From: Escherichia phage HildyBeyeler
Sequence record: MZ501074
Direction: 5' to 3' (one strand)
DNA: 64,000 bases
Shown here: positions 1 through 64,000 of the stretch, piece by piece
Layout: the number at the start of each line of letters is the position of its first letter
Numbering within the stretch: the first letter of the stretch is position 1
Notes under the pieces: generated by a model
Seen by the model: only the letters and a program-made list of their open reading frames with translations
Database searches by the model: none
What the model was told of the DNA's origin: nothing
Program-made: the position numbers and the translations under genes

Positions 1-420
1 AGAAATATCAATATCAAACGGAGTTGCCAGGTTCAACTGCTTCATGATAGACTGGATGCCTTTCAGAATAGTAGCCTTGACTTCCATTACTTTCAGTTTG
101 TTATCAGAACGGTCAATAACAAAGGCGATATAGTTTTTCTTCGGTTTCAGCGGAACACGATTACCATCTTTATCCAGCTCTTTCTCGAAGAAGCCCATCT
201 CATGAACCGGATCAGCTTTACCACGAACAAAGCTCTCTTTGTCACGGTTAAAACGGAGACATTCGAAAGGAGCTACGTTACCCTCTTTATTAGTCAGCCA
301 ATAGACATAACGTGGAAGAACACCAGAAACGATACGAACACGAGTGATGCCGTTGTTGAACTTCAGGAATTCGATTTTATCGTTAGAACCGCCAGTAGTT
401 TCGCCCCAAGACTTAGCCAT
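1..420 (-). CDS. hypothetical protein, N-terminal ~140 aa (gene runs past the window start)
   Basis: ATG at 418-420 on the minus strand, preceded by an AGAGGA RBS; frame is open to position 1; N-terminus MAKSWGETTGGSNDKIEF. Confidence 0.6.
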   Translation of the reverse strand, partial: MAKSWGETTGGSNDKIEFLKFNNGITRVRIVSGVLPRYVYWLTNKEGNVAPFECLRFNRDKESFVRGKADPVHEMGFFEKELDKDGNRVPLKPKKNYIAFVIDRSDNKLKVMEVKATILKGIQSIMKQLNLATPFDIDIS

Positions 421-697
421 ATTTTATTTCCTCTTTAAAGATTAATTTCGATTTGTTAATTGCGATTAGTGGGTTAGTGTCGATTACTAAACGTGGTATC
501 CATACTGGAACATATTGTATGTCCAAACTAGGATCGTTTGTAAACTTGTATTCGGCATAATTTCGTAGACTTAAAATTCCTAGATATTCTGCCAGTTGTC
601 TATTAGACAATTTATTTGGATTATCAACTATTGTTGATTCGTTCAAAATGAATGAGGAACCGACCAATAATTGGTGAGCATCAGGCTCTGTAAGCAT
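413..697 (-). CDS. hypothetical protein (94 aa)
   Basis: ORF track; sits downstream of two minus-strand promoters; weak RBS. Confidence 0.35.
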   Translation of the reverse strand: MLTEPDAHQLLVGSSFILNESTIVDNPNKLSNRQLAEYLGILSLRNYAEYKFTNDPSLDIQYVPVWIPRLVIDTNPLIAINKSKLIFKEEIKYG

Positions 698-804
698 TCT
701 TTTGAATAGCTTAATAATTAGGTCGGAATTTCCTCTAGCTAGTAAGTATAGCTTTTCATAATCGAAGAATTTAATTTTTGTTTTCTCCTCGAATTTATGT
801 ATAT

Positions 805-834
805 ATTATACTAGATTTCGAGAGAATTTAGCAA
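805..834 (-). promoter_or_regulatory. sigma70 promoter (TTGCTA, 18 bp, TATAAT)
   Basis: Consensus hexamers with downstream ATAAATTCGAG box. Confidence 0.55.
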
Positions 835-905
835 CTAAAATTTTTATTTTTCTGCTTCGGACTTTCTTATCAATCCGAAACTTTCTCTCTCAAATTTATG
901 TGTAT

Positions 906-934
906 ATTATACATCATTTATAAGCTGTTGCCAA
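906..934 (-). promoter_or_regulatory. sigma70 promoter (TTGGCA, 17 bp, TATAAT) inside the 3' end of the helicase gene
   Basis: Consensus hexamers with the conserved downstream box. Confidence 0.5.
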
Positions 935-2270
935 ATGCAATTTTAGCTAATTGAACTGCTTTCTCCGGAGTCATAGTAATAGTTTTCCACCCGTTGTTAC
1001 GATATACTGCCATACGTCCAGAAGCCTGTCTTAGTCCAGTGCCACCTTTCATAATTAGATCTACAACAATAGGGTCGAGTTTACCATCGACAATACGTTG
1101 AACACGACCTGCAAGCTGTTCAATGAGAGATTCATTATTAATAAGACTCCCAGTTATTAAACAAGACAGCTCGTTAAGTGAAATACCTTCAGAGAAGATG
1201 CTTTGAGCTGCTGCAAGCACACACGGCCCGCCTTTTGCTATATCTTCCTGAATTTTTAATCGGTCATCTAAGTGGGTTGCTCCTATAATTTCATATGTTG
1301 TAACACCACGCTGTGTAAGAGCTTCTAGTACTATTTGGATTAACTCTGTTCTATCACTTACAATGAGTACTTTATGCCCCATATTCACATATAAATGCGC
1401 TAGGTTTATAATAGTCTCTCGATATTCGGGGTGATTATACACATCGTTAGCACGTAATGCCCACGGTACGTTTTGATTTCCTGATAGCTCAACAGGCACG
1501 GAGTACCTATGAATTGTAGGTGCAACAGTATTATTAACAGGCGGGCTAAAGATCTTATATCCAAAGAAATCTTTGAACATAACTTGTAGACCATCTTTAC
1601 GTTTTAATGTTCCAGATAGTCCAATTTTATAGCGCGCACAGGATATTTCTAGGAAATTAGTGAAAGTTGTAGCCACACAATGGTGAACTTCATCAACTAT
1701 AACAGTGCCGAATACTTTAGAAAGATTATTCGCATGTTTATTCACTGTTTGAATATTACTAACTACAATTGGTGGATCAATATTGTATTTCCCAGAACCT
1801 ATGATGCCCGGTTCAAACCCAAACCATTTACGAACTTCTGCCGCCCACATCTCACGAATAGATGTGTTAGTACAAATTACCAGGGTTTTCTGGCCAAATT
1901 TATACGCAAGTGCGAGGGCTAGGATAGTTTTGCCAAATCCAGGCTTACCATTAATAATACAGGTATCATCACACTCTTCATATATTGGGAGCTGGTCTTC
2001 TTCACGCAGCTTGAACTTAGGTTTTGGTATATCTACCGGAGCTAATGTGCGTTTATCGACTAATTCGTATTTTATTCCTTTAGCATCTAATAAGTCCAGA
2101 CGCGTAATAGGAATCCACTTAATCTCTTTGGCAACAACACCACTATTCTTATACATAATAGGGTATTTACTGGTCATTGTCTCTATGTGATAAGTGGTTT
2201 GCTTACTACAATAATCCCAAAGTTCATCATCGGGCTTGAAATAGGCTTTATTAGATATAACAACCTTCAT
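918..2270 (-). CDS. SF2 ATP-dependent DNA helicase (450 aa)
   Basis: Walker A GKPGFGKT, Walker B-like VIVDEVHH, helicase C-terminal motifs. Confidence 0.75.
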   Translation of the reverse strand: MKVVISNKAYFKPDDELWDYCSKQTTYHIETMTSKYPIMYKNSGVVAKEIKWIPITRLDLLDAKGIKYELVDKRTLAPVDIPKPKFKLREEDQLPIYEECDDTCIINGKPGFGKTILALALAYKFGQKTLVICTNTSIREMWAAEVRKWFGFEPGIIGSGKYNIDPPIVVSNIQTVNKHANNLSKVFGTVIVDEVHHCVATTFTNFLEISCARYKIGLSGTLKRKDGLQVMFKDFFGYKIFSPPVNNTVAPTIHRYSVPVELSGNQNVPWALRANDVYNHPEYRETIINLAHLYVNMGHKVLIVSDRTELIQIVLEALTQRGVTTYEIIGATHLDDRLKIQEDIAKGGPCVLAAAQSIFSEGISLNELSCLITGSLINNESLIEQLAGRVQRIVDGKLDPIVVDLIMKGGTGLRQASGRMAVYRNNGWKTITMTPEKAVQLAKIAFGNSL

Positions 2271-2764
2271 AATTTTATTCTAAGTCTAGGAATTTCAGGC
2301 TCCTCTTGATGGACTTGATAAATAACAGGGCTATTATTTACCAGAATATAGCTTATATAAGCTGGAACATAGGATAATACAAATGGATAAGGGACTTTAG
2401 CCACATAGCATTGGTATTTTCCATTATAAATTCTAGCTGAATGCAAAACTTTAGAGGTGACAACATCATAAAACGTAGTTTTCTTCCAATTAATAAGATT
2501 TCCATCAGAATCTATAAACTGGTTACGCTTTGACCCAACTAATTGAGACAACATTGATATTCTACCCCTAATAGGATAGAGCTTGTATGGTAATTCTTTC
2601 CGTTTCTCAAATAGAATAAGCCTACGTTGAGAAAACGTGCCAGGCAACTTCCTGTTATCTAGCACATATTTATTATATCTTGTTGTAATTACGGAATAAT
2701 CACCTTCTTGCTCAATTGATACAAACGCCCGTAACGCATAGACGGGCAATTTGAAATTAAGCAC
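2267..2764 (-). CDS. hypothetical protein (165 aa)
   Basis: ORF coupled by start/stop overlap to the polymerase and helicase genes. Confidence 0.5.
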   Translation of the reverse strand: MLNFKLPVYALRAFVSIEQEGDYSVITTRYNKYVLDNRKLPGTFSQRRLILFEKRKELPYKLYPIRGRISMLSQLVGSKRNQFIDSDGNLINWKKTTFYDVVTSKVLHSARIYNGKYQCYVAKVPYPFVLSYVPAYISYILVNNSPVIYQVHQEEPEIPRLRIKL

Positions 2765-5324
2765 CGAGAATCCTTTTCACGTTATCCAGATCTTTACATA
2801 TAGCAATAAACTTATCGTCCTTGTACTTGCTATGATCTGGATGCTCTTTATCCATTGCAGCTAATTTCTTATACTCGAACTCTGCATCAAGTAATACACC
2901 CTTGACATAGCGAGTATATTCATCATCATCAATACAAGCGATTGATGGGTGCTGTTTCTTCATCTTACCACAAGAATAGTCACGAGAACCTCCAGCTTCA
3001 GAATCTGAATCAATACCAATCGGACAGCCAGGAATACTGATACCACGGTCTTTCTGAATATTACGAATCAGGATTTCATTGTATTGGTCGATTAAGTCTT
3101 CACGAACAATAGCAACTACGGAGTCATGAACCAGCATAACAATCTTCATCTCTTGCTCTAGGCCAAGAGAAATGATCTCATTATCTGCATCTACAGCACC
3201 TAAAAGGAGACTATCAGAAGAAGCAGACTGAATGATTGCGTTAAATCCAGAACGAATTTCTTCCCCCTGAACGCCACGATCTTCAGAATGGATATTATGC
3301 AGACGACGTTTACGACCAAAGTGACTATAGATAAATCCATGATTCTTGATCTGATCGTGGCACTTATCGATCCAACGCTTAAGCTGTGGGAATTGACCAA
3401 AGTAAGTCTCAATGTACTCTTTAGCATCTGCAACAGTACACTCTACAAACGGTTCCCCAGTTTTAGCTGCTTGTTCGAGCAATGCTTCGTTAACAGAATG
3501 TGCTACTTTAGCTGGGCCAGAACCATACAGAATACCAAAGGTGATTGCTTTAGCTGCTTGACGCAGAGCTGGGAATAACTTTTTAACATCACGAGGTTCG
3601 CATTGGAGCTTAAATACCATGTGTGCGATGTTAGAGTGGAAGTCAGGGTATTTATCAGGTTCATTTCTCATGTTGATAAATACTTGTTGCATATTTCTAT
3701 CACCAGATAGAGCAGCAGCATAATAAACTTCCGCAGTTGTTAAGTCCCACGCGATTACACGATACCCAGGAGGAGCTACTACACAACCCTTGATAATAGA
3801 TTCATCACGAGGTAACTGTTGCAGGTTCAGTTTACCAGAAGAACTCAGACGACCAGAAGTGGTCATATGTTCATGGAAACCAGTACGAATGCACCCATCT
3901 GCATCAATACTCAGAAGAATCTTCTCAACATAAGTAGAGATTAGCTTAGTCAGCTTACGAATCTCTAGCAGAGTTTTAGCAATTGGATGCTGCGTAGCCA
4001 GTTCATTCAGAGCTTCTGCATCCGTAGAATCTGCACCAGTATCTGTTAACTTACCAGTTGGAGTCAAACCAACATAATCGAACAGAAGAACACGAAGTTG
4101 TTTAACAGAGTTCGGGTTAAATGCTTCATTCTGATCTTGTTCTAGCTGTTTAACTTCTGGATAAGTGTACAGTTTCTCACGGGCTTTATTCAGGTTATGG
4201 GTTAACTGATACTGAGCTTCTTTCAAACGATCAATAGAGATAGGTACGCCACGATCTTCGACACGTTGTAAGAATACGCAACCAGGCATCAAAACATCGT
4301 AATACAGACTACAAAGTTTTTCATTCTTCTCAATCTTTGGTAAGAAGAAGTTGTGTAAACGTAGGGTAGCATCTGTATCTTTCGCAGCATATGGCCACAT
4401 AATATCAAATGGAATTAAATCATAGGTGAAATCTTCTTTCTTGATTTTATGTGCTTTGCAGTAATCATCTTTGAACTTATCTAGTTCGAAGTCATAGTCA
4501 CCCATATCGGTATACTTCATTGCTAGGGATTTCAAGCCATGAGTACCCCGACGTTCGTCTAGAACATAGTGCTGCAACATGGTATCATGGAGCCTGCGTT
4601 CTTTATGTGCTTTATCAAAAGTAAGCCCCAGATGGTACTTATAAAAGTGCATATCAAACTTTAAGTTGTGAAAAACAATAGTGTGGTTTTCACTATCTAG
4701 AATTTTCTGGAGATAATATACTGCAACCTCTGTGAGACAATCAGAATCGATATATACACCCTGATATTCTTGGTGAGATATAGAAACACCAAGCAGATAA
4801 CCATCTCGACAGTATAGTGCTGAGGTTTCGGAGTCGAATGCGACGGGTCCGATAACCATATTATACACCATCTTGATATATTCTTCCGCCTCGTCAGGGT
4901 CAGTAATAGGACGGTAATCACCAGCTTTTGCAATCTTCTCACGACCATTGATAATATCGTGGATATTCTCTACTGTTGCATCAAAAACTGGTTTCATTTC
5001 AGGCTTAAAGTGTAACTGGGCTGGGCTGATACTCGCAATCCAGTTAGCATATCCATTATATTCTACACGTTTACCAGTATAGTCACCAATGCCTTTCTTA
5101 CCTGCGAAATACAGGAAAGGTTCAGCACCTACTAGTATAACAAAATCATAATCATTCGGATCAAACGGGTTTTCTGGTGTTCCAATAGTAATGTGCTTTT
5201 TAAGCAAACGACCAGATAACTTCTCGTTACACATATGGAATACATCAACTTCCTCGCCGTATAGCTGGAAATGTTTATCGTAACGAGTGTTACTTAGAGC
5301 TTTATCAACTACTGCGATTTTCAA
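2757..5324 (-). CDS. DNA polymerase, family A (855 aa), probable TTG start
   Basis: 3'-5' exonuclease and polymerase motifs (KAITFGILYGSG, LVHDS); 855 aa as in T5 DNA polymerase; GAGGAG RBS. Confidence 0.9.
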   Translation of the reverse strand: MKIAVVDKALSNTRYDKHFQLYGEEVDVFHMCNEKLSGRLLKKHITIGTPENPFDPNDYDFVILVGAEPFLYFAGKKGIGDYTGKRVEYNGYANWIASISPAQLHFKPEMKPVFDATVENIHDIINGREKIAKAGDYRPITDPDEAEEYIKMVYNMVIGPVAFDSETSALYCRDGYLLGVSISHQEYQGVYIDSDCLTEVAVYYLQKILDSENHTIVFHNLKFDMHFYKYHLGLTFDKAHKERRLHDTMLQHYVLDERRGTHGLKSLAMKYTDMGDYDFELDKFKDDYCKAHKIKKEDFTYDLIPFDIMWPYAAKDTDATLRLHNFFLPKIEKNEKLCSLYYDVLMPGCVFLQRVEDRGVPISIDRLKEAQYQLTHNLNKAREKLYTYPEVKQLEQDQNEAFNPNSVKQLRVLLFDYVGLTPTGKLTDTGADSTDAEALNELATQHPIAKTLLEIRKLTKLISTYVEKILLSIDADGCIRTGFHEHMTTSGRLSSSGKLNLQQLPRDESIIKGCVVAPPGYRVIAWDLTTAEVYYAAALSGDRNMQQVFINMRNEPDKYPDFHSNIAHMVFKLQCEPRDVKKLFPALRQAAKAITFGILYGSGPAKVAHSVNEALLEQAAKTGEPFVECTVADAKEYIETYFGQFPQLKRWIDKCHDQIKNHGFIYSHFGRKRRLHNIHSEDRGVQGEEIRSGFNAIIQSASSDSLLLGAVDADNEIISLGLEQEMKIVMLVHDSVVAIVREDLIDQYNEILIRNIQKDRGISIPGCPIGIDSDSEAGGSRDYSCGKMKKQHPSIACIDDDEYTRYVKGVLLDAEFEYKKLAAMDKEHPDHSKYKDDKFIAICKDLDNVKRILGA

Positions 5325-5385
5325 ATTTAATCTCCTCTTGGTAAGTAAGTATAACTTCAGTGTTTCTTCTCTAACTTACCAATAT

Positions 5386-5415
5386 ATTATACCAAATCTT
5401 TAAGCGATTCAGCAA
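5386..5415 (-). promoter_or_regulatory. sigma70 promoter upstream of the DNA polymerase gene (TTGCTG, 18 bp, TATAAT)
   Basis: Hexamers overlap the 3' end of the primase gene. Confidence 0.5.
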
Positions 5416-6277
5416 CTAAAATTTCAATACGTTTTGCTAACATATCAATTTCATCTTTGTTTAAATCACCTGGATCCTTGCCTTCTGGCAGAAGAAAGTT
5501 AGCCACTACAGGTGTTAAACGCGTTTTTGTACGAATTAGCTTGGCCAATGCTTGTGCAGCTTTATTACCAGAAGCATCATTATCTAGTAAGATAACAACA
5601 ACTTTTACACCGGCAATAATATAAGGACTGAACTTATCTGCAATGTTATCCGAAGTAAACTGATGGGTACCAAAGCAGCAAGAAGCATAGTCTATACCAT
5701 TATCCTCTAGGTTCAGCATATCAAAGATGCCTTCAACTAGAATAAGAACTGGAGTATTATATCGTACAGGAAAAATTGGCGGTGAAACTTGTTTTGGTTT
5801 TACTAAGTATTTAGGAGGGGCAGAACTGTTTATAGAACGACCCAAAAATAGGATATTGCGTCCAACAGCATCTGTGATTGGGAATACAATTCTGCCTTCC
5901 CAGCTCTCTTGGTGTTGGAAAGCAAAATATTTCTTCAAGGTCTTAGAACTGATACCTCGGAAATCACCTTCGAAAAGGCAGGCAGACTCAGGTATTGCAA
6001 GATTCATAGATCCATTTCTAATTTCTGAAATCTTTTTTCGTACCTGTGATAGTCTTGGGGACTGTCGGTACTGAGCCTCATTAAAATAATGGTAAATGCT
6101 CGGTATACCTTTACCGAAGCCACAACTCAAGCAGTGCATGACCCCTGACTCGGGGTCAATACGTAGACTTGGATGTTTATCATCATGTTCAGGATTCAGG
6201 CAGCATATAAGAATATCCCCGCCTGTATCCTTGTACTCAATTCCTTTTAGATCAAGTAGTTCTGTTATTCTACTCAT
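5387..6277 (-). CDS. DNA primase, DnaG-like (296 aa)
   Basis: Zinc-binding Cys/His cluster (CLNPEHDDKHP...CLSCGFGKG) and TOPRIM-like EGIFDMLNLED. Confidence 0.75.
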   Translation of the reverse strand: MSRITELLDLKGIEYKDTGGDILICCLNPEHDDKHPSLRIDPESGVMHCLSCGFGKGIPSIYHYFNEAQYRQSPRLSQVRKKISEIRNGSMNLAIPESACLFEGDFRGISSKTLKKYFAFQHQESWEGRIVFPITDAVGRNILFLGRSINSSAPPKYLVKPKQVSPPIFPVRYNTPVLILVEGIFDMLNLEDNGIDYASCCFGTHQFTSDNIADKFSPYIIAGVKVVVILLDNDASGNKAAQALAKLIRTKTRLTPVVANFLLPEGKDPGDLNKDEIDMLAKRIEILVAESLKDLV

Positions 6278-7740
6278 ATATCGCTGGCCTGTTCACCTGT
6301 TGAATTTTCAGTTTTATCTTTCTTAGCACGTTTAGATTGAGCTGGCTTATCCTTTTCAATAGGGATAATGAACTCAGCTTCCATTTGAGATATATCTTCC
6401 ATTGCTAGGTTGGTAGTGTTATCCATCCGCAGAGTTTCCCAGTTCATCTTAGGCATAAACTTCACGCTACCAGAAGAACGGGTCTTAACGAAGTCAAACA
6501 TAATAGCACCTTGACCATTATCAGCTTTTGCAGCATTAAGATTAGCAGCCATGTCTGCGGAATCAAGAATCCCCTTTGACATACGTGTTCTACCATCTTG
6601 ATCGATCTGGTAAGGAGCTACGCCAGCCACGTTATGTTTCTGGCAGATAGATTTGAAAGACGAGCTAACAACCATCTGTTCTTTCCAGTCATACATATCA
6701 ATGGTTTTAGAATCTGGAAGTCGGGTTTGGTTAATATAGTCAAGTAAAGCTACTGTAACCTTATCCCCATATCTAGCAACTAATTTATTTAACTCTACGT
6801 CAACTGTTGTAATAGACAGCTCAGGGTCATAAACAATAATCATAGGAGTATGTAGCTCATATCCTTCTATTAGCTTACTTTCCATATCGTAGAAATCACT
6901 CATCTTAGCCATTGTGTACTGTTTAACGAAGTTATCGAAAAGCTCTTCACCACCATTAAACATTCTAGCTCTAGTTCTGGCTAATCTCAACAGAGCTGCA
7001 CCTTCTAGAGTATTATTACGCATTGCTAATGCTGATACACCAGCTAACATGGCTAGATTACGTCTAAATACTTCATGTTCTTTCATCTCAATTGAGAAGT
7101 ATGGAGCAATATCCCCATTCAAATATTGCTGAACCTGTATGTTTGAACAGATAATGGATTTACCAGTACCACGCCAACCACCAAGCAGTAACGTTTCTGT
7201 GCGAGCTAAACCAATTTGAGCGTCGAACTCATTACAAATACCAAGAGCGATTAAATTCAGTTTGGTATCTTCTTCTCTCTGGAAAATACGCATGTTATCT
7301 GCGTTGAATACTTTCCCAGTATTCGTTACTTTCTCTTCTAATTTTAAGTGAAGGGAGGCAACTCGGTTAAGAATTTCTCCCTGATCCAGCATTGTTAAAT
7401 CTTGAAGCACGTCTGTTTCTAGAAGCTTCAGGAATAAATCCTGTGTATACTCGGCCTCTAGGACTTCAAGTGCCTGTTCCATGCTAACTTCTGGAATTTG
7501 AGTGTTAGCTAAAACGACTAGAGCTTGAGAAAGGCGGGCGTTCCTATTAGCCTCAAGCATCAGTGCGTCAATGGACGGCATTGTGTTATATTTTTTATAA
7601 TAATTCTGGACGGCTTGGTAAATTGAGGAGAAAGCGTCATTAAAATGATCTTTATGCAGTTTTGAGAATGTTTCCAATGCTATTTGCTTCTGTTCGGAAG
7701 CTAGAAGCATCTTCAACACTACAGCTTGCACGTTAAACAT
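6274..7740 (-). CDS. replicative DNA helicase, DnaB-like (488 aa)
   Basis: RecA-like core with P-loop GGWRGTGKS; adjacent and translationally coupled to the primase gene. Confidence 0.65.
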   Translation of the reverse strand: MFNVQAVVLKMLLASEQKQIALETFSKLHKDHFNDAFSSIYQAVQNYYKKYNTMPSIDALMLEANRNARLSQALVVLANTQIPEVSMEQALEVLEAEYTQDLFLKLLETDVLQDLTMLDQGEILNRVASLHLKLEEKVTNTGKVFNADNMRIFQREEDTKLNLIALGICNEFDAQIGLARTETLLLGGWRGTGKSIICSNIQVQQYLNGDIAPYFSIEMKEHEVFRRNLAMLAGVSALAMRNNTLEGAALLRLARTRARMFNGGEELFDNFVKQYTMAKMSDFYDMESKLIEGYELHTPMIIVYDPELSITTVDVELNKLVARYGDKVTVALLDYINQTRLPDSKTIDMYDWKEQMVVSSSFKSICQKHNVAGVAPYQIDQDGRTRMSKGILDSADMAANLNAAKADNGQGAIMFDFVKTRSSGSVKFMPKMNWETLRMDNTTNLAMEDISQMEAEFIIPIEKDKPAQSKRAKKDKTENSTGEQASDI

Positions 7741-8314
7741 TATTTAGCAACTCCTCTGTAAAGTTATCCGCTATATTCTGCGGTTTAACCCTCTCTATAT
7801 CTAGAGCATCTAGGGCTGCGAAATCTCCGTACAAGGCTAAAAGCAGCTTATCTCTATACCACAGAGCTTCTCCTAGAGTTTTTAGGGTTTTTCTAAATAC
7901 TTTGGAGTTTTTAGATATGGTTACTTTAAATGTGTTATTTTTTGTTACTTCTATGTTACGAATGCCTAGCTTGTTACCTATAAAGCTATTAGCGGAATTT
8001 TGAGAGGAAGTAACTTCACGTAAGTTATTCCAAGTATTATCAGTTTTAATTCTATTTTTATGATCAACCTTGTCAGGGATTTCTCCTTCCATATATAGAA
8101 AGGCCCACCTATGCGCTCCCATAGATTTTTGTATACCTGACTCTAAGGTTATCTTTATGTAAATATAGCCTGATGAATGCATATAGCCTGCAGGTTTGTT
8201 AGCGTGCTTAGCATTGAACGCAGGATTATTTTCTCTAGGTAGCCAGTAGAAATTTCCAGTATCAGGCTCATATCTTAATAATGTTTTAAGATACTGCTGG
8301 GTAATCTCCCCCAT
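7733..8314 (-). CDS. HNH homing endonuclease (193 aa)
   Basis: HNH motif VDHKNRIKTDNTWNNLR plus an AP2-like C-terminal segment. Confidence 0.8.
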   Translation of the reverse strand: MGEITQQYLKTLLRYEPDTGNFYWLPRENNPAFNAKHANKPAGYMHSSGYIYIKITLESGIQKSMGAHRWAFLYMEGEIPDKVDHKNRIKTDNTWNNLREVTSSQNSANSFIGNKLGIRNIEVTKNNTFKVTISKNSKVFRKTLKTLGEALWYRDKLLLALYGDFAALDALDIERVKPQNIADNFTEELLNNV

Positions 8315-8373
8315 TATGTAGCCTTCTAATATACAAGAAAGGAGAACCGAAGTTCTCCTTATCTGCCTTCTAA

Positions 8374-9141
8374 TTATTCAGCAGCCGCAGCTTTTGCATC
8401 CAGTTTAGCACGCTTAGCGGCACCATCATAGTCCTTAGCAACCAGACCACGACGAGACAGCATAGATTTAACACCGCGCTCAGACTTACCAGTTTTCTCA
8501 GCGATCTCAGCAACAGTCATGTTAACCAGATCCAGACCTTCTAACAGATCTTCACGAGTTTTAGCACTTGAGGTTTCCTGTACCGGCATAGCAGCGATAC
8601 GACCTTCACGAAGCAGACTCAGAGCTTTACCACGGATCTGTTTGATATTACGACCGAAGTGAGCAGCGATAGCTTCAATAGTAGCCCCAGCAACAACCTG
8701 ATTAACAAAGTCAGTTTCTTCATCCGGAGTGAAGGAACGAACAGCAGCAGTTTTTTCGGTTGGTTTAACAGAAGCGGTCATTTCCAGACTCAGGATCTTA
8801 CCCTGTACCTGTTTAGCACCGAACTGACCACCAGCCACAGCAGCAGCGATTTCAGCATAAGTATACTGACCAGCATGAGCGTTCAGGAAATCAACCAGTT
8901 CAGCTTCCTGCTCAGGAGTCCACGGGGATTTCTGTACTTCGTTAGCTTTCTGTACTTCAAAACCTTCTTTACGCAGTTTAGAGCCAACAGAGCGAGCAGT
9001 AACATCTTTGCCAGTTTCAGCAGCCAGTTCAGCGGCGATAGCAGCTACTTGTTCTTGAGAGATTACATCAACACCCAGAGCAGTGGCTTTTGCTTTCAGA
9101 GACTCGGTTACACCTTCTACGTTCCAGTTCAGTTTAGACAT
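8374..9141 (-). CDS. DNA-binding protein with three tandem HTH-like repeats (255 aa)
   Basis: Three internal repeats of the form TxAEIAxxxGxxxxxxxGKxLSL; Ala-rich. Confidence 0.5.
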   Translation of the reverse strand: MSKLNWNVEGVTESLKAKATALGVDVISQEQVAAIAAELAAETGKDVTARSVGSKLRKEGFEVQKANEVQKSPWTPEQEAELVDFLNAHAGQYTYAEIAAAVAGGQFGAKQVQGKILSLEMTASVKPTEKTAAVRSFTPDEETDFVNQVVAGATIEAIAAHFGRNIKQIRGKALSLLREGRIAAMPVQETSSAKTREDLLEGLDLVNMTVAEIAEKTGKSERGVKSMLSRRGLVAKDYDGAAKRAKLDAKAAAAE

Positions 9142-9916
9142 TATTATTTTTCTCCAATAGTTCTTTAATCGACAGGATTTCTATCCCATTCGTTTCGGCT
9201 TTCTTATAAGATGAGGAAGAACGCTTCGATTCATCCTCACAGATTAGGTATTTGACGTCTTTGGTAACGGATTTCTTAACCGTATATCCTAGACCTTCTA
9301 AATAGTTTGTTGCATCCGTTCTATTTGCAAAATCTTGCAAAGATCCGGTAATACATACCGCGATTCCATTTGGCTGGGCAGCTAATTCATCCGTAGTGAT
9401 AATATTAGCTTTAGTGCCCTTAATACCAGTTGAGAATTTCCACGGTAGTTCGATAACATCCTTGCCTTGTGGGGAATTTAGCCAGGCTTTGTAATTTTCT
9501 CCAGCCTTGCCGTCAGCCTTCACATCATGGAAGCTAGTGCAATTTTGGGATAATTTCTTTGCTGCAACCTCTCCAATTAGAGGGATTCCTAAAGAACCGA
9601 GAACTGAACCAAAGTCAATGTCTCCGCGAACTTTAGTATTTAATTCGCTAGTTAACTTAGCGGCAACCTTGCTACCCACGGCTCTAACCAAATCTTCTTC
9701 GGTTAGGTAAAATAGTTCTGAAATCTTCGTCAGCTCCAGCTTCTCAATAGTTTTTGGGCCAAAGCCCTTTAACTTCATTTTTGAACAGAAGTTCTCAATT
9801 AACTTGCTTGATTGCGCTGGACAGTTGGACTTATTACGACAGAATAATTGTCCGTTGACAAGATCTAGCTTAGAACCACAAGAGGGACATTGTGTTGGAA
9901 TTTCGATTTTCATCAA
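9134..9916 (-). CDS. ligB: NAD-dependent DNA ligase, C-terminal subunit (zinc finger, HhH, BRCT)
   Basis: N-terminal Cys4 zinc finger CPSCGS...CRNKSNC, helix-hairpin-helix region and BRCT-like C-terminus. Confidence 0.8.
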   Translation of the reverse strand: MMKIEIPTQCPSCGSKLDLVNGQLFCRNKSNCPAQSSKLIENFCSKMKLKGFGPKTIEKLELTKISELFYLTEEDLVRAVGSKVAAKLTSELNTKVRGDIDFGSVLGSLGIPLIGEVAAKKLSQNCTSFHDVKADGKAGENYKAWLNSPQGKDVIELPWKFSTGIKGTKANIITTDELAAQPNGIAVCITGSLQDFANRTDATNYLEGLGYTVKKSVTKDVKYLICEDESKRSSSSYKKAETNGIEILSIKELLEKNNNV

Positions 9917-9943
9917 ATTTCTTCCTTATCAATTTATATAAAT

Positions 9944-9972
9944 ATTATAGCAAGTATTTAAGCATTTAGCAA
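9944..9972 (-). promoter_or_regulatory. sigma70 promoter between the two ligase genes (TTGCTA, 17 bp, TATAAT)
   Basis: Consensus hexamers followed by AAGGAAG RBS and the ligB start. Confidence 0.65.
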
Positions 9973-10115
9973 CTACAATTTTAATTAACTTTGCTTACCC
10001 TCGCCATAACTTTCTATCCCTCAACTGAATGATAATAGTATATACCTAAGCGGCGAAAATGTCAATAACCACTTTATAATTCCGATATGGTAGATGGGTA
10101 GCAAAGGGTTATGTA

Positions 10116-11087
10116 TTAATCGTATACTCGCTCTACTATGCACGGGATTACACCACCAGCACGAATCACTCGAATCTGGCAACCGATCTCTAGATCGAGA
10201 GAGTTAATATAATCAACGTTATTAAGAGTTGCTTTAACAATTGTAGCATCATCAATAATTACCGGTTCAAAATAACCAACTGGAGTTACTTTACCCGAAG
10301 CCCCCACCTGCCATTCAACTTTAGTAAGAGTTGTAATCTCGCCTTCTTCATCCTCTTTAATAGCGAATGCTCCACGAGGGAATTTATTAGTCCAGCCTTC
10401 ACGGAAGAATTTGTTGTTATCATTAATACGAACAACTTTACCGTCCGTCGGAATCCATTTAAAGAAGGAACGCACATTAACAACTGTTAAGAAGTTCTCA
10501 TTCTCCAGCCAAAGCATATCTTTTAAGTATGATTCTGTAATACCTACAGATTCAGCAGAACACTGGATACCATATGCAACGAAGATTAAACCACCTTCCC
10601 CAATGCGTTGTACGAAATCATCACTATCTTTGAGGTTAATAGCACCAGAGGCAAAGTTACGTTTATTTTCTACTTCTTTTGTAATTAGAACTTCACCAGT
10701 TATTTGAGTAGGTACTTTTTGGGAAATCTTTTTAGGAATATTCAGCAATCTTACGTTGCTTGTGACATCATTCCCTAGAATACCGTTACCACGAGTTAGT
10801 GCTTGAACAAATTCGCCGTTAATATACAGCAGAGAAATTGCACAACCATCTAACTTATCGGTTTCCACCTGACCTAAAGGATTGAATGGTGGTTTATCAC
10901 CACGGTTATAGTAAACTTTCTGTAAAGAATACATACGATATAGATGTGGAATATCACCCTTAGGCCCGATCTCTTCCTCTAATGGGAAGCGTTTTACCAG
11001 ACGATCATATTCTTCATCAGAGATTAAAGACATTCCCTGGTAATATGCTTCTTGGCAACGTTTAATAAAGTCTTTTACATTAGTCAT
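10116..11087 (-). CDS. ligA: NAD-dependent DNA ligase, N-terminal adenylation/OB subunit
   Basis: Adenylation motif KLDG (TDKLDGCAISLLY), Ia domain and OB fold; lacks the zinc-finger and BRCT parts. Confidence 0.85.
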   Translation of the reverse strand: MTNVKDFIKRCQEAYYQGMSLISDEEYDRLVKRFPLEEEIGPKGDIPHLYRMYSLQKVYYNRGDKPPFNPLGQVETDKLDGCAISLLYINGEFVQALTRGNGILGNDVTSNVRLLNIPKKISQKVPTQITGEVLITKEVENKRNFASGAINLKDSDDFVQRIGEGGLIFVAYGIQCSAESVGITESYLKDMLWLENENFLTVVNVRSFFKWIPTDGKVVRINDNNKFFREGWTNKFPRGAFAIKEDEEGEITTLTKVEWQVGASGKVTPVGYFEPVIIDDATIVKATLNNVDYINSLDLEIGCQIRVIRAGGVIPCIVERVYD

Positions 11088-11360
11088 TTATTCTGCCTCA
11101 TAGTACGTGGGTTGTCTGGTAGATCCGTGCCACGTATAATTTTTGCAAAGATGCAAATATGTAGTTTTTACTAGCCTATCCGATAATGGAGAGTATATTT
11201 CAGCTATTAATACTTCTTTTTCGTAATAAAGTGAAATCAGTTTATACCCAGCTCTAGTTTTAGTATACTTTTCCCCATTAATCTTTTCCTCCCACATGAG
11301 TATGAGAGGCTGTCCGATATATGGAAAAGGTTTAAGTGTACTTATATGTATCTTTTTCAC
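11088..11360 (-). CDS. hypothetical protein (90 aa)
   Basis: ORF directly downstream of minus-strand promoter 11391-11419. Confidence 0.5.
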   Translation of the reverse strand: MKKIHISTLKPFPYIGQPLILMWEEKINGEKYTKTRAGYKLISLYYEKEVLIAEIYSPLSDRLVKTTYLHLCKNYTWHGSTRQPTYYEAE

Positions 11361-11390
11361 TTTGCAACCCTCTCATTAATTTATATAAAT

Positions 11391-11419
11391 ATTATATAAC
11401 AAAACTGAGTTGAAAGCAA
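11391..11419 (-). promoter_or_regulatory. sigma70 promoter (TTGCTT, 17 bp, TATAAT)
   Basis: Consensus hexamers with downstream TAAATTAATGAGAG box. Confidence 0.65.
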
Positions 11420-11446
11420 ATACATTTATAAAGAAAAAGCCAAGAA

Positions 11447-11755
11447 CTAGGCATTCTTGGCTTTGAGTTCTTCAGCTCGTTTCTGTACTTCATGTAAAAC
11501 CTCAGATTCGCTAAGAATCTGTGTAAACGCATAGAAAAGCTGTGATGTTGTTTCTAGGGTGTAAGGAAAAGAGAAGCCAGATTTCGTTGGAAACCATTCA
11601 TCATTAATATCAAGAAGCCAGTAACGAATACCCATGTATAGATTCCCACGAAATTCAGATACTGTTAATCTTACTTGTTCCCCCTCCCTCTCCCAAAGTA
11701 TGATGGACTGGTCATCAACGTGTCCTTCATAGTTTTGATTTACCTGTTCGCTCAT
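11447..11755 (-). CDS. hypothetical protein (102 aa)
   Basis: ORF track; co-oriented early gene. Confidence 0.5.
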   Translation of the reverse strand: MSEQVNQNYEGHVDDQSIILWEREGEQVRLTVSEFRGNLYMGIRYWLLDINDEWFPTKSGFSFPYTLETTSQLFYAFTQILSESEVLHEVQKRAEELKAKNA

Positions 11756-11805
11756 TTACATATCCCAAATACACAAAAAGCCCCATATAGGGGCTAATTG
11801 TTTTC

Positions 11806-12102
11806 TTATCGGCCTACTGGAGAAGCACGATCTAACTCTGATTGGAGGCTAGTCACACGACGAACTTTCTCAACAGGAATAAAACGGAAGCTATCATTAG
11901 TACGAGAGAAGACAAGGATTTCGTCATCTTTTGGTTGACGGATACGTTCGCGTTTAATACGCTCCGCCAGATATTTATCTTGGGCCGGATCAAATTCCAT
12001 TGTACCCTGAAGATATGTGGTTCCTTTCTGACGAAGTTTCTCGTAATGAAGATAAAACTCACCAAATTTTTCACACTGTGCAATAATTTCAGCTTTAGTC
12101 AT
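11806..12102 (-). CDS. hypothetical protein (98 aa)
   Basis: ORF track; co-oriented early gene. Confidence 0.5.
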   Translation of the reverse strand: MTKAEIIAQCEKFGEFYLHYEKLRQKGTTYLQGTMEFDPAQDKYLAERIKRERIRQPKDDEILVFSRTNDSFRFIPVEKVRRVTSLQSELDRASPVGR

Positions 12103-12138
12103 AGCTATAGTTCCTTTTGTTGGTGGATTTATCTAAAA

Positions 12139-12549
12139 TTATTTAGTGATGGCTCGAATTGCTTCTGCCAGATGAGCAGCCGCTTTACCGGTCAGTTTGT
12201 CGATAATTGCATCATCCAGAAAATCTGGTGCTAAGCCAGCGTCAGAGAATGCTGAGCGAAGGTCAGCATGAGCTTGGGCTTTGGAGGTACGAGAACCACC
12301 AGAGGCTTTTTCTGCAGTAGATGCGCTAGATTTAGAAGCAGAGCCAGCAGCTTTCTTGATATACACACCTGCTTTAGTCAGCTTCATACGAAAACCGTTC
12401 GGAGTTACACCATTTTCCTGGGCAATTTCGCTAACAATTTCCATGCTAACATTCGGACGTTCATCCTCTGGGAATTGCTCCATACGAGCAACGTATTCGG
12501 AAGACATTTTTTCGAACAGTTCATCAGTCCACTGAGTTGGAGTAGTCAT
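12139..12549 (-). CDS. hypothetical protein with one HTH-like repeat (136 aa)
   Basis: Segment EIAQENGVTPNGFRMKLTKAG resembles the repeats of the 8374-9141 protein; downstream of promoter 12608-12636. Confidence 0.5.
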   Translation of the reverse strand: MTTPTQWTDELFEKMSSEYVARMEQFPEDERPNVSMEIVSEIAQENGVTPNGFRMKLTKAGVYIKKAAGSASKSSASTAEKASGGSRTSKAQAHADLRSAFSDAGLAPDFLDDAIIDKLTGKAAAHLAEAIRAITK

Positions 12550-12607
12550 ATTTTATATTTCCTTAATTAAGAATTAAACAGAATAGTTCTTTCAAACTAT
12601 GAGAATA

Positions 12608-12636
12608 TTATATCAAGAATTATAGGATTAAGCAAC
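12608..12636 (-). promoter_or_regulatory. sigma70 promoter (TTGCTT, 17 bp, TATAAT)
   Basis: Consensus hexamers upstream of CDS 12139-12549. Confidence 0.65.
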
Positions 12637-12652
12637 TGAAATTTTTAAGTAG

Positions 12653-12928
12653 TTACTCCACCAGGCCAACAGCGAGCATATCATCAATGCTGGCAACCTC
12701 CCAATCGTCCGCAATAGCTTCGCATACTGTTAATGAAACAACCTCGCTATATGGATAGTTACCGGCTACCCAGGTATGCTGAGTAGCTACATCTGAGTCA
12801 GCATCTAAAGTTAATAACACTAAGCCGTTATTATCGTTATCCCAGCTTCTACGATATAGCGTTTTTACTTCCCCATCTTTAAGTAAATCAGTTAGTCTAC
12901 TCACTACGTTTTCCTTTTTCTTTATCAA
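12653..12928 (-). CDS. hypothetical protein (91 aa)
   Basis: ORF track. Confidence 0.45.
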   Translation of the reverse strand: MIKKKENVVSRLTDLLKDGEVKTLYRRSWDNDNNGLVLLTLDADSDVATQHTWVAGNYPYSEVVSLTVCEAIADDWEVASIDDMLAVGLVE

Positions 12929-13601
12929 GTTTCAAGGCAGCCTTAACAGCTTCGTTAATCAGTGTGATAACTTCTTCCCGGGACCATTTATACCCCAGAG
13001 ATTTTACGTCTACCCCCAGCTTTTCCAGATGCTTTACAGAAGCCAATTCATAATTCATATAATGAACGTTCTGTTGTTTGCCTTCTGATAGAAGCCATAC
13101 ACGGTAGCAACCAACAGGATTATCCATTGCTTTTTTGATTTCACCGATACACTGGTATCCAGGAACCCAAACAAGCTCACCTACCTCAAATTCTTCTGCT
13201 ACAGCATCATCAGGAATAATTGGTGGATTCAATGGATCTACAATATCATTCAAACGAAGCAGAGCACCATATCGTTCCAGAACAGATTTAACCATTGCTA
13301 CAGAGCGGTAATTACGATCGGCAATCTCTTCAAAAGAATCGCCAGATAGATACTGTTCAATAACGTTGGCTAACTCAATACCTTCAATGAGTGTACCACG
13401 TTTCTTTTTCTTCATTTCGGCAACTTGAATCTGGCGGTCTTGCCACTCTTCAATCATCCTTTCCATAGTTGGATTGGATGATACACCGAGCATTTCACAT
13501 GCTGCTTTCTTAGTACCACCGTTCTCCAGATGCTCTATAACTTTTTTAAAGACTTCATCCGGGATTTCATGGATGTGTTTCTTTCTGCGAGAACCAGCCA
13601 T
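12897..13601 (-). CDS. hypothetical HTH-containing protein (234 aa), first gene downstream of the PN25-like promoter
   Basis: GAGAGG RBS then ATG at 13601; HTH-like GTKKAACEMLGVSSNPTMERMIEEW. Confidence 0.6.
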   Translation of the reverse strand: MAGSRRKKHIHEIPDEVFKKVIEHLENGGTKKAACEMLGVSSNPTMERMIEEWQDRQIQVAEMKKKKRGTLIEGIELANVIEQYLSGDSFEEIADRNYRSVAMVKSVLERYGALLRLNDIVDPLNPPIIPDDAVAEEFEVGELVWVPGYQCIGEIKKAMDNPVGCYRVWLLSEGKQQNVHYMNYELASVKHLEKLGVDVKSLGYKWSREEVITLINEAVKAALKLDKEKGKRSE

Positions 13602-13632
13602 ATTTAAACTCCTCTCTCAAATTTATGAATCT

Positions 13633-13661
13633 ATTATACAGAAAAATTTTCCTGAAAGCAA
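13633..13661 (-). promoter_or_regulatory. strong sigma70 promoter matching T5 PN25
   Basis: Minus strand reads TTGCTT, 17 bp, TATAAT, then AGATTCATAAATTTGAGAGAGG; the reverse complement of 13611-13680 matches the PN25 sequence from memory. Confidence 0.85.
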
Positions 13662-13670
13662 ATAAATTTT

Positions 13671-13913
13671 TTATGATTCTTTGAGCAAAGAAGAAAGTTC
13701 AGCATATACTTTATCTAACTCAAACCCTATGCGAAGAGATACGTTAGTCCTCCGTTGTTTAAGTAACCACTCGGATATGTTAGGGATGCCAGCTAGTCTA
13801 GCAGGAACCACCCTACATAGCTTCTCCGAAGTATCATAAACAGGGACTTTACGTTCTTTTACTGGAAACTTCCTTGTTTCCCATTTTTTATTCTTCACTG
13901 TCATTTCTAGCAC
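13671..13913 (-). CDS. hypothetical protein (80 aa)
   Basis: ORF track; overlaps the end of the upstream gene. Confidence 0.45.
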   Translation of the reverse strand: MLEMTVKNKKWETRKFPVKERKVPVYDTSEKLCRVVPARLAGIPNISEWLLKQRRTNVSLRIGFELDKVYAELSSLLKES

Positions 13914-16677
13914 CTAGCTCTGACATTGCTTCTTCTGCCATAGCCTTCTCTTCCTCTGTCATGAATTTGAAAGGAATTGGCATACACTCGATTTTACAAT
14001 AGGTTCTGTACCAGTCTACGATATTCTCCGTGTTCATATCTTTACCAATACCCATCATACCAAGATACATTCTAGCATATTTTGGGTTAGCACTCTGGCC
14101 TGTTTTAAGGAAGAAATCCTTTTTCTTACCTTTTAGAGCTTCTATGAATGGTTTAATGGTTACATTTGAACACTTCTTAATGTCTTCCCAGAACATCTCG
14201 TGCATCTTATGAAAGAATGCAGCTCGATCATTTGGTTTATCTTTGATATATTGTTCAACATGCTCAACTGTTACATCTTTAATAGACTCAAGATGATAAT
14301 AGCGAACAATAAGTAGTTTAGCTTCATACGCATCAGCATGACGTGGAGCACAATAATCCGGAGTTGAATGTAGAATAGCTTTGATTCGCTCTTCTGTGTA
14401 CTCTTTACCAGCACCTTCAATAGTTCCCCAGCTTTCACTGAAAATATCAATAGTTGCACCCTGATCAAGCAAGTAATAACGTAAAGTACTAGTATAGTTC
14501 CTAGATTCCAGCTCCCTGCGACGTGCGTATAATTGCTGTGCTAACTCCAGCCAACCCTCATCAATGTTATACTGTTCAGAACCTGCGGAGAATCCACTCG
14601 TAGATTTATCAATAAAATAATAAATGTTCTGAGCGCCACGGTCGCGCCTGATTGCTTGGAAACGCATGTTTGGCGCTTGATTACTGGTTCTAGTAATAAC
14701 AAATACGTTATCAAAATAGTTGAAGTCAACTCCACTCGTTACGGATGGACTACATAATAAGCAATCAATTTGTTGATCAATTAGCTCATTAGTTGTGTAA
14801 TCCAGAATACGTCTAATATCCACATCTGATGTGGAGTTTGAGTGGATTTCCTTAACTAACGCACCAGTATTACGACGTAGTGCCATGCCCTTCTCATTCA
14901 GCTCATCAGGGCCACAATCAGATACTAGAATAGATTTCTCACCCATCTCTAGAGAAGTCTGAAGTGCAACCCAAATACTGGATTCATCGGGGAACTCATA
15001 AGCGTGAGCTTTTGACAGCATTTTACGGTGATGATTATAAAATGCTACTGGTTTATCGAACTCAATCAAAGAACCATATGCTTCAATTGTTTCAGCACTA
15101 ATATCACCATCGGATAGTATAATGATTTTTGCAGTTGCAAGAATATCACGAAGAACCTGAATACACTCGCGACGTTGCTTAACAACTGGGGCGAATAATA
15201 GGTCATTCATTACTGCATCACATTCATCGATAAAGATTGCATCAATTTGACCAATAAAACTCTTAAACTTATGTAAAGAGTGGATAGTTGTGGACATACG
15301 GTCAATAGCACCACGCTTAAAATTAAGCATATCTACAGACTTATCATATTGTCCTGCACTAAATTTCTTGGCATTTGAAGACACCAGTGCCCTAGTATTG
15401 GTAATTGCTAAGAAATTACCTTTAATAACTCCTGAATCTAACCAACGCACAACTGCCGTGGTTTTACCTGTACCTAGACTTGCTTTTACAAAAGTCATAT
15501 AACCTTCTGGTGGTACAGTGTTTAATTTCAAGAAGTTATCAGTTTCTAGAGAATTAGTTTCTAATTTTTTAAGTGGAACACCTTTTAATACTTCTGGGAT
15601 CTCACGCTTAGAGTTATTAACAAAGGCTTTTAATGCCTGTTTTCGACCGTTATTAAAATAATCTTGAATATTACGACTATTATCTTTAGTTGCAATATAC
15701 TCAGATAAAGCTGGGCGGATCTCCTTCTCTAGCCAACCAAAATCTACACCATCCTCTAACGCTCGGTGATATAGCTTTGGAATAATACGTAGATATACAC
15801 CATCCTCAGCCTCTTCTAACTCGCTAATGGTTTCTTCTACTTTATCAGAAGCAATCTTTTTGCCTTTAATTTGATCGAGTAAAGAGTAGAATTCCTCTTT
15901 AAACTCCCCTCTAGTTGTTTCATAGTCAACCAGATTATTAGGTAAATTTACTTTAGAACCCTTAACAAATACCAGACGTGAAGCACCCTCCGCTTTAAAC
16001 GGATCAACTATACCATCAGTAAATAAAGGATCTGCAAAGTAATGGAGCTGTACGGAAGAGTAATAAGCTAAGTCGGCAATATCAAAGCCATACTTTTGTC
16101 TACTACTTTCATTGATAGATGTAAATAAGAACTTGATCTGACCCTGTGTAACTTTAACATTAGATTCTAGTATTAAGTGCATTCGGATACCTGGTTTTAG
16201 TCCAGCCGAAGACGATGCATGAGCAATAAACCCTGCATCAAGAGGAAACATATCCTCACTAATACTATTCAACATTCTAATAATATGACGCGCCATGCCA
16301 ACAAGATCAAACTTGTTACAACCTCCTGTATCTACAATACCATCCACGTCCATTGCAATTATATGACTTGGGTTAGATACATTAAAGTTGTCCTTCTTAC
16401 GCCGCACATTATTTTTAGGTGCAAGACATCGACCTCGTACCGCAACGATATGGGGGTCAGACGTTAAACGTCTCATAAGAGGGAGCATTTCTACTAGGGT
16501 TTGAGGATCAACTTCATCAATTACATCAAACTTGAAGGGCATTGAAGCTGGTTTACCTTCAGGATGCTTTGAGGAAAATCTTTTAGCAAAAAGATAATCT
16601 TCTGCTTTAACTTCTCGCCAATTGCCCGTGGCTAAATCGCGATGAAATCCTGCATGACCTTGTAGGATTGAGAACAC
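13888..16677 (-). CDS. putative replication origin-binding protein / SF2 helicase (~929 aa), GTG start
   Basis: P-loop FVKASLGTGKTTAV and DEAD-like IFIDECDAV; the track ORF extends to 16875, but an AGGAG RBS supports the GTG at 16677. Confidence 0.65.
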   Translation of the reverse strand: MFSILQGHAGFHRDLATGNWREVKAEDYLFAKRFSSKHPEGKPASMPFKFDVIDEVDPQTLVEMLPLMRRLTSDPHIVAVRGRCLAPKNNVRRKKDNFNVSNPSHIIAMDVDGIVDTGGCNKFDLVGMARHIIRMLNSISEDMFPLDAGFIAHASSSAGLKPGIRMHLILESNVKVTQGQIKFLFTSINESSRQKYGFDIADLAYYSSVQLHYFADPLFTDGIVDPFKAEGASRLVFVKGSKVNLPNNLVDYETTRGEFKEEFYSLLDQIKGKKIASDKVEETISELEEAEDGVYLRIIPKLYHRALEDGVDFGWLEKEIRPALSEYIATKDNSRNIQDYFNNGRKQALKAFVNNSKREIPEVLKGVPLKKLETNSLETDNFLKLNTVPPEGYMTFVKASLGTGKTTAVVRWLDSGVIKGNFLAITNTRALVSSNAKKFSAGQYDKSVDMLNFKRGAIDRMSTTIHSLHKFKSFIGQIDAIFIDECDAVMNDLLFAPVVKQRRECIQVLRDILATAKIIILSDGDISAETIEAYGSLIEFDKPVAFYNHHRKMLSKAHAYEFPDESSIWVALQTSLEMGEKSILVSDCGPDELNEKGMALRRNTGALVKEIHSNSTSDVDIRRILDYTTNELIDQQIDCLLCSPSVTSGVDFNYFDNVFVITRTSNQAPNMRFQAIRRDRGAQNIYYFIDKSTSGFSAGSEQYNIDEGWLELAQQLYARRRELESRNYTSTLRYYLLDQGATIDIFSESWGTIEGAGKEYTEERIKAILHSTPDYCAPRHADAYEAKLLIVRYYHLESIKDVTVEHVEQYIKDKPNDRAAFFHKMHEMFWEDIKKCSNVTIKPFIEALKGKKKDFFLKTGQSANPKYARMYLGMMGIGKDMNTENIVDWYRTYCKIECMPIPFKFMTEEEKAMAEEAMSELGARNDSEE

Positions 16678-17273
16678 AACAATACTCCTGTGTTGGAAAT
16701 GAAATAAGTTTTCTTTAGGACTATTCAGAAAGAATAGAACAACTGTTACTGTCAATTTCTCAACAATTAATCGCAAATACTGAAGTGGGGTGGCAACTTC
16801 CACTTTCACGCTGCGCTGCTGCCTCATTATACCGCACAAATCCTTGAGGATGGCCGCTAAGCCGGATTTGCTCACCTAATGCTTCATATACTAGCTCATA
16901 CTAGATGCAATATAACTTACAGAATCACGTCTCGGTAGTTTTTCACTCCTCCCATCTCACTTCACAACCACCTCATACTAGGTTGCTTCGAGGCCTTACC
17001 AGGGTTCCTATGGGACGCAGATCGCTAAGTATTCTATTAACTATTTGTTTAAAAACTAACACGTAACAGTTAAAACAACCCTTAATGGGGCAGCCTAACT
17101 GTTCCGTATCGCGGATTGTAAACAAGAAAAAACTTTTTCGTAAAGCTCTAGCAACGTACCTTATGCAGCTATTTACGGGTCATCGATTCCTCTCGCCGTA
17201 AATCCATTGTCAGCTTCACTAAGAAAAATTAGCAAAATCAATTTTTACTAATGTCTCTCAATTCAATATAAAT

Positions 17274-17302
17274 ATTATAGCAAGATTTTGAGCATCATGC
17301 AA
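17274..17302 (-). promoter_or_regulatory. sigma70 promoter (TTGCAT, 17 bp, TATAAT)
   Basis: Consensus hexamers with the conserved downstream box TTGAATTGAGAGAC. Confidence 0.6.
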
Positions 17303-17378
17303 GTAAATTTTTAAGGAGAATGCTATCAGTGTCTTTGAGCACAGTGAAAACCGAGCCAAAATGACTCGGTTATGTGGA

Positions 17379-17573
17379 TTAGACACTTAAAATACTTCTA
17401 ATCTCTTCTATATACTTATCTACTTTTTTAGCATCTATTTTACTTAGTTTTCCTATATCAAAATCAGGATCAGTCAAATATCTTGCCATAAATTTTACTT
17501 GTTTAGCTGAAAGTTGACCCTTATTCCACTTTTTAATTTTACCATAACATACCCAATATTCTTTATTCATCAT
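17379..17573 (-). CDS. hypothetical protein (64 aa)
   Basis: ORF track. Confidence 0.4.
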   Translation of the reverse strand: MMNKEYWVCYGKIKKWNKGQLSAKQVKFMARYLTDPDFDIGKLSKIDAKKVDKYIEEIRSILSV

Positions 17574-17955
17574 TTAGTCCCGAAACATAAATCCCAACAC
17601 GGTTTAATTGTTCTTTGGCTTCTTTGAGAATATCTGGAGTGTACTCCCAAATATCATCTTCCACCTGTAAAAGATGGGGCGAACAACCGTCATCGGGCAC
17701 ACGACATATGGCCAAACCACGTGGATGGAACAAAGAGAAATTTAGTGCAACAATTAAACCCATAGCAGACAACTCATTCCAATCCAATTCCCATTCCCTA
17801 GCGTAGCCTGATAGGAAAACACCAATACAGGGATCGTCTATTTGCTGCTCCGGAAAAGTAAAGGAGGCTTGTCTTACCCCCAACCAACGTTGTAGCAGCT
17901 TCTCCGCACGCTTCACCAAACTAGGATCAATCTGACGCCAATATACTTGTTCCAT
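17563..17955 (-). CDS. hypothetical protein (130 aa), paralog of 17965-18393
   Basis: Shares CIG...W.EL...MGL..ALN..LF.P with the neighbouring gene. Confidence 0.55.
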   Translation of the reverse strand: MEQVYWRQIDPSLVKRAEKLLQRWLGVRQASFTFPEQQIDDPCIGVFLSGYAREWELDWNELSAMGLIVALNFSLFHPRGLAICRVPDDGCSPHLLQVEDDIWEYTPDILKEAKEQLNRVGIYVSGLNDE

Positions 17956-17964
17956 TGTGCCACC

Positions 17965-18393
17965 TTAGGCAGTTAAACCAGGAATTTGATAACCAAAACG
18001 ACGAAGTTTCTGGATACCATCATTTACTTCTTCCGGTGAGTAAGACCAACCGTAATGTTCATCAACTTGAAAGCCAGGAGATTCACTGGTTTTATAGTTA
18101 ACAACAATACGGTGTTTATTGGGCATAAATAGCTTATAGTTTAATGCAAAAACCAACCCCATTTCATCCAGCTCTTTCCAGCCGACAATCTCTTCCAGAC
18201 CATCCTCTACCTGCACAACTAGACCAATACACGGGGCCTCATCAATATCATCTTTAAAAGCAAAGGAGATTTCATTATTTTCACACCATATTTTCAAGGA
18301 GTTAATAGTCTCATTATACAGGCTAGCTGGGAGAGTACGCCAGAAGTTAACCAAAATTGGATTAGCTTCTTTAGAGAATACATTATTGAACAT
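17965..18393 (-). CDS. hypothetical protein (142 aa), paralog of 17563-17955
   Basis: Shares a conserved central block with the adjacent gene. Confidence 0.55.
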   Translation of the reverse strand: MFNNVFSKEANPILVNFWRTLPASLYNETINSLKIWCENNEISFAFKDDIDEAPCIGLVVQVEDGLEEIVGWKELDEMGLVFALNYKLFMPNKHRIVVNYKTSESPGFQVDEHYGWSYSPEEVNDGIQKLRRFGYQIPGLTA

Positions 18394-18395
18394 AT

Positions 18396-18902
18396 TTACA
18401 CCTTAAGTTGTTGTAGGGCTTTACACATTTCAAGATCTGGACTAAATTCTAGCATATAGCTAACAGCCATTAAATCTTGAAGGTTTATTCCAGTTCTACC
18501 GTTGACTATAACCGTTGGATACTGGTACATCATAGCACCAGCGTCATCCAGCACACACCAATGTTTGAGCTTATGCTTTTCAACGAAGCGAAGAACAGAA
18601 TTACCCCTAGATAGCCCACCACCAGTAAAATCCGTTGTACCAAGAAAACGATCAATAAGATCTAATCTGGTCATAATCTGAACGTTCTCCATCTCATTCC
18701 TGACAGAGAACCATGAAGATACCCCAACAATCATTATTGGAGAAGGACGAATAAAGTCCTGAAAAGCCTTGAGAAGCGGCTTAAAAACCCAGTCACTTCC
18801 AAAGAAAATCTTTTCATCATCAGGTGCATGATGGTGGGAGATGCTCGAATTAAGCACCCCATCGATGTCTAGAAAAATAATTGGAGTATTACTTATTTCC
18901 AT
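18396..18902 (-). CDS. HAD-superfamily phosphatase-like protein (168 aa)
   Basis: N-terminal HAD motif I IIFLDIDGVL and a downstream VLDD motif. Confidence 0.6.
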   Translation of the reverse strand: MEISNTPIIFLDIDGVLNSSISHHHAPDDEKIFFGSDWVFKPLLKAFQDFIRPSPIMIVGVSSWFSVRNEMENVQIMTRLDLIDRFLGTTDFTGGGLSRGNSVLRFVEKHKLKHWCVLDDAGAMMYQYPTVIVNGRTGINLQDLMAVSYMLEFSPDLEMCKALQQLKV

Positions 18903-19071
18903 TTCTGTTCCTTTCTAAGAACGTATCATACTCAACCGTATCAACATATATGACACCATAGTCATCGGATTTATAGTCCATTTCCCATAGCTCACATCGA
19001 TAGCACCAACTACCATCCGCCCATACAAATATATCATCGGGATGTGTATACACAGATTTAACTATGGACAT
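18889..19071 (-). CDS. hypothetical protein (60 aa)
   Basis: ORF track. Confidence 0.35.
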   Translation of the reverse strand: MSIVKSVYTHPDDIFVWADGSWCYRCELWEMDYKSDDYGVIYVDTVEYDTFLERNRNGNK

Positions 19072-19886
19072 ATTTGTTTTCCCGGCATATAAGGTCTACC
19101 CTCTAGATGAGCTTCTACACGAGCAATAAAACCAGGATCACTGAAAGCATCTACTGCACCTTTACTCCAGTAAGGAATACCACGATCTTCCAGTTGGTAC
19201 ATATCACTACGAGTCATACCTTGATAGCCTGGTTTCGACGCTAGGGCACTATCATAGTAGTTAACTACCATAAGTTTCGCAGCAGTCCGATTAAGAACAG
19301 GGAATAGTTCCCAGTAGAAGTTAATTACTTGGTTAGAGCAACCAACTACAACGATCATATCTTGACTGGTAATACCATCAAAAATATTGTACATTTCTGC
19401 GTACGCTGGAGCATGCTCACCAAAAAAGATTACATTAGGTTTAACCCATTTATAATCATCTGGGTCAATAGAGTTATACCCAACATCAATAACCCGTTTA
19501 TTACTACTATTGTAGCTATCAGCTACAACAACCTCTTTTAAATATCCGTGAATGTGCAGAATATCACTATGTGGAACGCCAGCACGCTCAATAAGGTCAT
19601 CAACGTTGGTAGTCAAGTTTACTACTTGACCCGGATATTTCTTATACCATTCACCAATACGCAAGTGTGCAAGATTAGGTTCAACAGTTTCTAACTCTTC
19701 ACGCCGCTTGTTGTAAAACATATGGGTTTTATGATAAAAGTTACCACGAAAGGCGTGAATATTACATACTTCTTCTAGATCATAATCATCCCACAGTGCT
19801 TTACCACTAGCAGTATCGGTACGAAAAGCTCGTACACCACTTTCAACGCTCAAACCTGCACCGCTAATAATAATTAATCTACGCAC
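19062..19886 (-). CDS. Sir2-family (sirtuin-like) NAD-binding protein (274 aa)
   Basis: GAGLSVESGVRAFR (compare Sir2 GAGIS..SGIP.FR), NVDDLIERAG and catalytic-His context ILHIHGY. Confidence 0.65.
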   Translation of the reverse strand: MRRLIIISGAGLSVESGVRAFRTDTASGKALWDDYDLEEVCNIHAFRGNFYHKTHMFYNKRREELETVEPNLAHLRIGEWYKKYPGQVVNLTTNVDDLIERAGVPHSDILHIHGYLKEVVVADSYNSSNKRVIDVGYNSIDPDDYKWVKPNVIFFGEHAPAYAEMYNIFDGITSQDMIVVVGCSNQVINFYWELFPVLNRTAAKLMVVNYYDSALASKPGYQGMTRSDMYQLEDRGIPYWSKGAVDAFSDPGFIARVEAHLEGRPYMPGKQICP

Positions 19887-20080
19887 TATACGATTCCTCG
19901 CTTAAATCCTTCGATAATATTTCGGAGTAAAATTGCTTCCTCCGGGCGTACCTTCTCTTGCTTAATAAGCATATCCAATCCAGCAATACAACTAGTTACA
20001 CCAGCATTATAACCAGAGTTCCATTGCTCAATGAGCATGTTTTCTAGATTACTTTTTAGATTCTGATTCAAGAAGTCCAT
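19886..20080 (-). CDS. hypothetical protein (64 aa)
   Basis: ORF track. Confidence 0.4.
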   Translation of the reverse strand: MDFLNQNLKSNLENMLIEQWNSGYNAGVTSCIAGLDMLIKQEKVRPEEAILLRNIIEGFKRGIV

Positions 20081-20255
20081 AAAGTTTCTCCTCTAGTCCC
20101 ATAATACGATTTTCATAAGAAGCACGCAACTTTTCAATTGCCAGCGCACGCACTGTAACCTCATTAGAATTAATAGCTAACTGGGCCAGATCTTCTGTTT
20201 CCATACGTCCGTTGTAAATTAAGCGATATTTAAGGTGTTTCACATTCTTGGTCAT
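20049..20255 (-). CDS. hypothetical protein (~68 aa)
   Basis: ORF track, start moved to the internal ATG at 20255, which has a GGAG RBS. Confidence 0.4.
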   Translation of the reverse strand: MTKNVKHLKYRLIYNGRMETEDLAQLAINSNEVTVRALAIEKLRASYENRIMGLEEKLYGLLESESKK

Positions 20256-20628
20256 TATTAAACTCCACTGCAACTGTTTCTAGGTCTTCGTCAAAAAAAC
20301 TAGAGTATGTATCTTTAAGATACTGTTTAATACTCCAAGTAATATCTTCGTATCCATCTGGACTACGTTGGTATACTTTTAACACTCTATTATACACAAA
20401 TTCAAGATTACATTTTACTTCATCTCTGTCTTCATCAAACAAGCAATATGGGTTATATGGCGATACATCTAGATTTGTTTCCACCCAATCACCAATAACG
20501 GTGGGGTATCCAGCACCATCTATATGAGAGTAATCACCTGTGGCAGCAAAGACAGCCTCAGCAATATCATCCACGCCCAGATGGAAATCACCACATGTAG
20601 ATTCAACTATATAGGGCTTTAATTCCAT
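20230..20628 (-). CDS. hypothetical acidic protein (132 aa)
   Basis: ORF downstream of promoter 20657-20685; no radical-SAM CxxxCxxC motif, so not NrdG. Confidence 0.5.
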   Translation of the reverse strand: MELKPYIVESTCGDFHLGVDDIAEAVFAATGDYSHIDGAGYPTVIGDWVETNLDVSPYNPYCLFDEDRDEVKCNLEFVYNRVLKVYQRSPDGYEDITWSIKQYLKDTYSSFFDEDLETVAVEFNNDQECETP

Positions 20629-20656
20629 ATCTTTCTCCTCTCAAATTTATAAATCT

Positions 20657-20685
20657 ATTATACATAAATTTTTAGCTGAAAGCAA
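20657..20685 (-). promoter_or_regulatory. strong sigma70 promoter, PN25-family
   Basis: TTGCTT, 17 bp, TATAAT on the minus strand with ATAAATTTGAGAGGAG downstream box. Confidence 0.75.
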
Positions 20686-20727
20686 ATAAAATAAAAGCCA
20701 GGTCGACTAGCAACCCGGCTGATTAGC

Positions 20728-22554
20728 TTACTTAAGATTTAAGTGTTTTACTCTACCAAGAACTTCTTTTTGTTTCCCAGAATTGAAAGGCCTACTGCTA
20801 GGGGATCCCAAGTACCCGCAAACCCTACGTGTAACCTCTATTTCTTCAGACCCACAACTCGGACATACAAACCCACGTTCAGAGGCAACAGATTCACCCA
20901 TATACCCACAGTTGAAGCACTCATCAATTGGTATATTAACACCAATATAATGGCTACATTCTAGCCCCTTATCCACCACATACTCAAGAGCTTTGTGGAA
21001 CTTTTTCATTTGAGGTAGTTCCACAAATGATATATTACCACCATTAGCTATTTTGGTAAAATGAGCCTCGTACTCAAATTTAGTATCTGGGGCTACCTTC
21101 TCTCTTACGTCCAAATGGTGACTATTAGTGAGATAGCCTTTATCTGTTAGCCAAGAATACTCTGGGAATCTACGTTCTAGTAATTTATTAAAACGATTAC
21201 ATAGAGACTCACTAGGAGTAGCGTATAAGCTAAATCCAAGATTAGTCTCATTAGCTTTAACTTCGCAACGATTTTTTAGGTGAGTAAGAACTTCTTCTGT
21301 AAATTCAATACAATCCCTATGGGTTTGTGGTAGACCAAACATTATTTGGCACATCTCATAGACCCCAATGTATCCAAGAGATACAGAAGATCTACCCTCA
21401 AAAATAGGCCATACATACTCTTCCCCATCTAAACGCACACCAAAACCACCGTGCATATAAAGAATAGGGGCTTGTTTAGCCTTAACTTTCTTCAGTCTGT
21501 TTAAGAAGAAGTCATGCGCTTCAAAAGCCTCATCCACATATTTGTCTAGAATATCCCAGAAATCTTCAAAAACCCCATCTGCCTCAGCAGCAACCATAGG
21601 TAGATTAATAGACACTACACCTAAATTATTGCGCCCTGCAATTTCTCCGGAGGGGATAGCAGATAAAAAGCTACGACAACCCATAGGTGCTTTAAAATCA
21701 CCAGTAACAGCTACAACTTTCTCATAGCTTAAATAGTCCGGGTACATACGGGTAGCAGAACACTCAAGTGCTAGCTGTTTTATATCGTAGTTAGGATCGC
21801 CTGGATTTTTATTTAACCCTTCTTTAACTGAGAATACTAGTTTAGGGAAGATAGGGGTTGACTCAGCAGCACCTAAACCTTTAATACGGTTTTGGAGGAT
21901 GGCTTTCTGAATCATCCTTTCCTCCCACTCCTGTCCTAGCCCAAAGCCAAGCGTAACAAAAGGAGTCTGTCCATTAGAGTTAAATAATGAATTAGTTTCA
22001 TACTCTAGGGCTTGGAATGCGTCATAACACTCTTTTTCAGTGAGTTCAGTAGCATATACAGCAGCTTTCCTTTCATCCTTGAGCCAACGTAGACCACGAC
22101 CCAGGTGCTTATCATAAGACTTTCTGACATAAGGGGCTAAAACCTCATCGATACGATCAATAGAAGTGCCACCATACTGAGCACCAGATACTTGGGCAAT
22201 AATCTGAGCAGTGATTGCACATGCAGTAGTTATGGATTTAGGAGTTTCAATATTTGCATTACCAATTTTAGTACCATTCTTCAGCATGCCACCAAGGTCT
22301 ACTAAACAACAGTTAGTGTATCCCTGTGCCCTGTAATCCATATCATGGATGTGTATTTTACCTAGATTATGGGAGTCTAATAGATGTTTAGGTAATTCTT
22401 GTGCTACTAAATACTTGTTGATTTCTCCAGCTAATAAGTCTCTTTGGGTATGGAACATCTCACTAGGCTTATTAGCATTATTATGTTGTAAGTCCTTATC
22501 AGCAGTTAGAGTGAGCAGGCCTTTGCAATTCTCAATTAATTCATTCTCTGTCAT
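20728..22554 (-). CDS. nrdD: anaerobic ribonucleoside-triphosphate reductase (class III RNR), 608 aa
   Basis: C-terminal zinc ribbon CFNCG...CPSCG and glycyl-radical motif RVCGYLG. Confidence 0.9.
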   Translation of the reverse strand: MTENELIENCKGLLTLTADKDLQHNNANKPSEMFHTQRDLLAGEINKYLVAQELPKHLLDSHNLGKIHIHDMDYRAQGYTNCCLVDLGGMLKNGTKIGNANIETPKSITTACAITAQIIAQVSGAQYGGTSIDRIDEVLAPYVRKSYDKHLGRGLRWLKDERKAAVYATELTEKECYDAFQALEYETNSLFNSNGQTPFVTLGFGLGQEWEERMIQKAILQNRIKGLGAAESTPIFPKLVFSVKEGLNKNPGDPNYDIKQLALECSATRMYPDYLSYEKVVAVTGDFKAPMGCRSFLSAIPSGEIAGRNNLGVVSINLPMVAAEADGVFEDFWDILDKYVDEAFEAHDFFLNRLKKVKAKQAPILYMHGGFGVRLDGEEYVWPIFEGRSSVSLGYIGVYEMCQIMFGLPQTHRDCIEFTEEVLTHLKNRCEVKANETNLGFSLYATPSESLCNRFNKLLERRFPEYSWLTDKGYLTNSHHLDVREKVAPDTKFEYEAHFTKIANGGNISFVELPQMKKFHKALEYVVDKGLECSHYIGVNIPIDECFNCGYMGESVASERGFVCPSCGSEEIEVTRRVCGYLGSPSSRPFNSGKQKEVLGRVKHLNLK

Positions 22555-22744
22555 TGATTATTTCCTCAATAAACTTTATAGCTACTTTTGGTTCAATATT
22601 GAAGAATTCCGTAGCGCCGTCAAAATCTTTGTACTGGCAATTCTGCTCTTTAAAGTAGTTATGGGCTAATTTTTCTATTCGAACTGCACTACTATATTCT
22701 CCAATTTCAAATACTTTAATTTTTTCGGCATTACTCTTCTCCAC
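22541..22744 (-). CDS. hypothetical protein (67 aa)
   Basis: ORF directly downstream of minus-strand promoter 22760-22788. Confidence 0.4.
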   Translation of the reverse strand: MEKSNAEKIKVFEIGEYSSAVRIEKLAHNYFKEQNCQYKDFDGATEFFNIEPKVAIKFIEEIINDRE

Positions 22745-22759
22745 AGAATTTTCACACCT

Positions 22760-22788
22760 ATTATACTAAACATTATCCACTATGTCAA
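22760..22788 (-). promoter_or_regulatory. sigma70 promoter (TTGACA, 17 bp, TATAAT), divergent from the phoH promoter
   Basis: Consensus hexamers on the minus strand upstream of 22541-22744 and nrdD. Confidence 0.6.
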
Positions 22789-22925
22789 TTAAAATTTTCT
22801 TTCGCCACCTAATACTGTAATATTCCGCGTATAAATAAATGATTATCTAATACCATACATTTCCCGTTAAAAGCAAGCAAATTTTTTATTTAAATGCAAT
22901 ATCATAGGCTTATTTAAAATTGTAG

Positions 22926-22954
22926 TTGCTTTTTACTGCATATACTGGTATAAT
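22926..22954 (+). promoter_or_regulatory. sigma70 promoter (TTGCTT, 17 bp, TATAAT) for phoH and nrd genes
   Basis: Consensus hexamers with A/T-rich upstream region. Confidence 0.65.
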
Positions 22955-23030
22955 ATATTTGTAAGTTGATAAACAAGATCTCTTTGTTGATCCTCTGTTA
23001 GAAGCGAAGTACACTATAGGAGTGTTATGT

Positions 23031-23783
23031 ATGGGAAAAGCACGTCAAAAAAGAGAGAACCGCAATGGTTCAAGAAAGCGTGGCAACAAATATGAGAATA
23101 ACGTAATTCAGGCTGATTTTTCTAATGATTACGCTAACCCAGTTGCTAAATCCCTAGTAGGTAAAAACCGAGAGCAAAAATCATATATCAATATGATCAA
23201 GAACAACACAGTGACTGTGGGTATCGGTGAGCCAGGTACAGGTAAAACCTTTATCCCGTCTGTTCTTGCAGCTCAGGAACTCGTAGACATTCACTCAGAT
23301 ATTGAGCAAGTGATCCTCGTACGTCCTAATGAACCTCTAGGTAAGTCTCTTGGTATGCTTCCTGGTGATCTAGCAGAAAAGCTAGAGCCTTGGTTGGAGC
23401 CAATAGCTGATGGTATGAAATGGGCCATCGGTGATCATGCCTATAGGGGATACGTCGAACGTCAGAAAATTAAATTTTTGGCTATCGAACATGCTCGTGG
23501 CAGAACTTTCAACAACTCCTATGTAATTGTCGATGAAGCTCAGAATATTTCCGTTGAGGCAATGATTTGTCTCCTAACTCGTGTAGGACAAGACTGCCGT
23601 TTAATTATCTGCGGAGATATAGCTCAGAAAGACATTAAAGGTGACTCAGGTCTAGCACTCCTTATGGAAGTCTATGAGAAATACGAAAATGCCCCCTTCT
23701 CAATGATCGAATTGATTGATAACGTTCGTTCTGCTGAGTCTAAAGCATTCTACGATATTTTTAAAGACATGGGGAAGGTGTAA
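23031..23783 (+). CDS. phoH: PhoH-like ATPase (250 aa)
   Basis: Walker A GIGEPGTGKTF, Walker B VIVDEAQN; AGGAG RBS before the ATG at 23031. Confidence 0.8.
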   Translation: MGKARQKRENRNGSRKRGNKYENNVIQADFSNDYANPVAKSLVGKNREQKSYINMIKNNTVTVGIGEPGTGKTFIPSVLAAQELVDIHSDIEQVILVRPNEPLGKSLGMLPGDLAEKLEPWLEPIADGMKWAIGDHAYRGYVERQKIKFLAIEHARGRTFNNSYVIVDEAQNISVEAMICLLTRVGQDCRLIICGDIAQKDIKGDSGLALLMEVYEKYENAPFSMIELIDNVRSAESKAFYDIFKDMGKV

Positions 23784-23784
23784 T

Positions 23785-23982
23785 ATGGGAGACGTTGTAC
23801 ATCTACACCGAAAAACTAAAATACATCGTACTTCACTGAGTGCTGCTAATATGATTACACGTAAGGAAGGGGAAGAAAGTCCTAAGACTACCCTAGCGTG
23901 GAAAATTGTAACCTCAAATCCAAATCGGCCCTTCAATTATAACGAACTAAGTACCTCAATAGATATTCTGCTGAGAACTTAA
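23785..23982 (+). CDS. hypothetical protein (65 aa)
   Basis: ATG overlaps the phoH stop (TAATATGG); GAAGG RBS. Confidence 0.45.
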   Translation: MGDVVHLHRKTKIHRTSLSAANMITRKEGEESPKTTLAWKIVTSNPNRPFNYNELSTSIDILLRT

Positions 23983-24126
23983 GTGGCCAAAAACTAGACT
24001 GACAACACAGAAGGCCTGGGTATGAAAGTACTCGGGCCTTTTCTATCAGAAAATTTTATTTGCCAAATGACTGAGAATAAAGTAAACTATTTCCTAAATC
24101 CTGATAACTATAAAAAGGAAAGCCAA

Positions 24127-26460
24127 ATGAGCCATCGCATTGAAAAGGTAATTAAACGTGACGGTACTGTAGAAGACTTTGCTCCTGAAAAACTCAATGG
24201 TTGGGCAGAGTATGGTTGCAAAACAGTTGATGTAAGTTGGTCTGCCATTACTATGGCTGCTCAAAAAACTCTGCCTAAAGGGGTTGTAGATTCCGACACT
24301 CTGATGGATGCGTTAATTAAAGCTGCTGAAAGTCTTATCAAAGATAATCCAGCATACGACGTGCCAGCAAAGGAATTACGTCTTGCGCAGATGCGTAAAC
24401 GCCTTTATGATTCCTTTGAACCACCTTCTCTACGCTTCTTCCACGATCATATGGTTAGTGTAGGTGCATGGGAAGACATGAGTGCATGGATTACCGATGA
24501 GCAATTTGAAGCTCTGAATCAGGTTATCGACCATGATCGTGACCGTCTTTTCACTAGTGGAGGACTGAAACAATTCTTTGATAAGTATTCCCGTCGTAAC
24601 ATAGCCACCGGTGAAATTTATGAAACCCCGCAGTTTGCCTACATGGGTATGGCAATGGCGATGCTATCTCAACCTAACTGGACAATTCTCGATGCAATCG
24701 ACCTATACAACGCAATGTCACTCCACAAAATCAACGTTCCTACGCCGCCACTGGTTGGTCTGCGCTCTAGTGATCGTGGATTTGCTAGTTGTTGCCTCGT
24801 TGATTCCACTGACACATTGGATTCAATCGACACAGCCGAGCACATCGTTTTTAAAATGGTCGCAGCCAGAGCGGGAATCGGGTATCATCTTGAAAGCAGA
24901 TCAATTGCTGATCCGGTGCGAAATGGGGCATTCCCGCATTCCGGAAAACTGCCATATTATCGACACATTGACCGCTCAGTAAAGGCCAACACTCAGCAAA
25001 CTCGTGGTGGTTCTGCTACAGTGTCTTATCCATACTTTGATCCTGAAATCATTCAGTTGATGCAGGTTAAGCAACAACGTGCTACAGACGAGAATAAAAT
25101 CGATAAGATGGATTATTCTCTGAGCTTCAACAATCTTTTGTTAAAACGTTATCTTAAAAATGAAGATATTACGCTAATGTCATACTTCTATGCTCCGGAA
25201 GTTCATGAAGCGTTTTATAGTGATGACGAGGCTAAATTTGAAGAAATCTATGTGGCAGCGGAGAAACGTGTGGCATCTCTTACAAAGATCGACCACGAAG
25301 GAAAAACAGTTCCAGCAGCTCCTAAAGTCTCTGCAAAAGAAATCCTAGATACTTGGCTGCGTATCCGAATGGAAACAGGACGTATGTATGCCCACCACAT
25401 TGGGGAATCTAATCGTCACGGTAACTTCCTTGATCCGATCCGTATGACAAACCTTTGTGTTGAAATTACTCAGCCTACACGCCCGTTCCATCATATCACG
25501 GAACTGTATAAAACGAAAGAGCAGCTTGACCAAATGAAGCCGGAGGATATTGGGGAAGTATCTCTATGTAACTTAGGTGGTGTTGTACTAGGACGCATGG
25601 AATCTCTAGCTGAGTGGGAAAAAACTTGCTACATCCTCCTGAAATTCGTTGATACAATTATTGAAATTCAGGATTATCCGTTCCCAACTATGGAATATAC
25701 GGCTAAGAAACGTCGTAATGTTGGTATTGGCCTGATGAACGCAGCAGGTGCAATGGCAGCAGAAGGTCTGGCTTATGAAGGTATTGAAGCCCGTAACTGG
25801 ATTCACCGTGAGGCTGAAAAACTGTCTTACTTCCTGCATAAAGCCTCTGTACGCCTAGCTAAAGAACAGGGTGCATGTGAGTGGTTTGATCGTACTAAAC
25901 CATCTAAAGGAATTCTGGTAATCGACACATACAAGAAAACTGTTGATGAGCTGGTATCCGTAGGTCTAGAAATGGATTGGGAATCTCTGCGTGCAGATAT
26001 TCTGAAATACGGTATGCGTAACTCTGTTCTGACTGCGCAGATGCCTGGAGAAAGTTCCTCTGTACTATTGGGTGTTACCAACTCAATTGAGCCACCTCGT
26101 AGGATTGTATCTATCAAGGGTAGTGCAGTGAATAAAGTAATTGCAATTGCTCCGGGTGCAACTGATTGGGATACTCTCATGAGCTATAAACTGGCCTATG
26201 ATATTGATCGCACTGAGTGGATCAAATGGAACGCCGTTTACCAAAAATTCTTGAGCCAGTCATCAAGTTTCCAGATGTATTATGATTACTCTAAATTCGA
26301 GAATGAAATCATTCCTGGCCCAGTAGTAGTTCGTGACTTTATGACTGCGGTTAAGTATGGTATAAAGACCTGGTATTATGCTAACTTTAACACTGCGAAT
26401 GGTGGAGGAGCTGGTGAAGAGGCGGCAACAGGTTGTGCATCAGGCGGTTGTCAGTTATAA
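24127..26460 (+). CDS. nrdA: ribonucleotide reductase large subunit (class Ia), ~777 aa
   Basis: ATP-cone N-terminus (MSHRIEKVIKRDGTVEDF), catalytic core, C-terminal Cys pair; AAGGAAAG RBS before 24127. Confidence 0.9.
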   Translation: MSHRIEKVIKRDGTVEDFAPEKLNGWAEYGCKTVDVSWSAITMAAQKTLPKGVVDSDTLMDALIKAAESLIKDNPAYDVPAKELRLAQMRKRLYDSFEPPSLRFFHDHMVSVGAWEDMSAWITDEQFEALNQVIDHDRDRLFTSGGLKQFFDKYSRRNIATGEIYETPQFAYMGMAMAMLSQPNWTILDAIDLYNAMSLHKINVPTPPLVGLRSSDRGFASCCLVDSTDTLDSIDTAEHIVFKMVAARAGIGYHLESRSIADPVRNGAFPHSGKLPYYRHIDRSVKANTQQTRGGSATVSYPYFDPEIIQLMQVKQQRATDENKIDKMDYSLSFNNLLLKRYLKNEDITLMSYFYAPEVHEAFYSDDEAKFEEIYVAAEKRVASLTKIDHEGKTVPAAPKVSAKEILDTWLRIRMETGRMYAHHIGESNRHGNFLDPIRMTNLCVEITQPTRPFHHITELYKTKEQLDQMKPEDIGEVSLCNLGGVVLGRMESLAEWEKTCYILLKFVDTIIEIQDYPFPTMEYTAKKRRNVGIGLMNAAGAMAAEGLAYEGIEARNWIHREAEKLSYFLHKASVRLAKEQGACEWFDRTKPSKGILVIDTYKKTVDELVSVGLEMDWESLRADILKYGMRNSVLTAQMPGESSSVLLGVTNSIEPPRRIVSIKGSAVNKVIAIAPGATDWDTLMSYKLAYDIDRTEWIKWNAVYQKFLSQSSSFQMYYDYSKFENEIIPGPVVVRDFMTAVKYGIKTWYYANFNTANGGGAGEEAATGCASGGCQL

Positions 26461-26469
26461 TAAAAACAA

Positions 26470-26496
26470 GGAGATCTTCGGGTCTCCTTTTTCTTT
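26470..26496 (+). terminator. intrinsic terminator after nrdA
   Basis: GGAGATC-TTCG-GGTCTCC hairpin followed by TTTTTCTTT. Confidence 0.7.
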
Positions 26497-26506
26497 GAAA
26501 TTTTAC

Positions 26507-26535
26507 TTGCTAATCGCTACCAGATTTGCTATAAT
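26507..26535 (+). promoter_or_regulatory. sigma70 promoter (TTGCTA, 17 bp, TATAAT)
   Basis: Directly follows terminator 26470-26496; precedes the HNH gene. Confidence 0.6.
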
Positions 26536-26561
26536 ATCTCCATTAGTTAAGGAGATTAGTT

Positions 26562-27077
26562 TTGATAACACAAGATGAATTAAAAAGGATTCTGGAGTAT
26601 AATCCAGATGAAGGAACATTTACTTGGTTAAATAACCAGGAAGTACACAATAAAGTAAGGGGACTACCTGCTGGCTGTTTAAAACCCCACTCAGTAGATC
26701 CTAACCGAAAAGACTTAGTAATACAAATCAAGGGTAAGAAGTATCCCGCACAAAATATTGCTTTCCTGTACATGACAGGAAACTTACCTAAAGTTATGGT
26801 TGACCATATAGATGGAGATTCACTAAACTATAAGTGGGCTAATCTAAGAGAAGCAGACTGGCAGTTAAATAGTCAAAATAGAAAAACTAGTAAAAACAAT
26901 ATATTGGGTACTAAGAATATTCGGAAGAAAGGGTCTGGATTTCAAGTTAGAAAATCCATTAACGGAAAAGAATATGTGAAAACTCTCCCAACTCTAGAAG
27001 AGGCGATAGAGTATCGAGATTCTTTAATCCTCTCTATAACCAAAGATCCAACACTACTTAGAAACACAGATAAATAG
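26562..27077 (+). CDS. HNH homing endonuclease (171 aa), TTG start
   Basis: HNH motif VDHIDGDSLNYKWANLR with AP2-like C-terminus; inserted between nrdA and nrdB with its own promoter. Confidence 0.75.
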   Translation: MITQDELKRILEYNPDEGTFTWLNNQEVHNKVRGLPAGCLKPHSVDPNRKDLVIQIKGKKYPAQNIAFLYMTGNLPKVMVDHIDGDSLNYKWANLREADWQLNSQNRKTSKNNILGTKNIRKKGSGFQVRKSINGKEYVKTLPTLEEAIEYRDSLILSITKDPTLLRNTDK

Positions 27078-27085
27078 GAGAACTA

Positions 27086-28231
27086 ATGACAACTTTACTT
27101 AACTTAAACTGGGATCATACCAATAAAGATCTATTTCTCGGTGATTCTCTTGGTATTGCAGATTATGTACGAGTAGCCCATCCAGAGCTGGAAAGGCTGG
27201 CGTTATTAGCTCGCTCTCAATTCTGGACTGAAACTGAAATCAGTCTGGAAGCAGATAAGAAACAATGGCCTAATCTCCCACGAGAAATTCAGGAAATTAC
27301 CCTCCTGAATTTAGCATGGCAGACTCAAACTGATTCCTTTATCAGTCGAGCGCCTGAAGCAGCTATTATGCCACTTGTAAGTCGTCCAGAATTGGAAGGT
27401 ATGCTAAAGCAGTGGAGCTACTTCGAAGACCTGCATAGTCGCGCCTATAGCAATATTATTCGTAATGTGCTGACTGATCCAGCAGAATTTATTGATTCTG
27501 TAACCAAAAACCAGGAAGCATTCGCACGCATCGCTGATTCTGTTGAACTGTTCGATGAACTGTATCAGTTAGGTCAGTATTTCCTCGCAGTACGCGATCA
27601 TCGTGGTGACAATACATATCCAGAAACTGAGTTCCCTGAAGTTAAACGTGAAACTCAGGCTAAACTATTAGACGCTTACTTTGCGATCTATGGTCTGGAA
27701 GCAATGCAGTTTTACGCATCCTTTGCATGTACTTTTGCTCTAGCAGAGAACGATATTCTGCAAGGTATTGCTAAGAACCTGCAATTAATCGCTAAAGATG
27801 AGGCTCTGCACACCCAGATGTCTAAAGCAATCATCCAGATTATGTTCCAGCAGTTTGACAAAGATCTGGTAGATGAAGCAGTGGCTAAAGCACCAGCACA
27901 GCTCCTGAAAACTCTGAAAACTGAAATTGAATGGGGTCATTTCATTTTCAAAGGTCGTAGTCTGATTGGCTTGAATGCAGAACTTCTAGAAGAATATCTG
28001 TACTTTGTGGGGCGTAATGCATTTATGCACATCGGTGTAGAATGGCCTAGTCATTTACCAGTAATCACTAAGAACCCCATTCCGTGGATCATGAACTGGC
28101 TGGATACCACTTCTTTACAGCCTGCTCCACAAGAAATCCAGATTGGTGCAGCCTACCGTGTAGGTCAGGTAACTGAGACCTCTACTGATACTCTGAAAGA
28201 TCTGGGTAATGAATTTGGAGATTTCTTATGA
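27086..28231 (+). CDS. nrdB: ribonucleotide reductase small subunit (381 aa)
   Basis: Di-iron ligand and ferritin-like motifs; follows nrdA. Confidence 0.85.
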   Translation: MTTLLNLNWDHTNKDLFLGDSLGIADYVRVAHPELERLALLARSQFWTETEISLEADKKQWPNLPREIQEITLLNLAWQTQTDSFISRAPEAAIMPLVSRPELEGMLKQWSYFEDLHSRAYSNIIRNVLTDPAEFIDSVTKNQEAFARIADSVELFDELYQLGQYFLAVRDHRGDNTYPETEFPEVKRETQAKLLDAYFAIYGLEAMQFYASFACTFALAENDILQGIAKNLQLIAKDEALHTQMSKAIIQIMFQQFDKDLVDEAVAKAPAQLLKTLKTEIEWGHFIFKGRSLIGLNAELLEEYLYFVGRNAFMHIGVEWPSHLPVITKNPIPWIMNWLDTTSLQPAPQEIQIGAAYRVGQVTETSTDTLKDLGNEFGDFL

Positions 28232-28758
28232 TTACAGCAATGTATGCAGTTGGGCCGAATGGAGAGTTCGGCCTCCGAGGTAAACTTCCCTGGGGTTCCT
28301 TCAAAGAAGAGTTAGATGCTTTCTATTCTCAACTGGACGTGTTGAATCCAGATAACATCATCATTGGTGCGGGTACTTATTTAGCACTTCCAGAAGTTGT
28401 TAGGCAACGTATGATTGGAGAATCCGACCTCTTTATTCGTGCTGACCGACCTCTGGCTGATAGCATCAAAGAAACTTACACTGCCATATCAAGGATAGGT
28501 GATACACTACCTACTTTCCTAAAAGATCAGCAAACAGTAGTTCTAGGCGGAGCTAATCTTCTCCTAGAAATGTATCAGCATGGGCATATAGAAAGTGCTT
28601 TTGTATCTACAATCTTTAGTGAGCAGAAGCTAGAGGCAGATACATACCTAGATAGTATGATACTGGATTATAACTATGAATCCACTCGATTAGTCTATGC
28701 AGTTGGCGCAAACAGTGATAACAGCCTGCGATTTGTACAGGAATTGGTTACTTATTAA
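28228..28758 (+). CDS. frd: dihydrofolate reductase (176 aa)
   Basis: DHFR-like N-terminus with GKLPW; translationally coupled between nrdB and thyA. Confidence 0.65.
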   Translation: MITAMYAVGPNGEFGLRGKLPWGSFKEELDAFYSQLDVLNPDNIIIGAGTYLALPEVVRQRMIGESDLFIRADRPLADSIKETYTAISRIGDTLPTFLKDQQTVVLGGANLLLEMYQHGHIESAFVSTIFSEQKLEADTYLDSMILDYNYESTRLVYAVGANSDNSLRFVQELVTY

Positions 28759-29597
28759 TGCAACAATACTTAAAAATTTTGACAGATGTAATTTTACTAG
28801 GTGAACCCCGTAATGACCGTACAGGAACAGGCACAGTTTCAATTTTTGATTCCTATGCTAAGTTCGATCTACGTGAGGGATTCCCTGCCGTAACCACTAA
28901 ACGTCTAGCCTGGAAATCAGTAGTAGGAGAACTTTTATGGTTCTTGTCTGGTTCCACAAATCTTCATGATCTACGTGTATTCACATTTGGGCGTGACGAA
29001 GGACAGTGGACCATCTGGACTCCAAATTATGAAGACCAAGCTATAAGTATGGGGTATGATAAGGGTAATCTAGGACCGGTATATGGTAAACAGTGGCGTA
29101 ACTTTGGTGGGCGAGATCAGATTCTAGAACTTATTGAAGGACTCAAGAATAATCCTCATGGCCGCAGACATCTAGTTTCTGCATGGAACGTAGCTGAACT
29201 TGATAAAATGGCATTACCGCCCTGCCACTACGGCTTCCAGTGCTATGTAAGTAACGATGGATACCTAGATCTTAAATGGACACAACGTTCTGTAGATTGT
29301 TTCCTCGGTTTACCCTTCAATATTGCTAGTTATGCTTTATTAACGCATATATTAGCAAAACTGACAGGATTAAAACCTCGTTATCTCATCTTTAGTGGTG
29401 GAGATACTCATATCTATAATGACCACATGGAACAGGTAGAAGAACAGGTAAAACGCAAGCCACGCCCTCTACCAACTCTAGTAATGCCAGAGTTTGTAGA
29501 TCTTTACGATTTATTAGAAAATAATACGGCAGCTTGGTCCTTCCAGCTTGAAGGATATGATCCGCATCCGGCTCTTAAAGCTAAAATGTCTTCCTAA
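28758..29597 (+). CDS. thyA: thymidylate synthase (279 aa)
   Basis: Active-site motif ALPPCHYGFQCYV and TS fold signatures. Confidence 0.9.
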   Translation: MQQYLKILTDVILLGEPRNDRTGTGTVSIFDSYAKFDLREGFPAVTTKRLAWKSVVGELLWFLSGSTNLHDLRVFTFGRDEGQWTIWTPNYEDQAISMGYDKGNLGPVYGKQWRNFGGRDQILELIEGLKNNPHGRRHLVSAWNVAELDKMALPPCHYGFQCYVSNDGYLDLKWTQRSVDCFLGLPFNIASYALLTHILAKLTGLKPRYLIFSGGDTHIYNDHMEQVEEQVKRKPRPLPTLVMPEFVDLYDLLENNTAAWSFQLEGYDPHPALKAKMSS

Positions 29598-29603
29598 CTC
29601 AAA

Positions 29604-29630
29604 TAGCCCTTCGGGGCTATTATATTTAAA
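29604..29630 (+). terminator. intrinsic terminator after thyA
   Basis: TAGCCC-TTCG-GGGCTA hairpin followed by a T-rich tract. Confidence 0.65.
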
Positions 29631-29636
29631 TTTCAT

Positions 29637-29665
29637 TTGCTTATTTAGTGAAATTTAAATATAAT
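29637..29665 (+). promoter_or_regulatory. sigma70 promoter (TTGCTT, 17 bp, TATAAT)
   Basis: Follows the thyA terminator. Confidence 0.65.
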
Positions 29666-29690
29666 ATATTTTATAAATTGGAGGTATATA

Positions 29691-29972
29691 ATGATTTCAG
29701 CCAAAGAAGCTCAAGAACTTGCAGGATTAACAGAAGTACCCGCATTCCTAAAGTTTATAGAAGAAAAGATTGTAGAAGCTGCTAAGTCTGGAAATACAGA
29801 AGTAATTATTCGAGATAATCCTTACGCTAGGTGGCTATATAATCCTAGAGAAATGCCAGGAGCAGCTAAATCGGTACTAAAAACCTTATCGGATAAGGGG
29901 TATCACCTCTCACAATACTACCGAGAAGCCGCCTTTGTAGACATGGGTCTTAAAATTAGTTGGGAGGTATAA
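29691..29972 (+). CDS. hypothetical protein (93 aa)
   Basis: GGAGG RBS; follows terminator and promoter. Confidence 0.55.
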   Translation: MISAKEAQELAGLTEVPAFLKFIEEKIVEAAKSGNTEVIIRDNPYARWLYNPREMPGAAKSVLKTLSDKGYHLSQYYREAAFVDMGLKISWEV

Positions 29973-30448
29973 TGTCGGTTTTCCACATTTACACAGATGG
30001 TGCTTGTAAGTCTAACCCAGGTCCAGGTGCTTGGGGTTTTATTGTCTATAATGATAACGACGATCGTTTAGGTTCTAAATCTGGTTATAATCCTAAAACT
30101 ACAAATAATGAGATGGAACTCACAGCTATTGTAGAAGCTCTACGTTGGTCTGTTAAAAAAGATAATAGACCAATTGCTATCTATACTGATTCTGCTTATT
30201 GCAAAAATGGCATGGAAAGTTGGATGTTTTCTTGGCAAAGGAAAGGCTGGAAGAAAGCAGATGGTGAAGTTCCCCTTAATCTAGAACTTTGGCAGGAAGC
30301 ATTTAAATTAACACAGCAGTATATCAACTTTCATAATATTAACCCTACTTTTATTAAGGTTAAAGGACATTCTGGTATTAGTGGTAATGAAGCTGTAGAC
30401 GCCTTATGTAACACAGTTATTACTGAGCAAGAACTTGCCGAGATGTGA
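29972..30448 (+). CDS. rnh: ribonuclease H (~158 aa)
   Basis: RNase H1 signature HIYTDGACKSNPGPGAWG and downstream DSAY/GHSG motifs; GGGAGG RBS. Confidence 0.8.
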   Translation: MSVFHIYTDGACKSNPGPGAWGFIVYNDNDDRLGSKSGYNPKTTNNEMELTAIVEALRWSVKKDNRPIAIYTDSAYCKNGMESWMFSWQRKGWKKADGEVPLNLELWQEAFKLTQQYINFHNINPTFIKVKGHSGISGNEAVDALCNTVITEQELAEM

Positions 30449-30469
30449 TAAGTAAATTAAAAATTCAAT

Positions 30470-30498
30470 TGCTTAAAGCCCTCTAATTTAGTATAATA
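30470..30498 (+). promoter_or_regulatory. sigma70 promoter (TTGCTT, 17 bp, TATAAT)
   Basis: Consensus hexamers with A-tract upstream. Confidence 0.65.
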
Positions 30499-30524
30499 TT
30501 CGTATTGAAAGTGAGGAGGGCTTT

Positions 30525-30809
30525 ATGAGAATTTATAACTCAAATTCATTAGGATTTAAACCATTGAGAAAACGTGCACAATCACCTCGTCAAATAAGAA
30601 AGGCTAATATTGGTGAACCAGAAACACGTCTTCCACCTCCTCCAGAACAACGTTTAGTTTATCTGGACGAAGAATTAGCGGAACGCGAAAGAAAAGCTCA
30701 AGAAGAGATTAAGCATAAGAAAATGTGTACTGCTCCAGCCTACTCCAAAGGGGCTTATCAATATATCTATACAGCCGAGGAGGCTAAAGATGCGGGGCGT
30801 AAAAAATGA
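30525..30809 (+). CDS. hypothetical protein (94 aa)
   Basis: GAGGAGG RBS; own promoter. Confidence 0.5.
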   Translation: MRIYNSNSLGFKPLRKRAQSPRQIRKANIGEPETRLPPPPEQRLVYLDEELAERERKAQEEIKHKKMCTAPAYSKGAYQYIYTAEEAKDAGRKK

Positions 30810-31255
30810 AGATTACTGAATTTAAAGGTACTTATAGTTTTTTATCTAACTTTTATTTATCACCAATTACTTTCGAATATCTAAATGAGATATGGCATGC
30901 TGATACTGTAGAACATGCTTTTCAGGCTATGAAATCCGACCAAAAAGATGATGTAGCTCATGTGCTGCGCTCCCTAAATGCAGGAGTTGCCAAACGTAGA
31001 GGACGTAAATTAACTCTGCGCTCTGACTGGGATAAGGTAAAAGATGATGTAATGTTAGAGCTTTTACGGTTAAAGTTTGCAATCCCTGATTTGAGGGACA
31101 AACTGTTAGCAACAAAAAATGCAACTTTGATCGAAGGAAATACCTGGGGAGATACATACTGGGGTGTTTGCCGAGGCATCGGGGATAATACTTTAGGAGT
31201 TCTTTTGATGCAGGTAAGGTCTGAAATTAAAAGAAGTTTACAGTTAATAAATTAA
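30806..31255 (+). CDS. NADAR-domain (YbiA-like) protein (149 aa)
   Basis: FLSNFY...EHAFQAMK signature of the NADAR/DUF1768 family. Confidence 0.65.
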   Translation: MKITEFKGTYSFLSNFYLSPITFEYLNEIWHADTVEHAFQAMKSDQKDDVAHVLRSLNAGVAKRRGRKLTLRSDWDKVKDDVMLELLRLKFAIPDLRDKLLATKNATLIEGNTWGDTYWGVCRGIGDNTLGVLLMQVRSEIKRSLQLIN

Positions 31256-31263
31256 AAATTCAT

Positions 31264-31292
31264 TTGCTAAACGCTTCAAATTCTAGTATAAT
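31264..31292 (+). promoter_or_regulatory. sigma70 promoter (TTGCTA, 17 bp, TATAAT)
   Basis: Consensus hexamers plus ACTTCATAAATTGA downstream box. Confidence 0.7.
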
Positions 31293-31330
31293 ATACTTCA
31301 TAAATTGATAAACAAAAAGGAAAATAAATA

Positions 31331-31846
31331 ATGGCTAAGCAGAAAAACGCAAAAACTCAAGCAGCAACTACAGTTAAAACTTTCCCTCAGACTGAGGCTA
31401 ACCGCAAAGCTCGTCTGGAACGCCACCTGCGCAAGCATCCTACTGATGCTCAAGCTGCACAGGCACTGAATCGTCCGGCTCCGATTCGTCAAAAGCCGAA
31501 GGCTAAGAATGCTACTCGTTCTGTAACCCGCCTTGTGACCTATGTACAGGGTTATGGCCACAAATCTGTTCCAGTAACACTGAGTTTCAATGCTGGAGCT
31601 GAATTGTTCCCTCGTAATGGCATGGCCATGAAAGATTACGAGAAAGCAGTTAACCAGAAACGCAAGCCAACGGCAGATGTGCTTCGTGACACTCATGGAC
31701 AGTTTGGCTCTGTTAAGCCAAATATCTTTGGCGTAGAGTATAGTAAAGATAGTGTTCGTGCTCTGTGTTACGGTGTAGGCATTAAGTTCACTGGTGATTC
31801 TGCTCGTAAATCTGCTAAACCAGCTCGTAAACGTAAAGCGAAGTAA
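31331..31846 (+). CDS. hypothetical basic protein (171 aa)
   Basis: Lys/Arg-rich; own promoter; terminator follows. Confidence 0.5.
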   Translation: MAKQKNAKTQAATTVKTFPQTEANRKARLERHLRKHPTDAQAAQALNRPAPIRQKPKAKNATRSVTRLVTYVQGYGHKSVPVTLSFNAGAELFPRNGMAMKDYEKAVNQKRKPTADVLRDTHGQFGSVKPNIFGVEYSKDSVRALCYGVGIKFTGDSARKSAKPARKRKAK

Positions 31847-31857
31847 TAGATAGGAGG

Positions 31858-31884
31858 GGCGAAAGCCCCTCATATTTTGGAGAA
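31858..31884 (+). terminator. probable intrinsic terminator
   Basis: AGGGGC-GAAA-GCCCCT hairpin followed by CATATTTT. Confidence 0.5.
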
Positions 31885-31887
31885 ACT

Positions 31888-32124
31888 ATGCGTAATTTTG
31901 TAGTAAAGAATGATTTTAACCGTGCTAGCACCCATAAGTCCGCTAGAGATTATACACGACTTTCTAGTCATGAGGTAATGGATACCTGTTATGAAGAGCT
32001 GGAAGATAACTGGAATGAATGGCCAGACTTTTCTATGGAAGAAAACTGGGATGTTAGTGAAGATATGCTTCCTGGTTTTAAAGACCCCAAGAAGTGGGAG
32101 TCTATTAAAGAGACAGCTCTTTAA
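31888..32124 (+). CDS. hypothetical acidic protein (78 aa)
   Basis: ORF with RBS. Confidence 0.45.
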   Translation: MRNFVVKNDFNRASTHKSARDYTRLSSHEVMDTCYEELEDNWNEWPDFSMEENWDVSEDMLPGFKDPKKWESIKETAL

Positions 32125-32152
32125 TAGTTTTCTACACAATAAAGGATAAGTT

Positions 32153-32854
32153 ATGAAAGTAAAACCATTTGGTATGCTAGATATTGAATCTCTAGGAACT
32201 CCGGGGGATTGTGGTACTACTCATATCGCAATGCCTTCTTTCGCTTTTGTGGCTATGCATGGGATTGATAAAGACCCTGACTTAGTATTTGCTACTTTGG
32301 ATGTGCAGGATCAGCTTAATTCTGGTGCCAAAGTTACAGCATCTACTCTAGCATTCTGGATGGATCAAGCTAAAAATAGCCCGTCTGCTATTCACATTAT
32401 GGAAGCTATGAAGGAACGTAATCCAAAACTGATTGCCTTCCAAAATGGTAAACATCATTGCACTACTAAATTAGGCTCAAACTATGCTGCCTTCTCTATG
32501 GCTCAAAATATTATGGAGTTGGCTCTAGGCGAAAATGCTTTGTATTATGGCAATGGCCCAGAGTTTGATATGACTATCTACTCTGCAAACACGTTCCATG
32601 CTGGAACCAATGAAGAGGTAGTTCCGTGGAAATTCTGGAATTTAGGCAATGTTCGATCTCTTCGTAATCTCTGGATGCAAGCGGGTTATAGTTACAAAGA
32701 TCTAGAGGCTGAAGGTATTAGCTGGGCAAAAGCTAAAATGGAGAAGATGGACACCATTCGTTATGGGATCTATCCGGTTAAGCACGACCCAGCATTCGAT
32801 GCCCTAGTTGAGGGCTATTGTGTTGCAGCTATGATCGAAAAAATGAAAATTTGA
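32153..32854 (+). CDS. hypothetical protein (233 aa)
   Basis: AAAGGA RBS. Confidence 0.55.
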   Translation: MKVKPFGMLDIESLGTPGDCGTTHIAMPSFAFVAMHGIDKDPDLVFATLDVQDQLNSGAKVTASTLAFWMDQAKNSPSAIHIMEAMKERNPKLIAFQNGKHHCTTKLGSNYAAFSMAQNIMELALGENALYYGNGPEFDMTIYSANTFHAGTNEEVVPWKFWNLGNVRSLRNLWMQAGYSYKDLEAEGISWAKAKMEKMDTIRYGIYPVKHDPAFDALVEGYCVAAMIEKMKI

Positions 32855-32855
32855 T

Positions 32856-32884
32856 TTGCTTCCGGCTCCAAAATTCTGTATAAT
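32856..32884 (+). promoter_or_regulatory. sigma70 promoter (TTGCTT, 17 bp, TATAAT)
   Basis: Consensus hexamers plus ATTTATAAATTTGAGA box. Confidence 0.7.
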
Positions 32885-32925
32885 ATATTTATAAATTTGA
32901 GAAAACAATAAAAGGAAAAACAAAT

Positions 32926-33108
32926 ATGCCAGTATCTAAAAATGTTCGTAAAAATGGTAAGAAAGCTACTCGTAATCTGGGTATCCGTCGTATGGCCGAA
33001 CGTCAATCAGGTGTCCAGAAAATCTTTGATCTGTTAAATCGTGCTAATCCTAAAATTGATAACAGTAATGATACTGTTCTGCGCACTCTGCTGGCAATTG
33101 GTCTGTAA
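32926..33108 (+). CDS. hypothetical basic protein (60 aa)
   Basis: Own promoter and RBS. Confidence 0.45.
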   Translation: MPVSKNVRKNGKKATRNLGIRRMAERQSGVQKIFDLLNRANPKIDNSNDTVLRTLLAIGL

Positions 33109-33161
33109 TAGATCAAATTTAAACAAATTCAAATCTCAAACTTCATATAAGGAAGCAAATA

Positions 33162-33800
33162 ATGACTACTCGTATTTCTAAAACTCGCGCTCTGGCAACT
33201 ATCAAATCTCTGGAAGCTAAAATCCGTAAAGCTGCTGAACAGCAGGTTCTGATCGCTGTTGGTGAAGGTAAGGATAAAAATAAGGTTGTAGTTGGCGCTG
33301 CAATCGAAGTAGACGATCTGTCCGCCCGTATTAAGGCAGATTTCCAATCTCTCCTGGATATGATGTCCCAGCGTGATCGTATCAAAGCTGCTCTGATTAA
33401 GAGCAATGCGGAAACAATCGTTGAGATTGGCTCTCGTAAGATGACTGTTGCGGAAGCAATTGAAGCTAAGCGTTCTATGGAACTTAAAGCCCAACTGCTG
33501 GCTAACATGCGTAAGCAGTTCCAAGCCGCTACGGCTAAGTTTAATACGCAGAAAGCACAGTTTGATGCTAAATATGAGCGTTTGCAGGATAGCATGGCTA
33601 CCCGCGATAAGAAAACTTCCGAAGATGAAGTTAAAATGCAGCTCAACCTGCTGGAACTCAAGAATACTCCATTCTTGATTGATCCGCTGGAACTGGAGAA
33701 GCTGATTAAGCAGCATGACGAGGAATACCAGGACTTTGCAACAAATGTTGACTTTGTTCTGTCCGAGTCTAACGCCTCTACCTTCATTGAAGTAGAGTAA
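33162..33800 (+). CDS. hypothetical coiled-coil protein (212 aa)
   Basis: AAGGAAG RBS; preferred over the antisense ORFs covering the same span. Confidence 0.55.
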   Translation: MTTRISKTRALATIKSLEAKIRKAAEQQVLIAVGEGKDKNKVVVGAAIEVDDLSARIKADFQSLLDMMSQRDRIKAALIKSNAETIVEIGSRKMTVAEAIEAKRSMELKAQLLANMRKQFQAATAKFNTQKAQFDAKYERLQDSMATRDKKTSEDEVKMQLNLLELKNTPFLIDPLELEKLIKQHDEEYQDFATNVDFVLSESNASTFIEVE

Positions 33801-34183
33801 TAATTTAAAAGCTAGTAAATCGGTAGACGAAAGCCCAAGCATCTTACCTCGCAGCAGCGGTTGAAATACGAGGTTAAATAAGACCGCTGACCATACTATA
33901 AAGTATAATCTATTGGAGATTATGTTTATTACATCAGACATTTAATCTGACACGTAAAAACAAAGCGTCGTTGATATTACCGACACAACTTCAAAGATCA
34001 ACATTTAAGTATGAAAGCTGAAAAGTTTAAAGAACTCAAACTTCTAAACTTCTAAAGCTAAAAGATGCAAAGTATTCGTTGATGATTCAAACCCTAGATC
34101 AAAGGTACATGGCTCATAAGATATGGCCTGTGGCGCCTCTAGGCTGTTTATCGGTTTACTAGTTTCACAATTTAAAAATGTAT

Positions 34184-34212
34184 TTGCTAATTTATTAAGT
34201 TATCTGTATAAT
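34184..34212 (+). promoter_or_regulatory. sigma70 promoter (TTGCTA, 17 bp, TATAAT)
   Basis: Precedes HNH gene 34243-35064. Confidence 0.65.
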
Positions 34213-34242
34213 ATATTTTTAAATTGATGAAACGAGGCTATT

Positions 34243-35064
34243 ATGGGTAAATTACAAAAACAAATACTACCATATATAGATTATATCCGAGAAATTATAG
34301 AGTATAATCCCTATACTGGTAAATTATTCTATAAGCCTAATAAATATAAGAATAAAACTTGGCATACTTTATATGCTGGGAGAGAAATATGTAGTAAGAA
34401 CTCTGATGGGTACATCAGAGTTAGTTTGCTCTTAGATAATAAACCCACAATTATTTATGGACACCGAATAGCGTGGCTCCTTCACTATGGGGAGGAACCA
34501 CCTGCTATGATTGATCATATAAATACTATACCGTGGGATAATAGAATTATTAACCTAAGAGAGACAAATTTTAAGTTAAACAGACTTAATACTAACAAAA
34601 CGGTAGGTGTAGAGCTGCTGCCAGAAGGATTTGTGTACAGCATTACATTAGGTGAAAAGTTTTTTGTATCCCCCGGCTTCCCCACTTTCGAACAAGCTAA
34701 AGTGGAAAGAGAAAAACTAGTAAATGGTTTATGTAATGCAGAAATTGGGAAGCAGACCAATATTCTAATAGACGATGTTAGAGATTTACCTGAAATGTCC
34801 ATTATTTGTCGTACAGTTATAGGTGCGCTGGAACTATCAGATGTGTTTAGTTTCACAGGATCCTATTTATTTATGGACTCAGATTTAGGAGATTCAGAGG
34901 TACAAGGAAAAGATTTATTAGATCATATACTATTATTAGGTCAAAGACCCCTAAAAGTGATTCTAGTAACATCTAATCCTGTTGACGCAGAGTACATGAG
35001 AGGTACTCTTACGTCTTATGGATACCGAGAAAATCCCAATAGATTAGAATATGATCTATTTTAA
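34243..35064 (+). CDS. HNH homing endonuclease (273 aa)
   Basis: HNH motif IDHINTIPWDNRIINLRETN; own promoter. Confidence 0.8.
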   Translation: MGKLQKQILPYIDYIREIIEYNPYTGKLFYKPNKYKNKTWHTLYAGREICSKNSDGYIRVSLLLDNKPTIIYGHRIAWLLHYGEEPPAMIDHINTIPWDNRIINLRETNFKLNRLNTNKTVGVELLPEGFVYSITLGEKFFVSPGFPTFEQAKVEREKLVNGLCNAEIGKQTNILIDDVRDLPEMSIICRTVIGALELSDVFSFTGSYLFMDSDLGDSEVQGKDLLDHILLLGQRPLKVILVTSNPVDAEYMRGTLTSYGYRENPNRLEYDLF

Positions 35065-35076
35065 GGAGTAAAAAGA

Positions 35077-35526
35077 ATGAAGGCAGCTTTGCTTTTAGTA
35101 GCTGCCCTTACCTTCAGCTTCAATAGTCATGCGACCTACGACTCAAAGCAGATTGATTGCATTGCAAAAAATATCTACTTCGAAGCACGAGGTGAGGGCA
35201 TAAAGGGAATGACGGCGATTGCACACGTTACTAAAAACCGTGTTAACTCTGGTACTTTTCCTGATTCTTACTGTAAAGTAGTATATCAGTCTAACCAGTT
35301 CTCTTGGGTATCTAAGAGACCAAAAGTTGATAAAACTGATGAGGCTTGGAAAACCGCCAAGAATTTAGCTAGAGTGATATACTACGTTGATTCACCACAA
35401 GATCCTACACATGGAGCGTTATACTTCCATAGTGGTAAAGATAAACCGCGCTGGACAAAGAAGTTTAAGAAAACAACTAAGATTGAGGGACATACATTTT
35501 ATAAGCCTGTTGTCACTAAAACTTAA
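35077..35526 (+). CDS. secreted cell-wall hydrolase, SleB/CwlJ-like (149 aa)
   Basis: Signal peptide MKAALLLVAALTFSFNSHA; NIYFEARGE...KNR block. Confidence 0.55.
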   Translation: MKAALLLVAALTFSFNSHATYDSKQIDCIAKNIYFEARGEGIKGMTAIAHVTKNRVNSGTFPDSYCKVVYQSNQFSWVSKRPKVDKTDEAWKTAKNLARVIYYVDSPQDPTHGALYFHSGKDKPRWTKKFKKTTKIEGHTFYKPVVTKT

Positions 35527-35534
35527 AAATTTAT

Positions 35535-35563
35535 TTGCTTAAATACTTAAACTTCTGTATAAT
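35535..35563 (+). promoter_or_regulatory. sigma70 promoter (TTGCTT, 17 bp, TATAAT)
   Basis: Consensus hexamers plus CTTTCATAAATTAATGAGAGG box. Confidence 0.7.
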
Positions 35564-35594
35564 ACTTTCATAAATTAATGAGAGGAAGCGAAAT

Positions 35595-35765
35595 ATGAAA
35601 AACTTGATCGTCATTGGTGTTAACACTCGCGGTATTCGTACTACGAAAACTGTTAAAACTTCTAACGTTGCTGAGATCACTACGAACCCTAAAAAGTTTG
35701 ATTTCGCCAAAGTCTCAGCAGTTATGACAGAACAATCTTTTAACCAAGCGTTAGGAATGAAATAA
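35595..35765 (+). CDS. hypothetical small protein (56 aa)
   Basis: Promoter and GAGAGGAAG RBS; ATG overlaps next gene (TAATG); below the ORF-track cutoff. Confidence 0.5.
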   Translation: MKNLIVIGVNTRGIRTTKTVKTSNVAEITTNPKKFDFAKVSAVMTEQSFNQALGMK

Positions 35766-36208
35766 TGGGAGAGAATATTTTAGATGTTTTGCGTAGAGCT
35801 TTGCAGGATTCTAAGTTTAATGGTTCTGATAAAGAAGTCGCTAAAAGCTATCAGACCATAATCGGGGATCTTCAGCGTATTGATAAAGATTTCATCACTT
35901 CTGAACAATTTGTGTCTTATCTCAAAGCTCAACTAAAAAGCATTAACCAGATGAAAGCTAAACTTCATGGTCAAGATCTTGATAGTTATAGCTTGCAGTC
36001 CGCTCAGTATGAATACATTCTAAATAAGTGGTTGCAGGAGTATCTGCCTCCTCAGTTATCTGATACTGAGATTCGTAAATACTTTGCAGAATTAGTTAAG
36101 CTAAACCCTGGAATTACAAAAGGTATGCTGATGAAAGCGATTAAGGAAGAATTTCCTGGGCGTTATGATGGTGGTACTGCTGCTCAGATTGCTGGCGAAT
36201 TTAATTAA
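35765..36208 (+). CDS. GatB/YqeY-domain-like protein (147 aa)
   Basis: C-terminal KGMLMKAIKEEFPGRYDGGTAAQIAGEF resembles the YqeY domain. Confidence 0.45.
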   Translation: MGENILDVLRRALQDSKFNGSDKEVAKSYQTIIGDLQRIDKDFITSEQFVSYLKAQLKSINQMKAKLHGQDLDSYSLQSAQYEYILNKWLQEYLPPQLSDTEIRKYFAELVKLNPGITKGMLMKAIKEEFPGRYDGGTAAQIAGEFN

Positions 36209-36216
36209 AAATTTAT

Positions 36217-36245
36217 TTGCTAAATGCCTATAAATTCTGTATAAT
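36217..36245 (+). promoter_or_regulatory. sigma70 promoter (TTGCTA, 17 bp, TATAAT) at the head of the tRNA cluster
   Basis: Consensus hexamers plus ATTAATAAATTAGAGAA box; no ORF follows for about 900 nt. Confidence 0.7.
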
Positions 36246-36468
36246 ATATTAATAAATTAGAGAACAGCGGGCCGATTACGCTGAGTGCAGAATCCAAACC
36301 GGAGTGCATTGAATAGAGTCGGTGGGTTAGTTGTAAAACTAGTACACAGTGGGCGGCAATCCCGGTTAGTGGCTAGAACGTGTAAAATGGGGCGTCTGAA
36401 ACCTCTCCCCTAAACTCTTCTCTAGTTTATAAATAGTGGGGTGTGGAAATCACTTATGTAGTAACACT

Positions 36469-36540
36469 GCCGATCTAGTATAAACGGTATTATCAAGCCG
36501 TAACTGGTGGAAGATGTAGGTTCGAATCCTACGATCGGTA
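36469..36540 (+). other. tRNA-like minihelix element (7-bp acceptor-like stem plus T-arm; no anticodon arm found)
   Basis: GCCGATC at 36469-75 pairs with GATCGGT at 36533-39; GTAGG-TTCGAAT-CCTAC T-arm at 36516-32; interior does not fold into D and anticodon arms. Confidence 0.3.
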
Positions 36541-37041
36541 AGAACTGGATAACTGGTGCTTTTAACGTAAAAGCTTCCGAGGTTAGTTGCGCACTGCCTA
36601 AACCACGCGGTAGTTGGTTCCAGACTAACCAACCAGTCTGCTGAATAGTTTTATTACGATTTAACTATGTCCAGGCTAAAGAAGAACTTTAGAAGGTATT
36701 CTAGGTGGTGAAGTTTTTCCTCCATATCGGAGTAGTTTTTCAAGCTACCAACAAAGTGGGAAATGCTGACATGAGAGATGTCACTAATGGTGCACAATAG
36801 CACAGGTAATTCGCGATAACTCCTGTTGAGTAGCAGCAAAAGGCGGGAAGTCATGACCCCAAGCCTAACCGAGTCCTCAATATACCGCAGGACATAACCA
36901 CTAAGTCACCCTGACTTAAACTGGAAAATAATAGACGTTACTGTATTTTGTCTTGAAATACTTAATGAGTGAGACTTATGACTCTCCCGGTATCGTCTGT
37001 ATTTTTAAGAGTTTTTACGAGAGTTCTTAAAAATACTTAAA

Positions 37042-37116
37042 CGGGGTGTAGTCTAAGGGAGAGGCAGGAGTCTTCTAAATTCCTTTATGCAGGTTCGAAT
37101 CCTGTCACCTCGGCCA
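37042..37116 (+). tRNA. tRNA-Arg (anticodon UCU), CCA encoded
   Basis: Hand fold: acceptor CGGGGTG/CACCTCG, D-arm, anticodon loop CU-UCU-AA, T-arm GCAGG-TTCGAAT-CCTGT, G73, CCA. Confidence 0.75.
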
Positions 37117-37150
37117 ATTTTATTAACTGTAACTAAAACAAAGGAAATAT

Positions 37151-38098
37151 ATGTTTAATACTAAAAATATGAAAGAACTGACTTCTGAGCAAAAAGTAAT
37201 TCGCACTATTAAACGTTGGGGTATTGGTTCTGTAGTTGGTTTAGCAGGTTTAATCCTAGCTTTTAATTCATATACTATTGTTTCTGATGGTACAGTTAAA
37301 ACCCAAACATTTCTGGGTAAAGTAGATCCTAACCCAGTATTACCTGGTTTCCATCTTGTAAACCCATTTGCATCTTTCGATACTTTTAGTACAAAAGATA
37401 TTGCTGTAAAATTAGATAAACTTCAGGTTCCTAGCCAGGATAAGTTTAAATCCACTGTTGACCTGACTGTTATGTTGCAGTTTGATGGTTCTAAGGCACC
37501 GATCAACCGTATTAATGCAGGTACTCAGGATCAGGCGTTAGACAAATATGTTACTGAAAAATTACTGTCTACCATCCGTGAGTTTGGTAAGTCTGTACCT
37601 AAAGCACAAGATTTGTTTGATGCTAAAATTCAAGCACAATTACAAACTGCAATTCAACAGGAAGTTGAAGAGTATGCACGCCCTTATGGTTACACAGTTA
37701 AGCAAGTGTTCCTTCAGGATATTACATTGCCACCGGTAATTATGGAACAGGTACAGAATACCAAAGTTCGTGAAGAACAAGTTAATGCTGCGAAAGCTGA
37801 ATTGGCTCGTGTTGAACAAGAAGCACAGCAGAAGGTTAAACAAGCAGAAGCAGATCGTGAAGCTCGTAACAACCAAGCTATTGCAAACGAACGTGATGCA
37901 GATGCTAAACTGTATGCAGCTAAGAAAGAAGCCGAAGCTAACGCCGCTCTGCAACGTACTATTACTCCTGAGATGATTCGCTGGAAACAACTAGAAGTTG
38001 AAATGACTCGTGCTCAGAAGTATCAAGGTGGTGTGCCTCAGACTGTAGTAGGTACTGGTTACGATGGTCAAATGATCATGGATATGCGTAACAAGTAA
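37151..38098 (+). CDS. SPFH/band-7 (stomatin/prohibitin-like) membrane protein (315 aa)
   Basis: N-terminal TM helix, SPFH core, long Ala/Glu-rich coiled coil; terminator follows. Confidence 0.65.
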   Translation: MFNTKNMKELTSEQKVIRTIKRWGIGSVVGLAGLILAFNSYTIVSDGTVKTQTFLGKVDPNPVLPGFHLVNPFASFDTFSTKDIAVKLDKLQVPSQDKFKSTVDLTVMLQFDGSKAPINRINAGTQDQALDKYVTEKLLSTIREFGKSVPKAQDLFDAKIQAQLQTAIQQEVEEYARPYGYTVKQVFLQDITLPPVIMEQVQNTKVREEQVNAAKAELARVEQEAQQKVKQAEADREARNNQAIANERDADAKLYAAKKEAEANAALQRTITPEMIRWKQLEVEMTRAQKYQGGVPQTVVGTGYDGQMIMDMRNK

Positions 38099-38121
38099 TA
38101 GTTACACGTAATCTTCGAAGT

Positions 38122-38161
38122 AAGCCCTGTGTTCCCTGGAGAGCGCAGGGCTTTTCTGTTT
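38122..38161 (+). terminator. intrinsic terminator after the SPFH gene
   Basis: AGCCCTG...CAGGGCT stem followed by TTTCTGTTTT. Confidence 0.6.
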
Positions 38162-38324
38162 TAAGGTAGAGGATAAGTGTGTCTCTTTGGTCACTCAGCT
38201 ATGACAAATACTTTACACTATATCACATTGAAAATCAAGTGGGGATAACAATTTTGGGGTCTATCCACTTACCTGCTACCCTTAAGCATCCTGTTATTTT
38301 CCTCTAAAAAGTTAAAAAATTCAA

Positions 38325-38353
38325 TTGCTTGAATGCTAAATTCTCTGTATAAT
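38325..38353 (+). promoter_or_regulatory. sigma70 promoter (TTGCTT, 17 bp, TATAAT)
   Basis: Consensus hexamers plus ACTTATAAATTTGAGAGAGAGG box. Confidence 0.7.
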
Positions 38354-38385
38354 ATACTTATAAATTTGAGAGAGAGGAATCTAGT

Positions 38386-38904
38386 ATGACTGTTGATGAA
38401 CTAACAGAACATCTCTTATCTAGAGGGTTTGATACAGATAAGTATCATTGCTGGTTAAGTCCGGAAGGATGGCTAACAGTCCCGTTGTATGACTTCTCTG
38501 GGATGTTGAGAGGCTATCAGACTTATAATCCTTCTGCTCCAAAAGGTCATGGTAAGTGCCCCTTTGAAGCTAAATATTTTACTTATTCAACTACACAGTG
38601 TGTATGGGGATTAGAAACTCTCAATGGAGATGAAAAAGTAGTATTGATTGCTGAATCTGTATTTAAGGCAGTTGCGTTACATAACGCTGGTTATCCAGCC
38701 CTGGCAATGTTGGGTTCTTCCCCCGGAAAAGCATTGTTAAAGCAATTGAAATTATTACCTTTTAAATTGGTAGCTGTCGGAGATAATGATCCTGCGGGTG
38801 AAAAATTTGCTAGAAAATTAAACGGCTTTGTTTCTCCTGTAGATGTAGATGAGATGTCTACCGAAAACTTGAAAAATTTTCTTGCTATGAAGCTAAATTT
38901 CTAA
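38386..38904 (+). CDS. hypothetical protein, possible Toprim-like domain (172 aa)
   Basis: VVLIAESVFKAVAL...LVAVGDNDPAGEKFARKL; 3' end overlaps promoter 38882-38910. Confidence 0.4.
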   Translation: MTVDELTEHLLSRGFDTDKYHCWLSPEGWLTVPLYDFSGMLRGYQTYNPSAPKGHGKCPFEAKYFTYSTTQCVWGLETLNGDEKVVLIAESVFKAVALHNAGYPALAMLGSSPGKALLKQLKLLPFKLVAVGDNDPAGEKFARKLNGFVSPVDVDEMSTENLKNFLAMKLNF

Positions 38905-38910
38905 TATAAT
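38882..38910 (+). promoter_or_regulatory. sigma70 promoter (TTGCTA, 17 bp, TATAAT) overlapping the 3' end of CDS 38386-38904
   Basis: Consensus hexamers directly upstream of tRNA-Ser. Confidence 0.6.
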
Positions 38911-38924
38911 ATATTTATAAATTC

Positions 38925-39013
38925 GGAAGAATAGCATAACGGTATTGCAGCAGATTGCTAATCTGTCGGTTTGAAATATAGCCTTGTGGGTTCGATTCCC
39001 ACTTCTTCCGCCA
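38925..39013 (+). tRNA. tRNA-Ser (anticodon GCU), long variable arm, CCA encoded
   Basis: Acceptor GGAAGAA/TTCTTCC, anticodon loop UU-GCU-AA, long extra arm, T-arm GTGGG-TTCGATT-CCCAC. Confidence 0.75.
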
Positions 39014-39019
39014 AATTCT

Positions 39020-39097
39020 GGTTCTCAAGCTCATATGGTATGAGCACCCAGCTCATAACTGGAAGGTACGTAGGTTCGAATCCTCGGGGAGCCACCA
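39020..39097 (+). tRNA. tRNA-Met or Ile2 (anticodon CAU), CCA encoded
   Basis: Acceptor GGTTCTC/GGGAGCC with G-U pairs, D-stem GCTC/GAGC, anticodon loop CU-CAU-AA, TTCGAAT T-loop; T-stem imperfect. Confidence 0.6.
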
Positions 39098-39116
39098 AAT
39101 TAAATAAGGACAACTA

Positions 39117-39305
39117 ATGGAATTATTCATAGTTTCTGTTAAATTTGCACAAGATAGAGAACGTTCGGATGAGTTTAAACAAGGGTACAGACTAGTAAAG
39201 GCTACATCTGAACTCCATGCTATGGACAAAGTAGTAGACTATATGTATAATGTAGAAGATGTTTACTACGTCAATGCTTTAGAAGCCTCAAAAGTAATTG
39301 ACTAA
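39117..39305 (+). CDS. hypothetical protein (62 aa)
   Basis: AAGGA RBS. Confidence 0.45.
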   Translation: MELFIVSVKFAQDRERSDEFKQGYRLVKATSELHAMDKVVDYMYNVEDVYYVNALEASKVID

Positions 39306-39314
39306 GGAGACTAT

Positions 39315-39500
39315 ATGTCTAAGTTTCAAGAACTCAAGCAAGAGCTAGAAGAATGTGCCTGCCCTGAGTGTAGAGGAATTGGTGAAAGTTCTGATGCAGA
39401 AGCAGTGGATACTTTTTGCAATATCTGGGTTTGCCCAAATTGCAAGGGTACAGGTATTAATCCTAACTGTGGTATTTCTCTAGATATTGAAAGAGGATAA
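39315..39500 (+). CDS. small zinc-ribbon protein (61 aa)
   Basis: Two CxxC pairs (CACPEC, CPNCKG); AAGGAG RBS. Confidence 0.5.
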   Translation: MSKFQELKQELEECACPECRGIGESSDAEAVDTFCNIWVCPNCKGTGINPNCGISLDIERG

Positions 39501-39505
39501 TACCT

Positions 39506-39595
39506 GTGAAACTAAAAGATTATTATATTGGTTGGTTTGTGGGACTAGTAGTAGGATTTTCACTAGGCTATAATATGTATCAACTAATAAACTGA
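39506..39595 (+). CDS. small hydrophobic peptide (29 aa), GTG start
   Basis: AGAGGA RBS 7 nt before the GTG; predicted single TM helix; ends 7 nt before a tRNA. Confidence 0.35.
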   Translation: MKLKDYYIGWFVGLVVGFSLGYNMYQLIN

Positions 39596-39601
39596 TTACA
39601 T

Positions 39602-39678
39602 GGGGGTGTAATCGAATTGGCATAGGTACTGTACTTAAAATTCAGGTTTTGTGGGTTCGAATCCCACCACCCCTACCA
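39602..39678 (+). tRNA. tRNA with anticodon UAA (Leu-type) but short variable arm, CCA encoded
   Basis: Acceptor GGGGGTG/CACCCCT, anticodon arm CTGTA-CUUAAAA-TTCAG, T-arm GTGGG-TTCGAAT-CCCAC, A73. Confidence 0.55.
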
Positions 39679-39693
39679 AATTAAGGAAATAAG

Positions 39694-39861
39694 ATGTATA
39701 GACATCCACCTCCGCCAACACGTCGTTCTAGAGAAGTTATTCTCATGGAATTGACGAAAAACTTCAAGGCAACCCTTGAGGATAGAGACTTAGGTACAGA
39801 TGAAGACGTTGATTTTATCTGTAAACTATTAAAAATGAAACTGGAGAAGCAACATGGCTAA
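39694..39861 (+). CDS. hypothetical small protein (55 aa)
   Basis: AAGGAAATAAG RBS; stop overlaps the next start; below the ORF-track cutoff. Confidence 0.45.
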   Translation: MYRHPPPPTRRSREVILMELTKNFKATLEDRDLGTDEDVDFICKLLKMKLEKQHG

Positions 39862-40060
39862 TCCTGAAATTACCATGCAACGACTCATGACTAAAGGTAT
39901 GATATCCGAGGCAGGCATTGAACAAGAAGTAAAAAGTTATTACGAACAGATTAAGGGTATTATAGACTCTGCTAAAAACACAGGAGAAAAAGAACACGGT
40001 GCAGCAATTATGGCTATAACTCTTATTAGTCTAGACTTGGCAGAAGAATCTGGAGTTTAG
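39854..40060 (+). CDS. hypothetical protein (68 aa)
   Basis: ORF track. Confidence 0.45.
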   Translation: MANPEITMQRLMTKGMISEAGIEQEVKSYYEQIKGIIDSAKNTGEKEHGAAIMAITLISLDLAEESGV

Positions 40061-40090
40061 CTCCTCCAAACAGAATTTTTAAAAATGTAC

Positions 40091-40120
40091 TTGCCTTTTG
40101 CTTTAAATTTCTGGTATAAT
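40091..40120 (+). promoter_or_regulatory. sigma70 promoter (TTGCCT, 18 bp, TATAAT)
   Basis: Hexamers plus AGTTATATAAATTGATGAAGGAG box. Confidence 0.6.
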
Positions 40121-40150
40121 AGTTATATAAATTGATGAAGGAGTTAACGA

Positions 40151-40426
40151 ATGCAAAATCGTGTTATAGCAACTGGTATTGAAAGTGCAATCTGTAAATC
40201 CTGGGAAGGCTGGGAAGGTGAGATTGAATGGCTTTATTTCTACGATGTAGAACTTCTGCCGGAAATTAAAGCTAAATGTGTTGAAGCTGGCATGGCTCCA
40301 GATGCAAAAGCTGATATTGATATTTCAATGTCTGAACTTAAAGGTCGTGTAGTTACCGTTAGTAATGAGGGCGAAGAAGTTTTTGAACTTCCGTTCTCCT
40401 TAGCTGTCACTCCTAAGTTCGACTAA
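40151..40426 (+). CDS. hypothetical protein (91 aa)
   Basis: Promoter 40091-40120 and GAAGGAG RBS. Confidence 0.5.
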   Translation: MQNRVIATGIESAICKSWEGWEGEIEWLYFYDVELLPEIKAKCVEAGMAPDAKADIDISMSELKGRVVTVSNEGEEVFELPFSLAVTPKFD

Positions 40427-40434
40427 CTAATACA

Positions 40435-40473
40435 GCACTGAGCAAGTCCTTTAAAATTTGACTTGCTCAGTGC
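40435..40473 (+). repeat. perfect 14-bp inverted repeat (GCACTGAGCAAGTC / GACTTGCTCAGTGC) with an 11-nt spacer
   Basis: Arms at 40435-48 and 40460-73 are exact reverse complements; the 3' arm contains the -35 of promoter 40463-91. Confidence 0.8.
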
Positions 40474-40491
40474 CTTAAAACTTGGTATAAT
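40463..40491 (+). promoter_or_regulatory. sigma70 promoter (TTGCTC, 17 bp, TATAAT); -35 lies in the 3' arm of a 14-bp palindrome
   Basis: Hexamers at 40463-68 and 40486-91. Confidence 0.6.
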
Positions 40492-40625
40492 AGTTATCTA
40501 ATTTGGAAAGTTCTTTTTAAGGTAGTTCTTACTTTAGCAGAGTAAACTTTCGGCAGATGGTGGCAGCCACTTTACCGATATTCCATAGTCAGTGCCGCAA
40601 ACACTGGCTACCTTAAAGAGAATTT

Positions 40626-40713
40626 GGGCGTTTATTCCGTAAGTGGTAGCGGAGGGGATTGTAAATCCCTGGTCATTGCGACTCGAGTGGTTCGACTCCA
40701 TTAACGCCCACCA
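40626..40713 (+). tRNA. tRNA-Tyr (anticodon GUA), long variable arm, CCA encoded
   Basis: Acceptor GGGCGTT/AACGCCC, anticodon arm GGGGA-UUGUAAA-TCCCT, extra arm, TTCGACT T-loop. Confidence 0.65.
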
Positions 40714-40721
40714 AATTTAAT

Positions 40722-40796
40722 GCACCTATCGTCTAATGGCTAGGACATCAGGATTTCAATCTGAGAATCGGAGTTCAATTCTCCGTGGGTGTACCA
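40722..40796 (+). tRNA. tRNA-Glu (anticodon UUC), CCA encoded
   Basis: Acceptor GCACCTA/TGGGTGT, anticodon arm TCAGG-AUUUCAA-TCTGA, T-arm CGGAG-TTCAATT-CTCCG. Confidence 0.7.
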
Positions 40797-40804
40797 ATTT
40801 CTGC

Positions 40805-40881
40805 ATTCCTAGAGTGTTACTGGACAGCATGTCGGTCTCCAAAACCGTACGGTCTAGGTTCGAGTCCTAGTAGGTTTGCCA
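40805..40881 (+). tRNA. probable tRNA-Trp (anticodon CCA), CCA encoded; 5' boundary uncertain
   Basis: Anticodon arm TCGGT-CUCCAAA-ACCGT, T-arm CTAGG-TTCGAGT-CCTAG, 3' G-CCA; acceptor has U-U mismatches. Confidence 0.5.
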
Positions 40882-40887
40882 AAATTT

Positions 40888-40962
40888 GCACCTTTAGCTG
40901 AGATGGATTAGCGCTTGCCTGAAGAGCTTGAGAGGTTGGATCGTTACCAACGGGGTGCACCA
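40888..40962 (+). tRNA. possible tRNA-Phe (anticodon GAA), CCA encoded; non-canonical T-loop
   Basis: Acceptor GCACCTT/GGGGTGC and D-stem GCTG/TAGC are clean; anticodon stem has two U-U mismatches; T-loop AUCGUUA. Confidence 0.4.
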
Positions 40963-40978
40963 AATTGAAGGAGCTGCT

Positions 40979-41252
40979 GATGCATCCTGAAAACTTCTTT
41001 ATTTACTGCGCGGATAAGTCGCTGAAACGTAGAATTAACAAAGTCTATCATTATCGTGCTAGTCAACAGCCTTATGTATACGCTTTTGACGGTGATCACA
41101 TTCCACTAGAACAATTATCTTGTGATTACATGATATTGAAGAACTTTGACGAGACGAAGATCTCAAGCGTTTATAATCGACAGAATCCATTAACGTGGAA
41201 ATATAAGAAGAAAAAGAAAGGCATCAAATTCTTAAAAAATATAGTTGCTTAG
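40979..41252 (+). CDS. hypothetical protein (~90 aa)
   Basis: GAAGGAG RBS 5 nt before the ATG at 40979; the track ORF starts at an upstream TTG. Confidence 0.45.
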
Positions 41253-41273
41253 TTTCCAAAAGTTCTGTATAAT
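41245..41273 (+). promoter_or_regulatory. sigma70 promoter (TTGCTT, 17 bp, TATAAT)
   Basis: Hexamers plus AATTACATAAATTGAACTGGAG box; precedes tRNA-Cys. Confidence 0.65.
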
Positions 41274-41321
41274 AATTACATAAATTGAACTGGAGAAGCA
41301 ACATGATAGAACAAGATAAAT

Positions 41322-41397
41322 CGACCGTTGGCTGAATGGCTTAGGCGAAGGATTGCAAATCCTTTTTATGTGAGTTCAAATCTCATGCGGTCGTCCA
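41322..41397 (+). tRNA. tRNA-Cys (anticodon GCA), CCA encoded
   Basis: Acceptor CGACCGT/GCGGTCG, anticodon arm AAGGA-UUGCAAA-TCCTT, T-loop TTCAAAT. Confidence 0.75.
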
Positions 41398-41399
41398 AT

Positions 41400-41540
41400 T
41401 TGCTGAAAGAATTGTTAAATCAATTCAGGCACGCGTAGGAACACTGTCTCCGTAATTGAAAGATGAGGCACGGTTTGGAGAGGTATGCCGCTACACGCTA
41501 CGGTGCTAACTCCGTCTAGGTGAAAATCCTAGTCAGCAAT
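41400..41540 (+). ncRNA. candidate structured RNA (141 nt) with tRNA-like termini
   Basis: TTGCTGA at 41400-06 pairs perfectly with TCAGCAA at 41533-39; CTAGG-TGAAAAT-CCTAG hairpin sits just before the 3' strand; D-arm-like GAAT/ATTC near the 5' end; no ORF. Confidence 0.35.
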
Positions 41541-41549
41541 GTAAATTTA

Positions 41550-41635
41550 GGGTCGTTGGCTGAACGGTTTAAGCGCCGGACTGTTAATCCGTATCCGCAA
41601 GGATAAAGTAGGTTCAACTCCTACACGGCCCGCCA
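41550..41635 (+). tRNA. tRNA with anticodon GUU (Asn-type) but a long variable arm, CCA encoded
   Basis: Acceptor GGGTCGT/ACGGCCC, 3-bp D-stem, anticodon loop CU-GUU-AA, 15-nt extra arm with GCAA loop, T-arm GTAGG-TTCAACT-CCTAC, G73. Confidence 0.55.
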
Positions 41636-41737
41636 AATTCTGTGTAGAGTTAAGTAAACCGGTAGCCAACCAGCTATCATTGCTGACATCGAATTCAGCC
41701 ACAGATACCATTTTCATTAATAACTAAGGAAACAAGC

Positions 41738-41923
41738 ATGTCCAAGAATGTGATTGCGCAGCTAGAAGTTCATCGTGATAGCACTATCAACAATATTAAG
41801 TGCCGACAAAAAGATATTGAAGCTCAAAAGGCTGATCTTTTAATGAGTATTCGAGAGCTTAATGTACGAAAAGAGTTTCTTAAAGAACTTAATGCAGCTA
41901 TTGAAAAACTCAAAGCTGAGTAA
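41738..41923 (+). CDS. hypothetical coiled-coil protein (61 aa)
   Basis: AAGGAAACAAG RBS. Confidence 0.45.
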   Translation: MSKNVIAQLEVHRDSTINNIKCRQKDIEAQKADLLMSIRELNVRKEFLKELNAAIEKLKAE

Positions 41924-41932
41924 ATGAATTAT

Positions 41933-42009
41933 GCGACCGGGGCTGGCTTGGTAATGGTACTCCCCTGTCACGGGAGGGAATGTGGGTTCAAATCCCATCG
42001 GTCGCGCCA
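41933..42009 (+). tRNA. tRNA-Asp (anticodon GUC), CCA encoded
   Basis: Acceptor GCGACCG/CGGTCGC, anticodon arm CTCCC-CUGUCAC-GGGAG, T-loop TTCAAAT. Confidence 0.7.
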
Positions 42010-42026
42010 GATAAGGTAGGTTAGCT

Positions 42027-42185
42027 ATGGAACGTAGGGAGTTTACTCCAGAAGAGATAGAGCAGATAAAAGAATCTGCTATGAAAAATGCTAGAATATC
42101 TCTGTCACTGGAAGGTATCATTATTAGTGATGTAAACTTTGAAAAAATCAAAGCCATAGCTGATGAACTGGAAAAAGTAATTTAA
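42027..42185 (+). CDS. hypothetical small protein (52 aa) between tRNA-Asp and tRNA-Lys
   Basis: AAGGTAGG RBS; sequence MERREFTPEEIEQIKESAMKNARISLSLEG...; below the ORF-track cutoff. Confidence 0.4.
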   Translation: MERREFTPEEIEQIKESAMKNARISLSLEGIIISDVNFEKIKAIADELEKVI

Positions 42186-42186
42186 T

Positions 42187-42262
42187 ACATCCATAGCTCA
42201 ATGGTTAGAGCTACCGCCTCTTAAGCGGAGGGTTCTAGGTTCAAGTCCTAGTGGGTGTACCA
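42187..42262 (+). tRNA. tRNA-Lys (anticodon CUU), CCA encoded
   Basis: Acceptor ACATCCA/TGGGTGT, D-stem GCTC/GAGC, anticodon loop CU-CUU-AA, T-arm CTAGG-TTCAAGT-CCTAG. Confidence 0.7.
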
Positions 42263-42292
42263 AACAAACTAAACTAGCACGAGAAATATGCT

Positions 42293-42640
42293 ATGATTAA
42301 TGCTAAAGAAGAATTGTTACTTGCCCTAAAGAATACTAATTCTGAAGTTAAGTGTATTAAGATAGAATTCGGTTATTATGGGGACAAAGAAGTTTTGGTA
42401 TTACCCATAGGTTACACAGAAAAAGATATTGAAGATTTTCTAAATAATCTAGACTTTAAATATGATTCTGGTTTCGGTGGACAATTGCTTTATGGTAACG
42501 TATGGTTTACTGATGGAACTTGGTTAGAACGTGGTGAATATGATGGTTCTGAATGGTGGGAATATAAGACTACACCAGCAATTCCAGAGGAATGCCGAAC
42601 AATTAATGGTGAAGTAGATCGTACTTTACTATTAAATTAA
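42293..42640 (+). CDS. hypothetical protein (115 aa)
   Basis: ORF track. Confidence 0.5.
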   Translation: MINAKEELLLALKNTNSEVKCIKIEFGYYGDKEVLVLPIGYTEKDIEDFLNNLDFKYDSGFGGQLLYGNVWFTDGTWLERGEYDGSEWWEYKTTPAIPEECRTINGEVDRTLLLN

Positions 42641-42762
42641 CAAAATCTCAGTGCAGAACACGGAGCTAGCAATTCGGAAATGCTGACTCATGATAAGCTG
42701 CCTATGTACTTGCGAAGCGGTCGTGTCCAAGACTCGGACTCTTGCACTGAAAACAATCAAAC

Positions 42763-42883
42763 ATTCTAGCGTGGTTGATGGGGAAACCAGCTTGGCTAGG
42801 GCAGAAGCTCGTTCGATTCGAGTGAAAGAATGGTTCTCGTAAGTCCGCACAAGTGATAACAGGTTCGAGTCCTGTCTAGAATG
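42763..42883 (+). ncRNA. candidate structured RNA (121 nt) with tRNA-like termini
   Basis: ATTCTAG at 42763-69 pairs perfectly with CTAGAAT at 42876-82; T-arm-like ACAGG-TTCGAGT-CCTGT before the 3' strand; internal GCTCG-TTCGATT-CGAGT hairpin. Confidence 0.35.
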
Positions 42884-42897
42884 ACACTATAAAGTTT

Positions 42898-43012
42898 ACT
42901 TATTATGTAGGTTCCGATAGACCGGCGGGTCTATTCTGGCATTTAAGAGAGGTCTCGCAAACTTCTTTGTCAGCCGTGGGGTTGATAGCCCCCAGGTGGC
43001 CTACACAATAAG
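42898..43012 (+). repeat. 14-bp inverted repeat (13 of 14 pairs) enclosing about 87 nt of hairpin-rich sequence
   Basis: ACTTATTATGTAGG at 42898-911 pairs with CCTACACAATAAGT at 42999-43012; internal hairpins ATAGACC/GGTCTAT and GGGG/CCCC. Confidence 0.65.
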
Positions 43013-43032
43013 TAAATTTATGAAAAATGTAG

Positions 43033-43061
43033 TTGCTATTTAGCTTAATTCTCTGTATAAT
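43033..43061 (+). promoter_or_regulatory. sigma70 promoter (TTGCTA, 17 bp, TATAAT)
   Basis: Precedes HNH gene 43094-43669. Confidence 0.65.
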
Positions 43062-43093
43062 ATATTCTATAAAGTGAAGAGAAGGAAAGCAAA

Positions 43094-43669
43094 ATGGAAG
43101 GATTTAAACCAATACCCGAGTATCCAGAATACTTAGTATCTGAGAAGGGAGAAATATACTCCACTATCAGTAATAAATATTTAAAACCTACCATAAACGG
43201 GAGCGGCTATTACCACTTTGCAGTACGTGAAGATACTAATGAGTATAGATGGCTTCTGCTGCACAGAGTTATATGCAGGGTTTATGGTAATCTCCCCTCT
43301 TTAGATAGTGAAATGGAAGTAGATCATAATGATTGTAATAGGCTTAATATACTCCCTAGTAATTTAGTTGCCAGAGAGAAGAAAGATCATTACGATAAAA
43401 CTACACTGGAGAGAGGAAAAACTATAGGGGGCACTAGATGTATAGTCTGTAATAAGAGGATACACTCTGGTCGAGAATACTGCATAAATTGCAGTCCAGT
43501 TAAACAGACTAAATCCCCAGAGATTACCGCAGAACAGATAGAATATTGGGTATCAAAGTATTCCTGGACTAGAGCTGCAAAAGAGTTAAATTTATCTGAT
43601 AATGGTCTACGAAAACGGTATACTAAATTAACAGGTAAATCCCCAAAAGAAATTAAAAAATCAGGGTAA
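43094..43669 (+). CDS. HNH homing endonuclease (191 aa)
   Basis: HNH motif EVDHNDCNRLNILPSNL and zinc-ribbon CIVCNKRIHSGREYCINC; last 8 nt overlap the 5' end of tRNA-Pro. Confidence 0.75.
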   Translation: MEGFKPIPEYPEYLVSEKGEIYSTISNKYLKPTINGSGYYHFAVREDTNEYRWLLLHRVICRVYGNLPSLDSEMEVDHNDCNRLNILPSNLVAREKKDHYDKTTLERGKTIGGTRCIVCNKRIHSGREYCINCSPVKQTKSPEITAEQIEYWVSKYSWTRAAKELNLSDNGLRKRYTKLTGKSPKEIKKSG

Positions 43670-43739
43670 GGGCGATAAGGTACGCCACCTCGTTTGGGGC
43701 GAGGAAATCTTTAGAGTTCGAATCTCTATACCCTGACCA
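43662..43739 (+). tRNA. tRNA-Pro (anticodon UGG), CCA encoded
   Basis: Acceptor CAGGGTA/TACCCTG, D-stem GGCG/CGCC, anticodon arm CCTCG-UUUGGGG-CGAGG, T-loop TTCGAAT. Confidence 0.75.
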
Positions 43740-43745
43740 AACAAT

Positions 43746-43821
43746 TGCGGGTGGGAGGCATAGAGTTCTTCTTAGTCTCATAAGCTAAGTAAGTCCAGGG
43801 CAGTACTGGAACCCGCTACCA
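43746..43821 (+). tRNA. tRNA with anticodon CAU (Met/fMet/Ile2-type), non-canonical T-loop, CCA encoded
   Basis: Anticodon arm TTAGT-CUCAUAA-GCTAA, T-arm TCCAG-GGCAGTA-CTGGA, acceptor 6 bp with a U1-U72 mismatch. Confidence 0.45.
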
Positions 43822-43839
43822 ATTTCAAGAAAAACGCAG

Positions 43840-43868
43840 TTGCTTAATGCTTAATTTCTTGTTATAAT
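43840..43868 (+). promoter_or_regulatory. sigma70 promoter (TTGCTT, 17 bp, TATAAT)
   Basis: Hexamers plus ATTTATATAAATTGATG box; followed by about 330 nt with no ORF. Confidence 0.65.
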
Positions 43869-44204
43869 ATTTATATAAATTGATGCGAAAATAGCTGCCT
43901 AGATACCAGGTGTATGACGTCTACACTAGCAGAGCTACCGAAAAAGAGATCCCCAGGATAAACGTCGTAGCAAAATTAGTCTGGTATCCATCAATTTAGT
44001 TCACTAAGGTATTAGCTCGACCTAGGACTGGCTGCCAAAAAGCACGATCCCTACGATTCGGGAGAAGTTCTAGATTAGTCCACTAGATTCAGCGGCAACT
44101 GAATAGTGTATTGGGTTTGCGAGATGACGCAGTTCCTTCCGCTCGAAGCGAAGGTGCTGTAGTTACGCCGAGCTAATAGCCTTAGTAAACTAGAAGGAAT
44201 ATCT

Positions 44205-44468
44205 ATGTTTGATCTGAAAGATATGGCTAAAAAGTTAATGTCGCAACGCTATCAACAAAGAACACTCCATAAACGAGTTTCCGATATGAAAAAACGTTGC
44301 AATAATGCTAAATATTATAATAGTCTTAATAAACTATCTGATGCAGATCTTGTTAAAACTGAAGCAATATATAATCACTTAGCAGTAGAGTATGATATAG
44401 TGAATAAAGATATTGCTAGGCTAGAAGCTCAGATTGTAGCAACTGTACTTGACATGTACAGGGAATAA
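44205..44468 (+). CDS. hypothetical protein (87 aa)
   Basis: GAAGGA RBS. Confidence 0.5.
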   Translation: MFDLKDMAKKLMSQRYQQRTLHKRVSDMKKRCNNAKYYNSLNKLSDADLVKTEAIYNHLAVEYDIVNKDIARLEAQIVATVLDMYRE

Positions 44469-44479
44469 ATAAAGAATTT

Positions 44480-44558
44480 GGGGGATGGGTCTGCTGGGAG
44501 TGGACACCTCGCTTGCACCGAGGACATCAGAACGATTCGAATTCGTTATCCTCCACCA
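44480..44558 (+). tRNA. tRNA-Ala (anticodon UGC), CCA encoded
   Basis: Acceptor GGGGGAT/ATCCTCC with G3-U70, anticodon arm CCTCG-CUUGCAC-CGAGG, T-loop TTCGAAT. Confidence 0.7.
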
Positions 44559-44563
44559 AATAC

Positions 44564-44640
44564 GCGTGATTGATGGAATTGGCATACATACCGTCCTTAG
44601 AAGTCGGGTTTTGAGGGTTCGAATCCCTTGTCACGCACCA
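44564..44640 (+). tRNA. tRNA with anticodon UAG (Leu-type) but short variable arm, CCA encoded
   Basis: Acceptor GCGTGAT/GTCACGC, anticodon loop CU-UAG-AA, T-arm GAGGG-TTCGAAT-CCCTT, A73. Confidence 0.55.
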
Positions 44641-44764
44641 AATTTGATGGTCAGAGTAAATTAAACCTACTATCTCGGTTGAGCTGTTTTAATGGGTTCG
44701 AATCCCAGCGAGGCGTAACTGCCTGGTGTGATAGAGGCATCATTCCACTAATATTGGAAAACTA

Positions 44765-44995
44765 ATGAAACGAAAATTAAAAAAATCTTATATAATTAAG
44801 ATAAATAAGCTAAGAAGTAGGGCAAAAGGATGGCCACTTCGGATATTAATTGCGGATAACCATATTAGATACCATGCGGAACAACGTCATTATAAACAGT
44901 GGGAGTCATACTGCCGCTCAAAAGCAGGTCGTTTAGATGGATCTTATGAGTTTCTATTTGGTAAGAAGCCTACTAGAGTAGCTTTAGGTAATTAA
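44765..44995 (+). CDS. hypothetical basic protein (76 aa)
   Basis: ORF track. Confidence 0.4.
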   Translation: MKRKLKKSYIIKINKLRSRAKGWPLRILIADNHIRYHAEQRHYKQWESYCRSKAGRLDGSYEFLFGKKPTRVALGN

Positions 44996-45000
44996 TACTT

Positions 45001-45091
45001 GGAAGAGCAAATCGAATTGGCGACGAAAACCGCTTGGAAAGTGGCTGACCGGTAAAACGGCTTGAGAGTTCAAATCTCTCCTCTTCCGCCA
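45001..45091 (+). tRNA. tRNA-Ser (anticodon GGA), long variable arm, CCA encoded
   Basis: Acceptor GGAAGAG/CTCTTCC, anticodon loop UU-GGA-AA, 18-nt extra arm, T-arm GAGAG-TTCAAAT-CTCTC, G73. Confidence 0.65.
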
Positions 45092-45103
45092 AACAATTTA
45101 TAT

Positions 45104-45198
45104 GGTAGGTCAATCCAACGGCTGGCGCTGGACTCCGACTTGAAATCGGTTGATCGTAGTGATACGGTGTAAGGGTTCGATCCCCTTACCTACCTCCA
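45104..45198 (+). tRNA. tRNA-Ser (anticodon UGA), long variable arm, CCA encoded
   Basis: Acceptor GGTAGGT/ACCTACC, anticodon arm CCGA-CUUGAAA-TCGG, long extra arm, T-arm AAGGG-TTCGATC-CCCTT. Confidence 0.6.
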
Positions 45199-45450
45199 AA
45201 TCTTGAAGTATGCCGGAATCGGTAGACGGGGCTGCCTAAAAGGTTTATAGGGAACATCCACTCCCTGCAACATACCTCATAAAGCGGCTGAGATAAATGG
45301 TCTATCTCGTGAAGGTTCAAGTCCTTCTGCTTCTTGATACATCTATGGCTCAAAGTGTAACGGTGCTATTTGATGCTCTTGGTAAGACTTCCCCGACATG
45401 CGTTCGGGAGTAAGCTGCTAAGACTAGAGTAGAAGAGTTTCTGAGAGCCG

Positions 45451-45568
45451 CCACAATTGAAAATTCGTACTCGTCTTGAGCTGCGTGCAATAGGAGATAA
45501 CTTGATTAGTATTCTAGAACATGCTAATTGAGGATGGTTTCGCTAACCCTGCGAGTTTTCAATTGTGG
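45451..45568 (+). repeat. 13-bp perfect inverted repeat (CCACAATTGAAAA / TTTTCAATTGTGG) enclosing about 92 nt
   Basis: Arms at 45451-63 and 45556-68; the 3' arm runs into the acceptor stem of tRNA-His. Confidence 0.75.
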
Positions 45569-45641
45569 CTATATCATAATTGGTTAATGATCCTGATTGT
45601 GAATCAGGCCTATGTGGATTCGAATTCCACTAGCCACCCCA
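45565..45641 (+). tRNA. tRNA-His (anticodon GUG), CCA encoded
   Basis: Acceptor GTGGCTA/TAGCCAC, D-stem TCAT/ATGA, anticodon arm CCTGA-UUGUGAA-TCAGG, T-loop TTCGAAT. Confidence 0.75.
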
Positions 45642-45666
45642 AATTAACTTAAATAGGAAATAAAAT

Positions 45667-45864
45667 ATGGCTGATTTCTGCAAACAATGCTCCATTGATA
45701 TGTGGGGCAGAGATACTGGTGATCTTTCTGGTTTGATTACAGAAGCCGAAGTCAAAGAAGGTTATGGTGCAGTTGTGGTTTGCGAAGGATGCGGAGTTAT
45801 TCGAGTAGATCATGAAGGCAAACGTTTAGAAGAACCGGAAAATTTAGGAGAAACAAATGAGTAA
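45667..45864 (+). CDS. hypothetical Cys-containing protein (65 aa)
   Basis: ATAGGAAATAAA RBS. Confidence 0.45.
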   Translation: MADFCKQCSIDMWGRDTGDLSGLITEAEVKEGYGAVVVCEGCGVIRVDHEGKRLEEPENLGETNE

Positions 45865-46093
45865 TGCTTTAATTAGTGAAATTATGTTAACACGTCTTGC
45901 AGAACTGCAAACTCTTCGAGATGAATCTCAGAATAACTTATCCTACCATAAACAGATGGTAGATACTCTTACTACTCGTATTGAAACTTACGAGCGTGAT
46001 ATTGCAGCATTACAAGCTCTTTTCTCCGTATCAGCACCAGATACGTTAGAACAGCCTGCTGTATCTCAGCCAGTAGAGACAGCATCTAGTTAA
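45857..46093 (+). CDS. hypothetical protein (78 aa)
   Basis: GGAG RBS; coupled to the upstream ORF. Confidence 0.45.
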   Translation: MSNALISEIMLTRLAELQTLRDESQNNLSYHKQMVDTLTTRIETYERDIAALQALFSVSAPDTLEQPAVSQPVETASS

Positions 46094-46102
46094 TAGCATT
46101 TT

Positions 46103-46178
46103 TGGAGTGTAGATCAATTGGCAGATCGTCGGCCTCTGACTCCGAAGGTTCCTGGTTCGATCCCAGGCACTCCAGCCA
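46103..46178 (+). tRNA. tRNA-Gln (anticodon CUG), CCA encoded
   Basis: Acceptor TGGAGTG/CACTCCA, D-stem GATC/GATC, anticodon loop CU-CUG-AC, T-arm CCTGG-TTCGATC-CCAGG. Confidence 0.7.
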
Positions 46179-46184
46179 AATAAT

Positions 46185-46260
46185 TGGAGAGTAGTGTAAC
46201 GGTTAGCACAACGGCCTTTGACTCCGTTAATGGTAGGTTCGATTCCTCCTTCTCCAGCCA
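46185..46260 (+). tRNA. tRNA-Gln (anticodon UUG), CCA encoded
   Basis: Acceptor TGGAGAG/TTCTCCA, D-stem GTGT/GCAC, anticodon loop CU-UUG-AC, T-loop TTCGATT. Confidence 0.7.
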
Positions 46261-46267
46261 AAATAAT

Positions 46268-46342
46268 GCGTGATTAGTTCAGTGGCTAGAACAACTGGCT
46301 TCCAACCAGTAGACACGAGTTCGACTCTCGTATCCCGCACCA
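46268..46342 (+). tRNA. tRNA-Gly (anticodon UCC), CCA encoded
   Basis: Acceptor GCGTGAT/ATCCCGC (one mismatch), D-stem GTTC/GAAC, anticodon arm ACTGG-CUUCCAA-CCAGT, T-arm ACGAG-TTCGACT-CTCGT. Confidence 0.7.
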
Positions 46343-46356
46343 AATAAGGAATCTCT

Positions 46357-46608
46357 ATGCACGTTTTTGAGTTTCGTAATAAAAGTACCAATAAACGAGT
46401 TATTGTTATTGGGGAAACATATCGAGCATATGAACAAACTGACGGCTCTGTTATCTTGAATGATGAGAAAGGGGGTTTTAGCTTTTATCCAGAAGAACCT
46501 TATGAAGAGTTTCGAAAACAATTTAACCTAGACTGGAGAAAGCATTTAAACACTGTTGCTTCATCTGTAGTACTGCCAACTACCAGTACTGTACTATCTA
46601 ATGGCTGA
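46357..46608 (+). CDS. hypothetical protein (83 aa)
   Basis: AAGGAAT RBS. Confidence 0.5.
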   Translation: MHVFEFRNKSTNKRVIVIGETYRAYEQTDGSVILNDEKGGFSFYPEEPYEEFRKQFNLDWRKHLNTVASSVVLPTTSTVLSNG

Positions 46609-46765
46609 TAACCTAAAAGTCAAGATCGACAAACAAAAGAAACGTGTAGAAGTAGAGATTGGTGAAGAACGTGTAGCCTTCACCTTTGAATTTCTACAAC
46701 AAATGGCAATGACAGTTATGACTGATAAGTCTCCTGTTATTGAAAAAGAAATCCCGTTGAAATAA
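46601..46765 (+). CDS. hypothetical small protein (54 aa)
   Basis: ATG overlaps the upstream stop (ATGGCTGA); hairpin follows; below the ORF-track cutoff. Confidence 0.4.
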   Translation: MADNLKVKIDKQKKRVEVEIGEERVAFTFEFLQQMAMTVMTDKSPVIEKEIPLK

Positions 46766-46773
46766 CGGGTTCT

Positions 46774-46860
46774 GCTGGGTTGGCAGAATGGTTGAATGCA
46801 CCTGATTTGTAATCAGGAGGAGTAATCCCGTTGCAGGTTCGAATCCTGTGCCCAGCACCA
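46774..46860 (+). tRNA. tRNA with anticodon UGU (Thr-type) but a long variable arm, CCA encoded
   Basis: Acceptor GCTGGGT/GCCCAGC, 3-bp D-stem, anticodon arm CCTGA-UUUGUAA-TCAGG, 15-nt extra arm with GTAA loop, T-arm GCAGG-TTCGAAT-CCTGT, A73. Confidence 0.55.
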
Positions 46861-46874
46861 ATTTAAGGACTATT

Positions 46875-47042
46875 ATGTTTAAACTGTTAGTAGTTATCTG
46901 GTATAGTCAATCAAATAGAGCGAATACCTCCCACGTTATAGACTTTACTACTAAAAATGAAGCTGAAAAAGCATATGCTAATTTAATAGAACGCAATAAA
47001 GAATCTCGTAGTATAGTTTATGAAGTGACTAAACTTTATTAA
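46875..47042 (+). CDS. hypothetical small membrane protein (~55 aa)
   Basis: AAGGA RBS before the ATG at 46875; the track ORF began inside the preceding tRNA. Confidence 0.45.
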   Translation: MFKLLVVIWYSQSNRANTSHVIDFTTKNEAEKAYANLIERNKESRSIVYEVTKLY

Positions 47043-47050
47043 AAATTCAT

Positions 47051-47079
47051 TTGCTTTCCCTCTTATTTATTGTTATAAT
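47051..47079 (+). promoter_or_regulatory. sigma70 promoter (TTGCTT, 17 bp, TATAAT)
   Basis: Hexamers plus ATTTATATAAATTAATGAGAGGG box. Confidence 0.7.
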
Positions 47080-47109
47080 ATTTATATAAATTAATGAGAG
47101 GGAAACCAA

Positions 47110-47400
47110 ATGAAACGTTATCTTTCTGTTATGTTCCAAACCGGCGGCCAAAGATACACCTATGAATTTCCACCTTCCTGGAAAATCAGGGAAGGTGATC
47201 AAATAGTTGTGTTGACACCGCGTGAAGAATATAAAGTAGTGACGGTTAAACAAGTATTTCCAAAAGATCATGAACCAGCTATAGGCATCCGATATAAGAT
47301 GATTCATGGCGTGGTTCGTCAAGTACCACGAACTGAGGTAGAAGTAGATAATACTGGAGAAACTAAATTCCATTATACTTCTTACTTAGACAGTGTGTGA
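47110..47400 (+). CDS. hypothetical protein (96 aa)
   Basis: Promoter 47051-47079 and GAGAGGG RBS. Confidence 0.55.
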   Translation: MKRYLSVMFQTGGQRYTYEFPPSWKIREGDQIVVLTPREEYKVVTVKQVFPKDHEPAIGIRYKMIHGVVRQVPRTEVEVDNTGETKFHYTSYLDSV

Positions 47401-47415
47401 TGTAAATATTTTAAT

Positions 47416-47491
47416 GCTTCGGTAGCTTAGCGATCTAAAGCACTCGGCTGATAACCGAGAGATCAGGGGTTTAAATCCCTCCCGGAGTACC
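47416..47491 (+). tRNA. tRNA-Ile (anticodon GAU), CCA encoded
   Basis: Acceptor GCTTCGG/CCGGAGT, D-stem GCTT/AAGC, anticodon arm CTCGG-CUGAUAA-CCGAG, T-loop TTTAAAT. Confidence 0.7.
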
Positions 47492-47510
47492 AAATCTAGG
47501 AATTAAGACT

Positions 47511-47594
47511 ATGCGTCCAGGAAAGTTTAAAAAAGCTAGTTGGTCTAAAGAGTACAAAGAATACTTACTTAGCCTAGTAAAACGTAATAGTTAG
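47511..47594 (+). CDS. hypothetical small peptide (27 aa) between tRNA-Ile and tRNA-Met
   Basis: AGGA RBS; 3' end overlaps the tRNA-Met 5' end by 2 nt. Confidence 0.25.
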
Positions 47595-47664
47595 TTGGCA
47601 GAGTGGTTATGCGCCTCCTTCATACGGAGCGACTACAGTGGTTCAAATCCACTACTAACTACCA
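47593..47664 (+). tRNA. tRNA-Met or Ile2 (anticodon CAU), CCA encoded
   Basis: Acceptor AGTTGGC/ACTAACT (one mismatch), anticodon loop UU-CAU-AC, T-arm AGTGG-TTCAAAT-CCACT; short D-arm. Confidence 0.55.
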
Positions 47665-47677
47665 AACAGGAGATCTA

Positions 47678-48046
47678 ATGAAAGCGTATCAAAATCTTAA
47701 ATCTGGCGTAATTAATATTGTTCATAATAATCAGATTATTCAACTGTACTCTAAAGATGGTGAACTTAAACAAAAGGTTCTAGTTGAAGATCTAGATGGT
47801 ATCACACCTCATTTTGACCCAGAATCCTTTCGTGAAGTCAAAGTGGAAGTCGCCCCTCAAATTGAAGGTGGTCAACACCTAAATGTCAATGTGTTAAGTC
47901 GTGATCAGCTTTTGGATGCGCAGAAACATCCTGAAAAATACCCTCAATTAACTATCCGTGTTTCAGGGTACGCTGTGCGTTTTAACGCACTGACGCGTGA
48001 ACAGCAGAACGACGTTATTAGTCGTACATTTACTCAGGCGATGTAA
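47678..48046 (+). CDS. grcA: autonomous glycyl-radical cofactor (GrcA/YfiD-like), ~122 aa
   Basis: C-terminal glycyl-radical motif [31 protein letters not shown]; AGGAG RBS before 47678. Confidence 0.75.
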
Positions 48047-48127
48047 TGGGGCTTGGATACGGTTTCTACGAACTACGTAAGGTAGTCGAGCAAACTCCAT
48101 TTATCTCCCAAGTTTTAGGAGAAATGT

Positions 48128-48442
48128 GTGGATCGAGCATTAAGACGTCATCACCGGCAACGTGTAAAGAACAACCGCAAGAAGTATTGGACAGTCTTCC
48201 CACATGAAGAAAGCCCTAAACGGTTAGGTATTATCACTACTACTCCTTGTATCTGTTCTTGTTGGATGTGCGGGAACCCTCGCAAACACTTTAAGAATAG
48301 TAAAGCAGGGATGAAAACCTCGGAGATTAGGAAAATGGAAGCAATGATTACGGATATTTCAAATGATGAATTTGATGGCTTCGTAGGATTCGGGGAAGAT
48401 ATTAGCTCGGACTGTTTCGAAGATGAGCTCCCAGGTCTATGA
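48128..48442 (+). CDS. hypothetical Cys-rich protein (104 aa), GTG start
   Basis: AGGAG RBS 7 nt before the GTG; terminator follows. Confidence 0.45.
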   Translation: MDRALRRHHRQRVKNNRKKYWTVFPHEESPKRLGIITTTPCICSCWMCGNPRKHFKNSKAGMKTSEIRKMEAMITDISNDEFDGFVGFGEDISSDCFEDELPGL

Positions 48443-48450
48443 TTAATAAC

Positions 48451-48488
48451 AAACCCCAGCTATTGAATAAGTAGTCTGGGGTTTTTCT
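48451..48488 (+). terminator. intrinsic terminator
   Basis: AACCCCAG...CTGGGGTT stem followed by TTTCTG. Confidence 0.6.
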
Positions 48489-48563
48489 GTATACAGGTAG
48501 ATAATTTATGTATAATAAAATTCATCCACATTAGGTTAATTCAAAAGACTTAATGGAGGTAAT

Positions 48564-48911
48564 ATGAGCCGTACTTATCGTAGACAAACTGGTGATCAGT
48601 GGTGGAAGTCTAAAGCTAATTACACCCAGGGATATACTTTCCTCAAAGCAAGTGACTACTACATTCGTGTTACTTATGCTAAATCCTGGGATGAGGTAGA
48701 ACAGGAAATGGAAGAAGCAACCATTCGTAATGAGAAAAAGGATGGTTATAGCTGGAATTCTGTTAGTAAGAATGTTAAGTGGCATTCTAATAAAATGGTT
48801 CGTCAAGGAAATCGTCAAGAACTCCACCGCGTGATGAAAGACCCAGAAAATTACGACTATAATCGCGATCATGACATGCGTAAGCGTGGGTTACGGTGGT
48901 GCTATGACTAA
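48564..48911 (+). CDS. hypothetical protein (115 aa)
   Basis: GGAGG RBS. Confidence 0.5.
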   Translation: MSRTYRRQTGDQWWKSKANYTQGYTFLKASDYYIRVTYAKSWDEVEQEMEEATIRNEKKDGYSWNSVSKNVKWHSNKMVRQGNRQELHRVMKDPENYDYNRDHDMRKRGLRWCYD

Positions 48912-48928
48912 ATTCTGAAATAATTCAT

Positions 48929-48957
48929 TTGCTAAACCTCTCTTTTCTTGCTATAAT
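48929..48957 (+). promoter_or_regulatory. sigma70 promoter (TTGCTA, 17 bp, TATAAT)
   Basis: Hexamers plus ATTTATAAATTGATGAGAGAGG box. Confidence 0.7.
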
Positions 48958-48987
48958 ATATTTATAAATTGATGAGAGAGGTTTGAA

Positions 48988-49269
48988 ATGAAAACTCGTC
49001 TAGACTGTGCTGTTCATGTTCTTGAACATGATGTTGTGGGAACCTGTATGTCTTATCACGAAGCAGGTCGTTTAATTAAAGAACGTGTGGCAGATGTATG
49101 TGGGTTGAAGATTACTGCTGAGGAAGCTGATGATCTTCTAGACCAGGCACTGGGGAAAACAGAAATATTCCTCTGCGATTCCTGCTCCTGGTGGTGTGAA
49201 GCTCACGAACATTCCTTCAACGATTATGATGTATGCCGTGACTGTAATGAGGGGGACCATGATGAATAA
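48988..49269 (+). CDS. hypothetical Cys-rich protein (93 aa)
   Basis: Promoter 48929-48957 and GAGAGAGG RBS. Confidence 0.5.
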   Translation: MKTRLDCAVHVLEHDVVGTCMSYHEAGRLIKERVADVCGLKITAEEADDLLDQALGKTEIFLCDSCSWWCEAHEHSFNDYDVCRDCNEGDHDE

Positions 49270-49561
49270 GTTTATTGTTGCACTGATGGTTTCAGCAGTT
49301 AGTTTCGGTTCTCTAGCATCTACCAAAGTTTTTATGAAAAACGGTAATGTTAGGGTACAACAGAATGGTATTATTACCGAGTATGGTAAAGTGCGTGATA
49401 TTAAAGAACGTAATGGCAAAGTAGAAATATATACTAATAAAAACTTCTCTACTCCAGCCGTTACTGTTAGCAAACGCGGTGAAATAACCACTCAACGTAC
49501 TAATAGCTCTAGTTCTTTTACTTGTCGTTATGATTGCGACTTTGAAGGTGAAGATGAATAA
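49258..49561 (+). CDS. hypothetical secreted protein (~100 aa)
   Basis: Signal-peptide-like MMNKFIVALMVSAVSFGSLAS; start overlaps the upstream stop. Confidence 0.45.
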
Positions 49562-49904
49562 TTTAGATCCTAGAATTAAATTTGCAATTACAGAAATCCA
49601 AGATCAAATTGATGAAGACTTCACTGTTTGGTCAAGGTCCGGTAACGGGGAATACTGCCAGCTTTATAGCATGAAAATGGGTATCTCAATTGAGCTTAAT
49701 ATCAACTCTGAAGGTAGAGTAGAAGCCCAACCCATGTTCAGTGTTCCAGGCTTCTCTGGATTTGTTGCAGGTATGAAATTGTGTCTACCAAATAACCATC
49801 TTCATCGAGTTATTTGTCAACTAGAGACTATTAAACACTTCTTGCCAGAAGGTAATATTAATGACTACTACCATGAAGTTGTAGCAGCTCATATGATGAA
49901 ATAA
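49554..49904 (+). CDS. hypothetical protein (~116 aa)
   Basis: GAAGG RBS; ATG overlaps the upstream stop (ATGAATAA). Confidence 0.45.
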   Translation: MNNLDPRIKFAITEIQDQIDEDFTVWSRSGNGEYCQLYSMKMGISIELNINSEGRVEAQPMFSVPGFSGFVAGMKLCLPNNHLHRVICQLETIKHFLPEGNINDYYHEVVAAHMMK

Positions 49905-49926
49905 TGCAAACGTCGGAGAGAAGAAC

Positions 49927-50223
49927 GTGAAAAGACTAAACATCAACAGCACAGTGCAGATTCCAGCAACTAAGGATATTTTAACCTTCCTACGGAGTGA
50001 AAACGCTCAGTTTTGGCATGATCATGTTGTAAAGAACGGTAGTACTCCAGATGTAGTTGCCTTTGCTAAAAAACGTATCGAGGAGTACAAAGATCCAGAG
50101 ATTAAAGATGGTATGATTACTATGCAGTTGTGGGTAGCTATGCAAACCTTTGGCCCCACCATGTGTTTAGGAAATACTCCATTATTTACAAATATTTTAA
50201 TTAATGAAAAGGATTTGAAATGA
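49927..50223 (+). CDS. hypothetical protein (98 aa)
   Basis: ORF track. Confidence 0.45.
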   Translation: MKRLNINSTVQIPATKDILTFLRSENAQFWHDHVVKNGSTPDVVAFAKKRIEEYKDPEIKDGMITMQLWVAMQTFGPTMCLGNTPLFTNILINEKDLK

Positions 50224-50504
50224 TTGTTTCTCCATTTGCTCTTTGGTTCGTCATTGGGTCTATAGTTGCTATTTATAGTCTAATAGATGATTTATTCATC
50301 TCCAAGAATAAAGATGTGTTCTTATATGTTGCACACAAAACACGCCCATCAGACCTAGCACCTCTTGATGATAAAACGCTACTAAGATGTGCTAGAGCTG
50401 CAATATTTATTATGGATATTCTGCTAGGACCAGCATCTGTATTTTTCTATTACCGAAAAACTCGTAATATGAAAAAATTTAAAGCAGAAATGCAGAATAA
50501 CTAA
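50220..50504 (+). CDS. hypothetical membrane protein (94 aa)
   Basis: Hydrophobic N-terminus; ATGA start/stop overlap. Confidence 0.45.
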   Translation: MIVSPFALWFVIGSIVAIYSLIDDLFISKNKDVFLYVAHKTRPSDLAPLDDKTLLRCARAAIFIMDILLGPASVFFYYRKTRNMKKFKAEMQNN

Positions 50505-50614
50505 AGAACTCGCGTAGGACCGAGTTGCGTCACCTGCAACTGTTACGGATAAGGGAGTCGTGCCCCTTAGTGCGGTAAGTGGTGAGTTGGTCGCTGACCC
50601 TAACTGGAGATGAT

Positions 50615-50959
50615 ATGACTATATTACTAATTCTTGTTACTACCTGGTTTTTAATCGGTGCTGGATATGCAATAGCTATTATTAGACATTTGGATGAACA
50701 TTCTGCTGAATGGTTTGTTAAATATCTACGTATAGACAACAAGGATCACGAGTTTAAAGATGAAAAGCAGAAAAAAGCAGTTGAAGAAATGACAGGCGAA
50801 GAATGTTTATTCTATATGCGTGCAATAGGATTCTTAGGATTATTTAGTGCTGGCCCACTAGGTTTTACCATAGCTCCTTATAAAGAAACAGTAGACGATA
50901 TTAAGTTATGGAGAAATGCAGGGGTACTACGCAAAGCTAGAGAAACTAATATTACATAA
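50615..50959 (+). CDS. hypothetical membrane protein (~114 aa)
   Basis: GGAGA RBS before the ATG at 50615; two predicted TM helices. Confidence 0.45.
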   Translation: MTILLILVTTWFLIGAGYAIAIIRHLDEHSAEWFVKYLRIDNKDHEFKDEKQKKAVEEMTGEECLFYMRAIGFLGLFSAGPLGFTIAPYKETVDDIKLWRNAGVLRKARETNIT

Positions 50960-51003
50960 GATTGACACTAAGTCAGCTTACTAGCAAAAGCAAATAATGA
51001 CAA

Positions 51004-51038
51004 AGCCCAGCCTGCACTTTTGCAACTGGGCTATTTTT
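51004..51038 (+). terminator. intrinsic terminator
   Basis: AGCCCAG...CTGGGCT stem followed by ATTTTTAT. Confidence 0.6.
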
Positions 51039-51053
51039 ATAATAAAATTTTAG

Positions 51054-51082
51054 TTGCTTAGATGCCCAAACTTTTGTATAAT
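51054..51082 (+). promoter_or_regulatory. sigma70 promoter (TTGCTT, 17 bp, TATAAT)
   Basis: Follows terminator 51004-51038; downstream GTTTATAGATTGAGG box. Confidence 0.7.
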
Positions 51083-51113
51083 ATGTTTATAGATTGAGGC
51101 AAGAGGATTAAAT

Positions 51114-51794
51114 ATGAGGATTATTTCTAAGTTCGCCGATGTGTATGATCTGCAGAACAGTTTGTTTGACCCAGATCGTGTGTGGGAACGTAAAACTGAA
51201 GAGCTAACAATAAAAGCCCCAGATGATGACAACTATACGATCATGCAAGAACGTAGGATTGCTCGTATTGAGGGAAAGATTGGTTACTTTAAAATTTTGC
51301 CTTTCTTCCTAGCTGGGGAGATTTACTGGTTATACCACATTGATGTACTGGATACCCAAGTAAAAACCTTCAGTTTGGACGAGGCGTTAGAAATTTTGGA
51401 GGAGAAGGGATGGTCAACAGGGTTTTCTTTGCTAGACATAAATAGGGGGAAGCCAAAAGAGTCTATCTTAGCATGGCAAGAAGAAGTTACCCCCAAAGCT
51501 AAAGAAGCCTTAACTGAGTTAAGAGTACCCTTAGCAATTCTAGACTCAGTAGTTCCAAATGATAAAGATAACAATAAATACTTCAAGGTTATAACTAATC
51601 CACGCCTACACCTATCAGGAATACCGTGGCAGAGTGTGGAACCTAACTTATATCGACTGCACCAAAGAATCGAGCAGTATATTTGGGGTGTACTAGGAAC
51701 TGGTGAGCCTGATATGATTACTGTGTCAGATAAAGACCGCCTAGCAGCACATGGATTTGATACGGTTACGTCATTCAGGAATATGAAAAGATGA
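51114..51794 (+). CDS. hypothetical protein (226 aa)
   Basis: Promoter 51054-51082 and GAGGA RBS. Confidence 0.55.
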   Translation: MRIISKFADVYDLQNSLFDPDRVWERKTEELTIKAPDDDNYTIMQERRIARIEGKIGYFKILPFFLAGEIYWLYHIDVLDTQVKTFSLDEALEILEEKGWSTGFSLLDINRGKPKESILAWQEEVTPKAKEALTELRVPLAILDSVVPNDKDNNKYFKVITNPRLHLSGIPWQSVEPNLYRLHQRIEQYIWGVLGTGEPDMITVSDKDRLAAHGFDTVTSFRNMKR

Positions 51795-52234
51795 TAAAAA
51801 ACTTTATTAGTTCTCTATGGCAAGGTAAATGGTATATCCTGGGAGCAGGTCTAGCGATAGGCATCGGATTCGGTGCTTATCACTTAGTAGATAAAGTGGA
51901 GACTTTAGCAGGAGATCTTGCGGTAGCTACTAAAAAGATTTCTTCCCTAGAAACTTCCCTCAATAAGGTGAAAGCTGAAAGCGAACTTCGTGAGACTAGA
52001 ATGAATCAGTATTTCACAATGAATAATATTTCGCAAGCAGATCTAGACAAAAAGATTAAGCAGTTAGATAAAGCTCTTAGTCGCCAAGATATTATAGCTG
52101 CAAAGCCTGGATTGGTAACATTAATTGCTAAAAAGCAGAGTAAAGAATTTGAGGAGAGATTAGCATGTCTTTCTGGAAGTGTGGAATACTGCTCGCAGCC
52201 GCAATCACAATCACAGGCTGTGCACAAGAAATAA
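51791..52234 (+). CDS. membrane-anchored coiled-coil protein, candidate i-spanin (147 aa)
   Basis: N-terminal TM helix followed by a coiled coil; 3' end overlapped out of frame by a lipoprotein gene. Confidence 0.4.
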   Translation: MIKNFISSLWQGKWYILGAGLAIGIGFGAYHLVDKVETLAGDLAVATKKISSLETSLNKVKAESELRETRMNQYFTMNNISQADLDKKIKQLDKALSRQDIIAAKPGLVTLIAKKQSKEFEERLACLSGSVEYCSQPQSQSQAVHKK

Positions 52235-52518
52235 AGCCAGAGCCCTCTCATGAGCTACCAACAGCTCACGTAGATTGGCCTAAAGGACTTCAACCTTGTA
52301 GCTTTGACTTTAAGTTTGAAAAGAAAGTAGCTACAAATGGAGAAGAGGGCGTAGTAGTTGTTGTACCATATAAAGATTGGAATATGTTGGCAAAATGCCG
52401 TGAGGCAGAATATTCCTTTATTTCACGACTGACTAGTATGGTTTGCTTCTATCGCCAAGATTTACAAGAAAAACGTTGCTTAATTTACTATCCACCCATT
52501 AACAGTAGGAAAGATTAA
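52165..52518 (+). CDS. lipoprotein, candidate o-spanin (117 aa)
   Basis: Signal peptide with lipobox (AAAITITGC); GAGGAGAG RBS; starts inside the upstream gene in another frame. Confidence 0.4.
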   Translation: MSFWKCGILLAAAITITGCAQEIKPEPSHELPTAHVDWPKGLQPCSFDFKFEKKVATNGEEGVVVVVPYKDWNMLAKCREAEYSFISRLTSMVCFYRQDLQEKRCLIYYPPINSRKD

Positions 52519-53270
52519 TGTCAGTATTAGTAGGTTTACATGGCGAGGCAGGTGCAGGAAAAGATACCGTTGCAAAATTAATTATCGATTGGTGTAATGA
52601 CACGTATCCAACGTGTTTACCACGTCGTTACAGTTTTGCTAAACCAGTTTATGAGCTTGCATCCGTAATCCTCGGGGTAACTCCAGAGTTTCTAGGAGAG
52701 CGCAGGGGAAAAGAAATTGACCAATGGTTTACGGTCACACAATCTCAATTGGAGCGAGCTAGAGACGTATGGTTTAAATATGGTATCGATAAGTTTGAAG
52801 ACTTCTCGTACGTTTGGCCGATTTTTGAGGAAAAATATCTTAATCCTCAACAACTTATCTCAGAGAATAAAGAAGACGGACTTTATAGTTTATTTATTTC
52901 TCCGAGAAAAATGTTACAGCTCGTAGGAACAGAGCTAGGAAGGCAGCTGGTACATGAACGCATTTGGCTCATAATTCTGGAGCAATCCATCGCTAAAGAC
53001 GACCCAGATGTCGCCGTAATAACAGATGTGAGATTCCCCAATGAAGGAGAGTTACTCAGAGAAACGAACCATTTAGATATGGATTCTTTACTAATAAATG
53101 TAGTGCCCGCTGAGCAGAAGTTCACTATTAAATCAGATCATCCATCTGAAAGTGGTATTCCTACAAAATATATCACTCACGAATTAGTTAATAAATTCGA
53201 TGGTATCAATAACCTTAAACTAGAAGTGTATAACTTCTGTGACTTAGAGCTAGAACCACTAGTTGGATAA
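52518..53270 (+). CDS. dnk: deoxynucleoside monophosphate kinase (250 aa)
   Basis: P-loop GLHGEAGAGKDT; size matches my recollection of T5 dNMP kinase. Confidence 0.65.
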   Translation: MSVLVGLHGEAGAGKDTVAKLIIDWCNDTYPTCLPRRYSFAKPVYELASVILGVTPEFLGERRGKEIDQWFTVTQSQLERARDVWFKYGIDKFEDFSYVWPIFEEKYLNPQQLISENKEDGLYSLFISPRKMLQLVGTELGRQLVHERIWLIILEQSIAKDDPDVAVITDVRFPNEGELLRETNHLDMDSLLINVVPAEQKFTIKSDHPSESGIPTKYITHELVNKFDGINNLKLEVYNFCDLELEPLVG

Positions 53271-53282
53271 TCAAGGATTGCT

Positions 53283-53876
53283 ATGGCTAATAAAAAAGAA
53301 GAAAAGACTAACCTGTTTCACTCCATTCGCCAATCTAACGAGTATACCTTTTTCTTTGATGAAGAACTTGGTCCGCCTGATGAATACCGTGATTTATCAA
53401 TGGTACTTATGCAGGCAAATGAGGACGACGAAATTAATCTGATGATTAATGGCCCTGGTGGCTATGTTGATACCGCTGCACAGTTATCTAACTTAATTGC
53501 CAATTGCCGTGGAACAGTTATAGGACATCTGATTGGTCCTAGTGCTTCTGCTTATTGCACAATTTTCCTATCCTGTCATAGATGGGTAGTACATCCACAT
53601 GCTACGCTAATGGGACACACGTTCTCTGGCGGATTCTGTGAGAAAGGTCAAGAAATCAAGAAAGCCTATGAATCTTACAACAAGTTTGTAGAAGATATGA
53701 TGCTAGATGTCTACTATCCGTTCTTCTCAATAGATGAAATCGACGAGATGGTAAAAGACAACAAAAATATCTATCTAGATAGCAAGGAAATTCATAAGCG
53801 TATTGAAATCTTGGCAAAATATCGATCTGAGCAATATAATAAAGCCCAGTTACCTCAATCCTGGGGGCACAACTAA
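53283..53876 (+). CDS. ClpP-like serine peptidase (197 aa)
   Basis: INGPGGYV...GHLIGPSASAYCTIF resembles the ClpP/S14 core; terminator follows. Confidence 0.5.
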   Translation: MANKKEEKTNLFHSIRQSNEYTFFFDEELGPPDEYRDLSMVLMQANEDDEINLMINGPGGYVDTAAQLSNLIANCRGTVIGHLIGPSASAYCTIFLSCHRWVVHPHATLMGHTFSGGFCEKGQEIKKAYESYNKFVEDMMLDVYYPFFSIDEIDEMVKDNKNIYLDSKEIHKRIEILAKYRSEQYNKAQLPQSWGHN

Positions 53877-53892
53877 GAGTAAGTAGTTTTAA

Positions 53893-53925
53893 GCCAGGGT
53901 TTAACGACCCTGGCCTTTCTTTTAT
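53893..53925 (+). terminator. intrinsic terminator after the ClpP-like gene
   Basis: GCCAGGGT-TTAACG-ACCCTGGC hairpin followed by CTTTCTTTT. Confidence 0.7.
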
Positions 53926-53986
53926 CTAAAATTCTTCTTGACAACGACATAATTTTGTGCTCCAAGTGTAACGTTTAAAAACCAAT

Positions 53987-54015
53987 TGAAATTTTCCTCC
54001 AAAATTAGTATAATG
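53987..54015 (+). promoter_or_regulatory. sigma70 promoter (TTGAAA, 17 bp, TATAAT) for the lysis genes
   Basis: Follows terminator 53893-53925; precedes the holin start. Confidence 0.55.
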
Positions 54016-54039
54016 GTACTGGTTAGAGGAGGTTACAAA

Positions 54040-54696
54040 TTGGAAAAGTTCTTACAATTATTAACAGTACTGCTCCAAGAAGCGAAAGACCCAGCATCGC
54101 TTCTTAAACGTCTGCTAACTATCTTAGTTGCTGTCATTATTTTCTTATTTGTTAGTAATACTAGTGAGGTGATGTCATTCTTAAAGACTTTCTCCACGTC
54201 TGCGGTTCTACAGGATGTTCAAACTCAAAGGATAAGTAATTTTCCTAACGTAGCTAGAGAAAAGAGCATGGTGCTTTTTTCCCAAACGGGTGCGGATGCT
54301 GTTTTTGTAGTCAAGTATAAACCCGATGCCATTAATGATTATTCTAACATTATTGCATGGGAAAGCAATGCGCAATTAGATAGGGCTGACTTGGCTGATA
54401 AAGCGGTAAATAAGACGTCTGAGCTATATAGACGTCACTTAGACGGCTTTAACTACGCATCGGATTTAAGTGTAAAAGTAAATAAATACATGGGGTTAAA
54501 TATACCTGCGTTTAAGAACGTTACTTTTAATTACATATACACTTGTCCGTATTTCAATCTAAACAATATCTATGCTGGATATATTGGTATTGCTTGGAAA
54601 GATAATCCTGTAGATACAGCTGATTCTGAACAGTTCAAGGAATATTTAGCAAAGCTCTGTTCCCCACAACAGAGATCTTTAGGTAGGTCAATATGA
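54040..54696 (+). CDS. hol: putative holin (~218 aa), TTG start
   Basis: AGGAGG RBS 7 nt before the TTG; N-terminal TM segment; immediately upstream of and coupled to the endolysin gene. Confidence 0.5.
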   Translation: MEKFLQLLTVLLQEAKDPASLLKRLLTILVAVIIFLFVSNTSEVMSFLKTFSTSAVLQDVQTQRISNFPNVAREKSMVLFSQTGADAVFVVKYKPDAINDYSNIIAWESNAQLDRADLADKAVNKTSELYRRHLDGFNYASDLSVKVNKYMGLNIPAFKNVTFNYIYTCPYFNLNNIYAGYIGIAWKDNPVDTADSEQFKEYLAKLCSPQQRSLGRSI

Positions 54697-55106
54697 GTTT
54701 TAAATTTAGTAAAAGAAGTTTAGATAGATTAAAGGGTGTTCATCCAGATTTAGTAAAAGTAACTCATAGAGCTTTAGAATTAAGCCCATATGATTTTACT
54801 ATTACAGAAGGATTACGTTCCTTAGAACAAAGCGCCCAAAATATTAAGAATGGAACCTCGTTTTTAAAAGACCCGAGCAAGTCAAAACACGTACAAGGGC
54901 TGGCTGTTGACTTTGCTCCTCTTAAAAATGGGGAGATTGATTGGAATGATTTAGAATCATTCAAATTAGTGGCAGATGCCTTCTTTAAGGCAGCAGAAGA
55001 GCTAGGAGTAAAGATTAGATGGGGTGGTGATTGGAACCAGAACGGAAGTTATAAGGATGAAATCCAACGTGGTACTTTTGATGGCCCACATATAGAATTG
55101 ATTTAA
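54693..55106 (+). CDS. lys: endolysin, L-alanyl-D-glutamate peptidase (137 aa)
   Basis: M15-family zinc-peptidase signature (HVQGLAVDF, WGGDW); 137 aa as in T5 endolysin. Confidence 0.75.
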   Translation: MSFKFSKRSLDRLKGVHPDLVKVTHRALELSPYDFTITEGLRSLEQSAQNIKNGTSFLKDPSKSKHVQGLAVDFAPLKNGEIDWNDLESFKLVADAFFKAAEELGVKIRWGGDWNQNGSYKDEIQRGTFDGPHIELI

Positions 55107-55181
55107 GTAAAATACGGCGGGAATACTCCCGCCTTTTTAGGCAAAGGGGGCTTTAATAACTTTTGAAGATAGGAGAAAGCC

Positions 55182-55598
55182 ATGTTTGCAGAACTATTCA
55201 CTACGATGCTGCTAGGTATCTGGAAAATAAGTCTAGTAGTATTCGTTTTAATAATAGTCTTTACTATCCTTGCACTAACTACCAGAAATATCTTATTAAT
55301 AAAGATTACTCATGGACTAGAGTATATAATTATGGGTTCATTCGGCGTTTGTAAATGCAATTGCCATAGAGATACGAAATATTGTTGGTTATGGATGGAA
55401 CTAGAGAATCCTATATCCATAGCTTTGGCTGTTTCATTCGGTATGATTCTTATGGCCCTTACTCTAGCATTAATACCTTTGATGTTAGCTGGGGGAGTTA
55501 CAGCGTATTTCACCCTTTTATCCCCGATACTTATGTACTCAATTTACCCAATAACTATGTATCTAGTTAGGAAAAGATTTATACATGCAGTAGATTAA
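55182..55598 (+). CDS. hypothetical multi-pass membrane protein (138 aa)
   Basis: AGGAGAAAG RBS; several hydrophobic helices. Confidence 0.5.
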   Translation: MFAELFTTMLLGIWKISLVVFVLIIVFTILALTTRNILLIKITHGLEYIIMGSFGVCKCNCHRDTKYCWLWMELENPISIALAVSFGMILMALTLALIPLMLAGGVTAYFTLLSPILMYSIYPITMYLVRKRFIHAVD

Positions 55599-55611
55599 GA
55601 TAAAAAAGTAG

Positions 55612-55640
55612 TTGACTTTTAGCCCTAGTTATTATATAAT
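55612..55640 (+). promoter_or_regulatory. sigma70 promoter (TTGACT, 17 bp, TATAAT)
   Basis: Hexamers plus ATATACATAAATTAGTTAAGAGAGG box. Confidence 0.65.
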
Positions 55641-55673
55641 ATATACATAAATTAGTTAAGAGAGGTATATATT

Positions 55674-56081
55674 ATGTCTGATCGTTTCTATACTCAAATG
55701 GCGGAACATTATAACATGGCTCCATATGAGTTGAACATCGCATTACGTGACCTCGATTCACCAGAGCGTAAAAAACTTGAGAAGAAGGCAGGAACTACTA
55801 TGTCTAAAGGCAAAAAGTTAACTCGTCTTGATCTTAATAAAATTTTAACTGAACTTTTGGGTACTGATATTGAAGGTGCTAAATTACCGCTTCTTGTACT
55901 AGAGACTATGATTAAAAAGGTCAAAAATAAAGAATATAAGAAGGTAGAAGTCCCAGAAGGCAGATTAAAGGCTCCTTATCAGGAAGCATTAACCGAGTGT
56001 TTGGGTGTAAATCTTGATCTGAGCACCGCAACCGTAAAAACTATGAAAAACTTCTTAGAGGCCATTAATAACTATGAGTAA
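55674..56081 (+). CDS. hypothetical protein (135 aa)
   Basis: Promoter 55612-55640 and GAGAGG RBS. Confidence 0.55.
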   Translation: MSDRFYTQMAEHYNMAPYELNIALRDLDSPERKKLEKKAGTTMSKGKKLTRLDLNKILTELLGTDIEGAKLPLLVLETMIKKVKNKEYKKVEVPEGRLKAPYQEALTECLGVNLDLSTATVKTMKNFLEAINNYE

Positions 56082-56364
56082 ATTAGTATATCTATTAAAA
56101 GGTTCCACGTGTCGTCCTTGTGCTCTTTTCGAGCCAGTATTTGATAAAGTAGTCAATGAGTATAATTTGGAAGTCCATAAAGAGACTGATAATACAGAAT
56201 TAATGCAGAAATTTGGCGTACGCCAAGTTCCTGTAGTAGTTCTGGCGGATCGCTTACCTAATGGTCGAGTAGAAGCTAATCATATTTTGATTGGACGTCA
56301 GCTTCGTAAAGAAACTATGCACGAAGCTATTAAAAATTTCCTGGATGATAATCCAGAAGGTTAA
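56074..56364 (+). CDS. thioredoxin-fold protein (96 aa)
   Basis: CxxC redox motif STCRPCALF; terminator follows. Confidence 0.5.
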   Translation: MSKLVYLLKGSTCRPCALFEPVFDKVVNEYNLEVHKETDNTELMQKFGVRQVPVVVLADRLPNGRVEANHILIGRQLRKETMHEAIKNFLDDNPEG

Positions 56365-56370
56365 TAAACC

Positions 56371-56403
56371 AAGCCTGATCTTAGCGGATCAGGCTTTTAT
56401 TTT
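56371..56403 (+). terminator. intrinsic terminator after the thioredoxin-fold gene
   Basis: AGCCTGATC-TTAGCG-GATCAGGCT hairpin followed by TTTATTTT. Confidence 0.7.
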
Positions 56404-56405
56404 AC

Positions 56406-56434
56406 TTGCTTTTTGCTAAAAATTTTGGTATAAT
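56406..56434 (+). promoter_or_regulatory. sigma70 promoter (TTGCTT, 17 bp, TATAAT)
   Basis: Follows terminator 56371-56403; downstream ACTTATATAAATTGATAAGAAGG box. Confidence 0.65.
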
Positions 56435-56491
56435 ACTTATATAAATTGATAAGAAGGCTATCTACGCACTACAAAAAATAGGAGTATTCCA

Positions 56492-56869
56492 ATGAACTAT
56501 GCATATCTAATTATTAATAATAACGTAGTTTGTGGTACTCGCGCTGTTGAGATGGGTATTACAGAAGAAGAGTATAAGTCACTTCCAGAAAAGGAACAAC
56601 AATATTATGTTGAAGAAGCTGCTTGGGAGTATGCTGAGGTTTATCCCGAACAACGTGAAGATCGCGTTACTATTGTTGTTTCTTTGGGGCTGGTTGGCTG
56701 TGATACCGAAGTTGATACAGACCTAGAGACTTTAGAGGAGTGGGAAGAGTTAGATATTTCAGCTAAAAACTCCTTAATCCGTGAAGCCTTTTGGGAAGCT
56801 GTAGATTGCCACGTAGTATTTGAGCCTAATGATGAAGAGGCTGAAAAACATACTAACCATTGGAGATAA
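56492..56869 (+). CDS. hypothetical acidic protein (125 aa)
   Basis: Promoter and AGGAG RBS. Confidence 0.5.
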   Translation: MNYAYLIINNNVVCGTRAVEMGITEEEYKSLPEKEQQYYVEEAAWEYAEVYPEQREDRVTIVVSLGLVGCDTEVDTDLETLEEWEELDISAKNSLIREAFWEAVDCHVVFEPNDEEAEKHTNHWR

Positions 56870-56873
56870 TTAA

Positions 56874-57119
56874 ATGTTAGCAGAGCGAGCAAAACGTTTA
56901 GCTAGGGTTAATAGAGCTGCTCTTCTCAAGAGCAGGAAGAAATCATATAAGTATGTTAAAAGACGGATTATAGCTTCTGTAGAGGCTGGAGGTTCTTATG
57001 TGCAGTTTAACCGTGACGAAATTAGTTATGAAGCTATAAAAGCCCTCAATAAAGATGGTTATACTCTCAAACTATCTAATGAGTATGGCACAACTATTTT
57101 AACTGTTATTTGGGAATAA
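56874..57119 (+). CDS. hypothetical protein (81 aa)
   Basis: ORF track. Confidence 0.45.
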   Translation: MLAERAKRLARVNRAALLKSRKKSYKYVKRRIIASVEAGGSYVQFNRDEISYEAIKALNKDGYTLKLSNEYGTTILTVIWE

Positions 57120-57121
57120 TT

Positions 57122-57973
57122 ATGAAAAAAGAATTTAATGTACATAAAACTCTAGTAGTGCCAGATGATGCCAACTTGTTTTTCGTTGGTGATATTCATG
57201 GGTGCAACGATTTGCTAGAAGATGCACTACAATTAGCTGGCTATAACGGCAAGAAAGATTGCGTTGTATGCGTAGGGGATTTAATTGACCGAGGCACGCA
57301 GAACCTACAAGTTTTAGCCAAATTCCTGTATAATCCACGCTTTATCAGTGTCCGTGGTAATCATGACCAATTTATGATTGTGGGAGATTGGGCTAACTGG
57401 ATGTATAACGGTGGTATGTGGGCTATGAATGAACTAGATGCAGATACCATTAAAAATATTGCCGAAGACATGGCTGAAAAAATGCCAGTATTCCTAACTG
57501 TTAAACATCGTGGCAAGAAGTATGGTGTTGTTCACGGTGCGGTTCCCTACAGGCATAAAGGGGATAATAACATATCTAAAATCCCAAATTGGGACACTCT
57601 TATTCTGGAGGCAGAGCAGGCCAAAGGGCTTGATTTAGCAGATATTATAGACGATGCTCTATGGGATAGGGATGTGATCCAAGATGTATTTTCCCATATG
57701 TCTGAGGATGCTGACCACCCGTATTTTCAAAGATATGCTGGACTTCCAGAAAACTTAATTAATCACATTCCTAAGGTAGAAGGAGTAGAATTCGTATTTC
57801 ACGGGCATACTGGAGTTCCTTACCCAATATTATATAAGAACCGTGTCTATCTTGATACTGGCGGTGTTTTCAACGGGCAGTTGACGGTTGCGCAGGTTAA
57901 TGATGAAACTGGCAAAATCACCACATTTACCACAGACAAAAATGATAGCTGCGGTGTACAGAGGGTTCTTTAA
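57122..57973 (+). CDS. Ser/Thr protein phosphatase, calcineurin-like (~283 aa)
   Basis: Metallophosphoesterase motifs GDIHG, GDLIDRG, GNHD. Confidence 0.75.
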   Translation: MKKEFNVHKTLVVPDDANLFFVGDIHGCNDLLEDALQLAGYNGKKDCVVCVGDLIDRGTQNLQVLAKFLYNPRFISVRGNHDQFMIVGDWANWMYNGGMWAMNELDADTIKNIAEDMAEKMPVFLTVKHRGKKYGVVHGAVPYRHKGDNNISKIPNWDTLILEAEQAKGLDLADIIDDALWDRDVIQDVFSHMSEDADHPYFQRYAGLPENLINHIPKVEGVEFVFHGHTGVPYPILYKNRVYLDTGGVFNGQLTVAQVNDETGKITTFTTDKNDSCGVQRVL

Positions 57974-58260
57974 TGAATGATAGAATGAAAGAAGTACAAG
58001 AAGAGTTACGAGCAATGCGTATTGATGCCCTTCGTTGGAGGGCATTAGTTAATGCTTTCGTAAAAGGAGATACCGGAGTAATATATTCTGGAATAGCAGT
58101 CAATTTTTGTTTTAATTCTCCTGCTGAAATAGAGATAGAAACAAGGCTTACTACCTTCCTTAATGAGGTAGACCTTAAGGAAGGAGAGACTCCCGAGGAG
58201 TTTAAAACTAGAGTATTAACTACCTGGGTTGATAATTTAATACAAAAAAGGAGTAAGTGA
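57973..58260 (+). CDS. hypothetical protein (95 aa)
   Basis: ORF track; coupled to flanking genes. Confidence 0.45.
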   Translation: MNDRMKEVQEELRAMRIDALRWRALVNAFVKGDTGVIYSGIAVNFCFNSPAEIEIETRLTTFLNEVDLKEGETPEEFKTRVLTTWVDNLIQKRSK

Positions 58261-58850
58261 TGAGGGTTAAATTCTGGTCAGACTTGCACTTAGACCACCC
58301 TGGAGCACTACGTTTCCGTCCGTGGTTTAAGAACATGAAAGAGCACGATGAGTATATTCTAGATACTTTGTCCAAGCATATTGGTAAACGAACAAAACTT
58401 ATTTTGCTAGGAGATATTGCAGTAGGTCGTGAAGGTCTGGCCAAATTAAAGTCGGTTATCCACAATGTCCCTAATCAACTCATTATGGGTAATCATGATG
58501 CGGAGCGTCAAGGACTGAGTATTAGGGACTTAGCGGAAGTTTATGACGATATTCAAGCTCTAGGCAAACAGACTGGAGGTGGCAAAAAGTTTTGGCTATC
58601 TCATTGCCCTTTGCACCCCAATGAGCTTCGGGGCAAATTAAATATTCACGGACACGTACATGCTACTTCTATACGTGACCCTCGTTACATCAATGTCTCA
58701 TTTGAAATGAGCAAAACTCCTATTCCTCTAGAAGATATTGTATCAGGTAAGTTTACTAGCTATGATAGAGTAGTTAATTGTACTACTGGCGAAGTATTAC
58801 AAATAGGGGAAGATGTAGCTGCTGTATTACGTGGCGATATAAATGTCTAA
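58260..58850 (+). CDS. calcineurin-like metallophosphoesterase (~196 aa)
   Basis: DLHLDHPG, LGDIAVG, GNHD motifs; AGGAG RBS before the ATG at 58260. Confidence 0.6.
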   Translation: MRVKFWSDLHLDHPGALRFRPWFKNMKEHDEYILDTLSKHIGKRTKLILLGDIAVGREGLAKLKSVIHNVPNQLIMGNHDAERQGLSIRDLAEVYDDIQALGKQTGGGKKFWLSHCPLHPNELRGKLNIHGHVHATSIRDPRYINVSFEMSKTPIPLEDIVSGKFTSYDRVVNCTTGEVLQIGEDVAAVLRGDINV

Positions 58851-58965
58851 GTATATAGCTGGGGCTATAATTAAACGAGTCATACAAGCAGTAGCAATAC
58901 TTATAATCATTTGTATTGCTATTGGTACAGGACTAGGCATTTTAATTAAAAGTTTTATTTGCTAA
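58843..58965 (+). CDS. small hydrophobic peptide (40 aa)
   Basis: ATG overlaps the upstream stop; predicted single TM helix; 3' end overlaps the -35 of promoter 58959-58987. Confidence 0.3.
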   Translation: MSKYIAGAIIKRVIQAVAILIIICIAIGTGLGILIKSFIC

Positions 58966-58987
58966 AATGCCTAAGTTTCTGTATAAT
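58959..58987 (+). promoter_or_regulatory. sigma70 promoter (TTGCTA, 17 bp, TATAAT)
   Basis: Hexamers plus TACTTTATAAATTGATGAGAGGG box. Confidence 0.7.
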
Positions 58988-59017
58988 TACTTTATAAATT
59001 GATGAGAGGGAAACAAA

Positions 59018-59449
59018 ATGAACAAAGTAGATAAAGCTCTAGTTTTTGCAGCAGCAGATAAGTTTGAACAAGTTAAAGCTACTTTCCGAACCCTGTTCCA
59101 GTCTTACGTTCAGGATAAGTCTAATCCTATTTCTGAACGCTTGATGGTTTGGGAGTGTCATGCTTGCAATGCCTTGCTAATTGCTGATTACCGTAGTGAT
59201 ATAGATAAAGATCTTTGTGAAATCCTTATCCCCGAGGAAGCAGAACGTTATCAGTTAATCTCTTTTCAAGATTTAGCAGAACAGATCATCCCTGATGATC
59301 TTTGGGACAAGTATTATGGTGATCCTGAAGACGAAGGAATGACTCCAGAAGCATGTATTGAACTGATCTGCAAAGATCATCCTGAAATTGCAGAAAAATT
59401 TGAGAAAGTTTTTGTTTCTGAGTTCTCCGGTGTTGTTAACGATTGGTAA
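59018..59449 (+). CDS. hypothetical acidic protein (143 aa)
   Basis: Promoter 58959-58987 and GAGAGGGA RBS. Confidence 0.55.
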   Translation: MNKVDKALVFAAADKFEQVKATFRTLFQSYVQDKSNPISERLMVWECHACNALLIADYRSDIDKDLCEILIPEEAERYQLISFQDLAEQIIPDDLWDKYYGDPEDEGMTPEACIELICKDHPEIAEKFEKVFVSEFSGVVNDW

Positions 59450-59466
59450 GTAATTAAAAAATTCAG

Positions 59467-59495
59467 TTGCTTCAAGCCTTAAAATTCTGTATAAT
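59467..59495 (+). promoter_or_regulatory. sigma70 promoter (TTGCTT, 17 bp, TATAAT)
   Basis: Hexamers plus AGTTCATAAATTAATGAGAGAGG box. Confidence 0.7.
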
Positions 59496-59527
59496 AAGTT
59501 CATAAATTAATGAGAGAGGAAATTCTA

Positions 59528-59806
59528 ATGGAAAACATGACTAAAGACTTCGACGCCTCTAACCTTACCAAGACTGAAATGGCCAATGTATTAGCAATTC
59601 TCCTCGACATGCAAGGATTTGAGGGGCAACTGATGAAAATGTCTATTCCGGCGATGAAGAAGATGTATGATTCTCTTAACAAGAACGCCATGGCCTTTAA
59701 CTTAGCAAAACAAGAGGCACGCTTTGCTAAGGAGCACCAAGCAGTGGCAGAACGCCGAGCAGCTAGCTTTGAGCGTGAAGTTAAGCAATTAAAGAAAAAA
59801 TGCTAA
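59528..59806 (+). CDS. hypothetical protein (~92 aa)
   Basis: GAGAGAGGA RBS before the ATG at 59528; the track start at 59510 lies inside the conserved promoter box. Confidence 0.5.
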   Translation: MENMTKDFDASNLTKTEMANVLAILLDMQGFEGQLMKMSIPAMKKMYDSLNKNAMAFNLAKQEARFAKEHQAVAERRAASFEREVKQLKKKC

Positions 59807-60336
59807 CACAAGAAAGATTAAAAGAGCTATTTGAATACCGCCCGGAAACGGGCGAGTTTATTAGATTAGTAAGTATAGGTAATCAAAAAGCTGGTAGTAC
59901 TGCTGGCTGTCTAAGAAAGACTGGGTATATAGAAATAAGAGTAGATAAAGTAGGCTACAAAGCACATCGACTAGCCTTCCTCTATATGGAAGGTTATATT
60001 CCCGAAGTAATAGACCACGTAAATCGTATACGGAGTGATAATAGGTGGGCTAACCTTAGAGAATCTAATAACCAAGAAAATTCTAGAAATAGAACAGCAA
60101 GGAGCAAATCATGGTATTTGGGAATCTTTTGGCATAAACAAAAGCAAAAATGGGAAGTAAGGGTTGTAGATTCGTACAAAAAGTTAGTGCATGGTGGGTA
60201 TTTTGATTTTCTAGATCTAGAATTAGCGGTTCAAAGAGCTAATGAACTACGTTTAGAACTACATGGGCCTAACGCTGTTATAGAAACTTTTGATCATACA
60301 AAACCCTTACCTACTTTAGAGGAATTAAATAAATGA
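59800..60336 (+). CDS. HNH homing endonuclease (178 aa)
   Basis: HNH motif IDHVNRIRSDNRWANLR and AP2-like GIFWHKQKQKWEVRV. Confidence 0.8.
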   Translation: MLTQERLKELFEYRPETGEFIRLVSIGNQKAGSTAGCLRKTGYIEIRVDKVGYKAHRLAFLYMEGYIPEVIDHVNRIRSDNRWANLRESNNQENSRNRTARSKSWYLGIFWHKQKQKWEVRVVDSYKKLVHGGYFDFLDLELAVQRANELRLELHGPNAVIETFDHTKPLPTLEELNK

Positions 60337-60614
60337 TTACAGAAATTCTTATTGGGTTACTAGTTCTTACTACACTAGTAGCGATTGGCGGAGTTATTGG
60401 GATTGTGAATGCACGAAAAAACATGGAAAATATGCTCATTACTAATGATGGGCTACACCACCGCTTGCTAGAGCAAGAGCAGGATATTGAACTAGCACAG
60501 AGACGCTCAGATATTCTTAAAGAAAAATTAAATAATATAGAAGCAATAGTTGGGAATAATAAATTACCTGCTAAAGTAATGCGTACACAGATAATTACGG
60601 AGATTAAAAAATGA
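60333..60614 (+). CDS. hypothetical membrane protein (93 aa)
   Basis: N-terminal TM helix; ATGA overlap with the upstream gene. Confidence 0.45.
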   Translation: MITEILIGLLVLTTLVAIGGVIGIVNARKNMENMLITNDGLHHRLLEQEQDIELAQRRSDILKEKLNNIEAIVGNNKLPAKVMRTQIITEIKK

Positions 60615-60853
60615 TGTTTATTCTAGCGTTTTATTTGATTGTGGTAGGAGTTCTGGTTACTAAGTACCATACATGGGCACCAAAGAATGTAGCTAAGGTA
60701 GCACTATTTGTTATCCCAGTTCCACTTATTATACTTTCTATGTTACTGGTGATGTTAATCGGTAAAGTGACGAAGACCGATATTAAGCGCATTGCTGACG
60801 AATTGCAACAGTCCTGTGATATGATTGAGGATATTATTAAAGATGAAACTTAA
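60611..60853 (+). CDS. hypothetical membrane protein (80 aa)
   Basis: Two hydrophobic helices; coupled start. Confidence 0.45.
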   Translation: MMFILAFYLIVVGVLVTKYHTWAPKNVAKVALFVIPVPLIILSMLLVMLIGKVTKTDIKRIADELQQSCDMIEDIIKDET

Positions 60854-61169
60854 TTTCAATGAGTTAAATACCTTGCATGAGCTGTTACAGTTTGTAAATA
60901 ATAATATTAGTATTCCAGCTGACACACTAGAAGTTCTCACGGTAATCGAGAAAAAGGTAGGAATTGAAATTGAGGACTCTTGGAAACCACTTTCTGTATT
61001 AACGCCACTCAATATGAAAGTGATTGTTAAAAATATCAATACCGGAGAAGAACGTGAGATGGTTCGTACAGAACTGGCTGATAGTTACTCTCCAACGTCT
61101 GTAGTGATGCAACATGATGGTGTTTCTGAAGTTCTACAGACAGCTAATTACGTATGGCGTCTCCCATGA
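60843..61169 (+). CDS. hypothetical protein (~108 aa)
   Basis: ATG at 60843 overlaps the upstream stop; the track ORF began at 60825. Confidence 0.45.
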   Translation: MKLNFNELNTLHELLQFVNNNISIPADTLEVLTVIEKKVGIEIEDSWKPLSVLTPLNMKVIVKNINTGEEREMVRTELADSYSPTSVVMQHDGVSEVLQTANYVWRLP

Positions 61170-61268
61170 TTGATCTAGTACCAATTACTGCGGGACTAAT
61201 AGCACTATTAGTGCTCGCAGTTTTCATTATTGTGGAGCAGGCCAAAGTAATAAGGAGACTTAAAAACA

Positions 61269-61469
61269 ATGATAAAACGTCTTGTTTATCAGACACCAAA
61301 GATTGTAACTGAGTATTTTGTATTACTGCCTCAAATTGTATTTCTAACAGCATTATTTAATATACTTTTTCGACATCTAGGAATAACAGAAAATATATTC
61401 TATACTTCTGGGTTACTTCCTTTTATGTACGAAGGCATCATTATGGCGATTAACGGGGTTCGTAAATGA
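61269..61469 (+). CDS. hypothetical membrane protein (66 aa)
   Basis: GGAGA RBS. Confidence 0.4.
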   Translation: MIKRLVYQTPKIVTEYFVLLPQIVFLTALFNILFRHLGITENIFYTSGLLPFMYEGIIMAINGVRK

Positions 61470-61933
61470 CAGCGCTACAACAACTACAGAATTACTGGTT
61501 TGATAACCAATTTAACGATCTTTTCATCCAGTTGTTTGTCGAAACGAACGGACGCTTCAACTACCGATTCTTTAATAAGTTTCATGAAACAAAATTCTCA
61601 CATACAGAAATTAATGCAGCGATCCAAGACCTAACTGGTTCTAAAGTAATTCAATATCGCGAAGTAGACTTTACACCAGATTGTTTTGGGTTTGAATTGT
61701 TTAAGAAAGCATATAAGTTTGGTAAGTTTGAAGATGCTCGTCAATGGGTTCACGATTTTTGGTATAACACCGATATTGTTCCTAGTCGCGTGCTGATTCT
61801 TAACTGGATTGCTAAGCAACATCCACCTAAAATGCAATCATCCTTCTTACCGACTGCCACAGGAAACCTCTACCATGACAGAAAAGAAGAATCCATTATT
61901 GGAGCAGATGAAGGAGTGGGAGAGCAATATTGA
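61466..61933 (+). CDS. hypothetical protein (155 aa)
   Basis: ATGA coupling with the upstream gene. Confidence 0.5.
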   Translation: MTALQQLQNYWFDNQFNDLFIQLFVETNGRFNYRFFNKFHETKFSHTEINAAIQDLTGSKVIQYREVDFTPDCFGFELFKKAYKFGKFEDARQWVHDFWYNTDIVPSRVLILNWIAKQHPPKMQSSFLPTATGNLYHDRKEESIIGADEGVGEQY

Positions 61934-62246
61934 ATCTGGTCTAATAGACGGTGAAGATATTGTTAATTCCATGTTAGAAGTAACAGTAGATAATATTAAT
62001 CCTATTTTGGAGGGAGAAACCTCAGATCTTATAGGACTCTCTAGCACATTTGATTCTTTGGCTAAATTAGCTTTAGACGATGAAGAGATAACCAAAGAAG
62101 ATCTCGCTACAGCTATGAATATGGCTATTAATGCTTACATCGGTAAACGTACTGATGAACTTGGTAAACAGATCAAAAAGCGTGATGCTACGCTAGGTCT
62201 TATGGAAACGGCCACTATGTTACGAAGTGGTAAACAACTTCATTAA
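61875..62246 (+). CDS. hypothetical acidic protein (~123 aa; start uncertain, 61875 or 61908)
   Basis: Track ORF trimmed to the first in-frame ATG; terminator at 62256-62290. Confidence 0.4.
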   Translation: MTEKKNPLLEQMKEWESNIESGLIDGEDIVNSMLEVTVDNINPILEGETSDLIGLSSTFDSLAKLALDDEEITKEDLATAMNMAINAYIGKRTDELGKQIKKRDATLGLMETATMLRSGKQLH

Positions 62247-62255
62247 TTTTAGGGG

Positions 62256-62290
62256 GCCAGGGCTTAACTGTTCTGGCCTTTTATGTTTTC
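62256..62290 (+). terminator. intrinsic terminator
   Basis: GGCCAG...CTGGCC stem followed by TTTTATGTTTT. Confidence 0.65.
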
Positions 62291-62302
62291 AAGGAAATTC
62301 AA

Positions 62303-62506
62303 ATGCAAGTATATGTCCTTACTAGAGATATAAATGAGTATAATCAGGATGGTGAGTATTTTGTAAAAGTATTCGCTGAAAAGCCAAGTAAACAACAATT
62401 ATTAGATGTTGGAGTACCGGAAGACCAGGCTAAGTGTTTATTACAGGATAAAGAGTTTACTGGAGATGCTTACGAATGTTTCCACCTTAGCTGTGAGACT
62501 ATTTAG
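62303..62506 (+). CDS. hypothetical protein (67 aa)
   Basis: AAGGAAAT RBS. Confidence 0.45.
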   Translation: MQVYVLTRDINEYNQDGEYFVKVFAEKPSKQQLLDVGVPEDQAKCLLQDKEFTGDAYECFHLSCETI

Positions 62507-62507
62507 T

Positions 62508-62954
62508 ATGAGAGAAAAAGTAAATGAATTATTAATCGAGGAAGCTAACAACTTTCCAATAAATAGGTTCGTCAAATCAGATGGGTCTATTAATAGAACT
62601 AAGATTAAGCAGCTACACCCCGACTTCCAGCAAGAAGCGCTAAACCTTATCTTTATCAAGAAAGCCATTGCAGCTCACGGGGCTTTCTTTGGGTATGAGC
62701 GTGTAAATTATAAAACAATGCAGCAGCAAGTCGAGATCTATTGTCCAGACCATGATGGTTATTACTGGCAAACTGCTAGATCTCATTTAGAAGGGCATGG
62801 ATGTCGACTGTGCGCACACAAGGTTGTGCAGCGTGTCACGGATTATGGAACTTATACCGTACCAGCATGTTACCATAAATTTGTAATTGACGATAATCAC
62901 ATAGTTTGGTATAATAAGTTTTCAAAGTTAAGAATGGAGATAAGTAGTGAGTAG
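62508..62954 (+). CDS. hypothetical Cys/His-containing protein (~148 aa)
   Basis: Track ORF trimmed to the ATG at 62508, just after the upstream stop. Confidence 0.45.
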   Translation: MREKVNELLIEEANNFPINRFVKSDGSINRTKIKQLHPDFQQEALNLIFIKKAIAAHGAFFGYERVNYKTMQQQVEIYCPDHDGYYWQTARSHLEGHGCRLCAHKVVQRVTDYGTYTVPACYHKFVIDDNHIVWYNKFSKLRMEISSE

Positions 62955-63237
62955 CTATATTGTATGGTCAAACCCACTAGCAGCACTTAGTAACAAACTA
63001 TTTAAAACAACGTGGGGGTATAATGAAATAGACTTAGGTAGTCACCCAATACCAAACAAACATCCCTTAGTTCCAGAGCTGTATAGGGTAGTGATAAATG
63101 GCGCGGAGTATTTGGTTGATAAATTTGACAGAAAACGTTTACTAGAGGGTATCTACGATAATTCTACATCAATAAATGAATTAGTAGAACATGCCCAAAT
63201 ATATGATAAAAGCTGGATGTTAATATGGAGATCATAG
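62947..63237 (+). CDS. hypothetical protein (96 aa), GTG start
   Basis: GGAGA RBS before the GTG. Confidence 0.4.
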   Translation: MSSYIVWSNPLAALSNKLFKTTWGYNEIDLGSHPIPNKHPLVPELYRVVINGAEYLVDKFDRKRLLEGIYDNSTSINELVEHAQIYDKSWMLIWRS

Positions 63238-63449
63238 TAATTATTTTAGCAGTTATGTTGTTTATTGTAACATTTGTATCATTTGCTATTATGCGCAGAG
63301 CTAGAGAACTAGCGGAAGATATAACAAAATTACGTGGTGAGTTGGCTGCCCTTAAACTACAGCGCGAGGCTTTAAAGTTATTTGTGGTTCAAGTAGCGTG
63401 GAGCATACAACAGAAGACTTCATCACGTATCTCAAACATTACATGGTAA
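63225..63449 (+). CDS. hypothetical membrane protein (74 aa)
   Basis: N-terminal TM helix; coupled start. Confidence 0.45.
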   Translation: MEIIVIILAVMLFIVTFVSFAIMRRARELAEDITKLRGELAALKLQREALKLFVVQVAWSIQQKTSSRISNITW

Positions 63450-63456
63450 TTAAATA

Positions 63457-63642
63457 ATGGAAACTCTTTTTCTTTTAATGCTTGTAGGTTCCCTGCTAGT
63501 CATATTAGCACTTCTACTAATCTGCAATATTCTTAATAATAAGAATTTAGAGTTAAAGTGTGAGAACCAAATCCTTAATCGTGAACTTAAACAATATAAT
63601 CTAGCAGCTCATAAACTGCTAGACAAACTGGAGAATAAATAA
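63457..63642 (+). CDS. hypothetical membrane protein (61 aa)
   Basis: N-terminal TM helix. Confidence 0.45.
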   Translation: METLFLLMLVGSLLVILALLLICNILNNKNLELKCENQILNRELKQYNLAAHKLLDKLENK

Positions 63643-64000
63643 TGTTTACACAACAACCTATTCAAGTAGTACCAGATCATGAACTGAATACATGGGATTA
63701 TAGCTTTAAAGATTTAACTGCTACTGTACAATTCAAATCTATGAAGCTAACCTTTGCACACACTAATATTAAAGCATGTAAAGATTTTGAAGGTAGGCTC
63801 AACAACGCTCGTAAGATTTTTGGTACGGCTCGGATTCCAGCTGATAACCTTATTAACGCATTAATAGATGCGGGCTATAAACTCGTGAAGGCTGAGGTGA
63901 ACCGCCCTAGTACTCCAGTAACTGTTAGTGATCCGTGGCAGTCAGGGCCAATTATAAGGTGGAACAGTCCTAAAATAACGTCGGATTTGCACAATGTTCC
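63642..64000 (+). CDS. hypothetical protein, N-terminal part (gene runs past the window end)
   Basis: ATG at 63642 overlaps the upstream stop; frame is open to the window edge. Confidence 0.5.
   Translation, partial: MFTQQPIQVVPDHELNTWDYSFKDLTATVQFKSMKLTFAHTNIKACKDFEGRLNNARKIFGTARIPADNLINALIDAGYKLVKAEVNRPSTPVTVSDPWQSGPIIRWNSPKITSDLHNV

What the first reader, a model, noticed from the sequence alone, without database searches (positions are those of the whole stretch)
39838..41305. An 18-nt translation-initiation segment is duplicated
AACTGGAGAAGCAACATG occurs at 39839-39856, where it provides the RBS and start of the 68-aa gene, and again at 41288-41305, where the ATG opens only a 10-codon frame that runs into tRNA-Cys. 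The second copy looks like the remnant 5' end of a gene displaced by the tRNA or an insertion.
Basis: seen in the sequence. Interest (0 to 1): 0.35.

Follow-up and report, generated by a model that had tools for sequence, protein, structure and literature searches.

The report
Deletion scar behind a T5 promoter
The second copy of the 18-base motif is the leftover ribosome-binding site and start codon of two small phage genes lost in a 380-base deletion; its perfect match to another gene's start comes from a shared short core plus one private silent mutation, so the finding is ordinary.

Summary
AACTGGAGAAGCAACATG occurs exactly twice, at 39839-39856 and 41288-41305, and none is expected by chance. 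The window is a T5-like phage, 99.8% identical to Salmonella phage Tennessee.

Copy 2 lies at +9 to +26 of the transcript from the orthologue of T5's annotated early promoter P14b. In about 157 related genomes this same promoter, leader and ATG open a conserved 74-aa gene (phrog_8408). An overlapping 63-aa gene (phrog_7042) follows and ends 14 nt inside tRNA-Cys.

The window carries a 380-bp deletion between two 7-nt AACAAGA repeats. It fuses codons 1-5 of the first gene to the last six codons of the second, which gives the 10-codon ORF. One relative (L018) with the same scar has lost the ATG. Wild-type T5 carries a different deletion at the same microhomology. At least five structural forms exist at this locus, and all keep the promoter and leader.

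The 18/18 identity with copy 1 is private to this lineage. Every other relative read at this position (more than 25 fetched loci) has 13-17 of 18 matches, because the window carries a synonymous AAA-to-AAG change in the upstream ORF. There is no flanking homology, the downstream proteins are unrelated, and no recombinants were found. "Remnant of a gene" is right. "Duplicated" and "displaced by the tRNA" are not supported.

The parts
39694..39861 (+). 55-aa ORF (T5.074 homologue, phrog_7716). Its last codons, AAA CTG GAG AAG CAA CAT GGC TAA, contain copy 1.
39839..39856 (+). Copy 1 of the 18-mer. It supplies the SD (GGAG 39843-39846) and the ATG of the 68-aa gene, and also codes for the C-terminus of the 55-aa ORF. 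The G at 39849 is a private synonymous AAA-to-AAG change; relatives have A.
39854..40060 (+). 68-aa ORF (T5.073 homologue, phrog_5153). Its start overlaps the upstream ORF's stop by 8 nt.
40980..41252 (+). 90-aa ORF (T5.071 homologue, phrog_5876). Its 3' end overlaps the promoter.
41225..41299 (+). Orthologue of T5 early promoter P14b, taking the T5 annotation's span of about -55 to +20. It has -35 TTGCTT at 41245-41250, a 17-nt spacer, -10 TATAAT at 41268-41273 and an inferred +1 A at 41280. It belongs to the window's family of 18 or more T5-type promoter cassettes.
41280..41302 (+). 5' leader ATAAATTGAACTGGAGAAGCAAC, with SD GGAG at 41292-41295. Its first 20 nt are identical in 29 of the 32 leader sequences read (28 of 30 independent: the window repeats L001/Tennessee and L024/L028 are both T5), whichever gene follows. 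One carries a single change and two diverge after +18.
41288..41305 (+). Copy 2 of the 18-mer, at +9 to +26 of the P14b transcript. It comprises the leader/SD plus the start codon of the lost 74-aa gene.
41303..41335 (+). Vestigial 10-codon ORF MIEQDKSTVG*. It joins codons 1-5 of gene A (phrog_8408) to the last 6 codons and stop of gene B (phrog_7042).
41310..41316 (+). AACAAGA, the single remaining copy of the 7-nt microhomology at the junction of the 380-bp deletion.
   Evidence: in E22/L002 the two copies lie at 2202-2208 and 2582-2588
41322..41397 (+). tRNA-Cys (GCA), with CCA encoded. It is now the first gene downstream of the promoter and starts 42 nt after the inferred +1.

Best explanation
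The window comes from a T5-like phage (Tequintavirus). Copy 2 of the 18-mer is the initial transcribed region of the early sigma-70 promoter that T5's annotators call P14b. That region comprises the conserved leader ATAAATTGAACTGGAGAAGC, with its Shine-Dalgarno GGAG, followed by AAC-ATG, the start of a small accessory gene.

In the intact form of the locus, the promoter drives a 74-aa gene (A) and an overlapping 63-aa zinc-ribbon-like gene (B). The stop codon of B lies 12-14 nt inside tRNA-Cys. In this phage a 380-bp deletion occurred between two 7-nt AACAAGA repeats, one at codons 3-5 of A and one at codons 56-58 of B. It removed both genes and fused the two reading frames in register. What remains is the promoter, the leader, the SD and a 10-codon ORF that still stops inside the tRNA. 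The likely mechanism is replication slippage or microhomology-mediated illegitimate recombination, which is inferred and not shown. The promoter now effectively serves tRNA-Cys and the genes downstream, with a 42-nt leader that RNase P would remove (inferred). The mini-ORF is a scar, not a gene.

The identity with copy 1 does not come from a duplication. The two sites share a 10-nt core, AACTGGAGAA, across the subfamily. This word is over-represented in the window. It is used as an SD context and also encodes Leu-Glu-Lys/Asn at the end of upstream ORFs. Most Tequintaviruses also share CAACATG at both sites, giving 17/18. The 18th match is a private synonymous A-to-G change in the 55-aa ORF of this lineage.
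For: Identity of the phage: 99.8% to Salmonella phage Tennessee, with hundreds of Tequintavirus/Epseptimavirus hits.

Promoter: TTGCTT-17-TATAAT followed by ATAAATTGA, a member of a family of 18 or more copies in the window. It is orthologous to the feature annotated "promoter P14b" in NC_005859, which spans up to ...GAACTGGAGAAGC.

Intact form: E22 and Stitch have the same leader and ATG followed by annotated 74-aa and 63-aa CDSs. 157 of 350 matching records cover at least 80% of the two-gene segment, at 84-100% identity and across two genera. Both genes have their own PHROG families. Both show purifying selection: E22 versus Stitch gives 18 synonymous and 9 nonsynonymous codon changes in A, and 13 and 11 in B.

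Deletion: the window matches E22 and Stitch from the left up to AACAAGA and from the right starting at AACAAGA. Exactly 380 bp are missing, and the repeat is present twice in the intact form and once in the window.

The mini-ORF is not constrained. One allele with the same scar (L018) has ATG changed to ATA. Codons 2 and 7 vary nonsynonymously among the scar alleles.

The locus is prone to such events. At least five forms all keep the promoter and leader. Wild-type T5's T5.070 joins gene A codons 1-5 to the second zinc-ribbon of the long B variant at the same AACAAGA(A) microhomology.

Copy 1 versus copy 2: all 15 IMG/VR loci and all other fetched relatives have A, not G, at position 11 of copy 1. 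Only Tennessee is 100% identical over the 50-nt copy-1 context among 379 records. Similarity is 16/18 in T5 and about 13-14 of 18 in Epseptimaviruses. There is no flanking homology. The 68-aa and 74-aa proteins are unrelated (E=0.23; different PHROGs). AACTGGAGAA occurs 4 times against 0.14 expected, and 3 of the 4 sit just upstream of a start codon.
Against: An exact 18-mer shared by two translation starts is improbable by pure chance. The 17/18 match seen in most Tequintaviruses is also only marginally compatible with chance once it is restricted to real gene starts. An old short-patch recombination or conversion event between the two initiation regions therefore cannot be excluded.

No outgroup outside Tequintavirus/Epseptimavirus carries the 68-aa gene, so the direction of change at copy 1 cannot be polarised.

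Scar-bearing alleles occur on at least three different right-flank architectures and are interspersed with other forms in trees of both flanks. Whether the deletion happened once and spread by recombination, or recurred, is therefore open.

Promoter activity, the transcription start and translation of the mini-ORF were not measured here.
Confidence: 0.82

Rival explanations
1. The two 18-mers are homologous. A short patch containing the ribosome-binding site and start codon was copied from one site to the other, by illegitimate recombination during cassette shuffling or by gene conversion. The window's perfect identity would then reflect recent conversion of copy 1 by copy 2.
For: The match is exact at 18/18 with zero expected by chance. 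It is the only non-promoter pair among 2.2 million ATG-preceding 15-mer pairs. Most Tequintaviruses have 17/18. Both copies sit in register with a start codon. The private A-to-G change moves copy 1 towards copy 2.
Against: There is no similarity beyond the 18 nt on either side. The downstream proteins are unrelated. Similarity falls to the 10-nt SD core in Epseptimaviruses, and that core is itself an over-represented word. The last step is a single synonymous transition, which is indistinguishable from a point mutation. No recombinant that joins the copy 1 left flank to the copy 2 right flank exists among 392 related records.
Confidence: 0.13
2. The short form is ancestral. The 74-aa and 63-aa genes of relatives were inserted between the start codon and the tRNA, and the AACAAGA repeats are a target-site duplication.
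For: A 7-nt direct repeat flanks the extra 373 bp in the long form. The short form is the most frequent in the IMG/VR sample, at 10 of 22 loci.
Against: An insertion would have to create two complete, in-frame, selected genes using a pre-existing ATG and a pre-existing stop inside a tRNA. The long form spans two genera at 84-100% identity with purifying selection. Forms B and C retain gene B with the same tRNA-overlapping end but different left junctions. T5's T5.070 is a separate fusion at the same repeat. No transposase or endonuclease gene lies in the segment.
Confidence: 0.02
3. The conserved leader and mini-ORF are functional. A short leader peptide, or ribosome loading on the leader, would modulate maturation or stability of the tRNA-Cys precursor. 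Alternatively, the shared initiation sequence would be an operator for a translational regulator that also controls the 68-aa gene.
For: The leader ATAAATTGAACTGGAGAA is invariant in 31 of 32 sequences read (29 of 30 independent), while the promoter spacer varies. Every structural form keeps it, including the one with nothing left to translate. The ORF reaches 14 nt into the tRNA.
Against: The start codon is lost in one scar allele (L018), and codons 2 and 7 change nonsynonymously. The peptide exists only in the deleted form. Leader plus tRNA shows no unusual structure (z=-0.40). Conservation of +1 to +20 is expected for T5 early promoters. This last point rests on my own knowledge that the transcribed region contributes to promoter strength, and was not tested here.
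Confidence: 0.03

Closest known systems
Phage T5 early promoter P14b and gene T5.070 (NC_005859, 34759-34833 and 34627-34755)
   Same: The position is orthologous, between the T5.071 homologue and tRNA-Cys. The -35, -10 and leader are the same up to GGAGAAGCAA, and the first codons are the same (ATG ACA GAA CAA GA). T5.070 is itself a fusion at the same AACAAGA microhomology.
   Different: T5 retains a 42-aa ORF, namely gene A codons 1-5 joined to the second zinc-ribbon of the long gene B variant, and it stops before the tRNA. The window retains only 10 codons and stops inside the tRNA. T5's leader reads AATATG, giving 16/18 against its own copy 1.
Deletions between short direct repeats in phage genomes (replication slippage or illegitimate recombination, as in T7 and T4 rII deletions and the T5 heat-stable deletion mutants of the tRNA region). 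Cited from my own knowledge.
   Same: The intact relative has two copies of a 7-nt repeat. The deleted form has one copy, and the flanks are colinear. The event lies in the dispensable tRNA/accessory region of a T5-like phage.
   Different: The mechanism is inferred from the junction only. The same junction appears on several flank haplotypes, so the number of events is unknown.
Promoter-early stem-loop (PeSL) regulatory cassettes of T4-type phages, which mediate modular shuffling (Arbiol et al. 2010). Cited from my own knowledge.
   Same: A repeated promoter/leader cassette marks the left boundary of a hyperplastic slot whose gene content differs between relatives. There are at least five forms here, all keeping the cassette.
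   Different: No stem-loop is associated with the T5 cassette, and there is no evidence that recombination occurs between cassettes. The junctions seen here lie downstream of the SD, at microhomologies inside coding sequence. Copy 1 is not part of a promoter cassette.
Leader peptides and upstream ORFs (attenuator-type)
   Same: A short ORF with a good SD lies in the 5' leader of a structured RNA gene.
   Different: Neither the start codon nor the peptide is conserved. There are no alternative hairpins, and the ORF arose by deletion.

Membership tests
T5-type sigma-70 early promoter (orthologue of P14b) | -35 TTGCTT, 17-nt spacer, -10 TATAAT, an A-rich block upstream, and the conserved start region ATAAATTGA | tested here: met
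   Sequence at 41245-41288. Member of repeat families D1/D2 with 18 and 11 copies.
T5-type sigma-70 early promoter (orthologue of P14b) | Orthologous position and sequence relative to the promoter annotated in T5 | tested here: met
   The feature "promoter P14b" in NC_005859 covers the same sequence between T5.071 and T5.070/tRNA-Cys.
T5-type sigma-70 early promoter (orthologue of P14b) | Transcription initiates there in infected cells | not testable with these tools
   No transcript data are available. The +1 at 41280 is inferred from the T5 annotation span.
Microhomology-mediated deletion scar | Relatives carry an intact, selected sequence at the same site | tested here: met
   Genes A and B in E22, Stitch and about 157 records. 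Excess of synonymous changes. PHROG families 8408 and 7042.
Microhomology-mediated deletion scar | The short direct repeat is present twice in the intact form and once at the junction, with colinear flanks | tested here: met
   AACAAGA lies at L002 2202 and 2582, 380 bp apart, and once in the window at 41310-41316.
Duplicated segment (paralogous gene starts) | Homology extends into the flanks, or the downstream genes are paralogues | tested here: not met
   Flank alignments are no better than shuffles. BLASTP E=0.23. The proteins belong to different PHROGs.
Duplicated segment (paralogous gene starts) | The identity is shared by relatives, that is, inherited | tested here: not met
   18/18 only in the window and Tennessee. 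Elsewhere 17/18, 16/18 or about 13-14 of 18.
Functional leader peptide / regulatory upstream ORF | Start codon and peptide conserved among genomes that carry it | tested here: not met
   L018 has ATA instead of ATG. Variants T2I and P7S occur among 13 alleles.
Functional leader peptide / regulatory upstream ORF | Leader RNA has significant or alternative secondary structure | tested here: not met
   Leader plus tRNA-Cys folds with z=-0.40.
tRNA-Cys gene | Cloverleaf with a GCA anticodon, recognised by independent tRNA models | tested here: met
   ARAGORN 41322-41397. Rfam RF00005 at 48.5 bits.

The most novel reading that the evidence does not exclude
The promoter-proximal leader AACTGGAGAAGC(AACATG) may be kept for a purpose beyond translating gene A. 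It could be a ribosome-loading or operator site that couples translation initiation to processing of the tRNA-Cys precursor. It could also be a common operator through which one regulator controls both this transcript and the 68-aa gene. Under that reading the near-identity of the two sites would be selected rather than accidental. The evidence does not exclude this. The leader is nearly invariant across all five structural forms, while the neighbouring promoter spacer varies.
Probability: 0.05. Interest if true: 0.45.

Novelty: new member of a known kind. Interest (0 to 1): 0.15.

Why it matters
The main value is for annotation and bookkeeping. The result explains an odd 10-codon ORF that runs into a tRNA, and it shows that no gene should be called there. 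It identifies the promoter as the T5 P14b orthologue, which now sits directly in front of tRNA-Cys. It also documents that the slot between P14b and tRNA-Cys is a small hot spot of gene loss in T5-like phages. At least five forms exist there, and two separate fusions use the same 7-8-nt microhomology. The accessory genes in this region are currently being examined for anti-defence roles, so knowing which phages have lost phrog_8408 and phrog_7042 could help choose natural knock-outs for comparison. Nothing here challenges current understanding.

Tried and rejected
- Paralogy of the 68-aa gene and the lost 74-aa gene. Rejected: BLASTP E=0.23 and different PHROGs.
- Extended homology around the 18-mer, including the idea that copy 1 is a decayed promoter cassette. 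Rejected: flank alignments are no better than shuffles, and my first impression of a longer 24-nt match came from a one-base ruler error.
- Recombination between the two copies, which would delete 1449 bp. A chimeric junction query found no such genome among 392 relatives.
- Pfam gave nothing useful for any of the small ORFs, only a sub-threshold DUF7695 hit for gene B.
- An outgroup to polarise changes at copy 1. The 68-aa gene is confined to Tequintavirus/Epseptimavirus, so none is available.
- The 152-nt tRNA-Cys/tRNA-Asn spacer as a second deletion remnant, of T5.069. Rejected: no alignment.
- Single versus recurrent origin of the scar, from neighbour-joining trees of the flanks. Inconclusive: scar alleles are interspersed with other forms.
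- A literature search on microhomology in T5-like tRNA regions found nothing specific.
Full report
**1. Observation**

The 18-mer AACTGGAGAAGCAACATG occurs exactly at 39839-39856 and 41288-41305 on the + strand. No further match appears even with two mismatches allowed, and none appears in 100 dinucleotide-preserving shuffles. Among 2.2 million pairs of 15-mers that precede an ATG on either strand, only two pairs are identical. One is this pair and the other belongs to the promoter repeat family.

Copy 1 supplies GGAG (39843-39846), a 7-nt spacer and the ATG of the 68-aa ORF 39854-40060. It also encodes the C-terminus (K-L-E-K-Q-H-G-stop) of the 55-aa ORF 39694-39861.

Copy 2's ATG (41303) opens a 10-codon ORF, MIEQDKSTVG, at 41303-41335. 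Its last 14 nt lie inside tRNA-Cys, which is placed at 41322-41397 by ARAGORN and at 41322-41394 by Rfam with 48.5 bits. The repeat is exactly 18 nt, and the 80 nt on either side are no more similar than shuffled sequence (p=0.73 and 0.18).

**2. Where we are**

The segment is 99.8% identical to Salmonella phage Tennessee and matches about 500 T5-like phages of the Demerecviridae, genera Tequintavirus and Epseptimavirus. It lies in the well-known tRNA/accessory-gene region: 21 tRNAs were found in the window. The region is studded with T5-type early promoters, with repeat families of 18, 11 and 12 copies of TTGCT-17-TATAAT-ATAAATTGA.

In the curated T5 record, the neighbouring genes are T5.074 (55 aa), T5.073 (68 aa), T5.072, tRNA-Tyr/Glu/Trp/Phe and T5.071. 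Then come "promoter P14b", T5.070 and tRNA-Cys.

**3. What copy 2 is**

Immediately upstream of copy 2 lie TTGCTT (41245-41250), a 17-nt spacer, TATAAT (41268-41273) and ATAAATTGA. This is the orthologue of T5 P14b. The T5 feature runs through ...ATAAATTGAACTGGAGAAGC, that is, to about +20. Copy 2 therefore occupies +9 to +26 of the inferred transcript. Twelve of its 18 nt belong to what T5's annotators count as the promoter, and the last six (AACATG) are the approach to a start codon.

**4. What that start codon used to start**

In Salmonella phage vB_Sen-E22 the identical promoter, leader and ATG open an annotated 74-aa CDS. An overlapping 63-aa CDS follows. Its last codons...AAA CAA GAT AAA CCG ACC GTT GGC TGA, run into tRNA-Cys exactly as the window's mini-ORF does. 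Stitch, an Epseptimavirus, has the same arrangement with annotated ribosome-binding sites.

Of 350 phage records that match the E22 segment, 157 cover at least 80% of it, at 84-100% identity. The two proteins have their own PHROG families, 8408 and 7042, both of unknown function. Gene B has CxxC-type motifs and a sub-threshold DUF7695 hit. Between E22 and Stitch, synonymous codon changes outnumber nonsynonymous ones: 18 versus 9 in A and 13 versus 11 in B. These are real genes.

**5. The deletion**

Read from the left, the window matches E22 and Stitch up to ...ATG A(C/T)A GAACAAGA. Read from the right, it matches from AACAAGATAAA(C/T)CGACCG... onward. The difference is exactly 380 bp. AACAAGA occurs twice in E22, at L002 2202 and 2582, 380 bp apart, and once in the window at 41310-41316.

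The two repeats are in the same codon phase. The fusion therefore reads codons 1-5 of A followed by the last six codons and the stop of B. This is the classic signature of a deletion between short direct repeats. The mechanism, slippage or illegitimate recombination, is inferred.

The opposite polarity, an insertion with a 7-nt target duplication, is very unlikely. It would have to build two complete, selected genes around a pre-existing ATG and a stop inside a tRNA.

**6. A small hot spot**

Reading 32 leader sequences gave at least five forms, and all of them keep the promoter and ATAAATTGAACTGGAGAA. The 32 come from the window and the fetched loci. The window repeats L001 (Tennessee), and L024 and L028 are both T5, so 30 are independent.

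| Form | Content after the leader | Examples |
|---|---|---|
| A | Gene A + gene B | E22, Stitch |
| B | Gene B only, leader ...GGAGAAGC(T/C)AATG | ESCO40, BF23 fragment, T5_ev219, oselot |
| C | Long 95-aa B variant with a second zinc-ribbon, leader ...GCAAATG | SP01, KookSpook |
| D | The 10-codon scar | window, Tennessee, IrisVonRoten, and 10 of 22 IMG/VR loci |
| E | T5.070, 42 aa | wild-type T5 |

From the evenly spaced listing, form D accounts for roughly a third of the 350 phage records. This is an estimate.

Form E consists of gene A codons 1-5 joined to the second zinc-ribbon of the long B variant, at the same AACAAGA(A) microhomology. The same short repeat has therefore been used in at least two distinct fusions.

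TrudiGerster and phagemcphageface carry yet another B variant behind ...GGAGAACTAGATG.

Form D alleles sit on three different right-flank architectures. They are interspersed with other forms in neighbour-joining trees of both flanks. I cannot say whether the 380-bp deletion happened once and spread by recombination, or recurred.

**7. Is the mini-ORF anything?**

Probably not. One form D allele, L018 (a 120,120-bp IMG/VR contig, the same length as the vB_EcoS_HdH2 record), has ATA in place of the ATG. Codon 2 is ACA or ATA and codon 7 is CCG or TCG among 13 alleles. Leader plus tRNA shows no unusual folding (z=-0.40).

The leader's strong conservation is explained more simply. It is part of the promoter's initial transcribed region and of the SD that served genes A and B. 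From my own knowledge, the +1 to +20 region contributes to the strength of T5 promoters. This was not tested here.

**8. Why copy 1 equals copy 2**

The 18/18 identity is private to this lineage. All 15 IMG/VR loci found with an A/G-degenerate pattern carry A at position 11 of copy 1. So do the other Tequintavirus-type relatives fetched, including T5 itself. Among 379 records that match the 50-nt copy 1 context, only Tennessee is identical. The G is a synonymous AAA-to-AAG (Lys) change in the 55-aa ORF.

Most Tequintaviruses therefore have 17/18, and T5 has 16/18 because its copy 2 reads AATATG. Copy 1 has further changes in DT571/2 (...AACATC ATG), KookSpook (...AAATAA ATG), TrudiGerster (AAATTGGAGAAAAAAC ATG), and Stitch, oselot and phagemcphageface (...AAAACAA ATG). 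In those phages only the core AACTGGAGAA and the ATG are shared.

That 10-mer is itself over-represented, with 4 copies against 0.14 expected. Three of the four lie just upstream of a start codon. At 63626 it again doubles as the end of an upstream ORF (K-L-E-N-K-stop) and the SD of the next gene.

The proteins downstream of the two copies are unrelated. No genome among 392 carries the junction that recombination between the copies would produce.

My reading is as follows. These are two similar initiation regions built on a favoured SD-containing word, and a silent point mutation made them identical in this lineage. An old short-patch exchange between them cannot be excluded, because the 17/18 state is still somewhat unlikely for two real gene starts. 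No outgroup carries the 68-aa gene, so the history cannot be polarised.

**9. Verdict**

Copy 2 is a gene remnant, but the gene was lost by an internal microhomology deletion that left the tRNA untouched. It was not displaced by the tRNA or by an insertion, and there is no evidence that the 18-mer was duplicated.

This is a new example of a familiar kind of event, in a region long known to tolerate deletions. Interest is low. It is useful mainly for annotation and for listing natural knock-outs of phrog_8408 and phrog_7042.

Noticed in passing
window 40497-40625 (+): The 129-nt stretch between the P14a-type promoter (TATAAT 40484-40489) and tRNA-Tyr folds into a long closed multi-branch structure (-39.7 kcal/mol, z=-4.0, 0 of 200 shuffles as stable). 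It matches no Rfam family. It may be one of the T5-type stable RNAs of unknown function.
   Followed up: partly
window 41398-41549 (+): A 152-nt spacer lies between tRNA-Cys and tRNA-Asn. Stitch and KookSpook have only 7 nt here, and T5 has a 516-nt segment with T5.069. The window's spacer shows no similarity to the T5 segment and folds weakly (z=-1.9). This is another variable slot.
   Followed up: partly
window 39020-39094 and 40888-40959 (+): Rfam's tRNA model scores 38.2 and 33.4 bits at two places that ARAGORN did not call. They lie where T5 has tRNA-Ile2(CAU) and tRNA-Phe. The second looks degenerate.
   Followed up: no
L002 2594-2607 (E22), L007 2665-2678 (Stitch); window 41322-41335: In relatives, the 63-aa gene B ends 14 nt inside tRNA-Cys on the same strand, and its stop TGA is tRNA nucleotides 12-14. 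RNase P cleavage would therefore leave that mRNA without a stop codon. The window's mini-ORF inherits this overlap.
   Followed up: partly
L036 (DT571/2) about 2474-2500: DT571/2 has an analogous scar one promoter upstream. The P15c leader ATAAATTGATGAAG is joined directly to the last roughly 50 nt of the T5.072 homologue. The phage also lacks tRNA-Tyr through tRNA-Asn.
   Followed up: partly
window 33691, 39839, 41288, 63626 (+): The 10-mer AACTGGAGAA occurs 4 times against 0.14 expected. At 63626 it is again both the end of an upstream ORF (KLENK*) and the SD of the next gene (ATG 63642).
   Followed up: yes
window 38386-38904 (+): This 172-aa ORF is the homologue of T5.076, annotated as a TOPRIM "DNA primase". 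PMC10644984, citing Azam et al. 2023, reports the same T5 TOPRIM protein (numbered ORF071 in assembly AY587007.1) to be Rad, an inhibitor of retron defence.
   Followed up: no
L004 (T5_ev219) 2189-2206: The leader of the gene-B-only form carries a 9-nt tandem duplication, CTAATGAAA CTAATGAAA, which creates two in-frame ATGs.
   Followed up: no
window 26488-59531 (+) and 782-20690 (-): There are at least 18 copies of the T5-type early promoter cassette on the + strand, and a second set on the - strand in the first 21 kb. Several pairs share near-identical leaders and SDs, for example 47110 and 59018.
   Followed up: no

What the first reader, a model, noticed from the sequence alone, without database searches (positions are those of the whole stretch)
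40435..40473. A perfect 14-bp palindrome overlaps a promoter -35 element
GCACTGAGCAAGTC and GACTTGCTCAGTGC flank an 11-nt A/T spacer, and the right arm contains the -35 TTGCTC of promoter 40463-91. As DNA it is a candidate dimeric operator. As RNA it would form a stable hairpin at the 3' end of the 40151-40426 transcript, but with no U-tract.
Basis: seen in the sequence. Interest (0 to 1): 0.45.

Follow-up and report, generated by a model that had tools for sequence, protein, structure and literature searches.

The report
Conserved hairpin fused to T5 promoter
The palindrome is real and conserved in T5-like phages, but it is most likely an ordinary RNA stem-loop ending a small upstream gene and sharing DNA with the known promoter P14a, not a repressor-binding site.

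Summary
The window is a T5-like phage, 99.6% identical to Salmonella phage Tennessee, and the site lies in its tRNA region. About 0.006 such repeats are expected by chance per window. Its loop and right arm are the -43 A/T block, the -35 and the first spacer bases of a promoter annotated in T5 as P14a (T5P19). That promoter drives a tRNA-Tyr/Glu/Trp cluster.

About 413 Tequintavirus and Epseptimavirus records carry the palindrome, and it is better conserved than the adjacent ORF. Three things preserve pairing: symmetric double substitutions at two pairs, a paired 1-bp insertion in phage S147, and a stable fold in all 25 variants (-13.5 to -26.5 kcal/mol). This points to selection for a hairpin. 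Fixed operator half-sites are unlikely: the genome holds no second half-site copy, and no DNA-binding gene lies nearby.

There is no U-tract, so it is not a canonical intrinsic terminator. My best reading is a PeSL-like composite junction, as described in T4-like phages. The stem-loop forms only in read-through RNA from the upstream promoter. It would attenuate or stabilise that RNA's 3' end. This function is inferred and was not tested. A DNA-level role cannot be excluded.

The parts
40091..40120 (+). Upstream promoter (TTGCCT-N18-TGGTATAAT), homologous to T5 P15c. It is the nearest source of read-through RNA that would contain the hairpin.
   Evidence: Promoter scan. T5 annotation 'promoter P15c' lies just upstream of T5.072.
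40151..40426 (+). 91-aa ORF of unknown function (homologue of T5.072 / ORF068, phrog_4551). Its stop codon lies 8 nt before the left arm.
   Evidence: No Pfam match.
40435..40448 (+). Left arm of the palindrome (about -63 to -50 relative to the predicted start). This is the only part not explained by the promoter consensus.
   Evidence: It is 13/14 identical to Epseptimavirus, while the last 60 nt of the ORF are only 70% identical.
40449..40459 (+). Loop CTTTAAAATTT, which is also the A/T-rich '-43 block' of the T5-type promoter.
   Evidence: Consensus TtAAAAaTTtA in 27 window promoters. An A/T block at -43 is described for T5-like promoters in PMC3326045.
40460..40473 (+). Right arm. It holds 3 nt upstream of the -35, the -35 TTGCTC (40463-40468), and the first 5 spacer bases AGTGC.
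40463..40491 (+). Core promoter: -35 TTGCTC, 17-bp spacer, extended -10 TGG-TATAAT. It is homologous to T5 promoter P14a / T5P19. The annotated 75-bp P14a region maps to window 40445-40519. The predicted start near 40498 is inferred.
40508..40625 (+). Structured 118-nt leader RNA of the P14a transcript. It is closed by a 17-bp stem and directly abuts tRNA-Tyr. It differs from the leaders of T5 and other relatives, so a mosaic junction lies just after the promoter.
40626..40959 (+). tRNA cluster driven by the promoter: tRNA-Tyr, tRNA-Glu, tRNA-Trp, and a fourth tRNA detected only by Rfam.

Best explanation
The element is a composite gene-end/promoter junction in the tRNA region of a T5-like phage. 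On the DNA, the loop and right arm are the upstream half of the sigma-70 early promoter P14a: the A/T block, the -35, and the start of the spacer. That promoter transcribes a structured leader plus tRNA-Tyr, Glu and Trp. The left arm, 8 nt after the stop codon of the 91-aa ORF, has been kept complementary to this constrained promoter sequence. As a result, any RNA that starts upstream (at the P15c homologue or further back) and crosses the junction folds into a 14-bp, roughly -24 kcal/mol stem-loop at the end of the ORF. RNAs started at P14a itself do not contain the stem-loop. I infer that it attenuates or pauses read-through into the tRNA promoter, or blocks 3'-exonucleases once downstream tRNA processing has released the mRNA, or both. 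This is how the promoter-early stem-loop cassettes (PeSLs) of T4-like phages are proposed to work. What is shown: the palindrome, its identity with promoter P14a, its conservation, and the concerted arm changes. What is inferred: that the selected structure is RNA, and what it does.
For: 1) Identity. The window is 99.6% identical to phage Tennessee and is T5-like. The site maps to T5 promoter P14a/T5P19, directly after T5.072.
2) Promoter constraint. The loop and right arm match the consensus of 27 promoters in the window. Only the left arm is extra.
3) Conservation. 413-421 phage records carry the hairpin, the same number as carry the ORF at 60% identity or more. Against Epseptimavirus the hairpin is 95% identical, the ORF 81.5%, and the ORF's 3' end 70%.
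4) Pairing preserved. The helix is 98.6% paired across 25 distinct sequences. Pairs 4-11' and 7-8' show changes on both sides (C-G to U-A, A-U to G-C), and slid controls show none. In phage S147 a T was inserted in the left arm and an A in the right arm, giving a perfect 15-bp stem. All 25 variants fold at -13.5 to -26.5 kcal/mol.
5) Position. It lies 8 nt after a stop codon in an array of same-strand genes.
6) Precedent. PeSL stem-loops in T4-like phages can overlap the -35. One of them lowered downstream lacZ expression as much as rrnB T1 (PMC2839356).
7) Mosaic junction. Three unrelated leaders follow the same promoter in different relatives, as PeSL-mediated shuffling would predict.
Against: No U-tract (T-tract score 1.0) and an 11-nt loop, so efficient intrinsic termination by E. 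coli RNA polymerase is unlikely. The strand test failed: single-sided changes that give G.U on the + strand (L007, L061, apical pair) are matched by changes that give G.U only on the - strand (L004, L062, L024). The data therefore do not prove that the selected structure is + strand RNA. The compensatory events are few, perhaps 2-3 independent ones. Template-switch mutation within a quasi-palindrome could also produce them without selection. Unlike PeSLs, the stem sequence is unique in the genome. The module is dispensable: it is deleted in T5 st0 and in locus L023. No transcript 3'-end data were found.
Confidence: 0.5

Rival explanations
1. Dimeric operator. A phage or host repressor dimer binds the two 14-bp half-sites on duplex DNA and occludes the -35 and UP region of P14a, controlling when the tRNA-Tyr operon is expressed.
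For: A perfect dyad overlaps the -35. Its sequence is highly conserved across two genera. Sequence conservation higher than pairing alone needs could reflect base-specific contacts.
Against: No second copy of the half-site (up to 3 mismatches) or of its 11-mer core (exact; the only 1-mismatch matches are two isolated sites) in 110 kb. No HTH or other DNA-binding domain in the neighbouring ORFs. Arms change in concert, and S147 lengthened both half-sites by 1 bp. L007 and gmork carry asymmetric arms and are still recovered in sequence collections. The right arm's conservation is already explained by the promoter consensus. An 11-bp spacer with 14-bp half-sites, 25 bp centre to centre, is unusual for known repressors (my own knowledge).
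Confidence: 0.12
2. DNA-level structure. On negatively supercoiled DNA, or on the non-template strand opened by upstream transcription, the palindrome extrudes as a cruciform or hairpin. This hides the -35, so P14a becomes sensitive to supercoiling or to read-through.
For: Perfect arms with an A/T-rich centre favour extrusion. Concerted arm changes and the paired insertion fit DNA pairing as well as RNA pairing. Both strands fold about equally well in most variants.
Against: A 14-bp arm with an 11-13-nt unpaired centre is a weak cruciform former at physiological superhelicity (my own knowledge). In L007 the - strand stem falls to -11.8 kcal/mol, against -19.6 for the + strand. In L004 the reverse holds. 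So one of the two hairpins of a cruciform is often impaired. T5 virion DNA is linear and nicked (PMC10644984). Its superhelical state inside the cell is not established here.
Confidence: 0.08
3. No function of its own. The palindrome is kept by mutation or recombination mechanics, for example quasi-palindrome template switching, or hitch-hiking with a promoter that acts as a recombination junction.
For: The module is dispensable. A mosaic junction lies right after the promoter. Few independent compensatory events were seen, and no strand bias. In L024 the upstream ORF is deleted and the hairpin carries a mismatch.
Against: The left arm is 13/14 identical between genera whose adjacent coding DNA is only 70-81% identical. 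Every one of 25 variants keeps a stable stem. About 0.006 such palindromes are expected by chance. It is the only one of 27 promoters in the window with such an arm.
Confidence: 0.15
4. RNase III processing site, as in the T7 early region. The 14-bp stem plus a weaker outer helix (40424-40433 pairing with 40485-40496) is cut, separating the ORF mRNA from the tRNA precursor.
For: The minimum-free-energy fold adds a 10-12-bp outer helix across an asymmetric internal loop, which resembles T7 R1.1-type sites. The outer helix is 93.7% paired in relatives.
Against: The outer helix is A/T-rich and is built from the stop-codon region and the -10 consensus. The junction pair is mismatched in 10 of 25 sequences, and only one pair covaries. 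I know of no RNase III dependence reported for T5.
Confidence: 0.1

Closest known systems
PeSL (promoter-early stem-loop) cassettes of T4-like phages (Arbiol, Comeau and Krisch 2010, PMC2839356; Comeau et al. 2014, PMC4122927)
   Same: A strong sigma-70 early promoter with an A/T-rich upstream block is fused to a stable stem-loop placed between small non-essential ORFs. One described subclass has the stem-loop overlapping the -35. The stem-loop is read as a terminator or attenuator for upstream transcription. The cassette marks points of modular exchange. Here, three different leaders follow the same promoter.
   Different: The host phage is a T5-like siphovirus (Demerecviridae), not a T4-like myovirus. 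The stem sequence is single-copy, not a repeated motif. The stem encloses the A/T block as an 11-nt loop, and it is not a poly-G/poly-C stem. Terminator activity has not been tested.
T5 early promoter P14a (AY543070), also annotated as putative early promoter T5P19 (AY587007)
   Same: Same locus: the 53-nt core is 96% identical. It has the same neighbours, T5.072 upstream and tRNA-Tyr downstream.
   Different: The GenBank records annotate only a promoter. Neither the dyad symmetry nor a terminator is annotated there. The window has C, not T, at arm position 14, which makes the palindrome perfect. It also has a different leader after the promoter.
Canonical terminator-promoter junctions of the same phage (for example 56371-56434, and 20685 and 11419 on the - strand)
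   Same: A gene-end hairpin sits immediately upstream of a TTGCTt-N17-TATAAT promoter, and the two share sequence.
   Different: In those junctions the hairpin lies wholly upstream, and its T-tract doubles as the promoter's A/T block. In this element the A/T block is the loop, the -35 is inside the stem, and no T-tract follows.
3' stabiliser hairpins such as REP elements, and the T7 RNase III-generated 3' hairpins
   Same: A stable stem-loop without a U-tract sits downstream of a coding region and could block 3'-to-5' exonucleases (established knowledge, not tested here).
   Different: No sequence relationship. It is single-copy and overlaps a promoter.

Membership tests
T5-type sigma-70 early promoter (P14a) | -35 TTGCTt, 17-bp spacer, TATAAT, A/T block near -43 | tested here: met
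   TTGCTC-N17-TATAAT with TG extension and TTTAAAATTT at about -48 to -39. It fits the consensus of 27 window promoters and the published T5-like consensus (PMC3326045).
T5-type sigma-70 early promoter (P14a) | Orthology to the annotated T5 promoter | tested here: met
   Maps onto AY543070 'promoter P14a' and AY587007 'T5P19'.
T5-type sigma-70 early promoter (P14a) | Demonstrated initiation at this site | not testable with these tools
   Database annotation only. No transcript-mapping paper was found.
PeSL composite promoter/stem-loop cassette | Early sigma-70 promoter with an A/T-rich upstream region plus an adjacent or overlapping stable stem-loop | tested here: met
   Definition taken from PMC2839356.
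PeSL composite promoter/stem-loop cassette | Located between small non-essential ORFs in a plastic region | tested here: met
   Flanked by small ORFs of unknown function and by tRNAs. The region is deleted in T5 st0 and in L023.
PeSL composite promoter/stem-loop cassette | Repeated, sequence-similar copies that serve as recombination sites | tested here: inconclusive
   The promoter half is repeated at least 27 times, and a mosaic junction lies just downstream. The stem is unique in the genome.
PeSL composite promoter/stem-loop cassette | Stem-loop terminates or attenuates upstream transcription | not testable with these tools
   Needs a reporter assay or Term-seq.
PeSL composite promoter/stem-loop cassette | Found in T4-like myoviruses | tested here: not met
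   The window is Demerecviridae, T5-like. I therefore treat this as 'works like' a PeSL, not as a member of the family.
Intrinsic (Rho-independent) terminator | G+C-rich stem | tested here: met
   14 bp, 8 of them G-C, -24.7 kcal/mol.
Intrinsic (Rho-independent) terminator | Short loop (3-8 nt) | tested here: not met
   11-nt loop. Not reported by the terminator scan.
Intrinsic (Rho-independent) terminator | U-tract directly after the stem | tested here: not met
   CUUAAAACUUGG. T-tract score 1.0, against 2.0-3.1 for the five U-tract-bearing hairpins of the window that I scored. No variant in relatives has a U-tract.
Dimeric repressor operator | Inverted-repeat half-sites overlapping promoter elements | tested here: met
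Dimeric repressor operator | Further sites in the genome, or a cognate regulator gene nearby | tested here: not met
   No other half-site in 110 kb. No DNA-binding domain in 9 neighbouring ORFs.
Dimeric repressor operator | Half-site sequence and geometry conserved irrespective of pairing | tested here: not met
   Symmetric double substitutions, and a paired 1-bp insertion in S147.
Dimeric repressor operator | Protein binding | not testable with these tools
   EMSA or footprinting required.
RNase III site (T7 early type) | About two turns of dsRNA, or two stacked helices around an internal loop, conserved in relatives | tested here: inconclusive
   A 14-bp stem plus an outer helix that is 93.7% paired, but whose junction pair is broken in 10 of 25 sequences.
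Any Rfam family | Covariance-model match | tested here: not met
   No hit at 40420-40625 at E <= 1. Only the flanking tRNAs matched.

The most novel reading that the evidence does not exclude
The palindrome acts on DNA as a natural structure-gated promoter. Extrusion of a cruciform, or a hairpin formed in the strand opened by polymerases arriving from P15c, would sequester the -35 and A/T block of P14a. Output of the tRNA-Tyr operon would then be coupled to supercoiling or to upstream transcription. T5 tRNA-Tyr is reported as a counter-defence against retron Eco7 (PMC10644984).
Probability: 0.07. Interest if true: 0.6.

Novelty: new member of a known kind. Interest (0 to 1): 0.3.

Why it matters
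If the main reading holds, composite stem-loop/promoter junctions, so far described for T4-like phages, also organise the plastic tRNA/ORFan region of T5-like phages. It would also be a clean example of one DNA segment serving two roles: the promoter upstream half on DNA and a gene-end hairpin on RNA. Practically, T5 annotations should mark the dyad at P14a. The promoter drives tRNA-Tyr, which has been implicated in escape from a retron defence, so anything that modulates read-through or promoter output here could affect counter-defence. None of this changes current understanding much. It is a modest refinement of a well-studied phage.

Tried and rejected
1) Half-site search. I searched the window and the rest of the Tennessee genome with up to 3 mismatches and found no further copies. 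This weighs against a regulon-type operator.
2) Strand-asymmetry test. If the structure were + strand RNA, single-sided changes should give G.U on the + strand. I found about as many changes compatible only with the - strand, so the test does not discriminate. I withdrew my earlier impression that wobble pairs prove an RNA.
3) Extended outer helix (stop-codon region pairing with the -10 region). The covariation support is weak, so I did not adopt it.
4) Intrinsic terminator. Rejected on loop size and the absent U-tract. The d'Aubenton-Carafa-type discriminant, computed with modern folding energies, is not calibrated, so I used it only for comparison within the window.
5) Rfam scan at E <= 1. 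Nothing at the site.
6) Pfam and PHROGs searches of nine neighbouring ORFs for a regulator. None found. The 'anti-termination protein Q-like' label on the 61-aa zinc-ribbon ORF (39315-39500) rests only on a PHROG name and on Pfam hits below threshold.
7) Distant relatives. Klebsiella Sugarlandvirus has the ORF but no promoter or hairpin after it. Vibrio phage Bennett has a T5-type promoter after the ORF but no palindrome.
8) Metagenome and viral-contig pattern scans. They added only a few new variants.
9) Literature searches for T5 transcript 3'-end maps or a description of P14a. Nothing usable was found.
10) Recalled consensus sites for LexA and CRP. No resemblance, but this was checked from memory only and not with a tool.

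Full report
**What the window is.** A 3-kb stretch around the finding is 99.6% identical to Salmonella phage Tennessee. It is 90-95% identical to hundreds of T5-like phages of Salmonella and Escherichia. The window carries 21 tRNA genes between 36.4 and 47.7 kb. This is the tRNA/small-ORF region of a T5-like phage (Demerecviridae, Markadamsvirinae).

**Observation.** GCACTGAGCAAGTC (40435-40448) and GACTTGCTCAGTGC (40460-40473) are perfect reverse complements around CTTTAAAATTT.
- From base composition, 0.006 perfect inverted repeats of at least 14 bp (loops 3-15 nt) are expected in 64 kb. Ten shuffles gave longest repeats of 9-12 bp.
- As RNA the stem-loop has -24.7 kcal/mol. That is the most stable local hairpin between 28 and 50 kb, with z = -6.4 against shuffles.
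- It starts 8 nt after the stop codon of the 91-aa ORF 40151-40426.
- It is followed by CTTAAAACTTGG, so there is no U-tract.

**The promoter is real and already known.** The right arm contains TTGCTC (40463-40468). A 17-bp spacer follows, then TGG-TATAAT.
- The generic scan missed it because TTGCTC matches TTGACA at only 3 of 6 positions.
- Aligning the 27 TTGCnn-N17-TATAAT promoters of the window gives the phage's own consensus, TtAAAAaTTtA.TTGCTt a..gc... TATAATAT.TtTATAAATT. This promoter fits it. The consensus agrees with the published one for T5-like phages: TTGCTw, TATAATA, and an A/T block at -43 (PMC3326045).
- In phage T5 the homologous sequence is annotated 'promoter P14a' (AY543070) and 'putative early promoter T5P19' (AY587007). 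It lies directly after T5.072/ORF068 and before tRNA-Tyr.
- The alignment shows that the hairpin loop is the promoter's A/T block. The right arm is the -35 plus the usual first spacer bases.
- Only the left arm is additional. None of the other 26 promoters has such an arm.

**Conservation.**
- The ORF is found by tblastn in 532 phage records. Of these, 413 have at least 60% identity.
- The 53-nt hairpin core is found in 421 records, and 413 of them cover at least 80% of it. Essentially all Tequintavirus and Epseptimavirus genomes therefore carry it.
- Against Epseptimavirus Stitch the ORF DNA is 81.5% identical, and its last 60 nt are 70% identical. The hairpin is 95% identical, and the left arm matches at 13 of 14 positions.
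- More distant Demerecviridae behave differently. Klebsiella Sugarlandvirus has the ORF followed directly by another ORF. Vibrio phage Bennett has a T5-type promoter after the ORF but no palindrome. The promoter type therefore does not need the palindrome.

**How the arms vary.**
- In 25 distinct sequences the 14-bp helix is 98.6% paired.
- Pairs 4-11' (C-G to U-A) and 7-8' (A-U to G-C) change on both sides in the L004/L061 lineage. L007 carries only the left-arm changes, which gives G.U pairs. Slid-partner controls give no double changes at five of the six offsets and a single one at +2.
- Further GenBank relatives gave the most telling case. Salmonella phage S147 has an extra T in the left arm and an extra A at the mirror position of the right arm, giving a perfect 15-bp stem. 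Phage gmork has only the left insertion, which produces a bulge.
- The outermost and loop-proximal pairs fray in several lineages.
- All 25 hairpin variants still fold at -13.5 to -26.5 kcal/mol.

This pattern preserves pairing, not a fixed recognition sequence. There are two caveats. The number of independent events is small. Template-switch mutation within quasi-palindromes can also create concerted changes without selection.

**RNA or DNA?** I tested whether single-sided changes favour G.U on the + strand. They do not clearly do so. L007, L061 and the apical pair fit the + strand. L004, L062 and L024 fit the - strand. The RNA assignment therefore rests on context:
- all genes here are on the + strand;
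- the stem begins 8 nt after a stop codon;
- a promoter homologous to T5 P15c lies 344 nt upstream (40091-40120).

**Against an operator.**
- No other half-site, with up to 3 mismatches, exists in the window or in the remaining 46 kb of the Tennessee genome. The 11-mer core has no second exact copy either; its only 1-mismatch matches are two isolated sites.
- None of nine neighbouring ORFs has a DNA-binding domain.
- The symmetric substitutions and the paired insertion are not what a fixed protein-DNA interface predicts.
- The high sequence conservation has a simpler cause. The right arm is constrained as a promoter, and the left arm must complement it.

**Against a canonical terminator.**
- The loop is 11 nt, and the T-tract score is 1.0. 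The five U-tract-bearing (terminator-like) hairpins of the same window that I scored reach 2.0-3.1. No relative has a U-tract.
- Elsewhere the phage uses a different composite. There, a terminator hairpin's T-tract doubles as the next promoter's A/T block (56371-56434; 20685 and 11419 on the - strand; 51054).

**Closest known system.**
- PeSLs of T4-like phages are strong early promoters fused to stem-loops between small non-essential ORFs.
- The stem-loop may overlap the -35, and one PeSL stem-loop reduced downstream lacZ expression as much as rrnB T1.
- The cassettes also act as recombination points (PMC2839356; PMC4122927).
- The present element shares this architecture and setting. It also sits at a mosaic junction: identical promoter sequence is followed, about 12 nt past the predicted start, by three unrelated leaders in different relatives.
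- It differs in three ways. It is in a T5-like phage, its stem is single-copy, and the A/T block forms its loop. I therefore say it works like a PeSL, but I do not file it as a member.

**Mechanism proposed.** RNA polymerase starting at P15c (or further upstream) transcribes the 91-aa ORF and then the palindrome. The nascent RNA folds into the stem-loop while the polymerase is on the P14a spacer and -10. I consider three outcomes:
- partial attenuation or pausing, which would insulate the tRNA promoter;
- a barrier to 3' exonucleases once tRNA processing releases the mRNA;
- less likely, RNase III cleavage.

P14a-initiated RNAs lack the structure. All functional steps are inferred.

**Dispensability.**
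- The region is absent from T5 st0 and from locus L023.
- In L024 the ORF is deleted, but the hairpin and promoter remain, with one mismatch.

**Verdict.** The operator reading is not supported, and the gene-end hairpin reading is favoured. This is a conserved but ordinary regulatory junction at a known T5 promoter, of modest interest.

Noticed in passing
window 40508-40625 (+): The 118-nt leader between the promoter and tRNA-Tyr folds into a multi-armed RNA closed by a 17-bp stem (-40.5 kcal/mol, z = -3.7). T5 does not have it; T5 has an unrelated 107-nt leader that is also closed by a long stem. Copies 76-93% identical sit in the tRNA arrays of unrelated ~150-kb E. coli myoviruses (Phapecoctavirus, Justusliebigvirus; the search summary also names a Vequintavirinae record). 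There they are unannotated and lie next to tRNA-Lys/Tyr. The closing stem shows compensatory changes. There is no Rfam hit and no similarity to the annotated T5 small RNAs. It may be an undescribed phage RNA that moves horizontally together with tRNA-Tyr.
   Followed up: partly
window 30469-30523, 47051-47103, 48929-48981, 53986-54040 (+); 834-780 and 11419-11360 (-): In several T5-type promoters the spacer between the -35 and -10 carries an anti-Shine-Dalgarno sequence such as CCCTCT or CCTCTC. It pairs with the ribosome-binding site about 30 nt downstream. Read-through RNAs would therefore hide the ribosome-binding site, while RNAs started at the promoter itself would expose it. This resembles the T4 lysozyme-type arrangement.
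   Followed up: no
window 29603-29666 (+): A canonical terminator (ATAGCCCTTCGGGGCTAT) is followed at once by an 18-bp perfect A/T-rich palindrome. The loop of that palindrome holds the -35 TTGCTT, and its right arm holds the -10 TATAAT of the next promoter.
   Followed up: no
window 56371-56434 (+); 20685 and 11419 (-); 51054 (+): These are terminator-promoter composites in which the terminator's T-tract is the A/T block of the next promoter.
   Followed up: no
window 42762-45563 (+): Homologues of all six small RNAs annotated in T5 st0 (rna2, RNAIV, RNA2H, RNA1, RNAI, RNAIII) are present at 86-100% identity. Their function is unknown.
   Followed up: partly
window 39020-39094, 40888-40959, 45104-45194 (+): Rfam finds tRNA-like matches of 38, 33 and 38 bits that ARAGORN did not call. 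The first coincides with a tRNA-Met annotated in phage Tennessee.
   Followed up: no
window 36999-37036 (+): A 12-bp perfect A/T-rich hairpin ends 5 nt before tRNA-Arg.
   Followed up: no
window 39315-39500 (+): This 61-aa CxxC...CxxC zinc-ribbon ORF is widely annotated 'antitermination protein Q'. The only support is a PHROG name plus sub-threshold Pfam hits (Zn ribbon, DnaJ CXXCXGXG, Anti-TRAP). The label looks unfounded.
   Followed up: partly
L024 1960-2110; L023 2150-2250: Natural deletions in relatives. L024 lost most of the 91-aa ORF but kept the hairpin and promoter. L023 lost everything from mid-ORF to the DUF7337 gene, including the hairpin, the promoter and the tRNAs.
   Followed up: partly
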